A DNA stretch of 64,000 nt from assembly GCA_002308075.1 (NCBI GenBank), contig DBUU01000114.1, forward strand, positions 24,552 through 88,551, written 5' to 3'. The stretch's first letter is position 1. Each line of letters starts with the position of its first letter. Source of the DNA: Alteromonadaceae bacterium UBA1282. GTDB taxonomy: Bacteria > Pseudomonadota > Gammaproteobacteria > Enterobacterales > Alteromonadaceae. The notes under the pieces were generated by a model. The model saw nothing but the letters and a program-made list of their open reading frames with translations, was not told the origin of the DNA and made no database searches. This document shows positions 1 to 64,000 of the stretch, piece by piece. The translations under genes and the position numbers were made by a program.

Positions 1-33
1 CAGCCTGATAATGTGCGTTGTTCAAAATTCACT

Positions 34-2226
34 ATGCCAATCATTGATGTAGCCGTTCCGGTACCACTACGACAAACCTTTAGTTACACCAGCGAGCAAA
101 AGCTGGCGCCGGGTGTACGGGTAAGCGTGCCCTTTGGTCGCCGTCAGCTAATCGGGGTAGTGACAGCAAGTTATAACGACCCGGCGGGCGAGACGGAGTC
201 TGAAGTTAAACTGAAAGCGGTAACCGAAGTTCTCGATGAGCAGCCGCTGTTTGATCCCACATTGCAAGCGTTAACTCAGTGGCTGGCCACTTATTATCAT
301 CATCCGATTGGTGAAGTCTGGGCGACGGTTATGCCCACCCGGTTGCGCAAAGGCGGGGCGTTGAGTGACAGCGTTCCGGCATTAACCTTAACCGAAGCCG
401 GGCAAGCCGAAGCGCAATCGCCTACTTTACGGGGCAAAAAACAGCTCGAATGCATCGCTTTACTGGCCAAAGGGCCGTTGGCCAGTGAAGAAATCAAAAC
501 CAAATTTTCTAATGTGGTGTTAAAGGCGCTGGAAGAGAAAGCGCTGACCACTCAAACCAGTATCCGCCTGACTGAAAAGCAGGACTGGGCGTCATTTAGT
601 CTGCAGCAAACACCGCCTGTTGCCTCTACCGAGCAGGGCGTGGCCATTGCGGCTATCAATCAGCAGGCCAGCCACTTTGTACCGTTTTTACTCGACGGTG
701 TAACCGGTAGCGGTAAAACCGAAGTGTATTTGCAGGTAATTGAGCCGGTACTCAAACAAGGCAGACAGGTGTTGATTCTGGTGCCGGAAATAGGCCTGAC
801 ACCGCAAACAGTAGGGCGCTTTGAGCGTCGCTTCGGTATTAATGTTGGCGTGTTGCACTCACAAATGACTGACCTGGCGCGGCTGAAGGTTTGGCAACAG
901 GCGCGGCGCGGAGAACTGGGGATTATCATTGGTACCCGCTCAGCCATTTTTACGCCGCTTAAAAGACCAGGCATGATCATTGTGGACGAAGAGCACGATG
1001 AGTCTTTTAAGCAGCAGGATGGCTTGCGTTACCATGCCCGGGATCTCGCGGTAAAGCGAGCCCATACCGAAAACGTACCCTTGATTCTGGGCAGTGCTAC
1101 ACCGTCGCTGGAAAGCCTGAATAACGCGCTGAATAAACGCTATACCCATTTAACCTTAAGTCAGCGGGCCGGCGGAGCCAGTCACACCCAGTTAAAGGTA
1201 CTCGATTCACGTGATCAGCCGCTCCATGCCGGAATAGCTCAGGGCCTGATAAGCATTATGCGCAGCCATCTGCAACAGGGTAATCAGGTGTTAGTGTTTT
1301 TAAACCGTCGCGGTTTTGCGCCGGCAGTGCTGTGTCATCATTGCGGCCAAACGGTCGATTGCAAAAGTTGTGAGCGGCCGTTTACCTACCATAAGTCCCA
1401 GGGCCGGCTGCAGTGCCATCATTGCGGCGCGAGCCGGCGAATGCCGCAGCAGTGCAGTGAGTGTAACAGCCACGACCTGCAAACCTCCGGCATTGGCACC
1501 GAGCAGCTCGAACAGGGACTGGGCCAGTTATTTCCCGATGTACAGCAGGTCAGAATCGACAGTGATGCGGTAAAAGGCAAAGACAAGCTTATCACCCGAC
1601 TCGATGAAATAAATGCGCGCAAATATCAGTTGCTGGTGGGCACGCAAATTTTGTCGAAGGGGCATCATTTTCCTCATGTAACCTTAGTCGTTGTGCTCGA
1701 CTGTGACGGCGCGTTATTCTCGGCTGACTTTCGGGCGGCGGAAAAGCTCGCGCAGTTGATTACGCAGTTGGCTGGTCGTGCCGGTCGCGCCAGTAAACCG
1801 GGCGAAATGTGGCTGCAAACCGATAACCCCGGCCACCCACTTTTACAGGATCTCATTAATAACGGCTTTGCACATTTTGCCCGTCAGGCATTGCAGGAGC
1901 GTAAGCTGGGGGCTCTGCCGCCGTATAGCAGTCAGGCCATTTTCCGCGCCGAAGCTCGCGAAGCCGGACTCGCCGCCAACCTGTTACAGCAGATACGCGA
2001 TTGCTACCGGGCCAGTGTGAATGTCGCCAAAGGGCAGTTTATCGGGCCGTTGCCCTGTTTGATAGAGAAACGCCAGGGGCGTTTTCGCTACATGCTGGTA
2101 TTACAGAGTCAGCAGCGCGCCGCGCTACATAGCTGGCTAAAACACCACCTGCCAGAGGTAGAAGCGTTACCTCTGGCTGGCAAGGTACGCTGGAGCCTGG
2201 ATATTGATCCGGTCGATCTGAGTTAA
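34..2226 (+). CDS. priA: Primosomal protein N' (replication restart helicase)
   Basis: Walker A GVTGSGKT, DEEH box, two CxxC...CxxC zinc motifs, C-terminal DIDP; ATG at 34 preferred over GTG at 13. Confidence 0.97.
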   Translation: MPIIDVAVPVPLRQTFSYTSEQKLAPGVRVSVPFGRRQLIGVVTASYNDPAGETESEVKLKAVTEVLDEQPLFDPTLQALTQWLATYYHHPIGEVWATVMPTRLRKGGALSDSVPALTLTEAGQAEAQSPTLRGKKQLECIALLAKGPLASEEIKTKFSNVVLKALEEKALTTQTSIRLTEKQDWASFSLQQTPPVASTEQGVAIAAINQQASHFVPFLLDGVTGSGKTEVYLQVIEPVLKQGRQVLILVPEIGLTPQTVGRFERRFGINVGVLHSQMTDLARLKVWQQARRGELGIIIGTRSAIFTPLKRPGMIIVDEEHDESFKQQDGLRYHARDLAVKRAHTENVPLILGSATPSLESLNNALNKRYTHLTLSQRAGGASHTQLKVLDSRDQPLHAGIAQGLISIMRSHLQQGNQVLVFLNRRGFAPAVLCHHCGQTVDCKSCERPFTYHKSQGRLQCHHCGASRRMPQQCSECNSHDLQTSGIGTEQLEQGLGQLFPDVQQVRIDSDAVKGKDKLITRLDEINARKYQLLVGTQILSKGHHFPHVTLVVVLDCDGALFSADFRAAEKLAQLITQLAGRAGRASKPGEMWLQTDNPGHPLLQDLINNGFAHFARQALQERKLGALPPYSSQAIFRAEAREAGLAANLLQQIRDCYRASVNVAKGQFIGPLPCLIEKRQGRFRYMLVLQSQQRAALHSWLKHHLPEVEALPLAGKVRWSLDIDPVDLS

Positions 2227-2346
2227 GTGTGGTTACTGGTAAACTTTCAGCGTTAACCACACTTTAAAGCAGCATTTTTGCCAAAGAGCAGGTACACTGC
2301 CTGCAGATAATAATAATCATCCACACAGGGAAATCGACACAGCATT

Positions 2347-2928
2347 ATGTCTCAACGCGATTACGTTTCTCGTGGACGTGCGCCACAAAAGAAAAATACC
2401 AAGAAAACAAAAAACAAAACTACCGCCAGACGAGGTCGTAACCAGCAGGAGCCACAGGTAACTGTACCCTGGGTAACGGTGGCCGTTGTGGTGGCTTTGC
2501 TACTGGGCTTTGCCTGGTTCTTGTGGTCAATTAAAGATAATGCCGATCCGGATACCGCTCAGCCGCTTACAGTAGAGCCTGCGCCTATCGAAGATGAGTT
2601 GCCGGAACTGCCGGAGGAAGAATGGGAATACATTAAAACCCTGCCGGGGTACGAGGTAGAAGTCGAAGTGGCCGAGCAGGAAAAATCCGATAAGCGTTAT
2701 CTGATGCAGTGCGCGTCGTTCAGAACCCGGGCTCAGGCCGATGAAATGCGCGCTAAAATTGCGTTTCAGGGGCTGGAGGCGCAGATCCGGCATAGCGATG
2801 GCGCCAATGGCGAATGGTTCCGTGTGATCCTTGGCCCCTTTGACGCCAAGCGCGACGCTGAGCGTGCCAAACACGCACTGCGCAAAGTAAATATCACCAC
2901 CTGCCAGATCTGGTTCTGGAATTTGTAA
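2347..2928 (+). CDS. ftsN: SPOR-domain cell division protein (FtsN-like)
   Basis: Basic N-terminus, one TM helix, C-terminal SPOR motif QCASFR...WFRVILGPF; lies between priA and hslV. Confidence 0.8.
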   Translation: MSQRDYVSRGRAPQKKNTKKTKNKTTARRGRNQQEPQVTVPWVTVAVVVALLLGFAWFLWSIKDNADPDTAQPLTVEPAPIEDELPELPEEEWEYIKTLPGYEVEVEVAEQEKSDKRYLMQCASFRTRAQADEMRAKIAFQGLEAQIRHSDGANGEWFRVILGPFDAKRDAERAKHALRKVNITTCQIWFWNL

Positions 2929-2936
2929 ATAATCGG

Positions 2937-2959
2937 AAGCCGGCAGTCGCCGGCTTTTT
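2937..2959 (+). terminator. Rho-independent terminator after ftsN
   Basis: AAGCCGGC-AGTC-GCCGGCTT followed by T-run. Confidence 0.75.
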
Positions 2960-3001
2960 AATTGACTGCTGCAAACGCCAGCGTATATTCACCTTTTAAG
3001 T

Positions 3002-3029
3002 CTTGAAAAATCGTCAGGCTCCCCCACCT
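3002..3029 (+). promoter_or_regulatory. Sigma-32 (RpoH) promoter of hslVU
   Basis: CTTGAAA-N13-CCCCACCT matches consensus CTTGAAA...CCCCATNT; hslVU is a known heat-shock operon. Confidence 0.75.
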
Positions 3030-3096
3030 ACTACTCATTGTCAACGCACAGACCGCCCGGCGGAAAGCTGTGCCAAACCACTACAGTGGAGTAAAC

Positions 3097-3621
3097 GTGA
3101 CTACAATAGTATCAGTCAGACGAGATAATCAGGTTGTCATGGCCGGCGATGGCCAGGTGTCATTGGGCAATACCGTAATGAAAGGCAATGCCCGTAAAGT
3201 ACGCCGCCTGTATCAAAATAAAGTATTAGCCGGTTTTGCCGGTGGTACCGCCGATGCGTTTACCTTGTTTGAACGCTTTGAAGCCAAACTGGAACTGCAT
3301 CAGGGGCACCTGACCAAAGCGGCAGTAGAGCTGGCCAAAGACTGGCGTACCGACCGCATGTTACGGCGTCTGGAAGCCTTACTGGCTGTCGCCGATGAAA
3401 CCGCTTCATTGATTATTACCGGTAACGGCGATGTGGTGCAGCCAGAGCAGGATCTAATCGCTATTGGCTCGGGTGGTAACTATGCCCAGGCCGCGGCCAC
3501 CGCGTTATTAAATAATACGCAGTTAACGGCACACGAAATTGCTACTCAGAGTTTATCTATTGCCGGCGACATTTGCGTGTTCACCAACCATAATCAAACG
3601 GTTGAAGTACTCGATTACTAA
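3097..3621 (+). CDS. hslV: ATP-dependent protease subunit HslV
   Basis: Mature N-terminus [19 protein letters not shown]; GTG at 3097 with GGAG RBS gives the catalytic N-terminal Thr. Confidence 0.97.
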
Positions 3622-3693
3622 ATGAATTGTGTTGGCAGTGGCTAAGAAGCGGCTGCCCTACTGACCACCGTCAGTTTTACATAAGGGTTAATT

Positions 3694-5028
3694 ATGTCTG
3701 AAATGACACCAAGAGAAATTGTCCACGAACTGGACCGCCATATTATCGGTCAGCAAAGCGCTAAGCGCGCAGTCGCCATTGCGCTGCGTAACCGCTGGCG
3801 ACGTATGCAGTTAGCGCCAGAACTGCGCCAGGAAGTCACCCCGAAAAACATTTTAATGATTGGTCCAACGGGTGTAGGTAAAACCGAAATTGCCCGCCGT
3901 CTGGCCAAGCTGGCGAATGCGCCGTTTATTAAGGTAGAGGCAACAAAATTTACTGAAGTAGGTTATGTAGGTAAGGAAGTCGAAACCATCATTCGCGACC
4001 TGGCAGACATTGCGGTAAAAATGACCAAAGAGCAGGAAATGGCAAAGGTGCGCTATCGCGCTGAGGAAGCTGCCGAAGAGCGTATTCTGGATATCCTCAT
4101 CCCGCCTGCCGAAAATGCCTGGGGTGAAAAAGAGCGCTCGGAAGATCGCGGTACCCGCCAGTCTTTCCGCAAAAAACTGCGTGAAGGCAGTCTGGATGAC
4201 AAAGAAATCGAAATCGACGTTGCCCAGCAGCAAATTGGTGTAGAAATTATGGCCCCGCCGGGCATGGAAGAAATGACCAACCAACTGCAAGGCATGTTTG
4301 AAAATCTGTCATCTTCTGGTTCGCAGAAGAAGAAAAAGAAATTGCGCATCAAAGATGCCATGAAAGTGCTGATTGAAGAAGAAGCCGCACGGTTGGTAAA
4401 CAAAGAAGATCTTAAGGAAAAAGCCCTCGAAGCGGTGGAGCAACACGGCATCGTATTTGTGGACGAAATCGATAAGATCTGTAAGCGTGAAGGCGCTAAT
4501 TCAGCTGATGTTTCCCGCGAAGGTGTGCAACGTGACCTGCTGCCACTGGTAGAAGGCTCAACGGTGTCAACCAAGCACGGTATGATCAAAACCGACCATA
4601 TTCTGTTTGTGGCATCCGGTGCCTTCCAGATGAGCAAGCCGTCGGATCTGATCCCTGAATTACAGGGCCGTTTGCCTATCCGTGTTGAGCTTTCAGCGCT
4701 AAAAGTGGAAGACTTTAAACGTATTCTTACCGAGCCGAATGCATCGCTTACCGAGCAGTACATTGAGCTGATGAAAACCGAAGGCGTAACCGTTGAGTTT
4801 GCCGAAAGTGGTATTCAGCGAATTGCCGAAGCGGCCTGGCAGGTTAACGAGAAAACCGAAAACATCGGAGCCCGTCGCCTGCATACGGTGCTTGAACGTT
4901 TGATGGAAGATATTTCTTACGACGCGTCTGAAAAACAGGGCGAGACCTACATCATTGATGCCGATTACGTCAATGAGCACCTTGAGAGCCTGGTGGATAA
5001 CGAAGACCTAAGCCGCTTTATCCTCTAA
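3694..5028 (+). CDS. hslU: ATP-dependent protease ATPase subunit HslU
   Basis: [10 protein letters not shown] start, [25 protein letters not shown]-terminal SRFIL. Confidence 0.98.
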
Positions 5029-5037
5029 GCCCAACCA

Positions 5038-5128
5038 TACAAACCGGCCGGTACGTCTGTACCGGCCAGGCTTTACTTGCCACATTCCACTTACACCGTT
5101 GGTATTTGCGTGTACAAGGTTCTGAAAT
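5038..5128 (+). repeat. Left att-like direct repeat (91 bp)
   Basis: TACAAACCGGCCGGTACGTCTGTACCGGCC...AAGGTTCTGAAAT, near-identical to 8770-8861. Confidence 0.95.
5045..5066. terminator. GC-rich hairpin between hslU and the convergent luxR-like 3' end (second copy at 8777-8798)
   Basis: GGCCGGTAC-GTCT-GTACCGGCC perfect 9-bp stem; no long T-run. Confidence 0.5.
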
Positions 5129-5159
5129 TTCCCCCCACTTAGGTTACATCTTGAAGTGA

Positions 5160-5483
5160 CTAACAGAAAGCAATATCGCATCTGGCAGCACATTGTTTTT
5201 AGCAAACAATGGCAAGGCGTATAAGCCTGGCAAACTCTCAGAAATGGTCGGTCGATACGTTAAGCTCAGTGGTATGAAGCGCGGTGGTGCATGTCATTTG
5301 TTTCGGCATGCGACAGCAACCATTATGCTGGATCACGGCGTGGAGCTTCGGCATGTGCAGGAGATGCTCGGCCATGCTGACATTTCTACGACACAATTAT
5401 ATACGCATGTGTCTCGCATCAAGCTTGGTGAGGTGTACAACAAAAGTCATCCCTCAGCTTTGAGTAATGAGTGTTTATATTAA
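5160..5483 (+). pseudogene. Tyrosine recombinase (XerD-like) C-terminal fragment
   Basis: HLFRH, LGHADISTTQLY; frame extends only to a TGA at 5157, so the N-terminal domain and catalytic Arg are missing. Confidence 0.9.
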
Positions 5484-5498
5484 TCAGTACTAGCAATG

Positions 5499-5516
5499 GT
5501 AATGCAAATGCATTAC
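5499..5516. promoter_or_regulatory. Putative PrlF/YhaV autoregulatory operator
   Basis: Perfect inverted repeat GTAATGCA-AA-TGCATTAC just upstream of the prlF RBS. Confidence 0.6.
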
Positions 5517-5549
5517 TATTGCTGTGTGTACTCAATTGAGGATAGCAAC

Positions 5550-5879
5550 ATGCCGCAATTACCATTACAAACTGAATCAACTTTGACGGAGCGATATCAA
5601 ACGACCGTGCCTAGCGTTGTGCGCAAAGCACTGCATTTGGGTAAAAAAGATAAAATCAGGTTTACGGTGGAGCCTAACGGTAGTGTGACGTTATCGCGTG
5701 CCGAGCCTTCTGAAGATGATCCTGCGTTAGATTCATTTTTGGCTTTTTTAGGCAACGATATTGAACAACACCCAGAGAATATTCAAGCGCTAAGTCCTGC
5801 TATGCAAGCGTCTATTCAATCGTTGGTAGAGGGGGTTGAAATCGATTTGAACGCGCCACTAGATGAAGACGACGACTGA
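5550..5879 (+). CDS. prlF: Type II antitoxin PrlF (AbrB-like)
   Basis: ESTLTERYQTTVP...RKAL N-terminus, DPALDSFLAFL, acidic tail; GAGGA RBS before ATG 5550. Confidence 0.88.
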   Translation: MPQLPLQTESTLTERYQTTVPSVVRKALHLGKKDKIRFTVEPNGSVTLSRAEPSEDDPALDSFLAFLGNDIEQHPENIQALSPAMQASIQSLVEGVEIDLNAPLDEDDD

Positions 5880-5881
5880 TT

Positions 5882-6355
5882 TTGGCGGATAGTAGTTTTG
5901 TTGTAAAAAATGGTTGGACGCTATACGCCCATCCTTTGTTTATAGAGCAGTTAGCATCGTTGACTGCTCAAGTTAACGCTTTTAAAGCACGAGACCCTAT
6001 CGGCTACAAAAAGAAAAACGCGACCAAGCGATTAGCAGCAATAGAGAAGCTAATATTCGAAATCATTCCGAATGATCCTACAGCGACTGAATATCGCCAA
6101 GGTTCAACATTAGGTGACAACAACAAACACTGGTTCAGAGCAAAATTCTTCCAACAATATCGACTCTTTTTTCGCTATCATCAAGCATCTAAAGTTATCG
6201 TTTATGCGTGGGTTAACGATGAAAAAACCAAACGCGCATATGAAAGCAAAAACGATGCATATAAAGTATTTGCTAAACTGCTAGCTTCGGGCAATCCACC
6301 TGATAGTTGGGACGCTCTTTTAAAAATGGCTTCTGCTATAACATCAGATAAATAA
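5882..6355 (+). CDS. yhaV: Type II toxin YhaV (RelE-superfamily RNase)
   Basis: NGWTLYAHPLF, WFRAKFFQQYRLFFRY, AWVNDE, GNPPDSW; directly downstream of prlF. Confidence 0.9.
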   Translation: MADSSFVVKNGWTLYAHPLFIEQLASLTAQVNAFKARDPIGYKKKNATKRLAAIEKLIFEIIPNDPTATEYRQGSTLGDNNKHWFRAKFFQQYRLFFRYHQASKVIVYAWVNDEKTKRAYESKNDAYKVFAKLLASGNPPDSWDALLKMASAITSDK

Positions 6356-6390
6356 TCGTCTTTGAACTGCTCAGAATTAGCGGATCATAA

Positions 6391-6744
6391 AATCGATTAC
6401 TGTACTACAAAGCACGGATTTATCATCCAAAGCTAGGGCGATTCCTGCAAACTGACCCTGTGGGTTATGAAGACCAGATGAATCTTTATGCTTATGTGGG
6501 CAATGATCCGGTTGATATGACTGATCCTACAGGTAAATGTATGACTGATTCTAGTGGAAAGCAGACAAGTGGCATCTGTCCTGTATCGGGCGATAGCAAT
6601 GCAGCGGCGTTAGTCCAGGATAGGTTATCTGATCCAAACAGCATTGCTGGGCAGGTAGAGAAACAATTGAATGACAACGGGTCTATCACATTTGTGGACA
6701 CGACTGTTGTTAGCTCTGCAACCAGCTCTGTCATGACACTTTGA
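6391..6744 (+). pseudogene. Orphan Rhs core with truncated C-terminal toxin region
   Basis: In-frame LLYYKARIYHPKLGRFLQTDPVGYEDQMNLYAYVGNDPVDMTDPTG, the Rhs core ending in DPxG; no credible start codon. Confidence 0.9.
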
Positions 6745-7527
6745 TGGATGAGTACATGGCATATCTCAATGTTTACCGCAAACCGCTTGATGGGTGCAAC
6801 CGCTGTGTGCAGCCAATAAATACGATTTGATATTGTGCGTTAAAACTTTATCAAAAAGATGTTCAATCGTGGCCTGTTAACTGCTGACAAGCTTAGTAGC
6901 ATCGACTTACCCACGGTTGGCAGACCATTACCCAAGGCGAATTTTACTGCCGAGGAGGTCGAGCAAATCCTTGAGCAGCCTTTGTTATATGGCTTTAAGG
7001 GTATGCGAGACCGTGTGATACTTGAAACGCTGTTTGCCACAGGTATTCATAGAATAGAACTGTTGCATCTCGATATTGAGGATGTGGATTTTAATCAGCA
7101 ATTGATTAGGGTAAGAAAAGGCAAAGGTAATCGGGAGAACATTTTGCCAGTGAGTGATAGAGCAGTCGAATGGCTAGTGTTCTATCTGACCAAACTTCGC
7201 CTCAAACTGGCAACCTTACACTCGGGCAGTGCGCTGTTTCTAAACGATAAGGGAGCGCGATACCGTGCTTGCGCGTTATCTGATATGGCCTCGCGGTATG
7301 TTCGGTTTGCAGGGTTTAAGCGGTCGGGCTCTTGTCACCTGTTTCGCCATGCAACAGCCACTATCATGCTGGATAACGGCGCTGACATTCGGCATGTGCA
7401 AGAAATGCTGGTCCATGCTGACATTGCCAGCACACAAATCTACACCTTTGTTTCTCGCTCTAAGCTTCGCGATGTGTACAACAAGACACATCCGTCCGCA
7501 TTAAGCGATAAGAGGTTGTTCAGGTAG
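6744..7527 (+). pseudogene. Tyrosine recombinase (XerD-like), frameshifted and catalytically mutated
   Basis: ORF 6859-7527 has HLFRH and TQIY but TGIHRIEL (Arg to His) and LVH instead of LGH; upstream MDEYMAYLNVYRKPLDG is in another frame. Confidence 0.85.
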
Positions 7528-7584
7528 GGCATAATGGCTATTTCTTGCATGTTGAGGTAAAATCGTAGCAACACTGGAGGGTAT

Positions 7585-7743
7585 ATGAAAAACACCGTTG
7601 CAAAGACTGGCAATAGCCAAAAAGGTCGGTTTACCCCGAATATGGATAACTTCGAAGTAAGCCTGAGCTATGAAGGGCTTGCGCTCAAAAAAAGTAATGA
7701 GCGAAAAAGCATTACCAATTTAAAACGGAAGTATGCTCGATAA
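7585..7743 (+). CDS. Small Fic antitoxin (FicA/YhfG-like), 52 aa, not in ORF track
   Basis: GGAGG RBS; MKNTVAKTGNSQKGRFTPNMDNFEVSLSYEGLALKKSNERKSITNLKRKYAR contains the SxxxEG inhibitory motif; overlaps the fic start by 11 bp. Confidence 0.8.
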   Translation: MKNTVAKTGNSQKGRFTPNMDNFEVSLSYEGLALKKSNERKSITNLKRKYAR

Positions 7744-8332
7744 GTACGGGGTAACACAGGATAGATACTGTTACCCCGATGCTGACGTTCTTATCAATCA
7801 CCTTGATATACGCGACGCGGTGTTATTAGCAGAAGCCGAAGCTGAGTTCACCGCTGAGCGTTACAGAACATACGAAGCCCCCAAGCTAACAATAGCTGAT
7901 TTTACGCTGGAGCATCTAAAACAGCTCCACTATCACCTATTCCAGGATGTCTATGATTGGGCAGGTCAGTTAAGAGATGTTGATATTTCGAAAGGCGGCA
8001 CGCGGTTCTGTACATGGTCACGTATTGAGCCAGAAGCCAATAAGCTATTCAACACTATCCCAACTCTTGCGCATGTAGAAACTGAAGAAGCTTTAATATC
8101 AAAAGTGGCTGATGTATTTTGTGAGATAAACTTACTCCACCCATTCAGAGAAGGAAATGGCCGAATTCAGCGCTTCTTCTTCGAGGAAATGCTATTCACC
8201 TTGGGTTATGATGTGTCATGGCCTCGAATACCCCAGCAAGACTGGATAGATGCCAATATAGCAGGGGTAAATTTAGACTTGTCTCTTCTTGAGGCAATAT
8301 TTGCTCAGGCAATCTCATCCGATAGCGAATAA
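7733..8332 (+). CDS. Fic-domain AMPylase toxin (class I, FicT-like)
   Basis: Canonical HPFREGNGRIQR; N-terminal D.YCYP...VL.N.L.I and YDWAGQLRDVDISKG typical of FicT. Confidence 0.92.
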   Translation: MLDKYGVTQDRYCYPDADVLINHLDIRDAVLLAEAEAEFTAERYRTYEAPKLTIADFTLEHLKQLHYHLFQDVYDWAGQLRDVDISKGGTRFCTWSRIEPEANKLFNTIPTLAHVETEEALISKVADVFCEINLLHPFREGNGRIQRFFFEEMLFTLGYDVSWPRIPQQDWIDANIAGVNLDLSLLEAIFAQAISSDSE

Positions 8333-8534
8333 GAAAAAGGTGCTTGTATAGATGACAGGCATGAAACACGAATTAATTTAACCCAGCTAGATTTATCCAG
8401 CATTGCCACATAGAATCAACGATGGATATCGCTTACGAGGAAGTAAGCTGCTCTTTTAAAACCTGCTGGGATGCACCCCTCCTAAATATCAAAGCCTTTC
8501 TGAAAGATAACAGCATGGCTTGTGAATCCGATGA

Positions 8535-8606
8535 TTACTTTATATGCAGGCACGATACTATGATCCAGTTATCTGGCGGTTTTATCCGAACTATCCAATA
8601 GACTGA
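8535..8606 (+). pseudogene. Second, highly degenerate Rhs core remnant, not in ORF track
   Basis: Reads LLYMQARYYDPVIWRFYPNYPID-stop, matching the Rhs core pattern GLxYMQARYYDPxxGRFxSxDP. Confidence 0.75.
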
Positions 8607-8769
8607 ATAACTTATTTTGGTACTGAAAACGGAATTCCTACATAAGTCAAAATAGAAAATTGAATCCAACTCAATTGCGTCGAACTTGCGGGACTTAGTT
8701 TTAGATATTCATAGGCTTCAGTTGTCTAAAGTGTTTAACTGCCACAATACTATCCTGTAACGCCAAACT

Positions 8770-8861
8770 TACAAACCGGCCGGTACGTCTGTACCGGCCA
8801 GGCTTTACTTGCCACATTCCCGCTTACACCGTAGGGATTTGCGTGTACAAGGTTCTGAAAT
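8770..8861 (+). repeat. Right att-like direct repeat (92 bp)
   Basis: Copy of 5038-5128 differing by two substitutions and an A vs CG change. Confidence 0.95.
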
Positions 8862-9066
8862 AGCGGGCCATCAACGCTGCCCGATTACGGATTTCCAGCT
8901 TGCGGTAAATATTAGCGCAGTGAAATTTCACCGTTCGCTCACTGATAAACAATTGCGAAGCGATGGTCTTGTTCGGTAAGCCTTCGATAATTTTATGCGC
9001 CACCTGAAGTTCACGTTTAGACAACTGTTCCAAATGTTCAGGGCTTAATAACTCTTGATCAAACAT
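8824..9066 (-). CDS. Stand-alone LuxR-family HTH regulator
   Basis: LSKRELQVA...GLPNKTIASQLFISERTVKFHCANIYRKL; GGAG RBS, start overlaps the exporter stop. Confidence 0.88.
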   Translation of the reverse strand: MFDQELLSPEHLEQLSKRELQVAHKIIEGLPNKTIASQLFISERTVKFHCANIYRKLEIRNRAALMARYFRTLYTQIPTV

Positions 9067-11230
9067 GATGATCTCCTTGTTGAGTGGGGGTTGGTAAATC
9101 AGGCGTATAATTGATGGCTACTTCCGTCAGCTGGCCGCCTGCCAGGTGATACCGCTGATGGGCCATTTGAATGGTTTCGCGCCGATGGGCAATAACCACC
9201 CGGGTCATGGGTAATCGGGAAAGATGTTGATTAATAAGCTTTTCACTGTTGGCATCAAGATGGCTGCTGGCCTCGTCGAGTAGCAGCAGAGCCGGACGCT
9301 GATACAAGGCCCGGGCGAGAAATAAACGCTGGCGCTGGCCGCCACTAAAATTGCTGCCACCTTCCTGGAGCAGCGTGTAATACTGCATAGGCAGCCTGGT
9401 GATGGTGTCGTGCAGATTGGCCAGTTGGCAGCACTCTATTAACCGTGGCATGTCGATATGTTGCTGAAAACCACTGACATTGTCGATAACGGTGCCGGAA
9501 AGACACACATCATCCTGCATTACGGCACTGATCCGCTGGGCTGGATCGCGGCTGTTGAGCGGCTTATCGTCAATCAGGATCTGACCTGAAGTGGCCGGAA
9601 GTAAGCCGGTAAGGCATTTAGCCAGGCTGGACTTTCCGTTGCCGCTAACGCCGGTGATTACTACCATTTGGCCCGGTAACACTTCAAGGTTTAGCCCTTC
9701 GAAAAGCGGCGGTTGACCCTGATAGGCAAAGCTTAAATCCTCGATAGTTAGTTTGTGCGCCACAGGTACATGGGCTGGCGCACTGCAAGAAACAGGAGCC
9801 AGTGAGGCAAAGTCTACGGGCGTTTGGACAATATCCGCCAGCCTGTCGAGGTGCACGCGCAATAAACGCCACTGAAGTAATTGTTCGAGTAATCCGTTGA
9901 TAGCTGAATTAAAGCGGTTCTTGTAGCTGGTAAATGCGTACAGCATGCCAACGGTAAAAGCCTGCTCCATCACCAGCGTGGCAGCCAGATAGACGACCAG
10001 TAGGTTTTCAATTCCAAACAGGAGCAGATGCACGATACTAAAACCCATTTCCCAGCGGCGTAAGCGAATATCACGGTTCAGGGTATCGGTAAGTAAATGC
10101 TGCCAGCCATGTAACCGGAACGACTCGAGCTTAAGCATTCTGATTGACTGAATGCCCCTCAGCGTTTCTATAAAGTGGCTGTTTTCCTTCGCGGCACAGG
10201 CAATTCTTTCTTGTTGTAAGCGCTGCACCGGGCCTAGCAAAATTAACCGTAGGGCAAGAAATAACCCCGCAATGCCTACTACCACCAGCATTAGTTTCAG
10301 GCTGTATAACGCCATTAAAATCAGTGTGCACAGCATGATTAGCGTGTCTAAAATGAGCGCGACAATACCCTGACTGATAAAGCGTCTGACTTCCTGCAAG
10401 CTACCAAAACGAGCCACCATGTCACCGATATGGCGCTGGGAAAAGTAACTGAATGGCAGCCGGATCAAATGAGTAAAGACATTTACCGAGAGTTGCTGGG
10501 CGAGGTGCCCAGACATAGCAATGCCGGCAGTCTGGCGGGTAAGATTGGTGATCGCTTCCACAACAATTAGCAGAAAGAAGCCGAGAAACAGCACATTGAG
10601 CAGCGAAGCATCGTTATTGACTATCACTGAGTCGATAACCAGTTGCATATAATAGGGCGATGCCAGCGCAAAACATTGCAGCAGCAAAGACAAAATAAAC
10701 AACACCAGTAAGGAGCGCTTGATACCTACGATACGCTGCCATAACTGGCTGAGCTTTAATGGCTGGCGCAGGTTTTGAGGCGTGAAGTCACTGCCAGGCT
10801 GAAGCTCCAGTGCAATACCGGTAAAGGCATCACTAACCTGTTGCCAGCTAAGACGGCGTTTGCCACATGCCGGGTCCTGAATCTCAATACCCTTCGCTGA
10901 AACTTTGGTTAACACAACAAAGTGCTGCATGTTCCAGTGCAAAATGCAGGGGAGCTGTAGCTCGTTCATATTCTCTGGCTCAAGCTTTAGCGCCCGGCTA
11001 TTGAGGTTGAGTGAGTGAGCGAAATCAATCAGCTGTTTAAGGTTAGCACCCTGCTGGCTGAAGGCGCGTAAGCTGCGTAGCCTGGCCAGGTCTATATTGA
11101 GCCCGTGATAGCCGGCTACCATGGCGATACAGGCCAGTCCGCATTCGGCGTTTTCGGCTTGCAATATCTGCGGCGTCGAACGGCGCCAGCCGAGCTGCAA
11201 GGGTAGTTTGAACAGTGTGGCGGTGCTCAC
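9059..11230 (-). CDS. Peptidase-containing ABC transporter (C39 domain; CvaB/RaxB-like)
   Basis: QAENAECGLAC, LHWNMQHFVVL, DP; TM domain; GVSGNGKS, FSGGQRQR, LLDEASSHLD. Confidence 0.93.
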   Translation of the reverse strand: MSTATLFKLPLQLGWRRSTPQILQAENAECGLACIAMVAGYHGLNIDLARLRSLRAFSQQGANLKQLIDFAHSLNLNSRALKLEPENMNELQLPCILHWNMQHFVVLTKVSAKGIEIQDPACGKRRLSWQQVSDAFTGIALELQPGSDFTPQNLRQPLKLSQLWQRIVGIKRSLLVLFILSLLLQCFALASPYYMQLVIDSVIVNNDASLLNVLFLGFFLLIVVEAITNLTRQTAGIAMSGHLAQQLSVNVFTHLIRLPFSYFSQRHIGDMVARFGSLQEVRRFISQGIVALILDTLIMLCTLILMALYSLKLMLVVVGIAGLFLALRLILLGPVQRLQQERIACAAKENSHFIETLRGIQSIRMLKLESFRLHGWQHLLTDTLNRDIRLRRWEMGFSIVHLLLFGIENLLVVYLAATLVMEQAFTVGMLYAFTSYKNRFNSAINGLLEQLLQWRLLRVHLDRLADIVQTPVDFASLAPVSCSAPAHVPVAHKLTIEDLSFAYQGQPPLFEGLNLEVLPGQMVVITGVSGNGKSSLAKCLTGLLPATSGQILIDDKPLNSRDPAQRISAVMQDDVCLSGTVIDNVSGFQQHIDMPRLIECCQLANLHDTITRLPMQYYTLLQEGGSNFSGGQRQRLFLARALYQRPALLLLDEASSHLDANSEKLINQHLSRLPMTRVVIAHRRETIQMAHQRYHLAGGQLTEVAINYTPDLPTPTQQGDHHV

Positions 11231-12486
11231 AACACACCTCCACGCAGTTCATACAGTGGTTCAAATAACCATTGCATCAGGTTGCGCTCGCGAATGGCTA
11301 TTTCTGCGGCAAAGGTCATGCCGGCTCGCAGGGCAATGCGTTGATTAAAATATTCAATGCTGGTGGCTTGCAGGGTTGCCTTGGCCAGGTACACCGGGGT
11401 GTTTATTGCCAATGGTTTTTGCGCTACTTCCTGTGGCAGTAGCAAGTGAGCAGATACCGAATCGATGGTGGCTTTATAGGTGCCAAACTGGGTATGCGGA
11501 AAGGCATCGTAGCGTAAACTGATGGATTGGCCTGGGGATATCTGGCCCGCCGCGGCGACCGGGATTAACAATTGTGCAGAGACCTCGGCGTTAAATGGCA
11601 TCAGCGAAAGCAGAGGCACATTGCTCTGGGCGAACTGGCCTGGCTTTACATTGAGGTTGGTTACCCGGCCGTTTGTGGACGCGGTAATAATGACTTCCTG
11701 CTGACTGTACTGCTGATCGAGACTTTTTTGCAGTTCACTGATTTGGTTTTCAATACTCAGCAGCTGTAACTGATGGGCGTGTTCCGCTTCGCTAAGGGCA
11801 AACTGGTTGTCTTCAATGGCTTGTAAGGTGGCTATCCATTCGCGCTCAAGATTCTGACGCTGATAGGTTTCGTCGATTCGCTGCGTCTTTAAGGTTTGTA
11901 ATTGCTGGCGGCTGGAAAATCCCTGATGGGTGAGTTCGGTGAACGACTGAATTTGCTTATCCAGTAAGGCCATTTTGTCATCCAGCAACATGCGCATGGC
12001 GGCGAGGCGTGAGCGATCCTCAGTGAGTCGTTGGGCCGTTTTAGTCAGGCGTTGCTGTTGGGTTGTGAAACCTTTCTTGGTAAGCCTGTACTGGCTTTGC
12101 AGACGCTCAATCTGCGTGTCGAGCTCCTGAATCAGAGCGTCGTTGATACTCTGGCCGTTATGTAAAATTGCGTCCCGGGTCAGCCTGATAAGTGGAGTGC
12201 CTTTTTGCACCTGCGTGTTTTCGCTAACCAGCACTTCGCTAACAATAGCGCCTGATGCCGGTCCGTAAACCGGGGTAATACCGCGGGCGGGTTCCAGCCA
12301 GCCTGTTACGGTTTGGGTATAAGTGTAGCGTCCCGCCAACAGCCAGCTTAAAACACCAATTAACCAGCTACACAGCAGCACGGTAATCATAAGAGTGGGT
12401 AGTCTTGGCCTGAGTAATATTGCTCCATCGATTTTTTGCTGCTGTGAAACGACGGCCTGGTGGCGAAATAATGTTTGGCTTTGCAT
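11227..12486 (-). CDS. HlyD-family membrane fusion protein (CvaA/RaxA-like)
   Basis: LFRHQAV N-terminus, one TM, coiled coil, RYDAFPHTQFG, LRAGM; ATG 12486 preferred. Confidence 0.9.
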   Translation of the reverse strand: MQSQTLFRHQAVVSQQQKIDGAILLRPRLPTLMITVLLCSWLIGVLSWLLAGRYTYTQTVTGWLEPARGITPVYGPASGAIVSEVLVSENTQVQKGTPLIRLTRDAILHNGQSINDALIQELDTQIERLQSQYRLTKKGFTTQQQRLTKTAQRLTEDRSRLAAMRMLLDDKMALLDKQIQSFTELTHQGFSSRQQLQTLKTQRIDETYQRQNLEREWIATLQAIEDNQFALSEAEHAHQLQLLSIENQISELQKSLDQQYSQQEVIITASTNGRVTNLNVKPGQFAQSNVPLLSLMPFNAEVSAQLLIPVAAAGQISPGQSISLRYDAFPHTQFGTYKATIDSVSAHLLLPQEVAQKPLAINTPVYLAKATLQATSIEYFNQRIALRAGMTFAAEIAIRERNLMQWLFEPLYELRGGVL

Positions 12487-12770
12487 GGCGTCCATTCCTG
12501 CTGTGGGTTGATGATTCAACCTTATGCCTGAGAGCCCTGGTTCACGGTGAAGGTCAGGCCTGGTGCGCTTATTGAGGGGACGATCGCTGACTGATGTCTC
12601 AAAATGCAGGTGTATGTCTCATTTGTGTAAGCCGTTGAAACACTGGTCTGACAGTTGTTGCAGGTCAAAGGTATGCTGACGGCGGCTTTCCTAATGCAGA
12701 TTGTTAATATATTGTGGTTAGCAAAGAAAGCTCTACACTTGATGTATGTTTTGCCAAGGAAGCCGTAGTT

Positions 12771-14315
12771 ATGTTTATACCCAGTATTTTGCTCCGTCAG
12801 TTGTACACCCATGGGAGCCTGACGCAAACTGAAGATGGTTTGCAGTTTATGCTTAAAAACCGGCTCAAAGATGCCGTGCTCAAACAGGTAGACAGTATTG
12901 CCATAAACGGGGAAGTTATTGCGCCTGAAAATGTCACGCTGCAGGTTGGCCCTGAGCAAATTATGTCGATGACAGAGCTGAATGAAAGCGGTGAAGTACC
13001 TTTTGAGCTTAAGCAGGCCATTACGGTTTACTTAAATAAAACCCTGCCAGTGAGTCCGGAAAAACATACTATCGAACTGGTGTTCCGGGCCTCACCTTTC
13101 GGCAAACTGAAATTCAGCGTTGAAGATAACGTATCGGCGCCGAATCTGGCTGAAGGGCATATTCCCCGCGATCCGCATGATGATTACTCGCCGGGGATTA
13201 TCGAAAAACGCCAGAAGTTCTTTGAAAACTTCTCCGGCGCTAATATTCACCATGTTGGCCAGTACTCCATTGATCCCAATACCCTGCGCGGCAATATCGA
13301 GCACTTCATTGGTGTGGCGCAGGTGCCAGTTGGCGTGGCGGGGCCGGTCACTATCGACGGCGAGCATGCCAAAGGCGATTTTCTGATCCCAATGGCCACT
13401 ACCGAAGGTACCCTGGTTGCTTCTTATAATCGCGGTATGAAACTGCTTAATATGAGTGGCGGGATCAAATCCACCGTGGTGGATGATGCCATGCAGCGCG
13501 CGCCGGTATTTGTGTTTTCTGATGCTCGCGGCGCGCGGGATTTCGTAGCCTGGGTAAACGAGAATATCGATAAAATCCGCGAGGAAGCAGAAGCCACCTC
13601 ATCCATTGCCAAGCTCACTTATATTGACAGTTTCCTGTCTACCAAGTTTGCCTTTTTGCGCTTCAATTACCGTACCGGCGATGCAGCAGGGCAGAACATG
13701 GTGGGGCGCGCTACATTTGCTGCCTGTGGCTGGATCCTCGATCACTATGAAGGCATCGAAAACTTTTATCTGGAGTCCAACTTCGCCACCGATAAAAAAG
13801 CCTCGCAAATTAATATCATGCGTACCCGGGGTAAACGGGTGATTGCCGAAGCGACCATTAAGCGCGAGCATTTGTTGTCGGTAATGCGGGTGGATCCTAA
13901 ACAGATTGATTATCACGGCCGGGTAGCGGGCGTCGGCTCCTTCTTGTCGGGCGTCAATAATACTGGCTTACACTCGCCTAATGGCATTACCGCGATGTTT
14001 ATTGCTACCGGGCAGGACGTGGCCAACGTGTCGGAGTCCTCCGCTGGTATCATGTATTCTGAGCTGACCGAGGAAGGCGATTTATATATCTCCCTGACTA
14101 TTCCGTCGCTCATTGTGGCGACTTATGGTGGCGGTACCGGTATTGGTACTCAGCGTGAGTGTCTGGAATTACTGGGCTGTTATGGCCGGGGTAATGTGTA
14201 TAAGTTTGCCGAAATCGTTGGCGCGGTGGCGCTGGCGGGTGAAATTTCACTGGCCTCTGCAATCTCCAGTTCCGACTGGGTGTCTTCGCATGAGCAGTAT
14301 GGCCGTAACCGGTAA
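12771..14315 (+). CDS. Class I HMG-CoA reductase with extra N-terminal domain
   Basis: EHFIG, PMATTEGTLVAS, TGDAAGQNM, NFATDKK, TYGGGT, C-terminal His; ATG 12771 after AGGA. Confidence 0.88.
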   Translation: MFIPSILLRQLYTHGSLTQTEDGLQFMLKNRLKDAVLKQVDSIAINGEVIAPENVTLQVGPEQIMSMTELNESGEVPFELKQAITVYLNKTLPVSPEKHTIELVFRASPFGKLKFSVEDNVSAPNLAEGHIPRDPHDDYSPGIIEKRQKFFENFSGANIHHVGQYSIDPNTLRGNIEHFIGVAQVPVGVAGPVTIDGEHAKGDFLIPMATTEGTLVASYNRGMKLLNMSGGIKSTVVDDAMQRAPVFVFSDARGARDFVAWVNENIDKIREEAEATSSIAKLTYIDSFLSTKFAFLRFNYRTGDAAGQNMVGRATFAACGWILDHYEGIENFYLESNFATDKKASQINIMRTRGKRVIAEATIKREHLLSVMRVDPKQIDYHGRVAGVGSFLSGVNNTGLHSPNGITAMFIATGQDVANVSESSAGIMYSELTEEGDLYISLTIPSLIVATYGGGTGIGTQRECLELLGCYGRGNVYKFAEIVGAVALAGEISLASAISSSDWVSSHEQYGRNR

Positions 14316-14420
14316 TATATTGGGTTCTGATCAGGGGGGCTTGTCCTCCTGGTTAGCCTTATTTCCCGGCTAAAACAATCCGCCCCCCTTTTGCGGCGTT
14401 AAAAAAGGTAACTCAACTCA

Positions 14421-15002
14421 ATGGTTATCGCGATGAATCACAATAAGGCTGGCACGTCTTTCCCTTACCGCGTAGTGCTGGTGTTTTTATTTTGCGCCTG
14501 GCTAGCCGGCTGTGCCAGCAATAAGCCTCAAATTAAAATGCGCGACGAGACTAACTTCGCCGCGCTGAAAACCTTTTATGTTCAGCCACCGCTCAACTCA
14601 GTTAACCCTACCCTGGAGCAGCATATGGCGTCGACCATTATTACCGTGTTGCAAGGCAAAGGGCTCACCGCAGCGGGCGAAGAAGATGCTGATATCAAAG
14701 TCGGCTTTTTCCCTTCCAGCCGGGTGGAAGAGGGGGGCTCGTCGGTCAGTATCGGGCTTGGCACCGGTGTATTTGGCCGCTCTGGCGGTATTTCACTGGG
14801 AAGCATTTTTAGTGTGCCAGTAGGCGAGCAGGTTACCGAATACCAGAATCTGCAAATTGAGGTGGTGCAGAACGGTGAGTTTATCTACAGCGCTGCGGGC
14901 AGCGCAGAGTTAGAGGCCAGCGATAGCATTACCGTGCAACAGGCCTTAACCACGCTGGTAGAAACACTGCTGGAGTCTTTTCCTGCTAACCGCGCAAACT
15001 AG
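14421..15002 (+). CDS. Lipoprotein, DUF4136-like
   Basis: Lipobox LAGC; SSVSIGLGTG...GGISLG segment. Confidence 0.65.
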   Translation: MVIAMNHNKAGTSFPYRVVLVFLFCAWLAGCASNKPQIKMRDETNFAALKTFYVQPPLNSVNPTLEQHMASTIITVLQGKGLTAAGEEDADIKVGFFPSSRVEEGGSSVSIGLGTGVFGRSGGISLGSIFSVPVGEQVTEYQNLQIEVVQNGEFIYSAAGSAELEASDSITVQQALTTLVETLLESFPANRAN

Positions 15003-15097
15003 CTGCGAAGTGGCATAATCGCGCGGCCAGTGGGATTGTGAAACTGTGTTTAGTCCCCAGTTTTATACATCAATTTAAAATCAGATGAGGGCAACGT

Positions 15098-15631
15098 ATG
15101 TCTCGCCACTTTGAACAAGCCGAAGGCTTGTGTGAACAAAAAGACCCGGCCACCGACGGCTTTGTATTTAACCAGACTATGTTACGGATAGCCGATCCGG
15201 TCCGTTCGTTGGATTTTTATACCCGTGTAATGGGCATGACCTTATTGCGCAAGCTCGACTTCCCGGAAATGAAGTTCAGTTTATATTTTCTCACTACCGG
15301 CGAGGATTTTTCTGACATCAGCGACGATGAAGCTAAGCGCACGGCTCAAACATTTGGCCGTCCGGCCATGCTGGAGCTCACCCACAATTGGGACGACAGC
15401 GCCGACACCACGAGCTATCACAACGGTAACAGCGATCCCCGCGGCTTTGGCCATATTGGTTTTCATGTGCCGGATCTGCAAGGGGCGTGTAAGCGCTTTG
15501 ACGAACTCGGCGTTGAATTTCAAAAACGTCTGGAAGATGGCAGTATGAATAATATTGCCTTTATCAAAGACCCCGACGGATACTGGATTGAGATTTTTGA
15601 TGCACAACGTGTAGCGAATTTAGGAAGCTAA
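15098..15631 (+). CDS. gloA: Lactoylglutathione lyase (glyoxalase I)
   Basis: [29 protein letters not shown]. Confidence 0.93.
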
Positions 15632-15660
15632 CGCGCAATAGAAGTATCAAGGCAGTATAA

Positions 15661-15688
15661 AAAAGCCGGAACATAGGTTCCGGCTTTT
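15661..15688. terminator. Bidirectional terminator between gloA and the amidohydrolase
   Basis: AAAAGCCGGAAC-ATAG-GTTCCGGCTTTT 12-bp stem. Confidence 0.85.
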
Positions 15689-15692
15689 GCGT

Positions 15693-18600
15693 TTAGTGGT
15701 TGGTATGCTTCCAGTGATACTGGTGCGCCTTGGCCTCCACTTCTGTCGCCGTTTGCTGCGGCATAAAGGCTTTGTTGTTACCTTCAAAGAAGAACGGCTG
15801 GCGTTTTTGCTTGCTACCCATTTCGTTCATCGTGGCAACGTCATACACGCGGCCGTTAATCACGGTGTAGGTGACATATTCACTGCGACGGATGTCGTTA
15901 AGCACGTCGCCGTCGGTGATCATCAGATCGGCCAGTTTACCCGGCTCAATGCTGCCGAGATCCTTGCCCATGCCAAGATGCGTTGCGCCATCAATGGTAG
16001 CACCGCGCAGAGCTTCCCACGGCGTAAAGCCGCCCTGATTCATCAGCCACATTTCCCAGTGAGCAGCTAATCCTTCACGCTGACCATGCGCACCAATATG
16101 TACACTTACGCCATTATCGCGCAGCTCTTTTGCGTATTCAGCCACATTTACGTGGTTGTACTGATCATCTGGCGCGGTAGGGCGGCGAATGGCACGGCCA
16201 TCCAGTCTGGTAGAAGGGACATAACGTAGCAGGCGTTCGTTCTTCCACACTTCGGTGCGATCGTACCAGTATTCTTCACCCATCAGGCCACCGTAAGACA
16301 CCACAAAAGTTGGCGTGTAACCAAAGTCGGTGGCTTTCCATAACTGGGTGAGGTCGTCATAGCCACGGGCAATGGGCAGCGAATGCTCAAGGCCGGTATG
16401 ACCGTCAACCAGCATGGTCAGGTTTTGCTGGAACTTACCACCGCCTTCCGGCACCACCATCATTTGCTGATTATTAGCGGCCCATAACACCTGCTGGCGC
16501 TGATCACGACGTGGCTGGTTATAGCTTTTCACCGAAATGGCGCCGGCGTCTTTCAGGCGCTGCACATGGAAGTAAGCATCGTCATAGTTATTTATTTGCG
16601 CTTTATAGCCGATACCCTCTGCACCGTACAGAATAGTCCCGGTAGAGTAGATGCGCGGTGCAACGCGTTCACCTGCACGTTGCAGCTCTGACGCGGCAAA
16701 GATTTCAGTGGTATCGTTAGACGGATCGTGAATGGTGGTCACACCGAACGACAGGTTGGAGTATTGCATCCAGTTTTGCTGCGGAATGATCTCACTGCGA
16801 CCCTGTCCGCCGTGGGCGTGGGTATCCACTAACCCGGGCAGAACGGTTTTACCTGAGGCATCAATCAGCATAGCGTCGCCGGGGATATCCACGTCGCCGC
16901 GCTTACCTACCGCGGCAATGCGGTTATCCAGGATCAGCACCACACCGTCTTCGATAACTTCCCGGGTATTGTCGGCATCGCGCATGGTGACCACGGTACC
17001 ACCTACGAGCGCCTTATAACCGCTGGGCTTGTCGCTGGTGGCGGTGAAGCTCAAATCGAGGCCTTCAGAGAGCGGATCCGGCAGTTCATCGGCCGATTTA
17101 CCACCGGTAAAGGCAAACGCGTCTTCCAGCTTACGCTCAAAATAGTAGGGGCCATGGAACCAGCCTACACTGCTGCTATCCGGCGCCCACGTGAGGTACT
17201 CTCCGGCGCGATCAGACAGCTGAGTCACCGGCAGAGAAGACATATTCGGGCCAATTGTCACTTTCTTACCGTTGTCTACGTATGGCGTAACGTAGGTATT
17301 AAACTGATGAACAAATGCAACCCATTTACGATCCGGCGACAGGCGGTATTCCGCTACCTTGTCGGCGCCGTATAAATGCACCCGATGGTCGTCGCCATGC
17401 AGGTTTACACTGGCCAGTTGGGTGGCGCCGTAAGGAGAATCGTAACTGCGTTCGGTAAAGAACAGGCGCTCATTGTCGCCGGCAAAGTGGGGCTGCATAC
17501 CTGAATTGGTGACCTTTTTCGGTTCGCCTTTATCCAGGTCCATCACGTATAAGCCTGGCTCTACCGAATACTTCGGGTCAAGCAGGTAGCCGCCGGTAAA
17601 TTTACGGTAGGTCACTAACTCGCCATCGGGTGAAAACGCCGGCTCTATGTAGTGCCCCGGCTCAGGGGTTATGACTTTGCCCTTACCACCACGGGCAGAG
17701 ACGATGCGAACATCACCTAACTTCTGGTCGTTCCAGGTAGTGTAGATAATGCGCTTACCGTCGGCAGAATAGCGTGGGTAGTATTCATCATGCTCATCCT
17801 GACGGGTGAGGCGTTTCGCTTTGCCACTTTTTAAATCTTTAACGTACAGTTTGCCCAGCGCCTGAAACAGCACAGATTTACCGCCCGGCGATTTTTGCGA
17901 CCAGCGGATCATTTTTACGTTAAAGGTATCCGGTGCCACGTCTACATCAAAACGCAATGCATCGGCGTATTGCAGTTTGGCCTCAACGGCGATATCGATG
18001 GTGTCTGCCGATTGATCTTTTACATTGAGCTTATGAAACTTTCCGCCGGCCCAGTACACAATCGCTTTGCTGTCAGGTGTCCAGTCAAAGTAGGCATAGT
18101 AACCTTCTACACCAAAGCCTTCCTGCATATCGCGCTCCATATCGCGGGTGAGCAGCGTTTCTTCACCGGTGGCAAGGTCTTTAATGAACAGCGCGGTGTC
18201 GTACTTCACCCGACGTAGAAAAGCAATGTACTTACCGTCTGGTGAAGGGGTTGGTACCACGGCGCCGCCAGTACCGGAGATAACGCGGTCTTCTTCACCG
18301 GTAGTGCGATCAAAGCGGGTAATGGCAAAAATGCCTTCCAGCGGATCGCGATTATAGTCGAAGCGGTAACCGCCAGAGGTACTCTGGGTATAGTAAATAT
18401 AGTTGCCATCGTGAGAGAACACCGGATCGGTAATGTTGTTTTGCTCACGTTTACCGGATACCCGCTCTTTAATCGGCAGACCGCTACCGCCGGAATGATG
18501 ATAAATCCAGATTTCGCCCGCCGGGATACTGCGGGTAGAGGTAATGCCTTTGGTCACCACAATATATTCGCCATCCGGGCTCCATTTAGGCGAGTGAATG

Positions 18601-19052
18601 GTGTTATTTTTTTCTTTGGTGACCTGGCGCAGGTTTTCACCGTTGGCATCCATCACCCACACGTTAGACACGCCGCCGCGATCTGAGATAAACGCAATTT
18701 TGCTGCCGTCGGGCGAGATGGCCGGGTGGATATTCCAGGCAAAATCCTGCGTTAACGGCTTAGCGTTGCCGCCGTCGAGGTCGGCTTTATAAATATCGCC
18801 TAACATGTCGAACAGAAAGTATTCGCCATCAGGTGCTACGTCGAGGCTCGACCAGGTGGTTTCGGTGGTGTTGATGGTGACATCGTGCAAAGGGTAAGGC
18901 GGGTTAGTCACTTCCCACTTGTCTTCGGTCGCTGCTTCATCGCCTTCCTGTGCTGCCAGCGGAGCGCTGAGCAGACAAAGTGAGGTCAATACTGAAGCAC
19001 TCAATAAGGTTAATTTTTGTTTAGGGGTGTGCAGGTTTGTCGTTAGCTTCAT
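15693..19052 (-). CDS. Secreted amidohydrolase with TolB-like (PD40) beta-propeller
   Basis: Signal peptide, repeated PxxSPDG motifs, PGLVDTHAH metal site, GSIEPGKLADL. Confidence 0.88.
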   Translation of the reverse strand: MKLTTNLHTPKQKLTLLSASVLTSLCLLSAPLAAQEGDEAATEDKWEVTNPPYPLHDVTINTTETTWSSLDVAPDGEYFLFDMLGDIYKADLDGGNAKPLTQDFAWNIHPAISPDGSKIAFISDRGGVSNVWVMDANGENLRQVTKEKNNTIHSPKWSPDGEYIVVTKGITSTRSIPAGEIWIYHHSGGSGLPIKERVSGKREQNNITDPVFSHDGNYIYYTQSTSGGYRFDYNRDPLEGIFAITRFDRTTGEEDRVISGTGGAVVPTPSPDGKYIAFLRRVKYDTALFIKDLATGEETLLTRDMERDMQEGFGVEGYYAYFDWTPDSKAIVYWAGGKFHKLNVKDQSADTIDIAVEAKLQYADALRFDVDVAPDTFNVKMIRWSQKSPGGKSVLFQALGKLYVKDLKSGKAKRLTRQDEHDEYYPRYSADGKRIIYTTWNDQKLGDVRIVSARGGKGKVITPEPGHYIEPAFSPDGELVTYRKFTGGYLLDPKYSVEPGLYVMDLDKGEPKKVTNSGMQPHFAGDNERLFFTERSYDSPYGATQLASVNLHGDDHRVHLYGADKVAEYRLSPDRKWVAFVHQFNTYVTPYVDNGKKVTIGPNMSSLPVTQLSDRAGEYLTWAPDSSSVGWFHGPYYFERKLEDAFAFTGGKSADELPDPLSEGLDLSFTATSDKPSGYKALVGGTVVTMRDADNTREVIEDGVVLILDNRIAAVGKRGDVDIPGDAMLIDASGKTVLPGLVDTHAHGGQGRSEIIPQQNWMQYSNLSFGVTTIHDPSNDTTEIFAASELQRAGERVAPRIYSTGTILYGAEGIGYKAQINNYDDAYFHVQRLKDAGAISVKSYNQPRRDQRQQVLWAANNQQMMVVPEGGGKFQQNLTMLVDGHTGLEHSLPIARGYDDLTQLWKATDFGYTPTFVVSYGGLMGEEYWYDRTEVWKNERLLRYVPSTRLDGRAIRRPTAPDDQYNHVNVAEYAKELRDNGVSVHIGAHGQREGLAAHWEMWLMNQGGFTPWEALRGATIDGATHLGMGKDLGSIEPGKLADLMITDGDVLNDIRRSEYVTYTVINGRVYDVATMNEMGSKQKRQPFFFEGNNKAFMPQQTATEVEAKAHQYHWKHTNH

Positions 19053-19202
19053 TGTTGTTCTCTACGTCTTTTTTGTTGTCATGGCCGGGATTGAGCCCGC
19101 GGCAAAATCAATCTTCCCTGGATTGTTAACAGTCAGTATAAAGTATGTTTACTGTGAGGTGTTGCAGTTCATCGGATAAGTTTGCAGGGTATACCGCAGA
19201 GC

Positions 19203-20732
19203 TTATTCCGGGTCGGGGAATTGGCCGCGTATGGCAGTGAAGGTGGTAAAGTTTGCCAGCAACAAATCAACCAGTCTGGGATCAAACTGTTTACCCCGTT
19301 GCGCAGTGAAGTATTCACGAATTTGCGTTTCAGACCAGGGGCCTTTGTAGCAACGTTTACTGCCCAGGGCGTCAAACACATCGGCAACGGCCACTATGCA
19401 CCCAGCCGCTGAAATGGCATTTTCACGCAGCCCATTTGGGTAACCGCTGCCATCCCAGCATTCATGATGCTCATGGGCAATGGTTGCGCCAAGCTGCAAA
19501 ATGGGGTTGTCGCTTTTGCGTAGCATGTCGAACCCGGCTTTAGCATGGGTTTGCATAATCTGCCGCTCTTCATCAGTGTGTGGCCCTGGCTTGTTTAAAA
19601 TTAAATCCGGGATGGCGACTTTGCCTACATCGTGCAGCGGTGAGGCTAGTTTTATCATTTCGGCTTCGCTGTCGGTTAGGCCGTAATGCCTGGCCAACAG
19701 TGCACTGATATGGGCTACCCGGCGCACGTGTGAACCGGTTTCCTTGGAACGGAGCTCCACCGCCTCACCAATAATGTACGAGAGTTCACGTTGTGAGTCT
19801 CTGATCACTTCGCGCAGTTTGAGGTTTTCGTGGGATACCGCGATGTTGTTGGCAAAAAACGAGAGCAAGTGATGCTGGACCGGCTCCAACGGTTCATTTT
19901 TCGCTACGTACAGCACATTTTCCATGCCCCGGCGGGTAGTAAAGTAACTCACAAAGTAATCGCTGCCCTGAATATTGCTGTGTTGTTTTAACGCCTCTTC
20001 GATGCGGGTTTGCACATTTGCAGGGATGGTTGATAAAGACTTGCCCTGTAAGTTTGTGGCCAGAATTTTATACTGGTTGCCGGCTTTTACGTCTCGGGTA
20101 ATGGCGCAGCAAATAATATCAGAGGTCTCGATAGCCAGCAGTACGGATATTTGATTTAAGATGGCGGAGGCAAATTGCGGGAGGGTGTCGCACTCGATAA
20201 ATTCGGTGGTGGCGCTGATAATTTTTTCCAGCCCTTGTCGGTGACGCTCAATCAGCCGAATGTCACGGTAAGCCCGCAGCGCAGTATACATGCTGGTTTT
20301 CAGGCGCAGCGCGGTGAGTTCGGTTTTGTTTTTATAATCGTTAATGTCGTAATCGCGGATCACCCGTTCTTCCGGTGCCTCGCCGGGCTGACCGGTACGC
20401 AAGATCAGCCTGATGACGTGATTGTTTAGCGTTTCGCGCACCCAGCGCACCAGCTCAAGACCGGCCTGAGTGGTTTCCATTACTACGTCTATAATTGCTA
20501 CCGCAATCGCGTTATGGGTGTCAGCAACTAAAATATCGCGGGCTTCAGCGGCACTGCTGGCGGTAATGATATTCAGTGGCCGTTGTTCAAAAACAAAATC
20601 ACCCAGCACCATACGGGTAACAGCGTGGATTTCCGGCTCGTCATCAACCACCAGCACCGTCCAGGCTGCTAATAGCTCTTCTTCGAGATCGGTTTCGTCA
20701 TCGTTGATAAACAGTAATTCGTCACCGAGCAT
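19203..20732 (-). CDS. REC-DUF3369-HD-GYP c-di-GMP phosphodiesterase response regulator
   Basis: VVDDE and IDVVM receiver motifs; LHDVGK, HHECWDGSGYP, ADVFDAL intact; GAGG RBS before ATG 20732. Confidence 0.9.
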   Translation of the reverse strand: MLGDELLFINDDETDLEEELLAAWTVLVVDDEPEIHAVTRMVLGDFVFEQRPLNIITASSAAEARDILVADTHNAIAVAIIDVVMETTQAGLELVRWVRETLNNHVIRLILRTGQPGEAPEERVIRDYDINDYKNKTELTALRLKTSMYTALRAYRDIRLIERHRQGLEKIISATTEFIECDTLPQFASAILNQISVLLAIETSDIICCAITRDVKAGNQYKILATNLQGKSLSTIPANVQTRIEEALKQHSNIQGSDYFVSYFTTRRGMENVLYVAKNEPLEPVQHHLLSFFANNIAVSHENLKLREVIRDSQRELSYIIGEAVELRSKETGSHVRRVAHISALLARHYGLTDSEAEMIKLASPLHDVGKVAIPDLILNKPGPHTDEERQIMQTHAKAGFDMLRKSDNPILQLGATIAHEHHECWDGSGYPNGLRENAISAAGCIVAVADVFDALGSKRCYKGPWSETQIREYFTAQRGKQFDPRLVDLLLANFTTFTAIRGQFPDPE

Positions 20733-21006
20733 TATGCGGTTACCTCGTTGCCACTGTGACAACCTCTTAACGATTTAAGGGGTTGTAGAATAACTATAGT
20801 ACGAGGTTGATGAATCCGCCTGCCAGTTTATACCAGCAAGGAGCTGTTAATTCATAGAGCCTCAGGGTGGCTTTTGAACACAGGTTTACTGAAGCATCTT
20901 TTAGTCAGTCACAAATGTCGCTTGTTTGAACGAGTTCACTCAAACTGTTACGGTGTTGTGAGAAGCCAGTGCGACCAGTATTGTACAAGAATGGACTAAG
21001 GGACTA

Positions 21007-21735
21007 ATGGACTTTCAAACCTTTACAAAAGCCAGCTTACTCTTGGCAATGGCGCTTTTCTTCTCAGCTTATCCGCAGCATACCCAAGCCAATTCTTTAG
21101 GGGTTGAAAGAGGAGAGGTATGTGCCACAAACCCTGGCAGCGATTTTACTGCCTGCCCGCAAGATTTTACCAATCACAAAATTGAAGCCGCTGAGCTTTG
21201 CCTAACCGCACTTGACTATACCAGTATTGGTGTCAATTGTGCCGGGGCCTTAAATACCGCTATTGATAACGCGGTTGCTTCTGAAGCGGGTTTTCACGCA
21301 TTGATGTCAATAGAGAACAAATCTGACCATGTCATCAAAGTAATTAGTCCTTCAAATAGCGATTTCGCCACACTAAAGAGCCGCTCGTCTTTTAGACTGA
21401 TAAACAAATACGCAGATGGGTCTGAGTTAGTGATTGATGTCGCTGTAAAGGGAGGAGTGGTTGAAATCGTAGAAAACAAAGACGCGTCATTTACCAGTGA
21501 TGGCAGAACGTTTACGCACGCTGAGAATTACGGTACATCGTTTCAGAGGAGTCTCAGGGAAGCTCAAAGGGTTGCAACATCACAACTAATACCTAAAAGC
21601 TGCGAGCAGCCGACATTTGATAACTCTGACTGGGTCGTTGAGGAAGTGATCACGGTAAACTATCCAGACGGACGAACTGAAGTGACTAATATTTATCGGC
21701 AGCAGGATACTTACTTAACTTACCTGCAGTGTTAG
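21007..21735 (+). CDS. Hypothetical secreted protein
   Basis: 242 aa with Sec-type signal peptide, 6 Cys, no recognised domain. Confidence 0.75.
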   Translation: MDFQTFTKASLLLAMALFFSAYPQHTQANSLGVERGEVCATNPGSDFTACPQDFTNHKIEAAELCLTALDYTSIGVNCAGALNTAIDNAVASEAGFHALMSIENKSDHVIKVISPSNSDFATLKSRSSFRLINKYADGSELVIDVAVKGGVVEIVENKDASFTSDGRTFTHAENYGTSFQRSLREAQRVATSQLIPKSCEQPTFDNSDWVVEEVITVNYPDGRTEVTNIYRQQDTYLTYLQC

Positions 21736-21821
21736 TGCTGTTTACCCGATACGTAAACTGCTTACCAAGCGTAGCGTAAATTGTTGATTCAGATAGCTCT
21801 CAATCAACAAATACCAATAAA

Positions 21822-21854
21822 AAAGCTGACCAACAGAACCTGAAGGTCAGCTTT
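21822..21854. terminator. Terminator between the 21007 ORF and convergent gor
   Basis: AAAGCTGACC...GGTCAGCTTT flanked by A/T runs. Confidence 0.65.
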
Positions 21855-21907
21855 ATTTATTTTTTGAGTGAGTAAACGTGACGCTTTACTCTCCCCCGTG
21901 CTGTGCA

Positions 21908-23254
21908 TTACATCGTTACGTATTCTTCGGCGCTGGTGGGGTGAATAGCAATACAGGCGTCAAAGTCAGCTTTGGTGGCGCCCATTTTGATTGCCACGCC
22001 AAAGCCTTGCAGGATTTCATCCATGGCGTAACCAATGCCGTGCAAACCTACTACTTTTTGATCTTCGCCGGCACAGATAAGTTTCATACTGGTGAGTTGG
22101 CGATGATGGGTGACAGCGGTATACATGGCCGCAAAGTTAGAGCGGTAAATGGTCAGGTTGTCTTTACCAAACTTAGCTTCTGCCTCGCTTTCAGTCATGC
22201 CAATGGTGCCAATAGGCGGGTGGCTGAAGACCACGGTAGGTACCAGGTCATAGTCGAGGTGGGCGTTGGTCTGGCCGTTAAACAGACGCTCGCTCAACAT
22301 CCGCCCGGCTTTAACCGCTACTGGGGTTAATTCAGGCTGGCCGGTAATATCGCCCACCGCGTAAATACCCTCAACGTTGGTATTCTGGAACTTATCGACC
22401 ACTATCTGCCCGTTGTGACGCATTTCAACGTCGGTGTTATCCAGACCAATCGTTGCGGTATTTGGCTTGCGGCCGGTGGCCCAGATCAGGCAGTCAACGG
22501 TAAGCGTATTACCATCGGTTAAGGCCAGTTCCAGATCGCCATTATCCAGCCTGGTAACCTCTTTGATTTCGGTTTTTTCGTGGATATCGATGCCTTCTTC
22601 GAGCATCAGGGTCTTAAGCGTTTCCTGCAACATGGCATCAAAACCCCGTAATGGCAGTTCCTGACGCAAAATAGAGTGGGTCTCACTGCCTAATGCGTTG
22701 AGTACGCCAGCCAGTTCCACACCTATGTAACCACCGCCTACTACAGCAACACGTCTCGGTTGCTCATCGAGCTCAAAGAAACCGTCCGAGTCGATACCGT
22801 ACTCTGCGCCGGGGATATCCGGGCGGAATGGCTTACCGCCGGTTGCGATCAGAATATGCGGGGCAGTGTACTGTTCACCGTCGACTTCCACGGTAGTGTT
22901 GTTAACGAATTTTGCATAACCTTTGAGCAGGGCTACCTGATTGTTGCCCAGCACCCGGTCGTAAGAGGCATGAATGCGAGATATGTACGCCTGACGGTTC
23001 TTAACCAGCGTAGACCAGTCAAATTTATTAACCGTTACATCAAAACCGTAATCCGGACCGTACTTATGAATAGCTTCTGCTACCTGAGCGCCGTACCACA
23101 TAGCTTTTTTAGGCACACAGCCCACATTTACACAGGTACCGCCCACCGCTTTTGCTTCAATAAGCAGGACTTTCTTGCCGTGTTTTGCTGCCCGGTTGGC
23201 CGAGGCAATGCCGCCACTGCCGCCGCCAATACAGATATAGTCAAACTCTTGCAT
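21908..23254 (-). CDS. gor: Glutathione-disulfide reductase
   Basis: GGGSGG, GGTCVNVGCVPKK, GGGYIG, HPTSAEE; ATG 23254 preferred. Confidence 0.96.
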   Translation of the reverse strand: MQEFDYICIGGGSGGIASANRAAKHGKKVLLIEAKAVGGTCVNVGCVPKKAMWYGAQVAEAIHKYGPDYGFDVTVNKFDWSTLVKNRQAYISRIHASYDRVLGNNQVALLKGYAKFVNNTTVEVDGEQYTAPHILIATGGKPFRPDIPGAEYGIDSDGFFELDEQPRRVAVVGGGYIGVELAGVLNALGSETHSILRQELPLRGFDAMLQETLKTLMLEEGIDIHEKTEIKEVTRLDNGDLELALTDGNTLTVDCLIWATGRKPNTATIGLDNTDVEMRHNGQIVVDKFQNTNVEGIYAVGDITGQPELTPVAVKAGRMLSERLFNGQTNAHLDYDLVPTVVFSHPPIGTIGMTESEAEAKFGKDNLTIYRSNFAAMYTAVTHHRQLTSMKLICAGEDQKVVGLHGIGYAMDEILQGFGVAIKMGATKADFDACIAIHPTSAEEYVTM

Positions 23255-23618
23255 CGCAAATTCTCTCGTCATTGTAGTGCTGCTATTGTGCATGATTTCG
23301 TATAGTCGGACAAACTTACTCTGTGCTTAACAGGCAGTGAGTCTGTCGGCCATGGTTACCTTAAAGACCCGCAATCGGATTATTTACTTTCAGCAGGGCT
23401 AGCGCTCTGAAGAATTTACAGGCGCATGCATTATTTACCTTTATCAGCGCATGGCAATGAGGCTCTTAAGTAATGGCTGCAGCCTTTGAAAGCCAGCTAT
23501 GGCGGGGGTTAAGGCGTATGGTGACAATTCGGCACAGGCTATGCAACCTCTTAATCGTACGAATTTGAAAGGTTGATACCTTGTCAGCCTTTACGACTTT
23601 TAACGAGCAGGAGGAATT

Positions 23619-24131
23619 ATGAGCAACGTAAAAATTGCAGAATTTACCGCCCCGGGCATTAAAGACAATGCAGCAAAAAATGCAATCTCTGTGCTTGATG
23701 ACCGTATGGTCGCCTTGATTGATTTACAGCTTACGCTGAAGCACATTCACTGGAATGTGGTAGGTCCGAACTTTATTGGTGTGCATGAAATGCTTGACCC
23801 ACAGGTAGAAGCAGTTCGTGAAATGACCGACACCATAGCCGAGCGTATTGCCACCCTTGGCGGTGTGCCGGTAGGTACGCCAAAATCGATTGTAGAGCGT
23901 CGTCGCTGGGACGATTATTCAGTAGGTAAAGGCCTGGTAACAGACCATCTGACTGCGCTGGACAAAGTGTATAATGGTGTCAACGAAGACCATCGTAAGG
24001 CCATTGATACCCTGAGTGAACTCGACCCGGTATCTGAAGATATGGTAACCGGTCAACTAGCTCAGCTCGAGCAGTTCCAGTGGTTTGTCCGCGCGCATAT
24101 TGAATCAGCGAGCGGTGAACTTAAAAGCTAG
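23619..24131 (+). CDS. dps: Dps DNA-protecting ferritin-like protein
   Basis: HIHWNVVGPNFIGVHEMLD, IAERIATLGG. Confidence 0.93.
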   Translation: MSNVKIAEFTAPGIKDNAAKNAISVLDDRMVALIDLQLTLKHIHWNVVGPNFIGVHEMLDPQVEAVREMTDTIAERIATLGGVPVGTPKSIVERRRWDDYSVGKGLVTDHLTALDKVYNGVNEDHRKAIDTLSELDPVSEDMVTGQLAQLEQFQWFVRAHIESASGELKS

Positions 24132-24178
24132 CAGTAGCTTGTAACATTTCTTTCTTCATGTGTGTAACTTCCCATTTT

Positions 24179-24210
24179 GCCCGCAGCCTCCCGGCCGCGG
24201 GCTTTTTTTT
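24179..24210 (+). terminator. Rho-independent terminator after dps
   Basis: GCCCGC...GCGGGC followed by T8. Confidence 0.8.
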
Positions 24211-24278
24211 GCATGGTCATCTGGTTGAGTATATAGTGTAGCAATGTGTAGTGTTATGTAGCGTTTGGGGTGTGTCTG

Positions 24279-24485
24279 ATGGGCATCGTAAAAATCTCTG
24301 ATCAATTGCACGAAGAGGTGCGCAAGAACAGCGTGGTGATGGAGCGCTCAATTAATTCTCAGGCTGAGTTCTGGATGAAAATAGGCCGCTTAGCAGAACA
24401 AAACCCTTCGCTTACTTACGAGCAAATTCTGGAGCAGGAGATGCGCCAGCAGAAAGTGAATAAGGTCCGGCTGGTTAATGAGTAA
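24279..24485 (+). CDS. ParD-like ribbon-helix-helix protein
   Basis: MGIVKISDQLH...RSINSQAEFWMKIG pattern; overlaps the map start. Confidence 0.75.
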   Translation: MGIVKISDQLHEEVRKNSVVMERSINSQAEFWMKIGRLAEQNPSLTYEQILEQEMRQQKVNKVRLVNE

Positions 24486-25284
24486 AGTGATAATTAAAAC
24501 GCCACAGGAAGTGGCATTAATGCGCGAGGCCGGTCAGTTGCTGGCGCGTGTGTTTGGTGCGCTGGATGAATTTGTTGCTGCCGGTGTAACCACTATGGCG
24601 ATCAACGAATTTGTGGAGCACTATATTGTTGATACGCTTAAAAGCCGGCCTGCCAGTAAAGGGCAGTATGGTTATGAATACGCTTTAAATACCTCTGTGA
24701 ACGAGGTTATTTGCCACGGCGTGCCGTCGGTGGCCAAAGCCCTGCGCAAAGGGGATATTGTTAATCTGGACATTACCCTGGAGAAAAATGGCTACATTGC
24801 CGATAGCAGCAAAATGTACTGTATTGGTGAAGTTTCACCGCTGGCCCACCGGCTGGTAAAAGTCACCTACGAAGCGATGTGGAAAGGCATCGAATCGGTT
24901 AAGCCCGGAGCCCGTATTGGCGATATCGGTGACGCCGTACAGCGGCATGCCGAGCAACATGGTTACAGCGTGGTCAGGGAGTATTGCGGTCATGGCATCG
25001 GCCGCGAAATGCATGAAGAATCCCAAATACTGCATGTGGGAACACCGGGTACCGGACTGGTTTTGCGCGAGGGCATGGTGTTTACCATCGAACCCATGAT
25101 TAATCAGGGCACCCATAAAACCAAACTGAAAAAAGATGGCTGGACGGTGATTACCCGCGACCGAAAATTATCGGCACAATGGGAACATACCATTGCGGTT
25201 ACAGCCGATGGTTACGAAGTGTTAACGCTGCGTCCGGAAGAACAATTGCCGGCCACCTCAAACAAACCAGTGCGACAGCGCTAG
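24478..25284 (+). CDS. map: Type I methionine aminopeptidase
   Basis: NEVICHG, DITLEKNGYIAD, GHGIG, TIEPM, SAQWEHT. Confidence 0.93.
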   Translation: MSKVIIKTPQEVALMREAGQLLARVFGALDEFVAAGVTTMAINEFVEHYIVDTLKSRPASKGQYGYEYALNTSVNEVICHGVPSVAKALRKGDIVNLDITLEKNGYIADSSKMYCIGEVSPLAHRLVKVTYEAMWKGIESVKPGARIGDIGDAVQRHAEQHGYSVVREYCGHGIGREMHEESQILHVGTPGTGLVLREGMVFTIEPMINQGTHKTKLKKDGWTVITRDRKLSAQWEHTIAVTADGYEVLTLRPEEQLPATSNKPVRQR

Positions 25285-25332
25285 TATGGCTGTCGCTACG
25301 CATGACGAACAAACAACGCTAGAAAATCCTGC

Positions 25333-26631
25333 TTAGATAGTTTCATCGCTTTTTTCATTTTCAATCACAATCTCAAATTGACGCTTGTGCTCACGCTCGT
25401 ATTGTTTCAGCTTAGCGATGGTCGCCTCTGAAAACACATGGCCGGCTGGTAACAGCAGAATATGATTATCATTGTAGAGGTTGTTGCCCAGTACCATACC
25501 GACACTCAGCTCTTCACTGGTTAGGTGATTTTCGATAAAGCTGGGCTTATCGATGTCATGGTCGATAAGCAGTACATCAAGAATTTCGCCGTCGTAGCGG
25601 GTGTTGCGGTGTTTTTTGAGCTCTGCTTTGGCATCTCTTGGCTCCATACGCTGTGAGCTCAAACGGCCGCTAACCAGACGCCAGTAGTCGCGGGCGATGG
25701 CATGAATGCGCGCGCCCAGCGGAATTTCCCTGGCCACTTTGTGGTATAAACCGCTGCCGTTGTAGTGCTCAAACTGAAATTCGATGATTTCACTGATAGG
25801 CTGCATATGTTCGGCCGGTGCCAGAATCATCTTCGCCAGATGAGTCTGCGACAGGTAATCTTTTTGCTGCTGATAAGTTAGTTTGGCAAACGGCGGGCGG
25901 AAGTTTTCCGGTTGTAAGCCTAATAAGCCCAGTTCGCCAATCAGGCTCGCGTAACTATAGAGTTTTCTTTCATCCGGGCTGCAGCCAAGTTTTGCGGCAA
26001 GCTTTTTAGTGAGTTCGCTTACTTCAATGGCAAATTTGCCGTCGATATCCGGATTAATGGAAATCACATTAAACAACACCTGCTCCAGAGCGCGGTTACG
26101 GGTTTCAATGCGGTTAAGCGCCGCTTTGATTTGCCGCGTGCGCTTCAGCACGGTTTTTTCTAAATCGTTGTTAACCTCTTTTAACTTGGCATTTTGCAGG
26201 CGGGTCAGCTTTTGCAGGCGGGCGTTCTCGTCTTTGAGCCTGACGCGCTCGAGACCTTCTTCGATAGTATTAATCAGTTCCTGGTTGTCCCAGGGTTTTT
26301 GCAGATAACGATGAATACGACCCTGATTAACGGCTTTAATAGTGGCGTCGATATCCGCAAACCCGGTTAGCACCACCCGGAACGTGTCCGGGTATTTTGC
26401 AGCGACTTTTTCGAGCAGTTCTGCGCCGGTCATGTGCGGCATCTTCATATCCGAAATCACCACATGAATGGTTTTCTGCTCCATAATCGCCAGGGCTTCT
26501 TCACCGCTCTCTGCCAGGGTCAGATCGATTTTCAATGAAAACAGCGCTCGCTTGATGGAGCGTAAAATATTTTGTTCATCATCAACACAAAGTACTGAGT
26601 ATCTTGGCGTTGCAGCTTCGGTGTTCGGCAT
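25333..26631 (-). CDS. Response regulator with degenerate HD-GYP-like output domain
   Basis: CVDDE and ISDMKMP receiver; IPLGARI motif kept but HD, HHE and GYP replaced. Confidence 0.82.
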   Translation of the reverse strand: MPNTEAATPRYSVLCVDDEQNILRSIKRALFSLKIDLTLAESGEEALAIMEQKTIHVVISDMKMPHMTGAELLEKVAAKYPDTFRVVLTGFADIDATIKAVNQGRIHRYLQKPWDNQELINTIEEGLERVRLKDENARLQKLTRLQNAKLKEVNNDLEKTVLKRTRQIKAALNRIETRNRALEQVLFNVISINPDIDGKFAIEVSELTKKLAAKLGCSPDERKLYSYASLIGELGLLGLQPENFRPPFAKLTYQQQKDYLSQTHLAKMILAPAEHMQPISEIIEFQFEHYNGSGLYHKVAREIPLGARIHAIARDYWRLVSGRLSSQRMEPRDAKAELKKHRNTRYDGEILDVLLIDHDIDKPSFIENHLTSEELSVGMVLGNNLYNDNHILLLPAGHVFSEATIAKLKQYEREHKRQFEIVIENEKSDETI

Positions 26632-26656
26632 AGTAGTTCCTCGATGATCCTGACCG

Positions 26657-28327
26657 CTAGTGTTGCGCTACGGTATGCTGGTGGTCATCCAGACCGTTTA
26701 CAGGTAAGGCTAGTTCAAAGATACTCCCTTCTCCTGGCGTACTGGAGACCTGAATCTGGCCGCCATGCTCCTGAATAATCCCATAGGTAATAGACAAGCC
26801 CAGCCCGGTGCCTTGCCCTTCAGGTTTAGTGGTAAAAAACGGATTAAACAGCTTGTCGAGATTTTCCTGACTAATCCCACAGCCGGTGTCCTGGATACGG
26901 ACTTTCACAAAATCGCCTTCCTGCTTTGTTGAGATACTGATTACGCCCTGCTTACCGGTGGCTTCGATTGCCTGGCCGGCATTGATAAGCAGGTTAGTAA
27001 AGACCTGAGTTAACTTGCCCAAATTAAAGTACACCTTGGGCAAATCCGCGAATTGCTTTTCTACCTTGCAGATATACTTGAGCTTGTTATTCACCATCGT
27101 TAGCGTGGTATTGAGGCAATGATTCAGGTCGTACCGTCGTGACTCCTCTGAGTCGATTCGGGAAAATATTTTCAGGTCCTTAACGATCTCACTGACTCGC
27201 TGTAACCCCTCTGCTGACTCTTCGATCAGGGGCCCCACATCTTCGCCGATAAAGTCCAGATCATGCTGCGCATAAAATGCCTGAAGTTCATCCACCCGGG
27301 CTTTTAATGCCTCGATGGATTCATCGCTGTGAAGCTTCTTCGCCATATCCAGCAAAATTTGGAACAGTGATAAATAGTCTTTTAATGTGCTTAAGTTACT
27401 GCTGACAAAGCCTATGGGATTATTGATTTCATGGGCTACACCAGCGGCTAACTGACCCACTGAGGCCATTTTTTCCGCCTGCAATAGTTGCTGTTGTGTT
27501 TCTTTCAGGTGTTTGTTGGCATTTTCGAGTTCCGCGTTTTTATCACTCAACGCCTGGGTGCGCTCTTTAACTTTGTTTTCCAGTGAGCGGTTTAACTCTC
27601 TCAGTTCGTCCTGTGCACCGCTTCTGTTTTCATATTCTTCGGCCAGTGTATTAACCAGGGTATTAAACGACAGGGCCAGTTCGGAGAGCTCGTCACGGCC
27701 TTTTATCGGGATCGAAACACTTCTGTAATTGTGCGTGGGAATGGCTTTTAGCATGTCTTTGGCCCCCTGAAGCAGAGAGTGCAACTGGGAGGTCAGATAA
27801 GTGCCTAAACCAAAGGAAAACAGCGCTACCAGTACCATTTCCAGCAGCGCCAGCGCGATGATCCAGTTGCGAATTTGCAGCAGCGAAGATTGCACTGAGG
27901 TCACGTCGATACCAATTTGTACTTCGCCAAAGTATTCGTTGGCAACAGTAATCGGTTCCCGGGTGTCATAAACCGAGTCGTCAATCCCCTGTACCGAAGT
28001 ATCCAGACTAAACGGCTTATCGGCGATACCTTCACGACTACGTTGAGCAAGCACCCGTTGCTGACTGTCGATCACCCTGGCGTAGGCGATATCCGGGTTA
28101 TTCATGAGTTCTTCTACCGATGCTTCAAGCGAAGCCAGGTCGAGAGAAAGCAAAGGATCCCGGGTGATCGACGAAAACAGGTTAGCTGTGGTTTGTGCAC
28201 GCTTTACCACGTTGTCTTCGATTAATGCGTTAATAAACGTCAGGCTCGTTATAATCAGAACAAGCAGCAGCGTTGCTTCGATTAACGCCGTACCGGCGAT
28301 GGTTTTGGTACGTAATGACAGGCGCAT
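26657..28327 (-). CDS. Sensor histidine kinase (HAMP-HisKA-HATPase)
   Basis: AHEINNP H-box, NAGQA, DTGCGI, FFTTKPEGQGTGLGL; two TM segments. Confidence 0.92.
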   Translation of the reverse strand: MRLSLRTKTIAGTALIEATLLLVLIITSLTFINALIEDNVVKRAQTTANLFSSITRDPLLSLDLASLEASVEELMNNPDIAYARVIDSQQRVLAQRSREGIADKPFSLDTSVQGIDDSVYDTREPITVANEYFGEVQIGIDVTSVQSSLLQIRNWIIALALLEMVLVALFSFGLGTYLTSQLHSLLQGAKDMLKAIPTHNYRSVSIPIKGRDELSELALSFNTLVNTLAEEYENRSGAQDELRELNRSLENKVKERTQALSDKNAELENANKHLKETQQQLLQAEKMASVGQLAAGVAHEINNPIGFVSSNLSTLKDYLSLFQILLDMAKKLHSDESIEALKARVDELQAFYAQHDLDFIGEDVGPLIEESAEGLQRVSEIVKDLKIFSRIDSEESRRYDLNHCLNTTLTMVNNKLKYICKVEKQFADLPKVYFNLGKLTQVFTNLLINAGQAIEATGKQGVISISTKQEGDFVKVRIQDTGCGISQENLDKLFNPFFTTKPEGQGTGLGLSITYGIIQEHGGQIQVSSTPGEGSIFELALPVNGLDDHQHTVAQH

Positions 28328-28336
28328 GATGTTGGC

Positions 28337-29179
28337 TCAGATATCCGGTCTCGACAGCGAATTAATGCCTAACGCGCGGATGTCGTTCCAGTCTTTATCT
28401 TCAGCGGCATCGAGACGATTAAAATTCAACTGTTTGAGTAAGGCTCTGCCTTTTTCGGTGGTTACCAGTTTTTCAAGCGCGGCAATCAGTAGTTTCTGGT
28501 GGGCAAGGGGAACCCTGCTGTGCGCAGCAATCGCATGACTGGTATAGGCTTTACTTTGCCATAATATTTTAAGTTGTGAGCGTTGTGATGCAGGTATATG
28601 TTCCAGTGATCGGATAATGCCGCCCCCTGCCGGAAAGAGTTCTTTAATAACATTAAGATAGACCGAATCGTGAGAATTTACATAACGCGGACTAATACTT
28701 ATGCCTGCACGATTGAGTTCGGCACGTGGAATAATACTGGCTGCAAAAGCGGCAGGGGCAGGAAAAGCGAGGGTTGCCCCCTGTAACTGTTCAATGTCGG
28801 TGATGTGGCTGTCTTTGCGGGTCACGATAATCCCCCGCAGGCCTTTTTCAGAGTCCCGCACCAGCGGCTGATAACCGGATCTGCTGTGAAACACAACATA
28901 ATGATAGGGGTTCATATAAGCTAAATCATACTTTGCCGCAGTTAACTCATCCTCAAAGCTGGGGATGTCTTTGGCAGTGATAAAGCTTAATGACAGACCG
29001 GTTTCCTGCTTCAGGTGCTGGAGCAGGGGTGTCCACATCTGAGCCAGTCGATGAGCGGATTGCTGAGGAACCACACCAAAAGTGTATTGTGCCGGCTGGT
29101 TGGCAGGCGTCTGTTTGCCTGTGTCGGCAAATGCGTTCGACGCTCCCAGAATAGCCAGAATAACAAGCACAAATTTCAT
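28337..29179 (-). CDS. PhnD-like periplasmic phosphate/phosphonate-binding protein
   Basis: Signal peptide, FGVVPQQS, YMNPYHYV, NSHDSVY. Confidence 0.8.
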   Translation of the reverse strand: MKFVLVILAILGASNAFADTGKQTPANQPAQYTFGVVPQQSAHRLAQMWTPLLQHLKQETGLSLSFITAKDIPSFEDELTAAKYDLAYMNPYHYVVFHSRSGYQPLVRDSEKGLRGIIVTRKDSHITDIEQLQGATLAFPAPAAFAASIIPRAELNRAGISISPRYVNSHDSVYLNVIKELFPAGGGIIRSLEHIPASQRSQLKILWQSKAYTSHAIAAHSRVPLAHQKLLIAALEKLVTTEKGRALLKQLNFNRLDAAEDKDWNDIRALGINSLSRPDI

Positions 29180-29204
29180 ATTGCTCTCCGCTTTGAACTA
29201 CCGT

Positions 29205-29765
29205 TTATACCTGCATGAACTCTTCAAACAGCTGGGTCAGATCGTGATTTGAAAAGGGTTTGGTAAGGGTGGCGTCAGCGCCGAGTTCTTTAGCCTTTTC
29301 CAGGCTCGCGTCATCAAGCGCCGAAATCACTATAATTTTCAGGCCACGTTGTGACTCTTGTTCACGGGTGTATTGCAATACACTATAGCCGTCCATTCCG
29401 GGCATGCTTAAATCAAGGGTCATCACCCGTGGCGAGTGCTGGCTCAGCATCATGCCTGCCTGAAATCCGCCGGTGGCAATCAGCGTGTCGTAACCTGCGC
29501 GACGCGCCACCCGCTGGATAGATTTAGCTACCGGTAGTTCGTCATCAACAATCAGGATGAGTGGTGAAGCCTCGGGCTTCAGGTTATCCGGTATCGGCAT
29601 ATTATGGCGTTCCAGAAAATCGATAAAATCGTTGATCAGAACCCGGTTGTTACCACGACCTGGTAATTTAAACCCTTTTAACTTGCCGCTTTCCAACCAT
29701 CGGATAACCGTTCGGAGATTAACGTCACAATATTCGGCAATTTCGCCGGATGTCAGTGTTTTCAC
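29205..29765 (-). CDS. HTH_17 (Xis/BldC-like) DNA-binding domain fused to a receiver domain
   Basis: LTSGEIAEYCDVNLRTVIRWLESGKL N-terminus; IVDDE, LDLSMPGMDG, LTKPF; GAGG RBS, GTG start. Confidence 0.85.
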   Translation of the reverse strand: MKTLTSGEIAEYCDVNLRTVIRWLESGKLKGFKLPGRGNNRVLINDFIDFLERHNMPIPDNLKPEASPLILIVDDELPVAKSIQRVARRAGYDTLIATGGFQAGMMLSQHSPRVMTLDLSMPGMDGYSVLQYTREQESQRGLKIIVISALDDASLEKAKELGADATLTKPFSNHDLTQLFEEFMQV

Positions 29766-29820
29766 AGTTGATCCTCGTTGCTTAAGTTTTCATCGAGACC
29801 CATTTATAGCATTGTTAATC

Positions 29821-29891
29821 AAATATGGCAATTAAGCAATATGTATAATTTGCGACATTAGTGACATTGTGCTAATTTGTGACAACAACAT
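29821..29891. repeat. Phased ~9-bp imperfect direct-repeat array in a divergent promoter region
   Basis: AAATatggc AATTaagc AATAtgtat AATTtgcga CATTagtga CATTgtgct AATTtgtga CAACaacat. Confidence 0.6.
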
Positions 29892-29953
29892 GAATTATCT
29901 GTCTGCAAGGAATCGCACATCGGATTATTGTTATCATAAAAGAGGTAGATAGC

Positions 29954-31645
29954 ATGGCTTGTGATACCCAGAGTGCTAGTCCAGAAAAAGCACTTAATTT
30001 ACTGCTGGTAGATGACGAAAAAGGCGTGGTCAACGCCCTCAAACGTGAACTTAAAGATCTTAACTGCTGCATCACTACAACCACTTCTGGTCGCAAAGCT
30101 ATGTCTGTATTGCGCGAGCAGGATGTCGCTCTGTTAATCACCGATCATAAGATGCCTGACGTGAATGGCGTCGATCTGGTGCGATTTGCTAAACAATACT
30201 CTCCCGATACGCACATCTTTATGCTCAGCGGTGAAGGCGATTTACAGGCGGCAGTAGAATTACTCAATCAGCGTATGCTGACAAAGTATCTCACCAAGCC
30301 CTGGAATCGCCAGGATTTGCGTAATGAAGTGGTAAAAGTGCTTAATCAGTGCAGCGAGGGAGGACAAAAAACATCGGCGCAACAACTGGCCGACTTTGAT
30401 CACGAAAATGATAAGCCAAATCTGCGTGATTACGAGTCGGTGGTGCTGATTAAGCTTATGAACGTTTCAGACATCAGCCTGGCCCATGGGGAAGCTGCAT
30501 CGCTGGATACCGAAGCCTATATTGGCCAGCGTCTGGAATATATGGTCACGCAGCCACACTTGCTACAACGCACTCAGGCTGGAGTGTTTGCGCTGTATCT
30601 TAAAGAATCCACCACCGAAATAACGCGCTCTCTGTGTTGCCAGATTCGCCAGCAGTTGCAGCGTACCTTTGCCATCAAAGGGGTATCAGTATTTTGCCAC
30701 ATAGGCGTGGGGTTTCGAAACCTCAGGGATTCGCAGCTTGACCACGATATTCTGATCAGCAGCCTGGTTGATACCATCGTTCGCGACAGTCATCGTATCA
30801 GTATTTCGCAGCTGGATAACTCCACTATTACGCAGTACCGTCGACAGCAGCAGCTCAGCGCAGAGGTGCAAAGTGGATTGCGGAATCAGGAGTTTAAGCT
30901 GGCCTATCAGCCCAAAGTGCAGCTGAGCTCGGGGATGATTAATAGTGCTGAAGTGCTGCTGCGCTGGCAACATCACAGTTTAGGCTGGGTTCCCCCTTCA
31001 GAGTTCGTTCGCCTGGCGGAGCTGGACGGTCAGATAGAAGCCATTGGCGAATGGGTACTGGATCAGGGGTTTAAAGTCGCCAGCGAACTAAGACGCTTTA
31101 GTGCTGAGCTCGACAGTATTGCGATTAATATCTCTGCCAAACAGTTACAGTCTTCGCGTATTGTGGAGTTTATTGGTGAGCGTTTGCAGCACTATTATCT
31201 GCCTCCTTCATTTATTGAACTTGAACTGACCGAAACCGCCCTGGCTGAAAACTCTCACTACCTTGAAGAGCTTCTTTGGCAACTCAAGTTACTCGGAGTG
31301 AGACTTGCCGTTGATGATTTTGGCGCTGGCTTTACGTCGTTTTCGTACCTGTCTAAATTGCCCATCGATACCCTGAAGCTCGACAAGGTCATGATTGATA
31401 ATCTGCATACCGACAGTCCCCGGCAGGAATTTATCCACAATCTGATTGTGAGCTGTAAGAAGCTGGGTATTGAAGTGGTTGCTGAAGGCGTGGAGGAAGA
31501 GGCAGACTTGCGTTGCCTTCAGGCTATGCACTGCGACAAAATTCAGGGGTACATTTTTAGCCCGGCAGTCTCCCGCCAGGAATTAGAAAAGCTCATGATA
31601 AGACAGCCTTTCTATGCCAAATTTAAGGCGCAACAGGGGAGTTAA
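29954..31645 (+). CDS. REC / degenerate GGDEF / EAL phosphodiesterase
   Basis: LVDDE, ITDHKMP; AEVLLRW, DDFGAGFTS, KLD, AEGVE, IQGY; no GGDEF motif. Confidence 0.88.
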   Translation: MACDTQSASPEKALNLLLVDDEKGVVNALKRELKDLNCCITTTTSGRKAMSVLREQDVALLITDHKMPDVNGVDLVRFAKQYSPDTHIFMLSGEGDLQAAVELLNQRMLTKYLTKPWNRQDLRNEVVKVLNQCSEGGQKTSAQQLADFDHENDKPNLRDYESVVLIKLMNVSDISLAHGEAASLDTEAYIGQRLEYMVTQPHLLQRTQAGVFALYLKESTTEITRSLCCQIRQQLQRTFAIKGVSVFCHIGVGFRNLRDSQLDHDILISSLVDTIVRDSHRISISQLDNSTITQYRRQQQLSAEVQSGLRNQEFKLAYQPKVQLSSGMINSAEVLLRWQHHSLGWVPPSEFVRLAELDGQIEAIGEWVLDQGFKVASELRRFSAELDSIAINISAKQLQSSRIVEFIGERLQHYYLPPSFIELELTETALAENSHYLEELLWQLKLLGVRLAVDDFGAGFTSFSYLSKLPIDTLKLDKVMIDNLHTDSPRQEFIHNLIVSCKKLGIEVVAEGVEEEADLRCLQAMHCDKIQGYIFSPAVSRQELEKLMIRQPFYAKFKAQQGS

Positions 31646-31695
31646 TCTGACAGTTTAAAAAGCTTGACGTAGCGCAATGACTGACTTTTTGACAG

Positions 31696-31724
31696 CTTGA
31701 AAACCTTACTTCGGCCAACCATAT
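31696..31724 (+). promoter_or_regulatory. Probable sigma-32 promoter of hsp20
   Basis: CTTGAAA-N14-AACCATAT upstream of a small heat-shock gene. Confidence 0.55.
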
Positions 31725-31823
31725 TTATGATGCAGGGAGCAATAAATTCCCTCATCATTAAACGATTAGGGACAGTACCTGAGGACAGGTTAGCTAACTA
31801 TCGGTAACGATTAAGGAGGGGTT

Positions 31824-32285
31824 ATGAGCTTATTTCCAAGTGTGTTTGGTCGTAATCACCCTGGTGCATTAAAAGGCGAAATTGATCGTGTTTTTGATGA
31901 TTTCTTTGCTGGTTTTCCGGCTATGGCAGGCTTCGCCGCTGGCGATAACGGTTATATGCCGGCGCTGGATTTAAAAGAAACAAAAGAAGGCCTTGAGTTA
32001 ACTGCAGACTTGCCGGACATGAACAAAGAAGATATTCATCTGGAAGTTCAGCAAGACCGTTTAGTGTTATCAGGTATGCGTAAGCAGGAACAGGAATCCA
32101 CAACAGACGAAGGCTTTCATGTCAGAGAGCGTCGCAGTGGCAGCTTCAGGCGGGTTGTCGCCTTACCCTTTGCCGTTAACGACAATGCTGATGTGGTAGC
32201 ACGGTATAACAACGGTGTGTTACGGGTTCTTATCCCACGTCCGGCTAATCCGGTTGATAATACGCAGCGTGTCAGTATCAGTTAG
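31824..32285 (+). CDS. Hsp20/alpha-crystallin small heat-shock protein
   Basis: PALDLKE, ERRSGSFRR, ARYNNGVL. Confidence 0.92.
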   Translation: MSLFPSVFGRNHPGALKGEIDRVFDDFFAGFPAMAGFAAGDNGYMPALDLKETKEGLELTADLPDMNKEDIHLEVQQDRLVLSGMRKQEQESTTDEGFHVRERRSGSFRRVVALPFAVNDNADVVARYNNGVLRVLIPRPANPVDNTQRVSIS

Positions 32286-32381
32286 GCCCGGTTGCAGTGC
32301 ATTTATTTTCGCGCGGATTGCAGCGCTAATGCCTGAAATGCCACTGACTGAACCAAAGTGAATCCATCACGTAAAAAGTCC

Positions 32382-32412
32382 AGGCCCCGCTCGCTGCGGG
32401 GCTTGTTTTTTT
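32382..32412 (+). terminator. Terminator after hsp20
   Basis: AGGCCCCGC-TCGCT-GCGGGGCTT then T-run. Confidence 0.7.
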
Positions 32413-32430
32413 AGCCTTTGAACCCCATCA
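32402..32430 (+). promoter_or_regulatory. Probable sigma-32 promoter of prlC
   Basis: CTTGTT-N15-CCCCATCA; prlC is RpoH-regulated in E. coli; supports the start at 32472. Confidence 0.55.
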
Positions 32431-32471
32431 CTAAAGCAATATTAATTTGGCAACGGATCCTAATAACGACT

Positions 32472-34517
32472 ATGACTACACTTGCACTCGAACAGGTAGA
32501 TGGCCTGCCACGTTTTTCTCAAATTACCCCGGATCAGGTGAAGCCTGCGGTTACCAAAGCAATTGAAGATTGTAAGCAAACCATCGAGGCGGTAGTTGCC
32601 AGTGGTGATTATTCTTATGCCAATGTGGTAAGCAAAATCGATGAAGCCGACGATGTACTGGGCAAAGTCTGGTCGCCGGTGTCGCACATGAATTCGGTAG
32701 TCAGCAGCGATGAACTGCGTGAAGCCCACGATGCCTGTTTACCGCTGCTGTCGGAATACGGCACCTGGGTGGGGCAGCATGAAGGGTTGTTTCAGGCATA
32801 CAAGGCCCTGCGCGACAGCGATGAGTATCTGCAACTGGATGAATCGCAGCGTAAGGTTATTGATAACACGTTACGCGACTTCACCTTGTCTGGTGTGGCG
32901 CTGCCGGCTGAGAAAAAACAGCGTTTTGCGCAAATTCAGGCGCGTTTATCTGAGTTATCGTCGACCTTCAGCAATAATGTGATGGATGCCACCATGGGCT
33001 GGACCAAACATATTACCGATGAGTCAGAGCTGGCCGGGTTGCCAGAGTCGGCGCTCGACGCCGCGCAACAGGCTGCCCATCAGAAAGATTTACAGGGCTG
33101 GTTGTTCACGCTGGATATTCCCAGCTATTTGCCGGTAATGTTGTATGCCGATAACCGTGCGCTGCGCGAGGAAATGTACCGTGCTTATGCAACCCGTGCA
33201 TCCGATCAGGGGCCGAATGCCGGTGAGTGGGATAACACTGAAATTATCAACGAAACGCTGGCCCTGCGTTCAGAAATCGCATCACTATTAGGCTTTGCCA
33301 GCTACGCAGAGCGCTCTCTGGCTACCAAAATGGCCAATTCAACCTCACAGGTAGTGGGCTTTCTGCGCGACCTCGCGGCAAAGTCCAAACCCCAGGCAGA
33401 AAAAGAACTGGCAGAAGTGCGGGCTTACGCTGCTGAAAAGCATCAGATGGACGAACTTGAAGCCTGGGATGTACCCTATTACAGCGAGAAACTGAAGCAG
33501 GAGCGTTACAGTATTTCAGATGAAATACTGCGGCCGTATTTCCCCCAGAGCAAAGCGCTGGCCGGCTTATTTACGGTGGTAGAGAAACTCTATGGCCTGA
33601 CTATTACCGAAGTCGAAAATGCCGATACCTGGCACAAAGATGTGCGCCTGTTCTCTATTACCGACAAAGACGACACCCTGCGCGGGCAGTTCTACCTCGA
33701 CCTCTACGCTCGTCCTAAAAAGCGTGGCGGCGCCTGGATGGATGAGTGCCGTGTGCGCCGTTTTCAGGCCAGTGGCGATCTGCAAACACCGGTGGCGTAC
33801 CTCACCTGTAACTTCAACGGGCCGGTCGGCGATAAGCCAGCCCTGTTTACCCATGATGAAGTGGTAACCTTATTCCACGAATTTGGTCATGGTATTCATC
33901 ACATGCTTACGCAAATGTCAGTGCCCGGGGTATCCGGCATTAATGGCGTGCCATGGGATGCGGTTGAATTACCCAGTCAGTTCCTGGAAAACTGGTGCTG
34001 GCAGGAAGAAGCTCTGGGCTTTATCTCCGGTCACTACGAAACCGGCGAGCCGCTACCTAAAGAATTACTGGATAAAATGCTGGCCGCCCGGGATTATCAG
34101 GCCGCTATGCAAATGATCCGTCAACTGGAGTTCAGCCTGTTCGACTTCCTGCTCCACATGGAAGACGGCGAGCATGTGGATGTTCAACAAGTGCTTTCGC
34201 AGGTTCGCAACGAAGTCGCCGTGCTTCAGCCACCGTCGTTCAATCGTTTCCAGCACAGCTTCGGGCACATCTTTGCCGGTGGTTATGCAGCCGGTTATTA
34301 CAGTTACAAATGGGCAGAAGTATTGTCTGCCGATGCGTTCAGCCGGTTCGAGGAAGAAGGGATCTTCAATCCGCAAACGGGTGCCGACTTCCTGCACAAT
34401 ATTCTTGAAATGGGCGGCAGTCGTGAGCCAATGGATTTATTTGTCGCCTTCAGAGGGCGCGAGCCTAAAGTAGACGCACTGCTTCGCCATAACGGTATTG
34501 CGGCGACAGGTGCCTGA
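32472..34517 (+). CDS. prlC: Oligopeptidase A (M3)
   Basis: HEFGH zinc motif, ELPSQFLENW, HIFAGGYAAGYYSYKWAE. Confidence 0.97.
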   Translation: MTTLALEQVDGLPRFSQITPDQVKPAVTKAIEDCKQTIEAVVASGDYSYANVVSKIDEADDVLGKVWSPVSHMNSVVSSDELREAHDACLPLLSEYGTWVGQHEGLFQAYKALRDSDEYLQLDESQRKVIDNTLRDFTLSGVALPAEKKQRFAQIQARLSELSSTFSNNVMDATMGWTKHITDESELAGLPESALDAAQQAAHQKDLQGWLFTLDIPSYLPVMLYADNRALREEMYRAYATRASDQGPNAGEWDNTEIINETLALRSEIASLLGFASYAERSLATKMANSTSQVVGFLRDLAAKSKPQAEKELAEVRAYAAEKHQMDELEAWDVPYYSEKLKQERYSISDEILRPYFPQSKALAGLFTVVEKLYGLTITEVENADTWHKDVRLFSITDKDDTLRGQFYLDLYARPKKRGGAWMDECRVRRFQASGDLQTPVAYLTCNFNGPVGDKPALFTHDEVVTLFHEFGHGIHHMLTQMSVPGVSGINGVPWDAVELPSQFLENWCWQEEALGFISGHYETGEPLPKELLDKMLAARDYQAAMQMIRQLEFSLFDFLLHMEDGEHVDVQQVLSQVRNEVAVLQPPSFNRFQHSFGHIFAGGYAAGYYSYKWAEVLSADAFSRFEEEGIFNPQTGADFLHNILEMGGSREPMDLFVAFRGREPKVDALLRHNGIAATGA

Positions 34518-35203
34518 TGGCGGCGGAACCATTTGCCGCTATCTATGCCCGGGCGGCTGAACGAAAGGGCGGCGAGCGGGGGCTGGAAGCGCTGGTTAGT
34601 CAGCCCTTATCACCGGCTGGCGTTAAAGCGTTGAGCGACGACAGGGTACTCTCGGCATTTACCAAAAAAGTCTTTCAGTCAGGCTTCGTATGGCGCGTGA
34701 TTGAGCAAAAGTGGCCGGAATTTGAAGCGCTGTTTTTTAACTTCGAGGTTGAAAAGGTGCTATTAATGTCCGATGAAATGCTCGAACAGCGGGCCACGGA
34801 TAAACGGATCGTGCGTAACCTTAAAAAAGTTATGACGATCCGCGACAACGCGCTGATGCTTAATGACATTCGTTTGTCGCACGGAAGCTTTGGTGAATTT
34901 GCCAGTCAGTTTACCGGCGCGGCTGTGATCGACTTGTGGGCCCACCTTAAAAAGCACGGAGCGCGACTGGGCGGCAACACCGGCCCTTATGCACTGCGTG
35001 CACTGGGAATCGACACGTTTCTACTGAGCCGTGATGTGGAAGGTTACTTTCGGGCTTATGATCTGATCAGTGGCGGCCTTACATCAAAGCAAAGCCTTAC
35101 CACTATCGCCAATACCTTTGCTGACTGGCAGGCCCAGAGTGGACGAAGCCTGCAAGAGCTGAGTCAGATTCTGGCCTACAGCTGCGGTGATAACCGCGTT
35201 TAA
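34517..35203 (+). CDS. DNA-3-methyladenine glycosylase I family protein
   Basis: VFQSGFVWRVIEQKWPEF, IVRNLKKV, LGGNTG. Confidence 0.8.
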   Translation: MAAEPFAAIYARAAERKGGERGLEALVSQPLSPAGVKALSDDRVLSAFTKKVFQSGFVWRVIEQKWPEFEALFFNFEVEKVLLMSDEMLEQRATDKRIVRNLKKVMTIRDNALMLNDIRLSHGSFGEFASQFTGAAVIDLWAHLKKHGARLGGNTGPYALRALGIDTFLLSRDVEGYFRAYDLISGGLTSKQSLTTIANTFADWQAQSGRSLQELSQILAYSCGDNRV

Positions 35204-35222
35204 ATAAACAAGGTCATCCGCC

Positions 35223-35903
35223 ATGGAAGAAAAGCACTACCCCTTTATTTTGTTTGACCTCGACGGCACGCTGGTAGACAGCGTGCCGGACCTGGCTTAT
35301 TGCGTAGATGTTGCTATGCAGACAGTAGGTTTGCCAACCCGTGGCGTTGAAGCCGTGCGCTGCTGGGTGGGCAACGGTATCGAGAAGCTTATGCAGCGCG
35401 CGGTATCAGGCAGCATGGACGAGCTGCCCGACGAGCGTCTGTTTACCCCCGCCTACCAGGCATTTATGGCCGCTTATAAAGCGCATAACGGCAAACGCAG
35501 CACCGTTTATGAGGGCGTGATACCGGCCCTGGAATGGTTAACGGCAAACGGCTATAAACTCGCTTGCGTGACTAACAAAGCCGAAGCGTTTACCTTGCCT
35601 TTGTTGGCCGAAAAAGGGCTGGACCGCTATTTTTCGGTAGTGGTGAGCGGTGATACCTGTGAGCACAAAAAGCCTCACGCAGACCCTTTGCTGTTAGCAT
35701 TGGATAAACTGGGTGGTAAGCCGTCGCAAGCGCTGATGATTGGTGACTCAAAATCGGATATTCATGCGGCGAGAGCCGCAGGTTGTGCGGTCTTCGCGTT
35801 ACCCTATGGGTATAACCACGGCGAGGACATTCAGCGTTATCACCCGGACAGGGTGTTAAACTCACTGGCCGAGTTACCGGCTGTAGTTGCGCCCGGTCAA
35901 TAA
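35223..35903 (+). CDS. gph: Phosphoglycolate phosphatase (HAD)
   Basis: DLDGTLVDS, VTNK, KKPHADP, IGDS, YGYNHG. Confidence 0.9.
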   Translation: MEEKHYPFILFDLDGTLVDSVPDLAYCVDVAMQTVGLPTRGVEAVRCWVGNGIEKLMQRAVSGSMDELPDERLFTPAYQAFMAAYKAHNGKRSTVYEGVIPALEWLTANGYKLACVTNKAEAFTLPLLAEKGLDRYFSVVVSGDTCEHKKPHADPLLLALDKLGGKPSQALMIGDSKSDIHAARAAGCAVFALPYGYNHGEDIQRYHPDRVLNSLAELPAVVAPGQ

Positions 35904-36043
35904 CATCAGGAAAGTCGTCATGAACAGGATGGTAAGCGCCCCCGGTTTTGGTTACACTTGCCGCATTGCATCAGCCGGCTCATCATTCTTTCTCGCGCTT
36001 TCAGGGTAATGAGATCCCGGACTCTAAAAAGAAGAATTTATCC

Positions 36044-36829
36044 ATGTCAGAACAACAAACACCAAATAGTGATGAAACCAGTTCATCTGAACAATCGACG
36101 CATTTCGGCTTTAAAACTGTCGACCGGACTAAAAAGGCGTCGATGGTAGCCGGTGTCTTTGATTCCGTTGCAGCCAAATACGATGTTATGAACGATTTTA
36201 TGTCGATGGGCATTCATCGTTTATGGAAACGCTACACCATAGATTGTAGTGGTATTAAGAGTGGCCAGAAGGTGCTCGATCTGGCGGGTGGAACCGGTGA
36301 TCTGGCTGCCAAATTTTCCCGTTTGGTTGGTCCGGCTGGTGAGGTAGTCCTGGCCGATATTAACCATTCCATGCTATCGGTTGGCCGTGACAAACTACGT
36401 GATAAAGGCGTGGTTGGCAATGTCAACTATGTGCAGGCGAATGCTGAAGCACTGCCATTTCCGGATAATCATTTTGATTTGGTAACCATGGCCTTTGGCC
36501 TGCGTAATGTTACCGATAAAGATAAAGCGCTGGCCTCGATCTTTCGGATTCTGAAACCCGGTGGCCGCCTGTTGGTGCTGGAGTTTTCCAAACCCACCAA
36601 CGAAATGCTGTCGAAAACCTACGACTGGTATTCATTTAATATCCTGCCCACCATGGGACAACTGGTTGCCAACGATCGCGAGAGTTACCAGTATCTGGCT
36701 GAGTCTATTCGCATGCACCCGGACCAGGATACGCTTAAATCCATGTTTGAGAATGCGGGCTTTGAACACTGTGATTACCAGAATCTGACCGGTGGAATTG
36801 TAGCCTTGCACCGGGGTTATAAATTTTAA
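36044..36829 (+). CDS. ubiE: Ubiquinone/menaquinone C-methyltransferase
   Basis: [31 protein letters not shown]; ATG 36044 preferred. Confidence 0.97.
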
Positions 36830-37452
36830 TGCCCGCGGTACCTCTGCTTACTGCCACTATTGAAACAGCACTGAATAAAGTGCTGTCGCTTGATCCTGAC
36901 GCAGCGCCAAAGCTAAGCCAACTGCAAGGCAAGCGACTGGTAGTTGAGCTCGACGACCTGCAACAGCGCTTTGCCTTAGTGTTTTCCAGTAAGGTTGATG
37001 TGCTGGCTCTGGCCGATTCGCCGGGCCCGGCTGGTGATGATGAATGCATTATCAAAACCCGTTTGAGCGTACTACCCAGCCTTCGTGACACCAGTCAGTT
37101 AACCCGGTTGATTAAAAGCGGTGAGCTGGAAGTGAATGGCGAGCTGGCCATTGCTCAGGCGTTTTCTGGTTTACTACAGTCACTGAATATTGATTTGGAA
37201 GAGCAACTGGCCATTCGAACCAATGATGTAATTGCTCACGAGTTATTTGGTTTAGCAGCCAAAGCCCAGGCGCAGCTGCAGAAAGCCGGCCGTAAAGCCG
37301 AGGCCATTCTGGGTAGCGCTCTTACCGATGAAAAACAACTGGCGGCCCATAAACTGGCGGTGATGCATTTTTCCGATCAGGTGAGCAGTCTGCGTGATGA
37401 TGCCGAGCGTTTCGAAGCGCGTCTTGAGCGACTGGAACGGAGCAAACAGTAG
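36829..37452 (+). CDS. ubiJ: Ubiquinone biosynthesis accessory protein (SCP2 domain)
   Basis: Between ubiE and ubiB; SCP2-like N-terminus, coiled-coil C-terminus. Confidence 0.88.
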
Positions 37453-37457
37453 GAACT

Positions 37458-39089
37458 ATGCAGTTACTGAGGATTTACCATATTAACCGGGTCATGCTCG
37501 AGCATGGTCTGGACGAACTGATCCCAGCCAAGTGGTTGCCCTGGTATGTGCGCCTGATGCGCATGAGTATCTTTTGGATCCGTAACCAGCACAAAGAGAA
37601 AAATGCCGGCGCCCGGCTAACCCTGGCATTACAGGCGCTGGGACCGGTGTTTATTAAATTTGGTCAGATGTTGTCGACCCGGCGTGATTTACTGCCGCCG
37701 GAAATTGCCAATGAACTGGCCATGCTGCAGGACCGGGTAAAACCGTTTGACAGTGAGCGTGCCACGGCCATTATTCTTAAAGCGCTGAATATTGCTTCTC
37801 TCGATCAGGTGTTCAGCGAGTTTAGTGAAACACCACTTGCCTCGGCCAGTATTGCCCAGGTGCACGCGGCGAAACTGAAAGACTGCAACACCGACGTAGT
37901 GGTAAAAGTACTGCGACCCGATATTCGCAAAACTATTAAAGCCGATACCGAGCTAATGCTGACCTTTGCCAAAGTGCTGCAGAAGTGGTTACCTGATGGC
38001 AAGCGTTTGCGCCCGGTTGAAGTGGTTAAAGAGTACGAAAAAACTATTGTGGACGAACTCGACCTCAACCGCGAAGCGGCTAACGGTATGCAGTTAGGAC
38101 GCAATTTTGAAGGTTCCGAAGCCTTATACGTGCCCAGTATTTACAGTGATTACTGTACTAAAAACGTGTTGGTCATGGAGCGCATCTACGGCATTCCTAT
38201 TTCTAATATCGAAGCGCTGATAGAGCAGGATACCAATCTTCGAATTCTCGCCGAGCGCGGCGTTGAGGTGTTCTTTACCCAGGTATTCCGTGACAGCTTT
38301 TTCCACGCAGACATGCATCCGGGCAATATCTTTGTGTCGCGGGAAAACCCGCAAAATCCACAGTACATTGCCATCGACTTTGGCATTGTCGGCACCCTCA
38401 ACCAGGAAGACAAACGTTACCTGGCCGAGAACTTTATTGCGTTTTTCAATCGTGACTATCGAAAGGTCGCGCAATTACATGCCGATTCTGGCTGGGTACC
38501 CTCGGATACCAATATTGATGAATTTGAGGTAGCTATCCGCACGGTTTGCGAACCGATTTTCCAGAAGCCGCTGGCCGAAATCTCGTTTGGTAATGTGCTG
38601 GTTCAGCTATTTAATACCGCACGGCGTTTTAATATGGTGGTGCAGCCGCAACTGGTGTTGCTGCAAAAAACACTGCTTTATATAGAAGGCCTCGGCCGCC
38701 AGCTATATCCGCAGCTTGATTTATGGCAGACCGCCAAACCTTTCCTGGAAAACTGGATGCGCGAGCAAATTGGTGTAAGAGCAATGTTTTCCAAGGTGAA
38801 GTCTAACTTGCCGTACTGGAGCGAAAAGCTGCCGGATATGCCGGATTTGCTGTATGACACGCTTAAACAGGTGAAGCACTTTCCGGAAAAACAGCAGCAG
38901 GCTAATGCCGCACTATTGCAGCAACAAAAACGGGGACAGAAGGCGCTGCACTTTAGTATTGTGGGCGCGACTCTCATTATTGTAGCGGCGATTCTGCCGT
39001 TGTATCCGGCTCACTGGAGCCTGTCGGCCGGTTTGGCTTTACTGGGCAGTGGCTGCTGGTTTGTGGCCTGGTGGAAGGGCCGTCGCTGA
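37458..39089 (+). CDS. ubiB: Ubiquinone biosynthesis ABC1-family kinase-like protein
   Basis: [33 protein letters not shown]. Confidence 0.96.
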
Positions 39090-39402
39090 GTTCAAAACCT
39101 GACTGAAAGACCAAATTTTGCAGGCGAAACAGTTATTTCTATATGACCTTAAAATTAATTTTTAATGAATTTATAAGAGTTTGGGTGATTTTAGTATCAA
39201 TTTACTCAGGGTGTGGTTATAGTGGTATTGTTCTTTAAATAGTTGTGCTTTCGTTCGTTACTAACGTCGCGCAGTTATAAACGCTAATGGAAGTTAGCGC
39301 TGTATGACCTGTTTGATAGTTTTGCCGTGAGTCACCCCTAGTTAAAGAAGCAAGTTCGTGTCACATGGCACAAAGGTTTTACAGAGTTTTTTTGAGGTTT
39401 TC

Positions 39403-39612
39403 ATGTCTAAAGTAACTGGTACCGTTAAGTGGTTTAATGCTGAAAAAGGTTATGGCTTTTTAACGCAGGACGACGGCGGTAAAGACGTATTTGTTCATTT
39501 TCGTGCAATCATCTCCGATGGGTATAAAACCCTGGTAGAAGGTCAGAAAGTTCAATTTGAAGTTGAACAAGGACAAAAAGGTCTGCAGGCGGCTAACGTA
39601 CAAGCCATCTAA
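39403..39612 (+). CDS. Cold-shock protein (CspA family)
   Basis: [21 protein letters not shown]; GAGG RBS before ATG 39403; long AT-rich leader. Confidence 0.95.
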
Positions 39613-39622
39613 ATAATTTGTG

Positions 39623-39648
39623 AGGCCCCTACCGAAAGGTAGGGGCCT
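39623..39648 (+). terminator. Hairpin after the csp gene
   Basis: AGGCCCCTACC-GAAA-GGTAGGGGCCT 11-bp stem with GNRA loop. Confidence 0.8.
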
Positions 39649-39758
39649 TCTCTATTCTGAACCATCACTCTGGTGGTTTACTGGTAAACCAATCACACTA
39701 GCTGTGAGCGGTACGCTTACGTCCTGCATGGCGAATGTGTGTAAAGAGCATAGTGGCC

Positions 39759-40364
39759 ATGAAGCGCGTTTTGCAATTTTTCTTATTACTCATTTGTTGT
39801 TTCCAGTTATCTCCTTCGCTGGCAGATGATAAACCCGTGGTGTCTGTTGGTTCCCATACGCTGACAGAAAGCGACTTTAAGCCTACTGAAGAAGAGCTGG
39901 CCAGTCTGCAAGAGGATCCCATGGGCGCAGAGCGCCGGGAGTTACAAAACTTCACTAAGATTGTTGAGTTTGTCGAGCACCACTTTGTGCGCGACTATGC
40001 CGCCAACAACAACCTGACGGCCGCGCCGGAATTTGTTGCTTCGTTTAAAAAGGCTTTTGGTAGTGAATCGTTAAACGGTGAGAAACTCGATGAACTGGCC
40101 GAGTTTGCAGCCCTGCAATTTGCCGTCGATGCGCATTTATATAAAACTCACGGCGGTCGCGTGGTGTTTGACCACAGTCACCCTATGTTACCAATCGAAG
40201 CGTATTTTAATGCGTATAAGGCATACAGCGAAAAACAGCAACTGGTGTTTTTCGATAAAGAAATCGCTAATACCTGGTGGCTTGGGTTTGTCAGGCCCAA
40301 CGCCGTTGAAATCCCCGCCGGTGATGTTGATTTTAGCGTGCCATGGTGGCACAAGCTGGGCTAG
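39759..40364 (+). CDS. Hypothetical exported protein
   Basis: Signal peptide MKRVLQFFLLL...SLA; no recognised domain. Confidence 0.7.
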   Translation: MKRVLQFFLLLICCFQLSPSLADDKPVVSVGSHTLTESDFKPTEEELASLQEDPMGAERRELQNFTKIVEFVEHHFVRDYAANNNLTAAPEFVASFKKAFGSESLNGEKLDELAEFAALQFAVDAHLYKTHGGRVVFDHSHPMLPIEAYFNAYKAYSEKQQLVFFDKEIANTWWLGFVRPNAVEIPAGDVDFSVPWWHKLG

Positions 40365-40369
40365 TTATC

Positions 40370-41347
40370 TTACGCAAACAGGTTGGTAGAAAAATACCGC
40401 TCGGCACTATCTGCCAGTATGGCTACAATGGTTTTGCCTTGTAATTCAATTCTGCTACCCAGTGCCAGCGCCGCGGCTACAGTGGCGCCGGATGATATGC
40501 CTGCCGCCATGCCTTCCTTACGGGCCAATAGCCGGGCGGTTTCAATAGCCTGCTGACAATCCACGGTCAGCACTTCATCAATCAGGCTACGATCCAGCCC
40601 CTTTGGAATGTGCCCTGGATTAACACCCTGAATGGCGTGTTCGCCCCCTTCGCCTGTGCTTAATAACGGGCAGGCGCTGGGCTCCGCCGCAATGATTTTA
40701 ATCGCCGGGTTGTGGGCTTTAAGGTAGCGCGCCATGCCGGTGAGCGTGCCGCCGGTGCCCATGCAGGCAACGAGCGCGTCAATGTGTCCGTTGCTTTGTT
40801 GCCATACTTCACGCGCCGTGGTGTTCTGGTGCGCAGCGGCATTGGCAGGGTTGGCAAACTGGTCCATGGATACTGCACCTTCAATGTCATCTAACAGACT
40901 ATCCGCGTGAGCAATGGCTCCGGGCATGCCATCGCCACTGGGTGTGGTAATTAAATTGGCGCCATAATGGCGGATCATTAATTGTCGTTCGCTCGACATA
41001 TGTTCCGGCATAACAATGGTAACCGGAATCTCGTATACAGCACCTAACCAGGCACAGGCTACCCCGCTGTTGCCAGAGGTGGCTTCAATGATATGTCTGA
41101 CATTGCCGTTATGCTGGCGCAACAAATCTTCCAGCATAGCCAACGCAGCCCGGTCTTTTATCGACCCGGCCGGATTGAAATATTCCAGCTTGGCCAGCAC
41201 GGTAGCCCCGGCACCCCGTAATTCAGGTAAACGTTTGAGGCGCACCAGCGGTGTATTGCCTATAGTTTCAGTAATGCACTGGTGAATAGCGTTTGGCTGG
41301 GAGTACGCCGCTGGCGAATCAAACATATCAGATATCCGGTAGAGCAA
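40370..41347 (-). CDS. Cysteine synthase family PLP enzyme (CysK-like)
   Basis: IGNTPL, NPAGSIKDR (PLP Lys), TSGNSG, GTGGT, GISSG; start may be ATG 41326. Confidence 0.88.
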   Translation of the reverse strand: MLYRISDMFDSPAAYSQPNAIHQCITETIGNTPLVRLKRLPELRGAGATVLAKLEYFNPAGSIKDRAALAMLEDLLRQHNGNVRHIIEATSGNSGVACAWLGAVYEIPVTIVMPEHMSSERQLMIRHYGANLITTPSGDGMPGAIAHADSLLDDIEGAVSMDQFANPANAAAHQNTTAREVWQQSNGHIDALVACMGTGGTLTGMARYLKAHNPAIKIIAAEPSACPLLSTGEGGEHAIQGVNPGHIPKGLDRSLIDEVLTVDCQQAIETARLLARKEGMAAGISSGATVAAALALGSRIELQGKTIVAILADSAERYFSTNLFA

Positions 41348-41466
41348 AGAAAAGAGACTAAAAGTATGCTCTGTTAGTCATGCAATGCGTTGCTAAAATT
41401 TTCGATAAATGTCATTGTTATTGATTGGTGAAACTCAATAATTGATTTTTATTGGAAAATAATTCT

Positions 41467-41925
41467 ATGGATGCCACCGATAAAAAAATACTCGCCCTGT
41501 TGCAAGGTGACAGTGAGATGGCTGTACAGGAAATCGCCGAACAGGTTGGCCTTACCACCACACCCTGCTGGCGACGTATTCAGCGCCTTCAACAGCAAGG
41601 GCCGATCAGCCGTAAAGTTGCCCTGCTGGATGCCGAGGCGCTGGGCTTAAAGCTCACCGTTTTTGTGCAGGTCAAAGCCGCCAGCCATGATGATCAATGG
41701 TTAAATGAATTCGCCCGGCACTGCAGCGCTTTTGAGGAGGTGGTAGAGTTTTATCGCATGTCCGGCGAATACGATTACATGCTTAAGGTGATGGTAGCCG
41801 ATATGCAAAGCTTTGATCATTTCTATAAGCGCCTGATTAAAAACATGCCCATGGGAGATGTCACCTCGAGCTTTGCGATGGAACAAATAAAGTACACAAC
41901 GGCGTTGCCTTTAAGCGGGATTTAG
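41467..41925 (+). CDS. Lrp/AsnC regulator (DecR/YbaO-like)
   Basis: DKKILALLQ...GLTTTPCWRRI, YRMSGEYDYML, VTSSFAME. Confidence 0.88.
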   Translation: MDATDKKILALLQGDSEMAVQEIAEQVGLTTTPCWRRIQRLQQQGPISRKVALLDAEALGLKLTVFVQVKAASHDDQWLNEFARHCSAFEEVVEFYRMSGEYDYMLKVMVADMQSFDHFYKRLIKNMPMGDVTSSFAMEQIKYTTALPLSGI

Positions 41926-42024
41926 CCAGGCTACAGGTCGTAAAGTGTATAATGTTACCCACAAAAGCTAACTATAAAAGCTTATCTAAAGCGACCCTAC
42001 AAATACGATAAACAGGAGATGAGG

Positions 42025-43203
42025 ATGTCGGTTAACCCTTATTGGCAGGATATGTTAATGCTGGATGCTCAACTTAGTGATGAGGAGCGTATGCTGCGCG
42101 ACTCGGCCCATCAGTTTTGTCAGGAAACCCTGCAACCGGGTATTTTAAACGCTAACCGAGAGGGACGGTTTGACCCTGAAATAATGCGCCGGTTTGGCGA
42201 CATGGGTTTACTGGGCGCCACCATCAATGGTTATGGCTGTGCCGGTGTAAGTTATGTGGCCTATGGGTTGATTGCCCGTGAAGTCGAACGGGTAGACAGC
42301 AGCTACCGCAGCGCCATGAGCGTGCAGTCTTCATTGGTTATGCATCCTATTTACCAATTTGGTAGCGAAGAGCAAAAACAAAAATACCTGCCAGAGCTCG
42401 CTAGTGGCAAGATGATTGGTTGCTTTGGTTTAACCGAACCTAATGCCGGTTCCGATCCGGCCAGTATGGAAACCCGGGCTGAACCGGTTGAAGGCGGCTA
42501 TCGTATAAGTGGCAGCAAAATGTGGATCACCAATTCACCCATCGCTGATATTTGTGTGGTGTGGGCTAAAAATACGGCGCAGAATAATGCAATCTGTGGC
42601 TTTATTCTTGAGCGCGGTATGCCGGGGCTGTCTACACCAGAAATTAGCGGTAAATTGTCGCTTAAAGCCTCTATCACCGGCGAAATAGTCATGGACGAGG
42701 TATTTGTGCCTGAGCAAAACAGGCTGCCCGGGGTAAGCGGCCTGAAAGGGCCTTTCAGTTGCCTGAACATGGCCCGTTATGGTATCGCCTGGGGAGCCAT
42801 GGGCGCCGCTGAGTTTTGCTGGCATGCGGCCCGGCAGTATGGTCTGGACCGCAAACAATTTGGCAAGCCACTGGCGCAAACTCAGTTGTTTCAAACTAAA
42901 CTGGCAGATATGCAAACCGAAATTACGCTGGGCTTACAGGCGGCACACAGAGTTGGCCAATTGATCGATGCAGGGCAGTTTGACCCGGCAATGATATCCC
43001 TGATAAAGCGCAATAACTGCGGTAAAGCGCTGGAAATTGCCAGAAAAGCGCGGGACATGCATGGTGGTAATGGGATCTCTGACGAATACCATATTATGCG
43101 CCATATGCTGAACCTGGAGACCGTGAATACCTACGAGGGGACTTACGATATTCATGGCCTGATACTCGGCCGTGCGCAAACTGGCTTACAGTCATTTTTT
43201 TAA
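42025..43203 (+). CDS. Glutaryl-CoA dehydrogenase-like acyl-CoA dehydrogenase
   Basis: [40 protein letters not shown]. Confidence 0.88.
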
Positions 43204-43266
43204 TGTTGAAAGTAATTGACAGTAAGCACGGTCTGTTAAATTGAACCAATCATTAAGGCTAGCACC

Positions 43267-43482
43267 ATGTCACAAACGTACTCACAAGGTACAGTGCAAC
43301 AAAGCGTATCAAACCGATTAAAGCTCATTGCCGGTCCCGACACCAAAGGGACCTACGTGTTTGAAGATAGTCGCGGCGAGTACCGGTTGTTTATGGCTAC
43401 CACAACAGCCCCTTTCAGCAGTGTTGAAGAAATCCTGCAAAATGGCGAATGGGTTGGTCAGTGGCGTGGTTCGCAGTGGTAA
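43267..43482 (+). CDS. Small hypothetical protein (71 aa)
   Basis: Fills the intergenic gap, ATG start, Trp-rich C-terminus. Confidence 0.55.
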   Translation: MSQTYSQGTVQQSVSNRLKLIAGPDTKGTYVFEDSRGEYRLFMATTTAPFSSVEEILQNGEWVGQWRGSQW

Positions 43483-43591
43483 ACCTGCTTTCTAACTTTT
43501 TTGAGGTACTGCTTTCAAATTGCTAATCGATTGACAAATAGCCCCTTTTGGCGATACTCGCGTTTAAATTTCATAATAAAAAGGAATTCTT

Positions 43592-44374
43592 GTGAAGAAA
43601 TTAGGGGCATTTATCCTGTCAGCGTATCTGGCCACAGGCAGTCTAGCTAATGCTAGCTCGCTTAACAGCGAGCACGCAAACAGCGAAGAGAGCGCTTGCC
43701 GACAGCATCCTACCAAGTTACTTAGCTCACTGGAGAGGCGGCAAACCGTTTTCCAGCAAATTACTCAGGGTATTCTGGCTAGAATGGATGGCAGAAGTTG
43801 GAACTGGTTTGTCAATAAAGACTTTGCCAACAAACCGTCATTTGAGCTTTCGCTGGCTGATGGCTCGTTCTTTATTAGTCCTGATCCAACAAGACAGTCG
43901 CTAAGAGCCACCAGAATCTATGGGAAAGAGAATGCTATCACCTTTGAAGTCTCTATTGCGGACGGGGTTAACCCCTCGAGCCATAATCCTGAGTTAGATT
44001 TTAAGATACATCCCTTGCTTTCCAGTATTGATGGTGTTCAGTTTTCTCACCTGATGGTGGCAAATACAGTCATGCCTCTTCATGACACAATGATGTCGAA
44101 CTGCTGGCGGTCGTTCATCGAGACAAAAGGTGCCTTAGTGGCGCCCCATCCATCCGATCCTTCAGAAGGTGACGGGTCATTTACAGATCCGTTTAAAGGC
44201 CCGCACAGAACAGCAAAAACCGCAGGGTGGTGTGTGAATACTTATAAACTTTGTCTGAGTCAAATTACGGGCAACTCTCGCTCTGCCTCTTGCCAGAAGC
44301 CGGCCTATGTTACTTCAAAGGGCGTGTGCGCAAGCACGCTACAACAAGAAGAGGGGGTTGTCGGATATCAATAA
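43592..44374 (+). CDS. Hypothetical secreted protein
   Basis: GTG start after AAGGA, signal peptide, four Cys clustered in the C-terminus. Confidence 0.72.
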   Translation: MKKLGAFILSAYLATGSLANASSLNSEHANSEESACRQHPTKLLSSLERRQTVFQQITQGILARMDGRSWNWFVNKDFANKPSFELSLADGSFFISPDPTRQSLRATRIYGKENAITFEVSIADGVNPSSHNPELDFKIHPLLSSIDGVQFSHLMVANTVMPLHDTMMSNCWRSFIETKGALVAPHPSDPSEGDGSFTDPFKGPHRTAKTAGWCVNTYKLCLSQITGNSRSASCQKPAYVTSKGVCASTLQQEEGVVGYQ

Positions 44375-44391
44375 ACTGGCTGAGTTAACGG

Positions 44392-45402
44392 TTACCAACG
44401 CTGTAGCATGCGCTTGTAGACTTCGCGATCCAGTAAAGTGGAGCGGGGCAGTACCGGTTGGTCGTTAAGCTTTGCCTGGGCATCGGGCCAGTTGCTGAAT
44501 TGCTCACCATCTATTACAAACAAAGAGGCTTCGCCCGGTTTGGTTTTATCCAGTGGCAGCACGCCTTTCTGCGACATGGGCGGTACATCGTCATGGTGCA
44601 TTTGCGCGCTGGTTATCCAGTCTGCAGTGCCGTCACCATTGATATCCATGCTGGTCCAGCTTACTGCCATAGCAAGGTTAAAACGGCCATCGCGCTGGAT
44701 ATCATGAATATAACTATCAAATTTATCCAGCAGCTGTCGGGCATTGGGATAATCCTTGCGCAGGCTGACTGTTACCGCTGACTTGACCAACGGATAGGGT
44801 GAGACGTATAAAGGCTTTTCACCATCGTTAGTGAGCATCCGGTTAAACTCGGCGATTACCAGCCAGTCTTCAAAAACATAATCCGCTCGTTTTTCTGACA
44901 GTTGACTAAACATGTCGAAAAGGGCCGGATTACGCACCCAGGATACTGCCTTAATATTGCGCATTGCCGGCGTGTTGGCAATGCGGTTGGTGGTTGCCAC
45001 CCGGCTATTACGAATGTGGGAAAACTGAGTGACTTCATCGAGTGGATATTTACGGCTGGCGACATACAGCAGGGCGGGTAGATAGGCTTTGCTGTAGAGC
45101 AGGTTGTCCCGCTTTTCCTGCAGGGCAAGATGAGCAAATTCACCGTCGTACTTGCCAGTGAGCAAACCGCTGCCAGAAAAAGCAGGGCGGTCTACTGCCA
45201 GAGTGACCTCTATGCCGAGCTCGCTGAATGCCTGCTCAACCAGTTGATTGAGCCTGGCATTTTCGGTCTCTTCGCTAACCAGTGTGGGTAAGGGGTTAGC
45301 AACCAGGGTGATGGACGATTGCGCCGCAGCAGAGAAGGTTAATACCATTAACCACGCTGACAAAAGGCCAATCACCACACCGTTTAATTGCATATTAACC
45401 AC
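44392..45402 (-). CDS. Periplasmic substrate-binding protein (family 3-like)
   Basis: Signal peptide, PBP2-like pattern, DINGDGTADW loop. Confidence 0.7.
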   Translation of the reverse strand: MVNMQLNGVVIGLLSAWLMVLTFSAAAQSSITLVANPLPTLVSEETENARLNQLVEQAFSELGIEVTLAVDRPAFSGSGLLTGKYDGEFAHLALQEKRDNLLYSKAYLPALLYVASRKYPLDEVTQFSHIRNSRVATTNRIANTPAMRNIKAVSWVRNPALFDMFSQLSEKRADYVFEDWLVIAEFNRMLTNDGEKPLYVSPYPLVKSAVTVSLRKDYPNARQLLDKFDSYIHDIQRDGRFNLAMAVSWTSMDINGDGTADWITSAQMHHDDVPPMSQKGVLPLDKTKPGEASLFVIDGEQFSNWPDAQAKLNDQPVLPRSTLLDREVYKRMLQRW

Positions 45403-45415
45403 ACCTCTTTAATCA

Positions 45416-46795
45416 TTACTCGCCAAACGCTCCGGCGGCACCCGGAAACACAACCGGGCTCTCAAAGCCATCTTTACTGACACTGGCTACGCCGAAGAAA
45501 TAGTTATCTATCACTACGTTCTCCAGGGTAAATTCGGTCACATCGCCGACAAATCGACTAAACTGCCACTGCGGAGCGTCGGTATAGCGCCAGTAAATCT
45601 TATAGCCGGCCAGATGCGGATTTTGGGCTTTGTCCAAAGCCTGCCAGCTCAGGGTAGTAGAAGGTTCTACCGCTCCTTTAATGCTCACTCCGGCAGGCGG
45701 ATTGGGAGCCCAGGCCATACTGGCCAGGCTTACCGCATTTAGTGCAGTAAGTTTAGCAGCGTAATCAAAGTTAACCCCGTCAATGGTATCGCCGTATTTG
45801 ATACCGTTCTCTTCGCGTAAGTCCTGGTGCTGGCGCACGTAGTTTTCGTTGGTTTCCATGATCCGAACGCCAGGAAAGCCGAGGTCGTTGAACGGGCGAT
45901 GGTGCCCACCGCGGCCGAATCTGTCGAGGCGGTAAACCACCATGGTATCCAGATTAGGAATATAGCGGTCAGCGACTAAATCAATATAACGGGCCAGGTT
46001 GCGACTCGGTGAGTCTACCTCACCGCCGGTAAAGCGACGAATGGTGGCTTCGCGGTCAGTTTCAGTCTGACGCGTGCCTTCGGCAAAAATCCGGGCAGTG
46101 GTGTTGTTAATTACCCCGTTGATCCCTTCAATGTTGCCAATCATGTCGTTATTCAGCACGGCTTTTAACCGCCAGCCATCTTTAGCGGCTTGTTCAGCCA
46201 GAATTTTACCGCCAAATAAGCCCTGCTCTTCACCAGACAACGCGGCATAAACAATGCTGCCGTTAAAACGATACTGGCTGAGTACACGGGCAGCTTCCAG
46301 CGTGCCGGCTACTCCTGAGGCATTGTCATTCGCTCCGGGAGAGTCTGAGGTGGCATCCATCACATCAGAAACCCGCGAATCAATGTCTCCCGACATCAAT
46401 ACATAGCGGTCCGGATCGCTGACACCGCGTTGTACAGCAATCACGCTGACGACCTCAACCGGATCAGGAATGCGTTTTTCACCACTGATGGTGGCAGAGC
46501 TGTAATACACTTCCAGACAATTGCCACAGGCGGCAGAAATGCGCTCAAACTCGGCTTTGATCCAGCGGCGCGCGGCACCAATGCCGCGAGTGTCTGACTC
46601 AGTTTCAGAGAGCGTGTGGCGGGTGCCAAAGCTTACCAGCTTCTCAATATCCTGTTCTATCCGCTGGGCAGAAACATTGGCCGCAATATCATGCAGTTGA
46701 GACTGATCAACATATTCAGGCTGAGCAGCCTGTAATGACAGGCTGGCGCTAAAAGTCAGTAAAGTAAGTGGACGTATTATTTTCATTATGACCAC
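45416..46795 (-). CDS. M28 family metallopeptidase with FnIII-like C-terminus
   Basis: GDIDSR, GANDNASG, GEEQGL, LNNDMIG, GGHHRPF. Confidence 0.88.
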   Translation of the reverse strand: MVIMKIIRPLTLLTFSASLSLQAAQPEYVDQSQLHDIAANVSAQRIEQDIEKLVSFGTRHTLSETESDTRGIGAARRWIKAEFERISAACGNCLEVYYSSATISGEKRIPDPVEVVSVIAVQRGVSDPDRYVLMSGDIDSRVSDVMDATSDSPGANDNASGVAGTLEAARVLSQYRFNGSIVYAALSGEEQGLFGGKILAEQAAKDGWRLKAVLNNDMIGNIEGINGVINNTTARIFAEGTRQTETDREATIRRFTGGEVDSPSRNLARYIDLVADRYIPNLDTMVVYRLDRFGRGGHHRPFNDLGFPGVRIMETNENYVRQHQDLREENGIKYGDTIDGVNFDYAAKLTALNAVSLASMAWAPNPPAGVSIKGAVEPSTTLSWQALDKAQNPHLAGYKIYWRYTDAPQWQFSRFVGDVTEFTLENVVIDNYFFGVASVSKDGFESPVVFPGAAGAFGE

Positions 46796-46810
46796 TGTCA
46801 GTGTGTGAGA

Positions 46811-47506
46811 TTAAATAAACGCGTAGGCATCGCCAAACAGGTTTTCTTTAGTCAGGCCACGCTCAAAGAAATCGTCGCGGGCTACCTTGGCCATGTCGAA
46901 GCGCCCGGCAATATAGACCTGTACGCCGGATAAGTCGGCGTAATCTGCCAGCACGGCATGGTGTACCCAGCCCTTGCGACCGTCCCAGTCATCGGCAGCA
47001 TTTTCTACTACCGGAATGTAGGTCAGGTGCGGATGGTGTGCAGCCAGTGAAATCAGTTCTTTGTGATAATACAGATCCTCTAGGTGCTTGCCGCCCCAGT
47101 ACAGGGTGATTTCACGGTTTGGATTGACCTTCAGTGATTGCATTAAAATTGAATAGGTGTAAGAAAAGCCAGTTCCGCCAGCCACCAGAATCATTGGCGT
47201 ATCGCCGTCTTGCAGGGTGGCCTGGCCATGCCCGCCGGAGATGAAAATGGCTTTTTCCTGACGCATGCGCTCGAGCACTTCGCCCGCATAGCTGTTGCCC
47301 GGTTCGGCACCAATGTGCAGTTCCAGGCGGTTGTTGTCGTGCGCCGCATTGGCAATAGAGAAAGGACGTTTATCGTCTTCAGCCATGTGTACCAAAACGT
47401 ACTGTCCCGATTGGAAGTCGAGAGAAATATCAGGGGTCAGATCGACCCGATAAACCGTCTTGGTCAGTGGTGCTATACCTTCAACCTGGCATCTAATTTG
47501 TGACAT
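46811..47506 (-). CDS. fre: NAD(P)H-flavin reductase
   Basis: RPFSIA, LHIGA, AGGTGFSY, YIAGRFDM, DAYAFI; follows ubiD. Confidence 0.93.
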   Translation of the reverse strand: MSQIRCQVEGIAPLTKTVYRVDLTPDISLDFQSGQYVLVHMAEDDKRPFSIANAAHDNNRLELHIGAEPGNSYAGEVLERMRQEKAIFISGGHGQATLQDGDTPMILVAGGTGFSYTYSILMQSLKVNPNREITLYWGGKHLEDLYYHKELISLAAHHPHLTYIPVVENAADDWDGRKGWVHHAVLADYADLSGVQVYIAGRFDMAKVARDDFFERGLTKENLFGDAYAFI

Positions 47507-47540
47507 GTATTCAGAATCTCTTAATGTTTGTAAGTTTACT

Positions 47541-49028
47541 TTATTGTCCGGAATTTGCGCTGTTCATGATACCGAGTTCATCCCAGATTGCATCCACCCG
47601 GTCTTTTACCGCTTGCTCCATAACGATGGGTTCGCCCCATTCCCGGTCAGTCTCGCCGGGCATTTTATTGGTGGCATCCAGGCCCATTTTGGAGCCCAGC
47701 CCTGATACCGGCGAGGCGAAATCAAGATAATCAATGGGCGTGTTTTCTATCATTACTGTATCACGGGCGGGATCCATTCGGGTAGTAATCGCCCAAATCA
47801 CATCCTGCCAGTCGCGAGCATTAACGTCGTCATCGCACACCACAACAAACTTGGTGTACATAAACTGACGTAAGAACGACCAAACGCCCATCATCACTCG
47901 TTTAGCGTGTCCGGGATACTGTTTTTTCATCGTTACTACCGCCATACGATAGGAACAGCCTTCCGGCGGCAGATAAAAATCAACAATCTCAGGGAACTGC
48001 TTTTGCAAAATGGGCACAAAAACTTCATTCAGTGCCACACCAAGCACAGCCGGTTCATCCGGCGGACGGCCGGTGTAGGTTGAGTGATAAATCGGATCCT
48101 TTCGGTGAGTGATATGAGTCACCGTAAATACCGGGAATTCGTCTACTTCGTTATAGTACCCCGTGTGATCGCCATAGGGGCCTTCCGGCGCTGTTTCGTC
48201 CTGCGCGATGTAGCCTTCCAGCACAAATTCGGCACTGGCAGGTACCTGCAAATCATTGCTCACCGACTTAACCACTTCGGTTTTATCGCCGCGCAACAGT
48301 CCGGCAAAGGCATATTCAGAAAGGGTATCCGGTACCGGCGTCACGGCACCAAGGATAGTGGCCGGATCGGCGCCTAACGCCACAGAAACCGGGTAAGGTT
48401 CACCGGGGTGGGTCTGACACCACTCGCGAAAATCCAGCGCGCCGCCGCGGTGCGACAACCAGCGCATAATGAGTTTGTTTTTACCCAGCACCTGCTGACG
48501 GTAAATGCCCAGATTCTGACGTTTCTTGTGCGGGCCCCGGGTAACAGTGAGCCCCCAGGTGATCAGCGGCGCTGCATCGCCCGGCCAACAGTGCTGTACC
48601 GGCAGGCGAGTGAGATCAACCTCATCGCCACTTAACACTATTTCCTGGCAAGGCGCCTTGCGCACTTCCTTGGCAGGCATATTCAGAACCTGTTTAAAAA
48701 CCGGGAGTTTTTCCCACAGATCCCTGAGCCCTTTAGGCGGCTCTGGCTCTTTTAAATAGGCCAGCAGTTTTCCGACTTCACGCAGGGCTGTTACCGAGCT
48801 TTGCCCCATTCCCAGGGCCACCCGCTCTGGTGTACCAAACAGGTTCATTAATACCGGAATGTCAAAATCCACCGGGTTTTCAAATAACAGTGCAGGGCCG
48901 CCGGCACGCAGGGTACGGTCGGCTATTTCGGTCATTTCCAGTTTGGTACTGATTGGCTTGGTAATGCGTACTAAATCGCCGTTTTTTTCTAACTGACTGA
49001 TAAAGTCGCGTAAATCTCTATACTTCAT
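47541..49028 (-). CDS. ubiD: 4-hydroxy-3-polyprenylbenzoate decarboxylase
   Basis: [29 protein letters not shown]. Confidence 0.97.
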
Positions 49029-49326
49029 AGTTTGTGGCTATCCCAGCAGCGTGCTTTGGGTTTTTTATGATACCCATCAAAACAGGATTATTTTCAGAAG
49101 TATACCATTAAAGATCCTCAGCCGATCACTCCTGGGCGTCGATTCTGCGTATTCTTGCCATCGGCGGTATATGCTGGTTGCGTTTTTGTTAATAAGGGTA
49201 TTATATAAACATTGAGTGAAGGATTTTAAAAACCGGTTGGTGAGCGCTAAATATCGTCATGACTTGTTGGCTAAACAAGCGCATACTGGCTATACAAATA
49301 AAAGAGAATAGTTGCCTGGAGTCCTT

Positions 49327-49569
49327 ATGGCTTTTTCACACGACGTCATCGAAGAGCTAAACCTGTTACTGAAGTTTCCTGCCGAAAGTCTGATGCAGGG
49401 TTTAAAAATTCACCACGATGCCACCCAATCCATTGTTGAGGCGGCAGCCCGGCTGTATTCCAAAGGCCTGATAACCCAGGTGGACGGGGGCTATCTCACC
49501 GATCTTGGTATTGATGTGGTAGAGCACACGCGGCGCATTAACAGCGCCATGAATATCAAATTTAATTAG
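49327..49569 (+). CDS. TIGR02647-like small putative DNA-binding protein
   Basis: ELNLLLKF...QGLKIH...AAARLYSKGLITQVDGGYLTDLG. Confidence 0.75.
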   Translation: MAFSHDVIEELNLLLKFPAESLMQGLKIHHDATQSIVEAAARLYSKGLITQVDGGYLTDLGIDVVEHTRRINSAMNIKFN

Positions 49570-49889
49570 GTTTCACTCGGGCGTTTTGCGGCGGGATATG
49601 AGTTCCTACTGAGTTAATTTCACTACAGTACTTTTACCTATGAATTAGATGCTTTCAATTGGTTAACTAAAGGCAGCAAAAGCCGCTCTAGGGTGTCAGC
49701 ATGCTTTACACTTTGAATTGAGTGGGATTTCAAGTGGTTGTAAATATTGAATTTATTTTTTGGCATGTTCTGTGCTATAAATTCTGGGCAGATGATTATG
49801 GATGGTAAATCAGCAGGCTATCTATTTTGTTCGTGTTCAAGAAGTGAGACTAAATAAAGCTGTGTCTCCGTAGTTAAGGAACTGTAGTA

Positions 49890-50600
49890 ATGAACTTCAA
49901 AAAATTATGCAAAAGTGCGTTGTTGGTCACTGGTATTCTGGCCAGTTCTGCGGCAAGCGCAACGGTTATTCTCTCAACCGATTTCGACGGCCGTACAGTC
50001 AGCGGTAACACAGCCAGTGATCTAACATGGACTACAAATGGTGTTATAGCACCTGGAGTATTAGCCGCAAATTCAGGGTCAGATTCGTTTTCACTTTTCG
50101 ATACTGCAGCAGCACAAGACCGTTTCGCTGTAGACCGTAACTTGCACAATGAAGGCAACTGGTTCACTGACATTACTTTCATGATGGCTAATGACTTTGC
50201 TTCTGTAAGTCTTTCAAGTGTCTCATTTGATTCCATTATTTTTAATAATAGCGGTAACGTACAAGGCGTACAGCGTGATTTGGATTTTACAGTTGAGCTG
50301 TTTGACGATTTAGCATTGGGCCCGATTTTTTCTTATGCGCAAAATAATATTTTTGCTGCAAATGGTTCAAATTCTCAGCCTGTGAAAAACATCAGCTTTG
50401 ACAATTTAGCTGTGTTGTTGCAGCAAGACACCGAATATACTTTACGAATTACAGCTTCTGGGACTGGTCCTGGTAATAATGCTGGAATTGATAATTTTGT
50501 ACTCTCCGGTGATGTAAGTCCTGTTCCCGCGCCTCAGGCCTTTGCATTACTAGCGCTGGCTATTGCTGGAATTGCTGTTCGTAAAGCAAAGCGTTCATAA
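49890..50600 (+). CDS. PEP-CTERM-type sorting-domain surface protein
   Basis: Signal peptide; C-terminal VPAP + TM helix + basic tail RKAKRS; AT-rich. Confidence 0.82.
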   Translation: MNFKKLCKSALLVTGILASSAASATVILSTDFDGRTVSGNTASDLTWTTNGVIAPGVLAANSGSDSFSLFDTAAAQDRFAVDRNLHNEGNWFTDITFMMANDFASVSLSSVSFDSIIFNNSGNVQGVQRDLDFTVELFDDLALGPIFSYAQNNIFAANGSNSQPVKNISFDNLAVLLQQDTEYTLRITASGTGPGNNAGIDNFVLSGDVSPVPAPQAFALLALAIAGIAVRKAKRS

Positions 50601-51002
50601 AATAATCATGCAGCCTTAGTGTTGCATCATGCGCCAGGCTAACCGCGTTTCGCTTCAGCATATCAAGCATTTTTTGTGTGAATCGAATTGCGACGAACCT
50701 GGCGCAGATACTAATTTCCTTTTTCACACATTAGCTGATTTCTCTCTTCCGAGCCTTAACTTCGTGCATGGCCCAATCTCTGTTCTATTATCTCGTAGTT
50801 GCTATACTGAACGTAAGGTTCGGAATAATTCCTTTAAAGCTTGCTTGGCTTTAAAATCTATCTGAGTAGCTCTGTGTGTTTTGCTAGAAGCTAATCTGAT
50901 TGGTACAGGACCTATGTGTTATGGTTTGTATAATTAATTAGGTTTTTCGAACCGCGGCCGATAAAACGCCAAGAGGCGACGAGTTAGCTGGAAGAATGTG
51001 AT

Positions 51003-51635
51003 ATGCAGAACAAAGGTGGTTTATTACTGATGCTCTCAGTCCTGTGGCTGGGAGACGGTAGCGCAGTGCAGGCGCAGGAGATTAAAGCGGTACAGCTTTA
51101 TACTCAGGACGAGCTGATCAACATGATCAACCGTAACGAGCATCTCGACCGGGTGGTGATAGATCGCTGTCAGTTAAATCAGGATATTGAAGCCCGGGCA
51201 GAAGTCCTCAAAGTACCTGCCTATCAGTTTTTATGGGGCGATATGCTGGCCTGGGGTGTTTGTGTTGAAGCCGACCCGGAACGAGGCGTTGACTTTATGC
51301 GTCAGGCCGCCGACCAGGGACTGCCGGCCGCACTTGAGCAACTTGGTCGCTATTACAGCAAAGGCACGCTGGTGCAGCAAGACCGCAAACGGGCGGTGAT
51401 ATTTCTGCGCGAAGCCTCAGCACTGGGAAACCTGAAAGCTCAGATGCAACTGGCCGAACTGTTTATCGACGGTTACGGCTCTCCCTATGATTATCAGGAT
51501 GCTTATCAGTGGTTGTACAACGCCGTTACGGCAGATAAGCAAACTCATCAAACTATTGCTACCTATCTGAAAGAGCTTGAAAAGCTTATGCATCCCCGGG
51601 CAGTGAGGGCCGCGCGAACTCCCCTCGATTCATAA
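51003..51635 (+). CDS. motX: Sodium-type flagellar motor protein MotX (Sel1-like repeats)
   Basis: CQLNQDIEARA, PAYQFLWGDMLAWGVCV, GYGSPYDY. Confidence 0.85.
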   Translation: MQNKGGLLLMLSVLWLGDGSAVQAQEIKAVQLYTQDELINMINRNEHLDRVVIDRCQLNQDIEARAEVLKVPAYQFLWGDMLAWGVCVEADPERGVDFMRQAADQGLPAALEQLGRYYSKGTLVQQDRKRAVIFLREASALGNLKAQMQLAELFIDGYGSPYDYQDAYQWLYNAVTADKQTHQTIATYLKELEKLMHPRAVRAARTPLDS

Positions 51636-51738
51636 TCCCGATGCAGGTTTGAGCCAGTAAAAGAAACTGCCGCAGTGCAGTTGGTTTCCTGTATACTTCA
51701 ACAAAATCATAGAATTAAATGATATTTGGAATAGGGCA

Positions 51739-52809
51739 GTGCAGGTAAACCAACAGGAAATCGATGCCGTTGAAGCAAAGCTTAATGGGCAACATGGATT
51801 AAAAGCGGCGCTGGCCGTGGCATTCTGGTCGGTACCCATTCTGGTACTATGGTACTGGCTTTATTTGTATGACGACCGCTTCGCACCGATTATGCTGGCA
51901 TTAAGCGGCGCGGCAATTGGAATTGTGGTGCGGTTCTACGGCCGTGGTTATCAACTTTCCTTCGCTGTAATGGCATTTATGGCCCATCTTGCTGTGGTAG
52001 TGGCGGCTTTTATGTTTGGCCTCAGCCTCGGTGAGGGCCAATCGGTCCGGGCTTTTATTTTAGTGGGCCTGTACGGCGTTGGCGCCTGGTCGGCAGCCTA
52101 CATCGGCAGGTTAAGTATTCCCTTTGAGCAGCACAGGGCATTTTACGTCCTCACTGAAGAAGCCCCGCACGACAGTAGCAGGCGGCTGAGAAATCGTTGG
52201 TTTATCACTACGCCGCTGGCGCTTGCAGGGTGTTGCCTGACCCTCACCGTTTCTTTATTCGCTTTAACCGGTTTTGAGATTTTCCGCGCCACGCAATCCC
52301 ATCACGAAAGCCGGATGGCTGAGCGTGAAGCCTTTGAGGCACGGGCAATTGAGGTGACATCTGCCCACCTTGATACGCTGCCGACCGACGAAGCAATGCG
52401 TCACGCTTTTGCTTTTTTTGCCGGCCAGCTGCCAAACAAAAGTGGCAACCGCTACACCCATTATCCAAAGTCAGACTACAAAGCAAAGCGCGTCTTGTCT
52501 TACCTCAGCGAAGAGCGCGGTAATGTGAGGGCGAAGTTTATTCTGGGTCGGCTTACCTATAACGAGAACGGCTTAAGCCTGATCCAGCAAGCCGCCGACG
52601 AAGGCGATATTTATGCGAAGATCCATGTGGCATCGGAGTTTGGTTGTTATGGTGAGCCAGATAAAGCCAAACAGCTGCTTAATATGCTGGCGAAAACCAC
52701 CAATGATAAAAGTGCGCTGGATGAAATTTATTCGGTGTTAAGTGTAGGCTTTGAACAGATTTGTGCAGAATACCGGATCCCGGATTTTGCGCAGATGTAT
52801 ATTCGTTGA
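51739..52809 (+). CDS. Membrane protein with C-terminal Sel1/TPR-like region
   Basis: About five N-terminal TM helices, helical C-terminus AKFILGRL...QQAADEG. Confidence 0.7.
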   Translation: MQVNQQEIDAVEAKLNGQHGLKAALAVAFWSVPILVLWYWLYLYDDRFAPIMLALSGAAIGIVVRFYGRGYQLSFAVMAFMAHLAVVVAAFMFGLSLGEGQSVRAFILVGLYGVGAWSAAYIGRLSIPFEQHRAFYVLTEEAPHDSSRRLRNRWFITTPLALAGCCLTLTVSLFALTGFEIFRATQSHHESRMAEREAFEARAIEVTSAHLDTLPTDEAMRHAFAFFAGQLPNKSGNRYTHYPKSDYKAKRVLSYLSEERGNVRAKFILGRLTYNENGLSLIQQAADEGDIYAKIHVASEFGCYGEPDKAKQLLNMLAKTTNDKSALDEIYSVLSVGFEQICAEYRIPDFAQMYIR

Positions 52810-52826
52810 GTCTGTCATGATATCAA

Positions 52827-52850
52827 CAAAGGGCCGGTTGAGGCCCTTTG
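52827..52850. terminator. Terminator between convergent genes
   Basis: CAAAGGGCC-GGTTGA-GGCCCTTTG. Confidence 0.7.
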
Positions 52851-52860
52851 CGTAAAGTGC

Positions 52861-54540
52861 TTAATTGACAAACCGCTCGGTGTGGCGGGTGAAAACGGTG
52901 TAGTTTTCGTTGCTGATGTTACTTACATAGTGCCATTGGGTGGTGACCATGGAGAGGGTAAATGTCATGGTCATGTAGCCCCGCTCATGAAGATTGCAGT
53001 AACTGAGATCGTCAATTAACAGGGGCAAAGCATCGGCCAGTCGTTTAGCCTGTGCTGTGTTTAGCCCCAGATAATCTTCCATGCCGGGTGACGAAACGCT
53101 TGGCGTCGCATACTCCATAGCCACGGTCTCACCGCGGTTGTTAGTAAGCTTATTCACCCAGCCATTATGGGTATCCCCGGCAATTACCAGTAACGATTTT
53201 TGCGCATCCGAGAACATGCTGAGTACTTTGTCACGCTCTGCGGCATACCCATCCCAGGCATCCAGATTATAGGGGAGTTTGGTGGCTAAACGGGCCTGTT
53301 CTTCTTTGCTTAGGGTGGCGCCCGCCTCTTGTTTTTTTAGCAGGCTAAGCAAACTTTCAATGGCTCCGGCCACGGCTTCACGCTCGCTGGTCAGTACCTC
53401 AGCCGGATAATGCATTTTACCCATCAGAATTTGCTGCCCGAGCACCTGCCAACGGGCACTACTTTGCTTAACTTCATCGGCCAGCCAGTTAAACTGGGCG
53501 CTACCCAGCAATGTGCGATCCGGGTTATGCAGCGCCTGCATAAATGCTTTGCCGTCAAACTGGCCATCGGTTTGTTTATAGTCGGCCATATTAAGCTGCT
53601 TTTCACGACCAATTACGCGCGTATCCAGCATGTAAAGGTTGACCAGATTACCAAATTCAAAGCTGCGGTAAATCTGCGGATTATCATCGCCCATAGGGGG
53701 ACGAATGGGTAACCATTCGTAATAGGCCTGAATGGCTGCAGTGCGCCGGGCAAAAAAGTCACCCTCGTCGGCTGAATGGTTCTGTGCACCCGACATGTAG
53801 GTATCGTTAGCAATCTCGTGATCATCCCAGATAGCGATGAACGGTTTACGCTGATGCAGTAATTGCAGGCCGTTGTCCTGCCGGTAAGTTGCATAGCGAA
53901 GCCGGTAATCTTTAAGCGTTAGCAGCTCTCCTTCATTACCTGGCATAAAGTCACGGTCTATGGCTTCTGCGTTGGCCGTGGCATAACCGCCTTTCGGGTA
54001 TTCATAAATGTAATCGCCAAGGTGCAGCACTACATCAACTTCACTATCCTCAGCGGCTGCCCTGTAAGCATTGAAGTATCCGGCCGGATAATTAGCGCAG
54101 GAAAAAACCGCAAACTTCAGCTTATCAATAATGCCCGTCGCCAGAGTACTGGTGGTACCGGTTACAGAAGCGTTTTCACTGGTGAAAAAGCGGTAATAGA
54201 ACGACCTGCCTGCGGGTAAATCCTGAACATCAATTTTAACGGTAAAATCGTTGTTGCGCGTGGTTTTTGCTACGCCGTCGCGCAGCGGTGAATTAAAGTC
54301 CGGCGAGGTGGCAATTTGCCAGCGTACATAACCGCTGTCGTCAGTGTCGGCCGGTACGGCTCTGGTCCACAGGATCACGGCACTGGTGGTAGGATCGCCA
54401 CTGGCTACGCCATGGGTAAATTCAACGGCCGGGAAATATTCTTTGGTTTTGGGGGCCGAGGCACAACCGGTTAACTGGGTCGACAGAGTAAGACTACCGC
54501 CGAGTAAAGAAGAAAGTTTAATAAATCGTCGTCTGTCCAT
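52861..54540 (-). CDS. phoD: Alkaline phosphatase D, Tat-exported
   Basis: DRRRFIK twin-arginine signal at ATG 54540, HGVASGDP, HLGDYIYE, WDDHE, DAWDGY, GDTH. Confidence 0.93.
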   Translation of the reverse strand: MDRRRFIKLSSLLGGSLTLSTQLTGCASAPKTKEYFPAVEFTHGVASGDPTTSAVILWTRAVPADTDDSGYVRWQIATSPDFNSPLRDGVAKTTRNNDFTVKIDVQDLPAGRSFYYRFFTSENASVTGTTSTLATGIIDKLKFAVFSCANYPAGYFNAYRAAAEDSEVDVVLHLGDYIYEYPKGGYATANAEAIDRDFMPGNEGELLTLKDYRLRYATYRQDNGLQLLHQRKPFIAIWDDHEIANDTYMSGAQNHSADEGDFFARRTAAIQAYYEWLPIRPPMGDDNPQIYRSFEFGNLVNLYMLDTRVIGREKQLNMADYKQTDGQFDGKAFMQALHNPDRTLLGSAQFNWLADEVKQSSARWQVLGQQILMGKMHYPAEVLTSEREAVAGAIESLLSLLKKQEAGATLSKEEQARLATKLPYNLDAWDGYAAERDKVLSMFSDAQKSLLVIAGDTHNGWVNKLTNNRGETVAMEYATPSVSSPGMEDYLGLNTAQAKRLADALPLLIDDLSYCNLHERGYMTMTFTLSMVTTQWHYVSNISNENYTVFTRHTERFVN

Positions 54541-54692
54541 GGCGCTTTGATAACTGTAGGAAAAAGAATGCTCACTGTAGCGTAACTGGCGCAGCTTGCC
54601 TACCTTCTGTCGCCTGTCGTAATGCTTTTGCAATTTAACCGGAGCTGGACGATAGTTAGGATTACATTTTGGCTAATCAGTGAGGGCTGCAC

Positions 54693-55064
54693 ATGGAACT
54701 TGGCGCATTTTCGGTAAGCTTATCGGTAAAAGATATCCATACTTCAAAGGCATTTTACGAGAAACTCGGCTTTAGCGAGTCTGGCGGTGACATTAATCAG
54801 AACTGGCTGATTATGCGCAACGGCAAAAATGTTATCGGACTGTTCCAGGGCATGTTTGAGGGCAATGTGCTGACCTTTAATCCCGGTTGGGATCAGGACT
54901 GCCATCCCCTTGAGTCATTTACGTCGGTGCAGGAAATAGAATCAGCTCTGACCGATGCCGGTGTTATTCTGACCAAGAAAACCAAACCAGGATCTTCCGG
55001 GCCTGAAAGCATTGCCATGATCGATCCCGACGGTAACGCTATCTTAATAGACCAGCATGTCTGA
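54693..55064 (+). CDS. VOC/glyoxalase family protein
   Basis: SLSVKDI..SKAFYEKLGF, DPDGN. Confidence 0.85.
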   Translation: MELGAFSVSLSVKDIHTSKAFYEKLGFSESGGDINQNWLIMRNGKNVIGLFQGMFEGNVLTFNPGWDQDCHPLESFTSVQEIESALTDAGVILTKKTKPGSSGPESIAMIDPDGNAILIDQHV

Positions 55065-55269
55065 CTTGCGGTAAACAAAACTGCATATCAGGCCAGTAGC
55101 ATCGCTGACATATTTGTTTACAATCCTGTCTAACCGGTGACTGGCGCCTTGCGGCGCTTTTCTTTATGGTGTGCTGCGTGAAAATTCGTTCCGACAGTGC
55201 ATTATCAGGAGCCGGGTCGGTGTGAAAGTTTCAACTCACTATATTAACGCTGCATAAGGTAACATTTTA

Positions 55270-58140
55270 ATGAAAAAGCTTTTGATTGCAGGTGCGGTTT
55301 GTACTGCACTGCTTGGCGGATGTGCCACAGAAAAAGCTCAGGCGCCGGTCAGTCCGGTTGCTACGCCAGAGAGCGTAATGGTATCGCCTAACGACGACAG
55401 ACAGTACGATACTTTTACTTTGTCCAACCAATTAGAAGTGATGCTGGTGTCTGACCCGGCAGCCGAAAAATCGGCGGCATCACTGAGCGTAAGTGTAGGT
55501 TTGCTGCACGATCCGATGTCACAGCAAGGCATGGCGCACTATCTTGAGCATATGCTATTCCTGGGCACTGAGCGTTACCCGGATACCAAAGGGTATACCG
55601 AGTTTATGACCGCCAACGGTGGCCAGCATAATGCTTATACCTGGCTGGATATCACCAACTACATGTTTAAAATCAATAACGATGCCTACGGTGAAGCGCT
55701 GGATCGTTTTTCTGATTTCTTTAAGGCGCCCAAGCTTTACCCGGAGTATACCGACAAAGAGAAAAATGCGGTCAATGCGGAATGGTCTATGCGTCGCGAG
55801 ATGGATTACTTTGGTCAGTTTAAGCTGGCGCGGAGTCTGATGGGCGACCACCCGGCCAACCGCTTTCTGATTGGTAATCTGGAAACCCTCGGCGATAAGG
55901 AAGGCAGCAAACTGCACACCGAAACGGTGAACTTCTACGAGCGTTACTACTCGGCCAACATTATGAAGCTGGCGATGATCAGCAACCGTCCGCTGGACGA
56001 AATGAAAGCGCTGGCAGAAGAATACTTCGGCAATATTGAAAACAAGAACATCGACAACCCGACCGTTGACGATAAACTCGATTTTGCCAAAGTGGGCGGC
56101 AAGCGAATTCATTATGTACCCAATGAAGACGTTAAAAAACTCAACATCGACTTCACCATCAGTGATAACAGCGATGAGTTTGCCACCAAACCTAACCAGT
56201 TCTTAACCTACCTGATTGGCTCTGAAATGCCGGGCACGCCGGCTTATCAGTTAAAGGCCATGGGGCTGATTTCTAATCTGTCTGCCTCTGCGTCGCCGAA
56301 CATGTATGGTAACTACGGTTCGTTCAGCATCAACATCGATCTCACCGATGCCGGTATGCAAAACCGCGAAGCCATTGTGGCTGTGGTGATGCAGTATATC
56401 GACCTGATCCGTGAGCAAGGCGTAGACGAAAAATACTTCGGTGAAATTCAGACCAGCCTGAACAACCGTTTCCGTTTCCTGCAGAAGTCCGATGAATTTG
56501 GCTATGTGTCAAATCTGGCGGCAGCGATGCAGGAAGTACCGGCTAAGTTTGCGGTATCTTCGCCGTATTACTATGAATCCTTCGATGCTGAGGCTATCCA
56601 GGAAGTTCTGGCACAGTTAACGCCTGAGCGCGTTCGTATCTGGTATATCAGTAAAAATGAGCCATCAGACAGCCAGCTTCACTTCTACGACGGTAAATAT
56701 CAGGTTGATACCATTAGCGCAGAAGAAATTGCCAGCTGGCAGCAACCTGCGCAAATTGCGCTGAATTTACCGGCCGTCAATACGCTGTTACCGCAAGAGT
56801 TTACCCTGAAGCCGCAAACACCACAGGAAAAACCTGAGCTGGTGATTGATGAAAATGGCGTTAAGGTGTGGTCGTTCCCGAGTCAGGCATTTACTGAGCA
56901 ACCGCGCGGTGAAATGACCGTTTATATCAATTCAGGTGTGCCTGAGTCAGATGTTAAAGCTACGGTAATGACGGCCCTGTGGAAAGACTTGTACAGCCTG
57001 CAGCAAAGCGCACTGATGACCGAGGCCAGCATTGCCGGCATGTCGCTGCGCTTTAACGATGGTAACGGTATCAGTCTGGCCATTGGTGGTTTTACCGATA
57101 AACAGCCAGAGCTACTGACTAAAGCCCTTGATGCACTGGTAGTTGACGTTAACCAGCAGAACTTTGCCCAGGCAGTCGACCGCTACGTACGTGGTTTGCA
57201 GAATGCGGGCAAAAAATTCCCCTTCTATCAGGCATTTGATGCGTATAACAACCTGATCCGTGAAGGTAACTTCAATACTGACGCCCTTATCAGCGCGGCT
57301 GAGTCGTTAACGGTTGCCGATATGCAGGCGTTTATGCAGGCGCTGCTGAGTGAAAACCAGTTACGTATTTTTGCCTTTGGTAACTACGACAAGGCTGATC
57401 TGGACGACGCGGTAGCGTTAGTGAAAGGCGCTCTGCCGGATGATCGTACCAGCGTAGATTACGATATGCGTGAATTCTGGCAGCCACAGGCTGAACAGAC
57501 GCTGGTCTGGCAGCAGGATCTGAGTGTTGCCGATGTGGCACTGATTGATGTGATGGTTCACCCAACACCTGGTTTTGATACCCGGGCTGCTGGCACGGTA
57601 TTGCGTGGTCACTTCAGAACCGTCGCCTTTGACAAGCTGCGTACCGAAGAGCAACTGGCTTACGCGGTAGGCGGTATGGCAACCAGCATTGGTGACTATA
57701 CCGGTTTTGCCATGTTTATTCAGACCCCGGTTAAAGATGTAGCTGCTATGCAGGCCCGCTTCGATACCTTCAAAACAGAGTATCAGGAAGCGCTTAACGC
57801 ATTAACTGAAGACGAATTTGCCAAGTTAAAAACCAGTGCACTGGTGGCGCTGAAAGAAGCGCCAAAAAATATGCGCGACGAAGTGGTACCGTTTATTTCA
57901 GACTGGTATCGTGAGAAGTATGACTTCGACAGCAAGCAGAAACTCATTGCCGCGGTTGAGAAAGTGACCCTGGAAGATGTTAAGGCGTTTTACCAGCAAA
58001 CTATGCTTAACGACAACGCTGCGCGGATCTCTGTACAGCTGCGAGGTACCAGCTTTGTGGAACAACCTTTTGCAGATATCAAAGGGGCCACACAGGTTGA
58101 AGATCTGGCTGGCTTTCACGAGTCGATGAAAAAACAATAA
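55270..58140 (+). CDS. M16A insulinase/pitrilysin-like peptidase, lipoprotein
   Basis: Lipobox LGGC, inverted zinc motif HYLEH, LRTEEQLAY. Confidence 0.9.
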   Translation: MKKLLIAGAVCTALLGGCATEKAQAPVSPVATPESVMVSPNDDRQYDTFTLSNQLEVMLVSDPAAEKSAASLSVSVGLLHDPMSQQGMAHYLEHMLFLGTERYPDTKGYTEFMTANGGQHNAYTWLDITNYMFKINNDAYGEALDRFSDFFKAPKLYPEYTDKEKNAVNAEWSMRREMDYFGQFKLARSLMGDHPANRFLIGNLETLGDKEGSKLHTETVNFYERYYSANIMKLAMISNRPLDEMKALAEEYFGNIENKNIDNPTVDDKLDFAKVGGKRIHYVPNEDVKKLNIDFTISDNSDEFATKPNQFLTYLIGSEMPGTPAYQLKAMGLISNLSASASPNMYGNYGSFSINIDLTDAGMQNREAIVAVVMQYIDLIREQGVDEKYFGEIQTSLNNRFRFLQKSDEFGYVSNLAAAMQEVPAKFAVSSPYYYESFDAEAIQEVLAQLTPERVRIWYISKNEPSDSQLHFYDGKYQVDTISAEEIASWQQPAQIALNLPAVNTLLPQEFTLKPQTPQEKPELVIDENGVKVWSFPSQAFTEQPRGEMTVYINSGVPESDVKATVMTALWKDLYSLQQSALMTEASIAGMSLRFNDGNGISLAIGGFTDKQPELLTKALDALVVDVNQQNFAQAVDRYVRGLQNAGKKFPFYQAFDAYNNLIREGNFNTDALISAAESLTVADMQAFMQALLSENQLRIFAFGNYDKADLDDAVALVKGALPDDRTSVDYDMREFWQPQAEQTLVWQQDLSVADVALIDVMVHPTPGFDTRAAGTVLRGHFRTVAFDKLRTEEQLAYAVGGMATSIGDYTGFAMFIQTPVKDVAAMQARFDTFKTEYQEALNALTEDEFAKLKTSALVALKEAPKNMRDEVVPFISDWYREKYDFDSKQKLIAAVEKVTLEDVKAFYQQTMLNDNAARISVQLRGTSFVEQPFADIKGATQVEDLAGFHESMKKQ

Positions 58141-58169
58141 GCCACAAGCGCTTTACTGCAACACAATCA

Positions 58170-58198
58170 AAAACGGTGGCCTTTGCCACCGTTTTTTT
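58170..58198 (+). terminator. Rho-independent terminator
   Basis: AAAACGGTGGC-CTTT-GCCACCGTTTT plus T-run. Confidence 0.85.
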
Positions 58199-58310
58199 AT
58201 AGCGTCGTCCGTTATATACTGATGCCACTACAATTCTTATACGCAATTGAGTATTTAATGAGCCAGATTAGTATTATACTGGCAGCAATACATCAAACCA
58301 CAGAGTTTAT

Positions 58311-60698
58311 ATGACAGATGATCCGCACTACGAGCGGGAAAAAGCCAAGTACGAAAATCCGGTAGCAAGCCGCGAATATTTGCTGGAAACCCTTAAAGAG
58401 TATGGCAAACCCATGACCTTTATGGACATTTGCCAAAGCGTAAATGCCCAGGACGAAGACAGCCGGATTGGCATTCAACGACGCCTGCGTGCTATGGAGC
58501 GCGAGGGGCAAATTCAATTTACCAAACAAAAGCGGTATGCCGTTCTGCAACAGGAACAGCTCATCCGCGGGCGAATAATAGGTCACCGTGACGGTTACGG
58601 TTTCCTGCGCCCCGATGACAATTCCGGCGATTTGTTTATCAGTGCCGGGCAGATGCAAATGTTTATGCACGACGACAGGGTGGAAGCCCGTGAGAGCGGT
58701 ACAGACCGCCGTGGTCGTCGCGAAGCCTACATAAATCAGGTGATAGAGCCCCGTAAGGAGCCCATTGTTGGCCGGTATTTTACCGAACAGGGCATGGGGG
58801 TGGTTATTCCTGATGACAGCCGCATCAACTTTGAGATCATTATTCCACCAGAACACGCCCACGGTGCCAGACAAGGCAACGTGGTGGTGGTGGAAATTAC
58901 TCAGCGCCCCCGTCGGCGCGTTAGCCCGGTTGGCCGGATTATTGAAGTGCTCGGCGAGCATATGGCGCCGGGGATGGAAATTGAAATGGCCCTGCGCACC
59001 TTCGATATTCCCCATCAGTGGCCCAAAGGGGTTACCCGTCAGATTGAAGGGTTAACCGACAGTGTTAAGGAAGAAGACAAAACCGGCCGCGTTGACCTGC
59101 GTCAGTTACCACTGGTAACCATCGACGGTGAAGACGCAAGAGACTTCGACGACGCCGTATTCTGTGAGCCGCTGGATAACGGGGGCTGGCAGTTATGGGT
59201 CGCCATTGCTGATGTCAGTCAGTATGTGACGCCCGGCAGTGCGCTGGACGCCGAAGCGCTGGAGCGCGGTAACTCGGTGTACTTTCCTGAGCAGGTTATC
59301 CCCATGTTGCCGGAAGTGTTATCGAACGGTTTATGCTCACTGAATCCTGAGGTTGACCGGCTGTGCATGGTATGTGAAATGACCATCAGCCCGGCAGGTA
59401 AACTGGAGAATTACCAGTTTTACGAAGCGGTGATGAATTCTCACGCTCGCTTTACCTACAGCAAAGTGTGGCAGATTTTAAGCGGTAACAAAGAGCTGCA
59501 TCAGCGTTATGAAGAATTTGTGCCTCACCTGCGTCATTTACACGATCTGTATCGCGCACTTAAAAAAGCCCGTGCTCAGCGCGGTGCCATTGAGTTTGAA
59601 ACGCAGGAAAGTAAATTTGTTTTCAATGCCCAGCGCAAGATTGAAAACATCGTGCCCATTGAGCGTAACGATGCCCATAAGCTGATTGAAGAATGTATGA
59701 TCATGGCCAACGTTAGTGCGGCCTTGTACATTGAAAACAATAAAGCGCATTCACTGTTTCGCGTGCACGACAAGCCTGATGCGGACAGGCTGACCGCGTT
59801 TACCTCTTATCTGGGTGAAGTAGGGATCCCGCACAGCATTGTAGAGGGCGCCTCGCCGGCCGATTTTACTGCGGTGGTCAGCAAAACCCGTGGTCGCCCT
59901 GATCAGGAACTTATCCAGACCATGCTGCTGCGCTCCATGAAGCAGGCTATCTACGATGGCGATAACATCGGCCACTTCGGCCTGGCGCTCGATGCGTACG
60001 CTCATTTTACTTCGCCGATCCGACGTTATCCGGATCTGGTGGTACACAGAACGCTTAAATCGATCCTTAAAAAACAAGGGCAGACGGTTCATGGTGCCAA
60101 GTCATACAGCGAAGAGGAAGTCGAGCAGTTAGGCGAACAGTGTTCCATGACCGAACGCCGTGCCGATGATGCTACCCGGGACGTCAGCGACTGGCTCAAA
60201 TGCGAGTTTATGCAGGATCACGTGGGCGAAACCTTTGAAGGGGTAGTGAGCTCGGTAACCGGCTTTGGTATTTTCGTGCGCATCACCGAATATCATATCG
60301 ATGGTTTAGTGCATATTACCTCCCTCGACGATGACTACTATCGCTACGACGAAGTGAAGCAAACCCTTAGCGGCGAGAGCGGAGCCCGCCAGTACCGTTT
60401 AGGCGATCAACTGGAAGTAAAAGTAGCGGCCGTGAATCTGGATGAACGTAAAATCGATCTGGTGCTCGATAATAAGTGGTTGCGTTCCCAGGGCGGCAAA
60501 AAAGTCAAAGTGGTCAACAAGCGCAGTGGTGACGAAAAGCCTGCTGGCCGTCAGCGTCGTAATGTTAAAGACGGCGAGAAGAGCGGTGCGAAAAAATCAG
60601 GTAAATCACGACGTAAGCCAGCGGGGAAGTCTGGCAGTACAGCTAATAAGCGCGGTAGCTCCAAGAAGGGGCGACCGGCAAAAGGTAACAAAGGTTAA
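58311..60698 (+). CDS. rnr: Ribonuclease R
   Basis: [26 protein letters not shown]1 domain, basic tail; precedes rlmB. Confidence 0.97.
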
Positions 60699-61438
60699 TG
60701 GCACAGCAAGAATGGTTATACGGCCTGCACGCCATGCAGGCGGTAATTGAAAACGAACCTGAACGGTTAATTGAAATCTGGGTATTGAAAGGGCGTGATG
60801 ATGAGCGGTTGATTAATATTGTTAATCAGGCTCGTCGGTTTGGCGTCTCAGTGCAATTTTGCAACCGTAAAGTGCTCGACGATAAGGTTAAAGGTGAGCA
60901 GCACCAAGGCATAGTCGCCCGGGCGAAGCCAGCAAAAATCCTGGATGAAAGCGATTTGGACCGGCTGCTGGATTCAACCCCCGTGCCCTTGTTGCTGGTT
61001 CTGGATGGAGTGACCGATCCGCACAATATCGGTGCCTGCCTGCGTACCGCCGACGCGGCCGGTGCCCACGCACTGATAGTGCCTAAAGACAAGTCCGGCG
61101 GACTTACCGGCACGGCCCGTAAAGTCGCCTGTGGTGCCGCCGAAGTGGTGCCTTTTATACAGGTCACTAATCTGTCGCGAACCTTAAAACAGCTGCAGGA
61201 TAAAGGGGTTTGGGTAATTGGTACCGCCGGCGAAGCCGAGCAACTGATTTATGATTGCAAGCTAAGCGGCCCTATGGCGTTGGTGATGGGTGCCGAAGGC
61301 AAGGGCATGCGCCGGTTAACCCGCGAAACCTGTGACGAACTGGTAAAACTGCCCATGGCTGGCAGTGTATCCAGCTTAAATGTGTCGGTGGCTACCGGGG
61401 TGTGTTTATACGAGATTGTCCGCCAGCGTGGCCTTTAA
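60698..61438 (+). CDS. rlmB: 23S rRNA (Gm2251) methyltransferase
   Basis: [29 protein letters not shown]. Confidence 0.96.
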
Positions 61439-61449
61439 GGTAGTAAGCG

Positions 61450-62082
61450 ATGGAAAGCATAGCCCAGCTTGAACGTTGGATGACGGCCATTTCTGAGCCC
61501 CATATCGTGCTTGGCTATGGCAGTCTGATGAACAGTGACTCCCGGAGTCGTCATTCAGGGATTCCCCACGATGGCGTTGAAGTTGAGGTATTTGGTTTCG
61601 AGCGGGGCTGGATCACGCGCTCTGAACCCGAACTGCAAACCTACGTTGGCGCCTATCAGAAAAAAGATGGCTGGCTGAATGCGCAGCTTGTGCCTACCCA
61701 TCTCGATCCGGCGCTGCAAAAGCGTGAGCAGGACTACCGATTTACGCCGGTGACTATCGACCAGTTAAACTTTGAACTGGCTGACGACCTCACCGAGCGA
61801 TTGATTGAGTGGTTAAAGCTGCGCGATATCTGGATTTGCGAGTCGTTAAAGGTTGAGCCCTCAAGTGCTGATTATCCGGTTCATCAAAGCTATATCGACA
61901 CCTGTCTGGCCGGTTGCCTGGAGTTAGGCGGCGAAGCGGCCGTCCGGCGTTTTATAGCCTCAACCACAGGTTGGCAGCATCACCGGGTTAACGATCGCGA
62001 AGCGCCTCGCTACCCGCGGGCGGCAGTGGTCAACCCGGCTTACTTTGTGGTGTTCGATCAGTTGCTGGACAACCCGTCATGA
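61450..62082 (+). CDS. Gamma-glutamylcyclotransferase-like protein
   Basis: GYGSLM motif, L.KRE, QSYID. Confidence 0.75.
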   Translation: MESIAQLERWMTAISEPHIVLGYGSLMNSDSRSRHSGIPHDGVEVEVFGFERGWITRSEPELQTYVGAYQKKDGWLNAQLVPTHLDPALQKREQDYRFTPVTIDQLNFELADDLTERLIEWLKLRDIWICESLKVEPSSADYPVHQSYIDTCLAGCLELGGEAAVRRFIASTTGWQHHRVNDREAPRYPRAAVVNPAYFVVFDQLLDNPS

Positions 62083-62585
62083 TTATTGAGTCCGAGCGGC
62101 TGAGGCTGCGACGGCTGAGTCGGGATGATGTGGATTTTATTCTGGCGGTAACTAACGACAAACAATGGCTGACGTTTATCGGCGATCGCGGTATTAACGA
62201 CGATGGTCAGGCCAGCCAGTATATATCCGTAGCCAGTGACAGCTTTGCTGCCAAAGGATATGGCTTATGGCTGGTTGAAGCCATTGATGCAGAGGGCGAT
62301 AAGCGAATTGGACTATGTGGCTTTATCCGCCGTCCGTTTCTGAGTTGCCCCGATCTTGGTTATGCCTTTTTACCCCGGGGGCGCGGCAAAGGCTATGCCT
62401 GTGAAGCGGTAAACCTGGTGCTAAGCTGGGCTTCCTCGCATACTAATGAGCGCCAGGTCAGCGCTATTTGCCGGCCGGATAACCTTGCTTCGCTGGCAGT
62501 GCTCCAGCGTGCAGGGTTTGAGCGCATGGGAAAGCTATTTCAGCCACAGCAACTGCCTCACGATTTCTTTTTGCGCCCTTTGTAG
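62079..62585 (+). CDS. GNAT (RimJ/RimL-like) acetyltransferase
   Basis: ESERLRLR, DLGYAFL..GRGKGYA, NLASLAVL. Confidence 0.88.
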   Translation: MIIESERLRLRRLSRDDVDFILAVTNDKQWLTFIGDRGINDDGQASQYISVASDSFAAKGYGLWLVEAIDAEGDKRIGLCGFIRRPFLSCPDLGYAFLPRGRGKGYACEAVNLVLSWASSHTNERQVSAICRPDNLASLAVLQRAGFERMGKLFQPQQLPHDFFLRPL

Positions 62586-62706
62586 TCTGCTTGCTGGCTT
62601 CGACTGAACAGGCCAATTCAGCTTTAATTTATGAGGTATGTGTTATACTTTAGCCGGTATTATTCTATGTCTTTTCAAATTCATTTAAGCAGGGAGCAGG
62701 GACGTC

Positions 62707-64000
62707 TTGGGCTTATTTGCATCTATCAAAAGCAAACTAACCTTTATTAGCCAGCGTTATGGCAGAACGCTAACGCTATTGGCGGTGGTGTTGTTTTTAA
62801 CGTTCGACTTTATTGCCCTCTCGCTCAATGTCTGGCTGTCTTATCGTATTGAAGCGGCCGCCATCAATATCAACCTTTCCGGCAGGCAGCGGATGCTGAG
62901 CCAGCGGCTGGTGAAAAACCTGCTGATGATGGAAAACGCCTATACTAACGAAGAAGCTTACAGTGCCGCGCTGGCAGAATTGCGCGAAACCTTTAAGCGT
63001 TTCGACCTTACTCTCGATAGCTTTCACCGCGGGGGGCGAACGTTTTCGGCCGATCACAATGTGATTGAAGTGGCCCCCCTAACCAGCGATGCCAGCACCC
63101 AGATAGTGCAACAGGCGTTATTGGAGTGGTCACCCCTCAGGCAAAAAATCAGGCAGTTGATTGGCCGTGAATACGACCATTTACTCCTGCAGCAGGCCAT
63201 CGATGTGGCGCAGCGAAAAAACCTCACCTTACTTGATTTAATGAACAAGCTGACTGTTGAACTTGAACACGAAACCCAGGCCGAAGCCATGTCGATTCGC
63301 TTTTATCAGGGACTGGCATTTTTCCTGGCCATTATTAACTTTACTCTGGCCATTGTGATGTATCGCCTGCGGGTGCTTAAGGCAAATCACTCGGTGGATT
63401 TGGTTGATAACATAATGAATCAGGTTGCAGCCGGTATTCTGGTGGCTGATGAAAGCGGCAAGATTATCAGGGCAAACAAGCTTGTGGAAAACATGAGCGG
63501 TTACCTTATGACTGAGCTGCAAGGGCGTAAAGTAGACTCGTTATTGTACGAGTATGAAGGTGAAATGTATGGGATACGCAAGGTTGGTGATCAGTATCAT
63601 TGCCAGGTGGAGGTCAGCGAAGTCCTGATCGGTAATCGTCCGGCAACTGTGTACACCATTATTGATGACAGCCAGCAAAAAGCCCAGCAGCAGGAACTCA
63701 CGTTGCTGGCTTATCACGATCAGTTAACGGATTTACCCAACCGCCACCTGTTTAACGACCGCTTGTCGGTAGAAATGAAGCATGCCCTGCGCCGCAATGA
63801 AAAAATCGCCTTATTGTTTATTGACCTCAACGGGTTTAAGGGCGTTAACGACCGCTATGGCCACAAGTTTGGTGATTTATTACTGGGGCGTGTTGCCGTC
63901 AGAATGAAGCAAACCGTGAGGGATTCCGATACCGTAGCTCGGCTCGGCGGCGATGAGTTTACGCTACTGCTCACCGACATACAGTCTTATGGTATGTGTA
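62707..64000 (+). CDS. Diguanylate cyclase with PilJ/NarX-like sensor and PAS-like region (runs off the window; not in ORF track)
   Basis: TTG 62707 after GGAG; TM, INLSGRQRMLSQR, HDQLTDLPNR, FIDLNGFK, GGDEF at 63946-63960 in the same frame. Confidence 0.88.
   Translation, partial: MGLFASIKSKLTFISQRYGRTLTLLAVVLFLTFDFIALSLNVWLSYRIEAAAININLSGRQRMLSQRLVKNLLMMENAYTNEEAYSAALAELRETFKRFDLTLDSFHRGGRTFSADHNVIEVAPLTSDASTQIVQQALLEWSPLRQKIRQLIGREYDHLLLQQAIDVAQRKNLTLLDLMNKLTVELEHETQAEAMSIRFYQGLAFFLAIINFTLAIVMYRLRVLKANHSVDLVDNIMNQVAAGILVADESGKIIRANKLVENMSGYLMTELQGRKVDSLLYEYEGEMYGIRKVGDQYHCQVEVSEVLIGNRPATVYTIIDDSQQKAQQQELTLLAYHDQLTDLPNRHLFNDRLSVEMKHALRRNEKIALLFIDLNGFKGVNDRYGHKFGDLLLGRVAVRMKQTVRDSDTVARLGGDEFTLLLTDIQSYGMC

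Follow-up and report, generated by a model that had tools for sequence, protein, structure and literature searches.

A probable eroded integrative island retaining two toxin-antitoxin pairs between hslU and a luxR-type gene in an Alteromonas lineage

The lambdoid phage 21 and the element e14 insert in the 3′ end of the E. coli icd gene and carry a replacement 3′ end. Toxin-antitoxin genes stabilize other mobile DNA, examples being the cassettes of the Vibrio superintegron, mosAT of SXT and the toxin-antitoxin genes beside the resolvase of the Tn3 family, and the Bacteroidales possess recombinase-associated acquired interbacterial defence (rAID) clusters. XerC/D genes have also been reported beside polyimmunity loci (PMC3482391). 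The GMT (Gamma-Mobile-Trio) islands of Vibrio and other Gammaproteobacteria are defined by the tyrosine recombinases GmtY and GmtZ together with the StbA-like GmtX; they insert at inverted-repeat sites and move via a circular intermediate (bioRxiv 10.1101/2023.03.28.534373).

The locus described here lies in a 64-kb stretch of Alteromonadaceae DNA (the window), between two convergent core genes. On the left is hslU (3694-5028, + strand), coding for a protein of 444 aa and recognized from its ORF, AAA_2 Pfam matches and the synteny priA-ftsN-like-hslV-hslU, which is kept in all loci compared. On the right is a GerE/LuxR-type regulator of 80 aa (8824-9066, - strand; PF00196, 77 bits), the gene of which overlaps the end of a C39-peptidase ABC exporter gene (9059-11230). 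The 3.6 kb between the flanking repeats (5129-8750) is likely to be what erosion has left of an integrative genomic island at the hslU/luxR terminator, persisting there most likely through its toxin-antitoxin pairs.

The initial annotation reported near-identical direct repeats of 91/92 bp (5038-5128 and 8770-8861). These are indeed present, with 88 of 92 positions identical, but they reach 19 nt further left than first stated, to 5019 and 8751 rather than 5038 and 8770. Over this length (5019-5128 and 8751-8861) 102 of 111 positions are identical with one 1-nt indel, and the repeats contain a perfect 49-nt core (5040-5088, 8772-8820). Each repeat is made up of 10 nt from the end of hslU, the intergenic terminator hairpin (62 bp) and 38 nt from the end of the luxR-type gene. 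The hairpin, GGCCGGTAC-GTCT-GTACCGGCC, occurs in both copies (5044-5069 and 8776-8801) and is terminator-like by score on either strand, with 11 pairs on the minus strand. The site had been described as a protein-coding 3′ end plus hairpin, not a tRNA; it consists of two coding 3′ ends and a hairpin, and no tRNA or Rfam match was found in the region.

The left, attL-like repeat (5019-5128) has the true hslU end (TATCCTCTAA) with its stop codon, the hairpin and a luxR pseudo-end. In the right, attR-like repeat (8751-8861) it is hslU that has the pseudo-end (TATCCTGTAA); the hairpin follows, and then the luxR-type gene with its true 3′ end. The luxR pseudo-end still reads FRTLYTQIPTV followed by a stop, and its copied codons differ from the real end at two positions only (ATC>ATA, CCT>CCA), both synonymous. 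In sister lineages 21 nt of hslU lie within the left repeat, against 10 here, and the hslU pseudo-end in the right repeat is longer (LSRFIL and stop), again with nearly all differences synonymous. Across seven lineages nearly all differences in the hslU pseudo-ends are synonymous third-position changes (TTT/TTC, ATC/ATT, CTC/CTG/CTT/CTA). A second copy derived from the functional gene of another lineage would be expected to show such a pattern; a search for a donor lineage with the variant luxR end (ATACCAACG) found none. Like the icd-type elements, the locus has long imperfect repeats of the target-gene end with an in-frame pseudo-copy and synonymous differences, a tyrosine-recombinase gene inside the element and a single-copy empty site. 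Unlike them, its segment spans two convergent gene ends and their shared terminator, and its dead recombinase resembles XerC, not the lambda or P4 type. Nor is the element a prophage, no phage match having been found for it.

Many REP elements contain a G+C-rich hairpin, as this repeat does, and the initial annotation had allowed for a high-copy, REP-like sequence. A degenerate 45-nt repeat core was scanned against one genome per species for 185,579 species (GTDB representatives), giving seven stretches in six genomes, every one at the hslU-luxR locus with one or two copies each. The window itself holds two copies of the repeat only, where dinucleotide shuffles give an expectation of 0 matches. 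The sequence is thus not REP-like, and a dispersed palindromic repeat was rejected on this genome-wide copy count. A dispersed REP-, MITE- or terminator-type element, or a chance match, around ordinary flexible-genome DNA is hardly credible as an account of the repeats: each joins two gene ends and the stretch between them, and the empty allele has this segment once only.

Four forms of the locus were found in related Alteromonas: empty, a 1.05-kb Fic-only form, a 1.6-kb PrlF/YhaV-only form and the full form of the window; an exact-protein look-up showed an identical LuxR-type protein to be encoded in full, Fic-only and empty alleles. A search of relatives for an empty site had been proposed as a check, and it is not the case that all relatives carry the interior: three loci (L006, L008, L044) have the single-copy allele, with 268 bp between anchors (79 + 110 + 79). 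Attachment-like repeats around foreign DNA, with a single-copy empty site, are the hallmarks of a Campbell-type island. The empty allele is present only in an outgroup species with about 85% flank identity, and all lineages with at least 91% flank identity are occupied. Among the lineages compared nothing points to recent gain or loss, and the island seems to have become fixed long ago rather than to have been mobile of late. None of the genomes or metagenomes searched has an intact island at the hslU-luxR site.

The interior had been described as AT-richer, with recombinase remnants, two toxin-antitoxin systems and Rhs pieces, all of which are present; its GC content is 0.434, against 0.519 and 0.508 in the flanks. 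It begins with a 52-bp left-end stub (5129-5180) containing GGTTACATCTTGAAGTGAC, which is common to full and Fic-only alleles (88-90% identity) and in its clade B version carries the 6-bp inverted repeat GGTCAC-N8-GTGACC. Two different deletions start directly after this stub. The first gene piece is Int′ (5181-5483, + strand), the 3′ remnant of a XerC-like tyrosine recombinase gene with its last ~100 codons; its Phage_integrase fragment (5193-5483; PF00589, E-value 1.9e-15) covers only profile positions 97-169 of 172, and it has 67-75% nt identity to intact genes of the family.

Int′ is followed by an intact PrlF-type antitoxin of 109 aa (5550-5879, + strand; PF15937, 119 bits, full-length profile) and an intact YhaV-type toxin of 157 aa (5882-6355, + strand; PF11663, 206 bits, profile positions 1-137 of 138). 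Adjacent and both full length, they make up a predicted type II toxin-antitoxin pair. Next is an orphan Rhs C-terminal tip, tip 1 (6394-6744, + strand), reading RLLYYKARIYHPKLGRFLQTDPVG...NLYAYVGNDPVDMTDPTGK; its Rhs core end, RLLYYKARIYHPKLGRF...DPTGK, precedes 66 aa. It has 67% nt identity to the orphan tip after Int-PrlF-YhaV in L021, and its 3′ part was probably lost to the deletion that fused it to the second recombinase gene.

This second gene, Int″ (6741-7527, + strand), is a XerC-like tyrosine recombinase pseudogene with a Phage_integrase fragment, and has 93% nt and 95% aa identity to an intact 319-aa relative (P0001). Codons 1-58 are missing, there are two frameshifts within 6745-6858, and the catalytic site is altered from Arg to His (TGIRR>TGIHR) and from GH to VH at the catalytic His. 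A functional integrase adjoining an att site is lacking, both recombinase genes being truncated, and with both dead the island is a relic that cannot move by itself. No further recombinase-family homology was found in 5100-8800, and Int′ and Int″ stem from two different copies of the element.

Int″ is followed by a second predicted pair, a 52-aa YhfG-like Fic antitoxin (7585-7743, + strand), the ORF of which overlaps the start of an intact 199-aa Fic-family AMP-transferase toxin (7733-8332, + strand; PF02661, 70 bits; HPFREGNGR motif). The toxin has the class I Fic motif, HxFx(D/E)GNGRxxR, as HPFREGNGRIQR, and the small protein carries the Fic-inhibitory motif [ST]xxxE[GN] as SLSYEG. The two thus have the sequence features of a class I Fic toxin and a YhfG-type antitoxin. 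The Fic protein also scores 178.9 bits with NCBIfam PRK10347, just below the cutoff of 181, and 248 bits with the PADLOC candidate PDC-S04. Between clades the Fic pair has 81% nt identity against 91-92% for the flanks, so that the pairs of different clades may be independent insertions of related elements. Last come orphan Rhs tip 2 (8533-8603, + strand), a mere stump of LLYMQARYYDPVIWRFYPNYPID and stop, its core end reading LLYMQARYYDPVIWRF before the stop, and a 147-bp spacer up to the right repeat (8604-8750), for which no homolog was found and which is missing from Fic-only alleles. An orphan Rhs tip consists of a short Rhs core end (..RYYDPxxGRF..DPxG) and a variable toxin domain with no YD-repeat shell. 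The pieces here are of this type, and full Rhs genes of L031 and L046 have core ends with 84-88% nt identity to them. Being this conserved core end, the segment 8539-8573 occurs in multiple copies in metagenomes.

That the element has shrunk by deletion, as first suggested, is evident from the losses in Int′ and Int″, from the sister lineages, which retain the Fic pair only, and from the Alteromonas alba / L015 / X17 form. This PrlF/YhaV-only allele equals the window minus 6403-8540, with the hybrid junction CGATTACTGTA joined to TATGCAGG.

Intact relatives of the recombinase (45-95% aa identity) always lie in the order IstA, IstB, a protein of 160-284 aa with a DnaG_N domain, Int and then toxin-antitoxin or other cargo, with an orphan Rhs tip next in most loci read. 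The order Int, toxin-antitoxin pair, Rhs tip occurs twice in the window as well as in L021, L031, L036 and L055, and the window shares the family arrangement of a P0001-clade recombinase followed by a toxin-antitoxin pair and an orphan Rhs tip. IstA, IstB and the DnaG_N-like gene are absent upstream of the recombinase in the window, apparently deleted, and no large ORFs elsewhere in it suggest such a block, judged by size alone. Long flanking repeats are seen in two intact members: a 12.8-kb island of Pseudomonas alcaligenes flanked by 90-nt repeats (76% identity), and a 7.5-kb Pseudoalteromonas element flanked by a 62-nt perfect repeat. In P. alcaligenes the layout matches that of the window, with a convergent core gene ending just before the right copy. 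The initial annotation proposed integration by a tyrosine recombinase. The integrated island is supported by the repeats and the empty site; for the catalysis we infer, rather than observe, a tyrosine recombinase, because intact relatives sit in islands with long flanking repeats. The sequence adjoining the right repeat has no significant likeness to the conserved right-end motif of the family (shuffle p 0.15-0.86), so that the recombinase family is tied to the hslU-luxR repeats by analogy only.

An unlikely route to the same arrangement is RecA-mediated insertion. Here foreign DNA that chanced to include the hslU-luxR intergenic region, such as a plasmid or a transduced circle of a related Alteromonas, would have integrated through general homologous recombination, and the recombinase remnants would be no more than cargo. 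A repeat of 110-122 bp with a 49-nt perfect block is long enough for RecA-dependent recombination, the recombinase remnants are not canonically adjacent to either repeat, and each module has an Rhs stump of its own, which might suggest copying from some other rhs locus. However, this would leave unexplained a circle with exactly this segment, sharply bounded at both ends, and the long repeats around intact family members at unrelated sites in P. alcaligenes and Pseudoalteromonas point to a property of the element.

It is more doubtful still that the locus is an in-place cassette array, integron-like or rAID-like, where XerC-like recombinases add and remove cassettes of toxin-antitoxin genes and Rhs tips at a short site, GATTACTNTA, and the flanking repeats are incidental. 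Whole modules do distinguish the alleles, different toxin-antitoxin pairs follow closely related recombinases, the A. alba deletion endpoints lie at equivalent positions of both sites (6395-6404 and 8533-8542) and XerC/D genes adjoining polyimmunity loci have been reported (PMC3482391). However, GATTACTNTA is coding sequence for the conserved LLY at the end of the Rhs core, so that recombination between two diverged copies explains the in-register crossover equally well; both recombinases in the window are dead, and the clade-B deletion junctions fall outside such sites. An integron was rejected, the integrase model giving 103 bits against a cutoff of 265 with no attC-like repeat; apart from the pair of recombinase fragments, the repeat families of the interior are limited to short and weak matches in two or three copies. 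Nor were 28-bp dif-like sites of an IMEX or pdif module found in 4901-9100 at up to 9 mismatches, with E. coli dif, V. cholerae dif1 and a pdif sequence as queries. Like polyimmunity and rAID loci, the element has a XerC/D-like recombinase adjoining orphan polymorphic-toxin tips and immunity genes, with strain-variable content. Those loci, in contrast, are arrays of immunity genes, whereas the conserved neighbours here are IstAB of the IS21 type, a primase-like protein and a toxin-antitoxin pair, in a unit bounded by long target repeats.

Under the preferred reading of an eroded integrative island, a circle would have entered Campbell-fashion at the terminator between the convergent hslU and luxR-type genes in an ancestor of the Alteromonas lineage. 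It would have borne its own attachment segment of ~110-122 bp (hslU end, hairpin, luxR end), leaving both host genes with complete 3′ ends and the segment on either side as an imperfect direct repeat. It would have belonged to the family described above, the block of which comprises a small Xis/PrtN-like gene, IstA and IstB (IS21-type), a DnaG_N-like protein and the XerC-like tyrosine recombinase, then a toxin-antitoxin pair and usually an orphan Rhs toxin tip with an immunity gene. The remnant appears to hold two right ends, Int′-PrlF-YhaV-tip 1 and Int″-YhfG-Fic-tip 2, which suggests two copies of the element, in tandem or with one nested in the other; the two modules are not separated by a scar or a third copy of the repeat, and tandem accretion is therefore unproven. 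Successive deletions, one of which would have been an in-register crossover between the two Rhs core-end stumps, would have taken all but the 3′ fragments of the recombinase genes, both toxin-antitoxin pairs and the Rhs stumps.

The two toxin-antitoxin pairs are transcribed; RNA-derived contigs cover them and no other part of the interior. In sister lineages Fic is sometimes broken (by a frameshift in L003 and a stop in L009) and the antitoxin always intact, the YhfG-like ORF being so in every allele. As in other toxin-antitoxin-stabilized mobile DNA, the pair directly adjoins the recombinase gene and outlives the decay of the rest, and in decaying alleles the toxin goes before the antitoxin; unlike there, the stabilizing role here is inferred and Fic may serve defence (PDC-S04). 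The two pairs most likely explain the persistence of the remnant, via post-segregational killing or a defence benefit, and with the match of Fic to a candidate anti-phage system the benefit could be defence rather than addiction.

The GMT islands resemble this element in being islands of marine Gammaproteobacteria with T6SS/Rhs effectors and defence or toxin-antitoxin genes as cargo, in their inverted-repeat insertion sites and in the circular intermediate, which is proposed for the present element. Assignment to them was rejected, as the GmtY model gave 20.4 bits against a cutoff of 340 and the architecture differs, the block here being IstA, IstB, a DnaG_N-like protein and one XerC-like recombinase. 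No published name was found for an island family with this block. The decayed island is itself an ordinary kind of relic; the IstA-IstB-DnaG_N-XerC-like element family from which it would derive may be undescribed.

Between hslU (3694-5028, plus strand) and a gene for an 80-aa GerE/LuxR-type protein (8824-9066, minus strand), the window has two direct repeats, 5019-5128 and 8751-8861, which are identical at 102 of 111 positions with one single-base indel and share a 49-nt block without mismatch (5040-5088 and 8772-8820). The initial annotation described 5038-5128 and 8770-8861 as near-identical, and the measured identity of these is 88/92. The left repeat starts within the last codons of hslU and the right one ends within the last 38 nt of the LuxR-type gene, so that the repeat unit comprises the entire convergent intergenic region together with both gene ends. 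Each copy possesses the hairpin GGCCGGTAC-GTCT-GTACCGGCC, scored as intrinsic-terminator-like on both strands. No tRNA or Rfam family was detected in the region, which agrees with the earlier description of the site as a protein-coding 3′ end plus hairpin. The locus identifies the hslU-luxR terminator, a protein-coding setting and not a tRNA, as a site of integration, and it is notable that the attachment site consists of the ends of two convergent genes plus the terminator between them. The hairpin, with its 9-bp inverted arms, may be the crossover core within a segment of 110-122 bp.

A high-copy REP-like sequence, or a chance repeat, is ruled out as the source of this duplication. Shuffled sequence gave no comparable match, and a BLAST search of the full 64 kb with the repeat returned these two copies only, with no internal third copy that could represent a tandem-integration scar. 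In a scan of 185,579 species (one genome per species) with a degenerate 45-nt repeat core, seven stretches were found in six genomes, all Alteromonas or Alteromonadaceae, and all lie at the hslU-luxR locus, which has one or two copies in each genome.

To the right, the LuxR-type gene overlaps the end of a C39-peptidase ABC exporter gene (9059-11230), beyond which lie an HlyD/AprE-type gene (11227-12519) and a divergent gene for a 533-aa HMG-CoA reductase (12714-14315). Region 8824-14315 resembles an operon for bacteriocin-type export whose last gene encodes a tiny HTH-only regulator; the right repeat would therefore touch the operon terminator.

The interior (5129-8750) is of foreign composition, with a GC content of 43.4% compared to 51.9% and 50.8% for the flanks, bearing out the AT-richness noted initially, and every item listed for it at that stage (recombinase remnants, two toxin-antitoxin systems and Rhs pieces) is present. 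From the left it has a 52-bp stub (5129-5180), the last ~100 codons of a tyrosine recombinase gene (Int', 5181-5483), intact genes for the antitoxin PrlF (5550-5879) and the toxin YhaV (5882-6355), an orphan Rhs C-terminal tip (tip 1, 6394-6744; RLLYYKARIYHPKLGRF...DPTGK plus 66 aa), a recombinase pseudogene (Int'', 6741-7527), a 52-aa ORF with the Fic-inhibitory motif SLSYEG (7585-7743), an intact Fic toxin gene (7733-8332; HPFREGNGR), the stump of a second orphan Rhs tip (tip 2, 8533-8603; LLYMQARYYDPVIWRF..., with a stop codon next) and a 147-bp segment of unassigned origin (8604-8750). Both recombinases are dead; Int'' has 93% nucleotide identity to an intact gene for a 319-aa protein, lacks codons 1-58, and has two frameshifts and a catalytic Arg to His change (TGIRR to TGIHR). 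The two toxin-antitoxin pairs are intact and transcribed, being the only parts covered by RNA-derived contigs from four (meta)transcriptomes, to which the usual caveats of assembled contigs apply; these contigs gave no cover of the recombinase fragments or repeats. Fic matches the PADLOC candidate system PDC-S04. A phage origin is rejected, with no similarity found among 50,697 phage records.

As a separate observation, the 35 nt of Rhs core end at 8539-8573 are multi-copy in metagenomes and isolates, with a word depth of 59.6 against 2-5 for their neighbours in sequencing run X16, and many contigs with this segment diverge into unrelated sequence at both sides. This indicates several rhs genes or orphan tips with the exact segment in the source populations.

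Exact-protein look-ups with the LuxR-type protein and HslU gave 20 loci (from isolates, metagenome-assembled genomes and Tara metagenomes; numbered with the prefix L), in which the interval between fixed hslU and luxR anchors was set against the window. Four alleles occur at the site. The empty allele (L006, L008 and later L044) has an interval of 268 bp (79 + 110 + 79) with exactly one repeat copy, so that the empty site sought by the initial annotation exists and the interior is not carried by all relatives. The Fic-only allele (L001-L004, L007, L009, L010, later L039/45, L041-43, L050, L053 and L054) has an insert of ~1.05 kb, in the order repeat, the same 52-bp stub, 21 bp, the last ~15 nt of a recombinase gene, YhfG-Fic (81% nucleotide identity to the window), ~55 bp and repeat; the repeat in these lineages is longer, ~122 nt, its right copy holding the pseudo-hslU end LSRFIL*. 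The PrlF/YhaV-only allele is present in L015, Alteromonas alba strain 190 (L040) and isolate run X17, while the full form (L005/L011, L012-14, L016 and L018) is identical or 99.4-100% identical to the window. Flank identity to the window is 97% for A. alba and 91-92.5% for the Fic-only lineages; the flanks of the empty-site species are ~85% identical to the window/A. alba group and to the Fic-only lineages alike, so the empty state is known only from an outgroup. The island appears to be fixed, in decayed forms, across all closer lineages sampled. A metagenome scan for a less-decayed allele with the 52-bp left-end motif gave only Fic-only alleles and chance matches, and none of the loci from the look-ups has a larger island at the site. 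In the Fic-only genome of L007, a DDE_Tnp_1 insertion sequence also separates priA from rpmE (16430-17530 of that locus); the other loci lack it.

Deletions have occurred both module-wise and in register. The allele of A. alba, L015 and X17 is that of the window minus 6403-8540, and its junction CGATTACTGTA|TATGCAGG is a hybrid of the starts of both Rhs stumps; the 6402/8541 joint is visible in contigs of the isolate run X17. In this deletion, two diverged copies of the sequence coding for the Rhs core end have crossed over in register. Fic is broken in two Fic-only lineages, by a frameshift in L003 and an in-frame stop in L009, and the 52-aa antitoxin is intact in all seven Fic-only lineages compared, including these two. 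Toxin-antitoxin pairs usually decay in this order, the toxin being lost ahead of the antitoxin. The initial annotation had proposed a tyrosine-recombinase-integrated element that has shrunk by deletion; shrinkage is supported by the deletion alleles and the dead recombinases, and integration by a tyrosine recombinase would be the probable route of entry. What had been observed at the locus is thus confirmed and its interpretation supported.

With regard to the second repeat copy, the copied codons of the pseudo-luxR end in the left repeat show just two departures from the genuine end, ATC to ATA and CCT to CCA, both synonymous, and the reading FRTLYTQIPTV* is retained. Among seven lineages, the pseudo-hslU ends of the right repeats vary almost only at synonymous third positions (TTT/TTC, ATC/ATT, CTC/CTG/CTT/CTA). 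Such near-synonymous differences are unlike those of a locally duplicated copy drifting as junk, and fit a second copy that would have evolved in another lineage, as the end of a working gene, and come with the incoming DNA. Among the genomes searched no donor lineage was found and, the sample being small, the synonymous pattern is taken as supporting evidence and not as proof.

A protein search with Int'' returned 376 relatives, the best being the intact 319-aa recombinase P0001 (95% identity). In every one of the seven genomic contexts examined (relatives of 45-95% identity), the recombinase is preceded by a block of IstA (NCBIfam IS21 transposase, 209 bits, cutoff 160), IstB (247 bits, cutoff 200) and a protein of 160-284 aa, long forms of which match DNAG_N and Toprim_2. 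Most loci also have a ~90-aa gene, with a weak PrtN/excisionase-like match in two, and a ~270-340-aa gene on the opposite strand, which is missing in the plasmid-like loci L035-L038 and replaced by a same-strand gene in L046. A variable slot 3′ of the recombinase holds PrlF/YhaV, RelE/HTH, DUF4258/HTH, MqsRA or defence-like genes, followed in most loci by an orphan Rhs tip and an immunity-like gene, and a full-length rhs gene often lies just upstream (L031/32, L046, L061). The window has two copies of the right end of this architecture, namely Int'-PrlF-YhaV-tip 1 and Int''-YhfG-Fic-tip 2.

The borders are visible in two intact members of the family. In Pseudoalteromonas sp. KG3 (CP098524.1, L032 4338-11956), a 7.5-kb element has a full rhs gene on one side and an orphan tip on the other, with a perfect 62-nt repeat at its borders. 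It has a new Rhs tip, a 59-aa membrane immunity-like ORF, orf337 (minus strand), an 88-aa PrtN-like gene, IstA, IstB, an orf of 154-171 aa, the XerC-like recombinase and a RelE/HTH pair, and the same arrangement is present in L031, L033 and L034. The KG3 element looks like a vehicle that swaps Rhs toxin tips. Pseudomonas alcaligenes (L055, LZEU01000001.1) has a 12.8-kb island between 90-nt direct repeats (50-139 and 12871-12960, 76% identity) with a KAP NTPase, the IstA-IstB-DnaG_N-recombinase block, MqsRA, an orphan Rhs tip (LYNYFRDYDPQLGRY...DPFGLE) and a TPR gene, its right repeat lying 24 nt beyond the 3′ end of a convergent core gene (amine-oxidase). It shares with the window a recombinase, a toxin-antitoxin pair, an Rhs tip, a long imperfect repeat and a convergent gene, and this layout is the main reason for attributing the window repeats to an element of this family. 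No flanking repeats were found within the 20 kb examined for each of L046, L059 and L061, and no convincing IS21-type terminal inverted repeats around the block from IstA to the toxin-antitoxin pair in three loci.

Two plasmid or plasmid-like contexts may be mentioned. L035 and L036-L038 share a plasmid-like backbone (ParB, ParA, KfrA, Rep) and the same recombinase block, and are identical until 35 nt into the Rhs tip (position 11866), after which L035 passes into chromosome-like genes. The switch falls right where a convergent FAD-binding gene has its 3′ end, and it looks as though the plasmid-borne element had recombined there. In L046 (Alteromonas macleodii plasmid NZ_CP098773.1, record positions 32060-47855) the block is directly 3′ of an RHS core-domain gene, and MerR, an ATPase and an S8 peptidase follow the recombinase in place of a toxin-antitoxin pair; L061 likewise has the AAA and S8 pair behind its recombinase, suggesting defence-type cargo in the slot.

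Known types of element were also considered. GMT islands have two recombinases and an StbA-like protein (bioRxiv 10.1101/2023.03.28.534373); with a GmtY score of 20 against the NCBIfam cutoff of 340, the island belongs to a different system. An integron is rejected on its NCBIfam integron-integrase score (103 bits, cutoff 265), and an Xer-dif (IMEX/pdif) element on the finding of no dif-like site in 4901-9100. By eye, sequence abutting the right repeat of Fic-only alleles resembles the right-end motif of the family (GGATCATAAA..GATTACTNTA). Local alignments were no better than shuffles (p 0.15-0.86), and the claim of a canonical recombinase site abutting that repeat was therefore dropped. Nor is GATTACTNTA an element-specific crossover site; as it encodes LLY of the Rhs core end, it is better taken as the start of Rhs homology.

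Literature searches on the association of IstAB, recombinase and Rhs found no specific description, the sole relevant remark being that XerC/D genes adjoin polyimmunity loci (PMC3482391). One joint reading, to which we give slightly less than an even chance, is that the relic derives from an undescribed family of integrative islands of Gammaproteobacteria. Its hosts may include Alteromonas, Pseudoalteromonas, Pseudomonas, Shewanella-like bacteria and others, and its block may consist of a small Xis/PrtN-like gene, IS21-type IstA and IstB, a DnaG_N/Toprim-like protein and an XerC-like recombinase, with a slot for a toxin-antitoxin pair or defence genes, usually then an orphan Rhs tip and immunity gene. 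Two kinds of target would be used: an rhs gene, with insertion next to or inside it (as in Pseudoalteromonas, with its perfect 62-nt repeat), or a position beside convergent gene 3′ ends (as in P. alcaligenes and the window, where the repeats are imperfect and 90-122 nt long). The islands would serve to spread Rhs toxin tips, immunity genes and defence genes.

For the window, we infer that a circular island with its own copy of the attachment segment integrated through the action of a tyrosine recombinase; this would have been either an event ancestral to the occupied lineages or repeated integration of related elements. The site would have held two members of the family, in tandem or nested, and the toxin-antitoxin pairs may slow the loss of the relic or confer a defence benefit, Fic resembling PDC-S04.

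The relic is an ordinary remnant of an integrated island, notable for its clean allelic series. Duplication of the attachment site and toxin-antitoxin pairs outlast recombinase and cargo, a clear but ordinary course of island decay, the steps of which are documented in abundant marine Alteromonas by the natural series of empty, Fic-only, PrlF/YhaV-only and full alleles. Its wider value is as a pointer, since the dead recombinases led to a conserved block, uniting IS21-type IstAB, a primase-like protein, an XerC-like recombinase, toxin-antitoxin pairs and orphan Rhs tips, that is more interesting than the relic itself. This block, apparently unnamed, may be a vehicle by which marine and soil Gammaproteobacteria exchange Rhs toxin tips along with immunity and defence genes.

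What the first reader, a model, noticed from the sequence alone, without database searches (positions are those of the whole stretch)
5160..8606. Twice-repeated unit: XerD-like recombinase, toxin-antitoxin pair, Rhs core
Unit 1: recombinase 3' part (5160-5483), prlF-yhaV (5550-6355), Rhs core (6391-6744). Unit 2: recombinase (6744-7527), ficA-fic (7585-8332), Rhs core (8535-8606). All are on the + strand. The recombinases share about 61 of 96 C-terminal residues by hand count, so this is not a recent duplication, and unrelated TA families fill the same slot. XerC/D-like genes beside Rhs genes are known in gammaproteobacteria. Inference: tandem stacking of related elements with an interchangeable TA slot between recombinase and Rhs, possibly an undescribed cassette-accumulating family for addiction, defence or competition. 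This is the best candidate for a novel system here.
Basis: partly seen in the sequence, partly recalled or inferred. Interest (0 to 1): 0.75.

Follow-up and report, generated by a model that had tools for sequence, protein, structure and literature searches.

The report
Decayed Rhs toxin-tip swapping elements
This Alteromonas islet is the eroded remnant of two stacked mobile elements, from a widespread and apparently undescribed family that appears to use its own recombinase to insert into the end of rhs toxin genes, swap the toxin tip and bring toxin-antitoxin or defence cargo.

Summary
Window 5129-8750 holds two same-strand units: recombinase remnant, toxin-antitoxin pair, short Rhs core-end fragment.

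The repeated order is not chance. Of 78 loci encoding relatives of the recombinase, 53 have a same-strand Rhs core end downstream and 1 an opposite-strand one. Many also have a long rhs ORF 5-9 kb upstream. The two core ends form 150-190-nt direct repeats.

Each orphan fragment starts at the same codons. A conserved ~21-nt non-coding arm precedes it; full-length rhs genes lack this arm. The arm follows the recombinase clade, not the core class.

A sister Alteromonas genome, and one metagenome holding both forms, lack exactly window 6405-8542. The junction lies in GATTACT(G/T)TA, shared by both arm/core boundaries.

The slot between recombinase and arm holds PrlF-YhaV, FicA-Fic, AbiE, PIN, ParE and CBASS genes.

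Best reading: integrative, partly integron-like elements whose attachment site is the DNA encoding the end of the Rhs core.

The window copy is dead. Rec1 keeps 107 residues. Rec2 lacks 58 codons, is frameshifted and has lost the catalytic Arg. The toxin tip is truncated and no rhs gene is present. Only the two TA pairs are intact.

Recombination itself is inferred, not shown. No paper describing this mechanism was found.

The parts
5019..5128 (.). Left copy of the 110-nt direct repeat: hslU stop codon, terminator hairpin and a pseudo-copy of the luxR-type gene's 3' end.
   Evidence: families D2 and D3, 93% identical to 8751-8861. Empty-site relatives L100 and L102 hold one copy.
5160..5483 (+). 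Rec1': C-terminal 107 residues of a tyrosine recombinase. It keeps HxxR, H and Y but lacks the N-terminal two thirds. Weak similarity may reach back to about 5135.
   Evidence: 62% identity to P0001 residues 214-318.
5550..5879 (+). prlF antitoxin gene, intact (cargo of unit 1).
   Evidence: PF15937, E 8e-35; NF007429, 131.8 bits against cut-off 125.
5882..6355 (+). yhaV toxin gene, intact (cargo of unit 1).
   Evidence: PF11663, E 2e-61. The identical protein is found at the same site in 6 further contigs.
6382..6402 (+). Arm of attR1, GGATCATAAAATCGATTACTG: a non-coding, element-derived flank that abuts the Rhs core-end fragment.
   Evidence: The junction with L090 falls at 6403-6404.
6391..6537 (+). 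Rhs core-end fragment of the YYKARIYHP class, ending ...NLYAYVGNDPVDMTDPTGK. It starts directly after an in-frame stop codon.
   Evidence: (TIGR03696, 66.7 bits).
6538..6741 (+). Truncated toxin tip: the first ~68 residues of a tip of about 179 residues after the core-end motif, whose full form in L048 carries an HEFSH motif.
   Evidence: window 6403-6738 is 92.6% identical to L048 4634-4969.
6741..7527 (+). Rec2': recombinase pseudogene. It lacks codons 1-58, has its reading frame broken between 6797 and 6859, has the catalytic Arg replaced by His (TGIRR to TGIHR) and an invariant Gly replaced by Val.
   Evidence: 93% DNA identity to L001 10175-10959.
7585..7743 (+). ficA-like antitoxin gene (52 aa, SLSYEG motif), intact (cargo of unit 2).
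   Evidence: Homologues precede Fic in L020 and L024, and a homologue also occurs in L048 (59-62% identity).
7733..8332 (+). fic toxin gene (HPFREGNGR), intact (cargo of unit 2).
   Evidence: PF02661, E 3e-19; NF007672, 178.9 bits against cut-off 181.
8520..8540 (+). Arm of attR2, TTGTGAATCCGATGATTACTT. It resembles the arm of L001, which carries the 95%-identical recombinase.
8541..8606 (+). Degenerate Rhs core-end remnant of the YMQARYYDP class, YMQARYYDPVIWRFYPNYPID*. The tip and immunity gene that would follow are lost.
   Evidence: Metagenome contig depth spikes here.
6405..8542 (.). The 2138-nt segment between the two arm/core boundaries. It is absent in L090 and in part of the population in run X14.
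   Evidence: (joint 6402>8541).
8751..8861 (.). Right copy of the 110-nt direct repeat. It runs into the real 3' end of the luxR-type gene (8824-9066, minus strand).

Best explanation
The islet at 5129-8750 is the eroded remnant of two stacked members of a family of integrative elements that target rhs genes.

An intact element, read left to right, carries:
- a promoterless rhs 3' cassette: about the last 45 codons of the Rhs core, a toxin tip and its immunity gene;
- a mobility or replication module. In gammaproteobacteria this is a small PrtN/Xis-like protein, IS21-type IstA and IstB, and a 160-aa protein. Two elements examined from the distant clade instead carry a ~1040-aa primase/helicase-like protein, one of them with an Xre-type repressor;
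- a ~319-aa XerC/D-like tyrosine recombinase;
- a cargo slot holding TA or anti-phage genes;
- a ~21-nt arm.

Proposed mechanism (inferred):
1. The recombinase recombines the element's site (arm plus core end) with the same core-end DNA of a resident rhs gene.
2. This fuses the incoming tip in frame to the host's Rhs delivery shell.
3. The old tip and its immunity gene are pushed downstream as an orphan that now begins with the arm.
4. Repeated insertions stack units. Recombination between neighbouring arm/core sites removes or adds the DNA between them. Recombinase-less tip-immunity cassettes therefore behave like integron cassettes.

In the window, unit 1 is Rec1'-PrlF-YhaV-arm1. Unit 2 is core end-tip'-[deletion]-Rec2'-FicA-Fic-arm2, followed by a last core-end scar. 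Only the TA pairs are intact, as expected if addiction modules outlive their vehicles.

Shown: the anatomy, the conserved linkage, the conserved arm, and the exact presence/absence junction.
Inferred: catalysis by the recombinase, the circular intermediate, and deployment of the new tip.
For: 1. Linkage. Among 78 loci found through the recombinase, 53 have a same-strand Rhs core end downstream against 1 on the opposite strand, and 37 upstream against 0. Of the 55 loci with at least 3 kb downstream, 46 have one.
2. Architecture. A long rhs ORF (up to more than 1600 aa) lies 5-9 kb upstream and a short fragment (usually 30-60 codons, counted to the NxYxY...DPxG motif) lies downstream. The two are 150-190-nt direct repeats, 73-99% identical. 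An annotated example is A. macleodii plasmid NZ_CP098773.1: RHS protein - istA - ATPase - hypothetical - recombinase.
3. Site. 17 unique orphan sites of the YMQARYYDP class share GGaTCGTA.tTCgtAcTAATT directly 5' of TATATGCAGGCACGATACTATGATCC. There is no conservation further upstream. Three full-length rhs genes lack the arm. Other core classes break at the same codons.
4. The arm follows the recombinase clade, not the core class. L001 and window unit 2 share GTGAWTCCGAT(GAT)TACTY next to different core classes.
5. Natural exchange. L090 is 100% and 98.7% identical to the window in the two flanks but lacks 6405-8542. The junction lies inside GATTACT(G/T)TA, shared by the two otherwise 65%-alike sites. 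Run X14 holds both forms.
6. Mobile-element hallmarks: primase/helicase-like protein, Xre repressor and colicin-type immunity gene; PrtN/Xis-like ORF; tandem near-identical copies.
7. A search seeded with the 47-nt site alone found 15 metagenome contigs. Of the 11 with at least 2 kb upstream, 5 have a same-strand recombinase upstream. Others are rhs plus cassette (L110) or arrays of 7 core-end fragments, most 1.0-1.5 kb apart (L117).
8. Cargo: PrlF/YhaV, Fic, AbiE, DUF4411/M78, PIN, ParE, SocA and CBASS genes.
Against: - No recombination assay has been done and no circular junction was seen. An exact search for the predicted circle junction of the window segment found nothing.
- Both recombinase genes in the window are dead. 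The recent exchange seen in L090 therefore needs an unidentified enzyme in trans, or it is a microhomology deletion.
- The islet is not in an rhs gene. It lies between 110-nt repeats of the hslU/luxR-type junction, which this model does not explain.
- In L030 the core end of the occupied rhs is 98% identical to a second rhs copy, while the orphan is only 92% identical to it. A simple crossover at the left boundary does not predict this unless gene conversion followed.
- The role of the IS21-type genes is unknown.
- About one sixth of the well-flanked loci show no core end downstream.
Confidence: 0.7

Rival explanations
1. Tip displacement happens by homologous recombination only. Incoming DNA carrying a core fragment recombines through RecA with the resident rhs. 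The recombinase belongs to an unrelated hitch-hiking island, and the conserved flank is only shared ancestry.
For: - The 150-190-nt repeats are long enough for RecA.
- Orphan tips are known to recombine homologously with the main rhs gene (PMC3967940, listed).
- In L030 the occupied rhs core end matches a paralogue better than the orphan does.
Against: - The arm is conserved while everything 5' of it is not, in elements whose recombinases are only 56-62% identical to P0001.
- The boundary falls at the same codons in three diverged core classes.
- In the window a YYKAR-class core sits next to a YMQAR-class scar, and L090 joins the two at a 9-nt shared stretch. Homology is too short there for RecA.
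- The strand and position of the recombinase are fixed (53 loci against 1).
Confidence: 0.12
2. A host-owned capture platform in the manner of integrons or Bacteroidales rAID. A resident recombinase next to rhs collects tip-immunity cassettes for the host's benefit. The unit as a whole is not a mobile element.
For: - Recombinase-less cassette arrays exist, for example L117 with 7 core-end fragments, and L110, L111, L017 and L020.
- A conserved terminator-like motif ends each cassette.
- rAID has the same logic (PMC12247911).
Against: - The recombinase lies inside the repeated segment, together with replication or transposition genes and a repressor.
- Tandem stacks have a recombinase in each unit.
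- The distribution is patchy across phyla and includes plasmids.
- The recombinase scores far below the integron-integrase cut-off (103 against 265).
Confidence: 0.1
3. The units move by IS21-type DDE transposition through IstA and IstB. The tyrosine recombinase serves only as a cointegrate resolvase, as TnpI does in Tn4430.
For: - IstA and IstB pass the NCBIfam IS21 equivalog cut-offs.
- They sit in one tight gene string with the recombinase in the gamma clade.
Against: - No terminal inverted repeats pair the arm with a site upstream of istA.
- The flanking repeats are 150-190 nt, not a 4-8-bp target duplication.
- The distant clade and Ralstonia keep the recombinase and rhs linkage without IstAB.
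Confidence: 0.05
4. The repeated order in the window is a chance juxtaposition of unrelated pseudogenes and TA pairs.
For: The local copy is fragmentary and is not in an rhs gene.
Against: The same order, and even the same TA families, recur next to homologous recombinases in other genera.
Confidence: 0.02

Closest known systems
Rhs C-terminal displacement and orphan rhs-CT/immunity arrays (Jackson et al. 2009, from my own knowledge; Koskiniemi et al. 2014, PMC3967940)
   Same: Short core-end fragments, each followed by a tip and an immunity gene, are stacked downstream of a full rhs gene. New tips displace old ones.
   Different: To my knowledge that literature explains the arrays by homologous recombination or leaves insertion unexplained. 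Here each insertion is linked to a dedicated recombinase, a fixed break point and a conserved non-coding arm.
[quoted passage not shown] 2019, as described in PMC12247911)
   Same: A tyrosine recombinase is linked to co-oriented arrays of orphan polymorphic-toxin modules with conserved intergenic motifs. The biogenesis mechanism is still open.
   Different: rAID has one recombinase at the head of an array of immunity genes and is read as defensive. Here the units carry their own recombinase, mobility genes and full toxin tips. They sit in or behind a live rhs gene, and the site lies in rhs coding DNA. Homology between the recombinases was not tested.
Integrons (IntI, attI, attC cassettes)
   Same: Promoterless cassettes are inserted next to an expression platform by a tyrosine recombinase. 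Arrays accumulate, and cassettes without a recombinase exist.
   Different: The recombinase scores 103 bits against a cut-off of 265 for integron integrases. The site is part of a protein-coding sequence, and insertion makes an in-frame fusion rather than placing a gene after a promoter. Many units are autonomous.
Integrative islands and P4-like satellites that insert in the 3' end of a gene and restore it
   Same: They combine a tyrosine integrase, a primase/helicase and a repressor. Their attL and attR repeats contain the 3' part of the target gene.
   Different: The target is a toxin gene. The element does not restore the original 3' end but replaces it with a new toxin domain plus an immunity gene.
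Polyimmunity loci next to XerC/D recombinases (Zhang et al. 2012, PMC3482391) and 'Rhs-associated integrases' of bee-gut bacteria (Steele et al. 2017, PMC5727410)
   Same: Both papers noted recombinase or integrase genes beside polymorphic-toxin loci and guessed at a role in capture.
   Different: Neither gives a site, a mechanism or an element anatomy. Homology with the present recombinase family was not tested.
Chromosomal XerC/XerD dimer resolvases
   Same: Same fold, and the closest curated profiles.
   Different: P0001 scores 201 and 212 bits against cut-offs of 335 and 330. The gene lies in a mobile, multi-copy context and is not a housekeeping gene.

Membership tests
XerC / XerD chromosome dimer resolvase | Score at or above the NCBIfam equivalog cut-offs TIGR02224 and TIGR02225. 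| tested here: not met
   intact relative P0001 scores 201.3 against 335.15 (XerC) and 211.8 against 329.6 (XerD); the window fragments score lower still.
XerC / XerD chromosome dimer resolvase | Single housekeeping copy acting at dif. | tested here: not met
   several copies per locus, inside repeated units with mobility genes; copies on plasmids.
Active tyrosine recombinase (R-K-H-R-H/W-Y catalytic set) | All catalytic residues and both domains present. | tested here: not met
   For the window copies: Rec1' lacks the first Arg and the Lys region; Rec2' has His at invariant R161 and lacks 58 N-terminal codons. For relatives the feature is met: 25 aligned homologues keep R161, K186, R260, H283 and Y292.
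Integron integrase (IntI) | Score at or above the TIGR02249 cut-off, which includes the IntI-specific insertion. | tested here: not met
   103.2 bits against 265, and the best stretch covers only profile positions 248-303.
Integrative element inserting in the 3' end of a gene | Direct repeats (attL and attR) that contain the 3' part of the target flank a segment holding the integrase gene. | tested here: met
   150-190-nt core-end repeats flank the recombinase in L013, L015, L019, L027, L029-L031, L035, L049, L068, L077 and L078.
Integrative element inserting in the 3' end of a gene | Presence/absence polymorphism with an exact junction at the att sites. | tested here: met
   L090 and run X14 lack window 6405-8542, with the junction in GATTACT(G/T)TA. 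A microhomology deletion is not excluded.
Integrative element inserting in the 3' end of a gene | An excised circular form with a reconstituted attP. | tested here: inconclusive
   no exact match to the predicted junction of the (dead) window segment in metagenome contigs. Raw reads of strains with intact elements were not available.
Rhs polymorphic toxin | RHS repeat-associated core domain ending in the PxxxxDPxGL region. | tested here: met
   TIGR03696 scores 66.7 bits against 32.5 for 6391-6537. The motif reads DPVDMTDPTGK.
Rhs polymorphic toxin | YD-repeat shell and N-terminal delivery domain in the same ORF. | tested here: not met
   an in-frame stop lies 4 codons before the motif, and the window has no ORF longer than 1119 aa and no rhs gene. 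Both window pieces are orphan fragments.
Rhs orphan module | A complete tip followed by an immunity gene. | tested here: not met
   the tip is cut after about 68 residues, of about 179 after the core-end motif in L048, and is joined directly to Rec2'. The second fragment has no tip.
rAID system | Homologue of the B. fragilis rAID recombinase heading an array of at least 2 co-oriented low-GC orphan immunity genes. | not tested
The window has no immunity-gene array.
Type II TA PrlF-YhaV | Adjacent PrlF and YhaV family genes, both intact. | tested here: met
Class I Fic toxin with FicA/VbhA-type antitoxin | Fic motif HPFx(D/E)GNGR, and a small upstream ORF with (S/T)xxxE(G/N). | tested here: met
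   HPFREGNGR in the Fic protein and SLSYEG in the 52-aa ORF. The motif definitions come from my own knowledge.
IS21-family insertion sequence (relatives only; absent from the window) | IstA and IstB at or above the equivalog cut-offs. | tested here: met
   163.8 against 160, and 229 against 200.
IS21-family insertion sequence (relatives only; absent from the window) | Terminal inverted repeats bounding the unit. | tested here: inconclusive
   no consistent pair was found in L001, L015 or L027.
Gamma-Mobile-Trio (GMT) island | GmtY recombinase equivalog (NF040693, cut-off 340). | tested here: not met
   20.4 bits.

The most novel reading that the evidence does not exclude
A family of elements spread across several phyla has its attachment site inside the coding DNA for the end of the Rhs core. 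Autonomous members carry a recombinase plus replication or transposition genes. Non-autonomous tip-immunity cassettes are moved in trans. Both insert in frame into resident rhs genes and so hijack the host's delivery shell for their own toxin. Displaced tips pile up as orphan arrays, and TA and anti-phage systems are carried along. This would be the missing mechanism behind Rhs 'C-terminal displacement', and an integron-like system that works by translational fusion.
Probability: 0.5. Interest if true: 0.85.

Novelty: new variant of a known kind. Interest (0 to 1): 0.75.

Why it matters
Rhs proteins are among the most widespread polymorphic toxins, and the genes were named for the rearrangements they cause.

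It has been known since about 2009 that new toxin tips arrive by horizontal transfer and push old tips downstream. As far as I could find, how the insertion happens has remained open. The same question is stated as open for the Bacteroidales rAID arrays (PMC12247911).

A dedicated recombinase with a defined ~47-nt site (arm plus core end) would make that question directly testable. It would also:
- explain why orphan fragments all begin at the same codons;
- explain the nucleotide-level conservation of this stretch of rhs across genera;
- link interbacterial weapons, addiction modules and anti-phage defence on one vehicle.

It would further give a rule for finding tip-immunity cassettes and defence cargo in genomes: look between the recombinase and the arm.

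For the window itself the lesson is smaller. It is a fossil in which only the TA pairs survive.

Tried and rejected
- **Regex search for the core end.** It missed variants in Actinobacteria and Acidobacteria. I replaced it with an HMM built from 70 seed fragments.
- **First att-site regex.** It was wrong; I redid the search by translation.
- **Inverted-repeat reading of arm against core (GGATCGTAGT...ACTATGATCC).** A direct-repeat reading (CGTACTAAT...CGATACTAT) fits equally well by eye. I did not settle the binding-site geometry and make no claim about it.
- **Terminal inverted repeats for an IS21-type transposon.** None were consistent.
- **Circle junction of the window segment in metagenome contigs.** No match.
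- **Read laying.** Only assembled contigs were held for the runs, so rare excision events could not be looked for.
- **Pfam and NCBIfam for ORF160, ORF334 and the L001 tip and immunity genes.** Nothing found.
- **Literature.** Seven full-text searches found only passing remarks on recombinases near polymorphic-toxin loci. Subscription journals are not covered, so prior description cannot be excluded.
- **The 110-nt repeats as an att site of this family.** Rejected: they show no resemblance to the arm or the core.
- **GMT island, integron and true XerC/D membership.** Rejected on scores.

Full report
**1. Setting**

The window comes from an Alteromonas genome. Identical proteins occur in MAG GCA_002173075.2, and the HslU cluster carries names such as A. 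oceani and A. alba.

The gene order is priA, an ftsN-like gene, hslV, hslU (3694-5028), then a 3.7-kb stretch of lower G+C (0.39-0.48 against about 0.52 in the flanks). A luxR-type gene follows (8824-9066, minus strand), then a C39-peptidase ABC exporter and its HlyD-type partner.

The low-G+C stretch is bounded by 110-nt direct repeats, 5019-5128 and 8751-8861, 93% identical. Each repeat holds the hslU stop codon, a terminator hairpin and 38 nt of the luxR-type gene's 3' end.

**2.

- 5160-5483 encodes the last 107 residues of a tyrosine recombinase.
- 5550-6355 encodes intact PrlF and YhaV.
- 6391-6537 encodes, straight after a stop codon, the last 47 positions of the RHS repeat-associated core domain (TIGR03696, 66.7 bits, cut-off 32.5). 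About 68 residues of tip follow, up to 6741.
- 6741-7527 is a second recombinase gene.
- 7585-8332 encodes a 52-aa FicA-like ORF (SLSYEG) and Fic (HPFREGNGR).
- 8541-8606 reads YMQARYYDPVIWRFYPNYPID*, a second, degenerate core-end piece.
- The two recombinase remnants share 64 of 104 residues.

**3. Both recombinase genes are dead**

The closest intact relative, P0001, has 319 residues and is 95% identical to unit 2.

Window 6741-7526 matches its gene at 93% DNA identity, but only from codon 59 onward. The reading frame is broken between 6797 and 6859. The Arg that is invariant in 25 homologues (TGIRR) is His, and an invariant Gly is Val.

The tip at 6403-6738 is 92.6% identical to the start of a tip in L048 that runs about 179 residues beyond the core-end motif and carries an HEFSH motif. 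The window tip is therefore cut short exactly where Rec2' begins.

**4. The order is conserved elsewhere**

In ten marine metagenome contigs that carry P0001, the gene string is: 90-aa ORF - IstA - IstB - 160-aa ORF - recombinase - PrlF - YhaV. Stop codons follow, then RLLYYKARIYHPKLGRFLQTDPVGYEDQMNLYAYV. This is the same core-end fragment, beginning at the same residue as in the window, but followed by a different tip and a small membrane ORF.

A scan of one genome per species, using an alignment of 25 homologues, returned 78 loci. They come from Alteromonadales, Shewanella, Colwellia, Rheinheimera, Pseudomonas, Cellvibrionaceae, Lysobacterales, Verrucomicrobiota, Myxococcota, Acidobacteriota and Solirubrobacterales.

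An HMM of the core end gave these counts:

| Position relative to the recombinase | Same strand | Opposite strand |
|---|---|---|
| Downstream | 53 loci | 1 locus |
| Upstream | 37 loci | 0 loci |

Of the 55 loci with at least 3 kb of downstream sequence, 46 have a same-strand downstream match.

Downstream matches are typically short fragments, 30-60 codons after a stop (counted to the NxYxY...DPxG motif). Upstream matches are often the ends of long rhs ORFs, up to more than 1600 aa. The two are 150-190-nt direct repeats.

An annotated example is A. macleodii plasmid NZ_CP098773.1: a 1706-aa RHS protein, a hypothetical gene, istA, an ATPase, a hypothetical gene, the recombinase, then MerR, an ATPase and an S8 peptidase.

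A compact version lies on the megaplasmid of Ralstonia pseudosolanacearum GMI1000. It has rhs, two small genes, the recombinase, and two orphan tips, each preceded by a flank of about 140 nt that is 93% identical between the two.

**5. A defined site**

In 17 unique orphan sites of the YMQARYYDP class, the 21 nt directly 5' of the coding homology are conserved (GGaTCGTA.tTCgtAcTAATT). Everything further upstream is not.

The following 26 nt (TATATGCAGGCACGATACTATGATCC) are nearly invariant across genera, third codon positions included. Full-length rhs genes have ordinary coding sequence in place of the arm.

The HMNGRIYD and YYKARIYHP classes break at the same codons, with arms ending ...CGATTAATT or ...GATTACTN.

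The arm follows the recombinase clade. L001 and window unit 2 have 95%-identical recombinases and share GTGAWTCCGAT(GAT)TACTY, although one abuts a YYKAR core and the other a YMQAR core. This is what one expects if the arm comes from the element and the core from the target.

**6. A natural exchange at the site**

Genome GCA_034189895.1 (L090) is 100% identical to window 3600-6404 and 98.7% identical to 8533-9300, but lacks the 2138 nt between them.

Its junction reads ...GGATCATAAAATCGATTACTG-TA-TATGCAGGCACGATACTATGATCC... This is arm 1 joined to core 2 inside the GATTACT(G/T)TA that the two sites share.

The two sites are otherwise only about 65% alike over the next 26 nt, so long homology is not available.

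In seawater run X14, a contig with this joint has depth 10.9, while the inner segment has depth about 4. Both forms therefore coexist in one sample.

In the same data, depth rises 10-20-fold over 8466-8606. Contig homology breaks cluster at 8533-8541, some continuing into arms and some into full rhs coding sequence.

**7. Element content**

In gammaproteobacteria the recombinase is preceded by four genes:
- a 90-aa protein with weak PrtN/Xis-type similarity (E 5e-3);
- IstA and IstB, which pass the IS21 equivalog cut-offs;
- a 160-aa protein without any family match.

In two elements examined from the distant clade (L049 and L068), a ~1040-aa protein with a DnaG zinc ribbon, a Toprim domain and a P-loop takes that place. 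Its residues ~155-270 are homologous to the 160-aa protein. L068 also has an Xre-type repressor, and its rhs tip is followed by a colicin-type immunity gene.

These are hallmarks of integrative, probably replicative, mobile elements.

IstAB identities do not track recombinase identities, so the modules are shuffled. No terminal inverted repeats were found.

**8. Cargo**

I scanned 93 ORFs lying between the recombinase stop and the arm in 40 loci. They include:
- PrlF/YhaV, Fic, AbiEii (with DUF6088), DUF4411 with an M78 peptidase, and PIN domains, in two members each;
- ParE and SocA;
- CBASS parts (HORMA, cyclase, patatin, E1-E2, CapP);
- the PADLOC candidates PDC-S04 and RmrA.

The slot is often just two small genes (0.8-1.3 kb).

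**9. Cassettes without a recombinase**

A search seeded only with the 47-nt site found 15 metagenome contigs. Of the 11 with at least 2 kb upstream, 5 have a same-strand recombinase upstream.

Others show a full rhs followed after 1.1 kb by an arm and an orphan (L110), or arrays of up to 7 core-end fragments, most 1.0-1.5 kb apart (L117).

Each tip-immunity module tends to end in a conserved motif, TTTGAATCCAAAGCC, followed by a hairpin and a T-run.

**10. Reading of the window**

By the model, the array is: Rec1' - PrlF - YhaV - arm1 | core end - tip' - [deletion] - Rec2' - FicA - Fic - arm2 | core-end scar.

Element 2 brought the YYKAR-class core end and tip, and had inserted into a YMQAR-class target. 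Element 1 then inserted into element 2's left junction. Later deletions removed the rhs gene, most of Rec1, and everything between the tip and codon 59 of Rec2.

The hslU/luxR-type site is polymorphic in related Alteromonas:
- empty, with a single copy of the 110-nt sequence (L100, L102);
- FicA-Fic only, keeping window 5129-5179 and the last 15 nt of Rec2;
- PrlF-YhaV only (L090);
- both, as in the window.

The island is therefore old and erodes differently in each lineage, while the TA pairs persist.

**11. What is not explained**

- How the array came to lie between 110-nt repeats of the hslU/luxR-type junction.
- What IstAB and the 160-aa protein do.
- Which enzyme made the recent L090-type exchange, given that both local recombinases are dead.
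- Why, in L030, the occupied rhs core end matches a paralogue (98%) better than the orphan does (92%).

**12. Comparison with what is known**

- Zhang et al. 2012 noted XerC/D genes next to polyimmunity loci.
- Steele et al. 2017 noted 'Rhs-associated integrases' and left their role open.
- rAID systems of Bacteroidales pair a tyrosine recombinase with orphan immunity arrays, and their biogenesis is stated as unknown.
- None of seven full-text searches returned a description of an att site in the rhs core, or of these elements.
- The recombinase is not XerC, XerD, IntI or GmtY by curated cut-offs.

I file the finding as a new variant of known kinds: integrative elements and cassette-capture systems. 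The window copy is a decayed member. Site-specific recombination remains an inference until it is assayed.

Noticed in passing
window 5019-5128 and 8751-8861: 110-nt direct repeats of the hslU-stop/terminator/luxR-3' junction bound the islet. Empty-site relatives have one copy, and Fic-only alleles have a 125-nt version. The origin of the duplication is unexplained.
   Followed up: partly
window 8824-12519 (minus strand): A small LuxR/GerE-type regulator, a C39-peptidase ABC exporter and an HlyD-type partner form a bacteriocin-export-like trio directly beside the islet.
   Followed up: no
window 12714-14315: An HMG-CoA reductase gene lies in this Alteromonas, next to a DUF4136 lipoprotein gene and a glyoxalase gene.
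   Followed up: no
L015 2102-2222 and 15447-15568; L029 2718 and 11829; L019 3989; L017, L020, L024, L025: The conserved motif TTTGAATCCAAAGCC, followed by a GC hairpin and a T-run, ends tip-immunity modules in several genera. It looks like a shared cassette 3' boundary or terminator. It is absent from the window.
   Followed up: partly
L001 7243-10020 and the equivalent regions of L012-L041: An IS21-type IstA/IstB pair and a 160-aa ORF sit in one tight string with the recombinase. IstAB identities are discordant with recombinase identities. The 160-aa ORF is homologous to the stretch between the zinc ribbon and Toprim of a ~1040-aa primase-like protein in other phyla.
   Followed up: partly
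window 8466-8606: In metagenome assemblies, contig depth is 10-20 times that of the flanks. The rhs core-end DNA is nearly identical across many rhs genes and genera, including synonymous positions.
   Followed up: partly
L106 (Ralstonia pseudosolanacearum GMI1000 megaplasmid NC_003296.1, about 95-105 kb): A compact version: rhs, two small genes, a recombinase homologue, then two orphan tips, each preceded by a flank of about 140 nt that is 93% identical between the two. The orphan fragments start only about 15 codons before DPxGL.
   Followed up: partly
L117 (metagenome contig Ga0209603_1002381): An array of seven same-strand Rhs core-end fragments, most 1.0-1.5 kb apart, with no recombinase homologue detected on the contig. 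It looks like an integron-style cassette array.
   Followed up: partly
L024 5971 (+) and 9620 (-): Two elements lie head to head in Shewanella pneumatophori, so their core-end sites are inverted relative to each other. This is the only opposite-strand case in the survey.
   Followed up: no
L058 1203-1300 and 16574-16670: A 98-nt direct repeat whose translation looks like a tRNA gene flanks a larger region that contains an rhs-linked unit. This may be a bigger island carrying the rhs locus.
   Followed up: no
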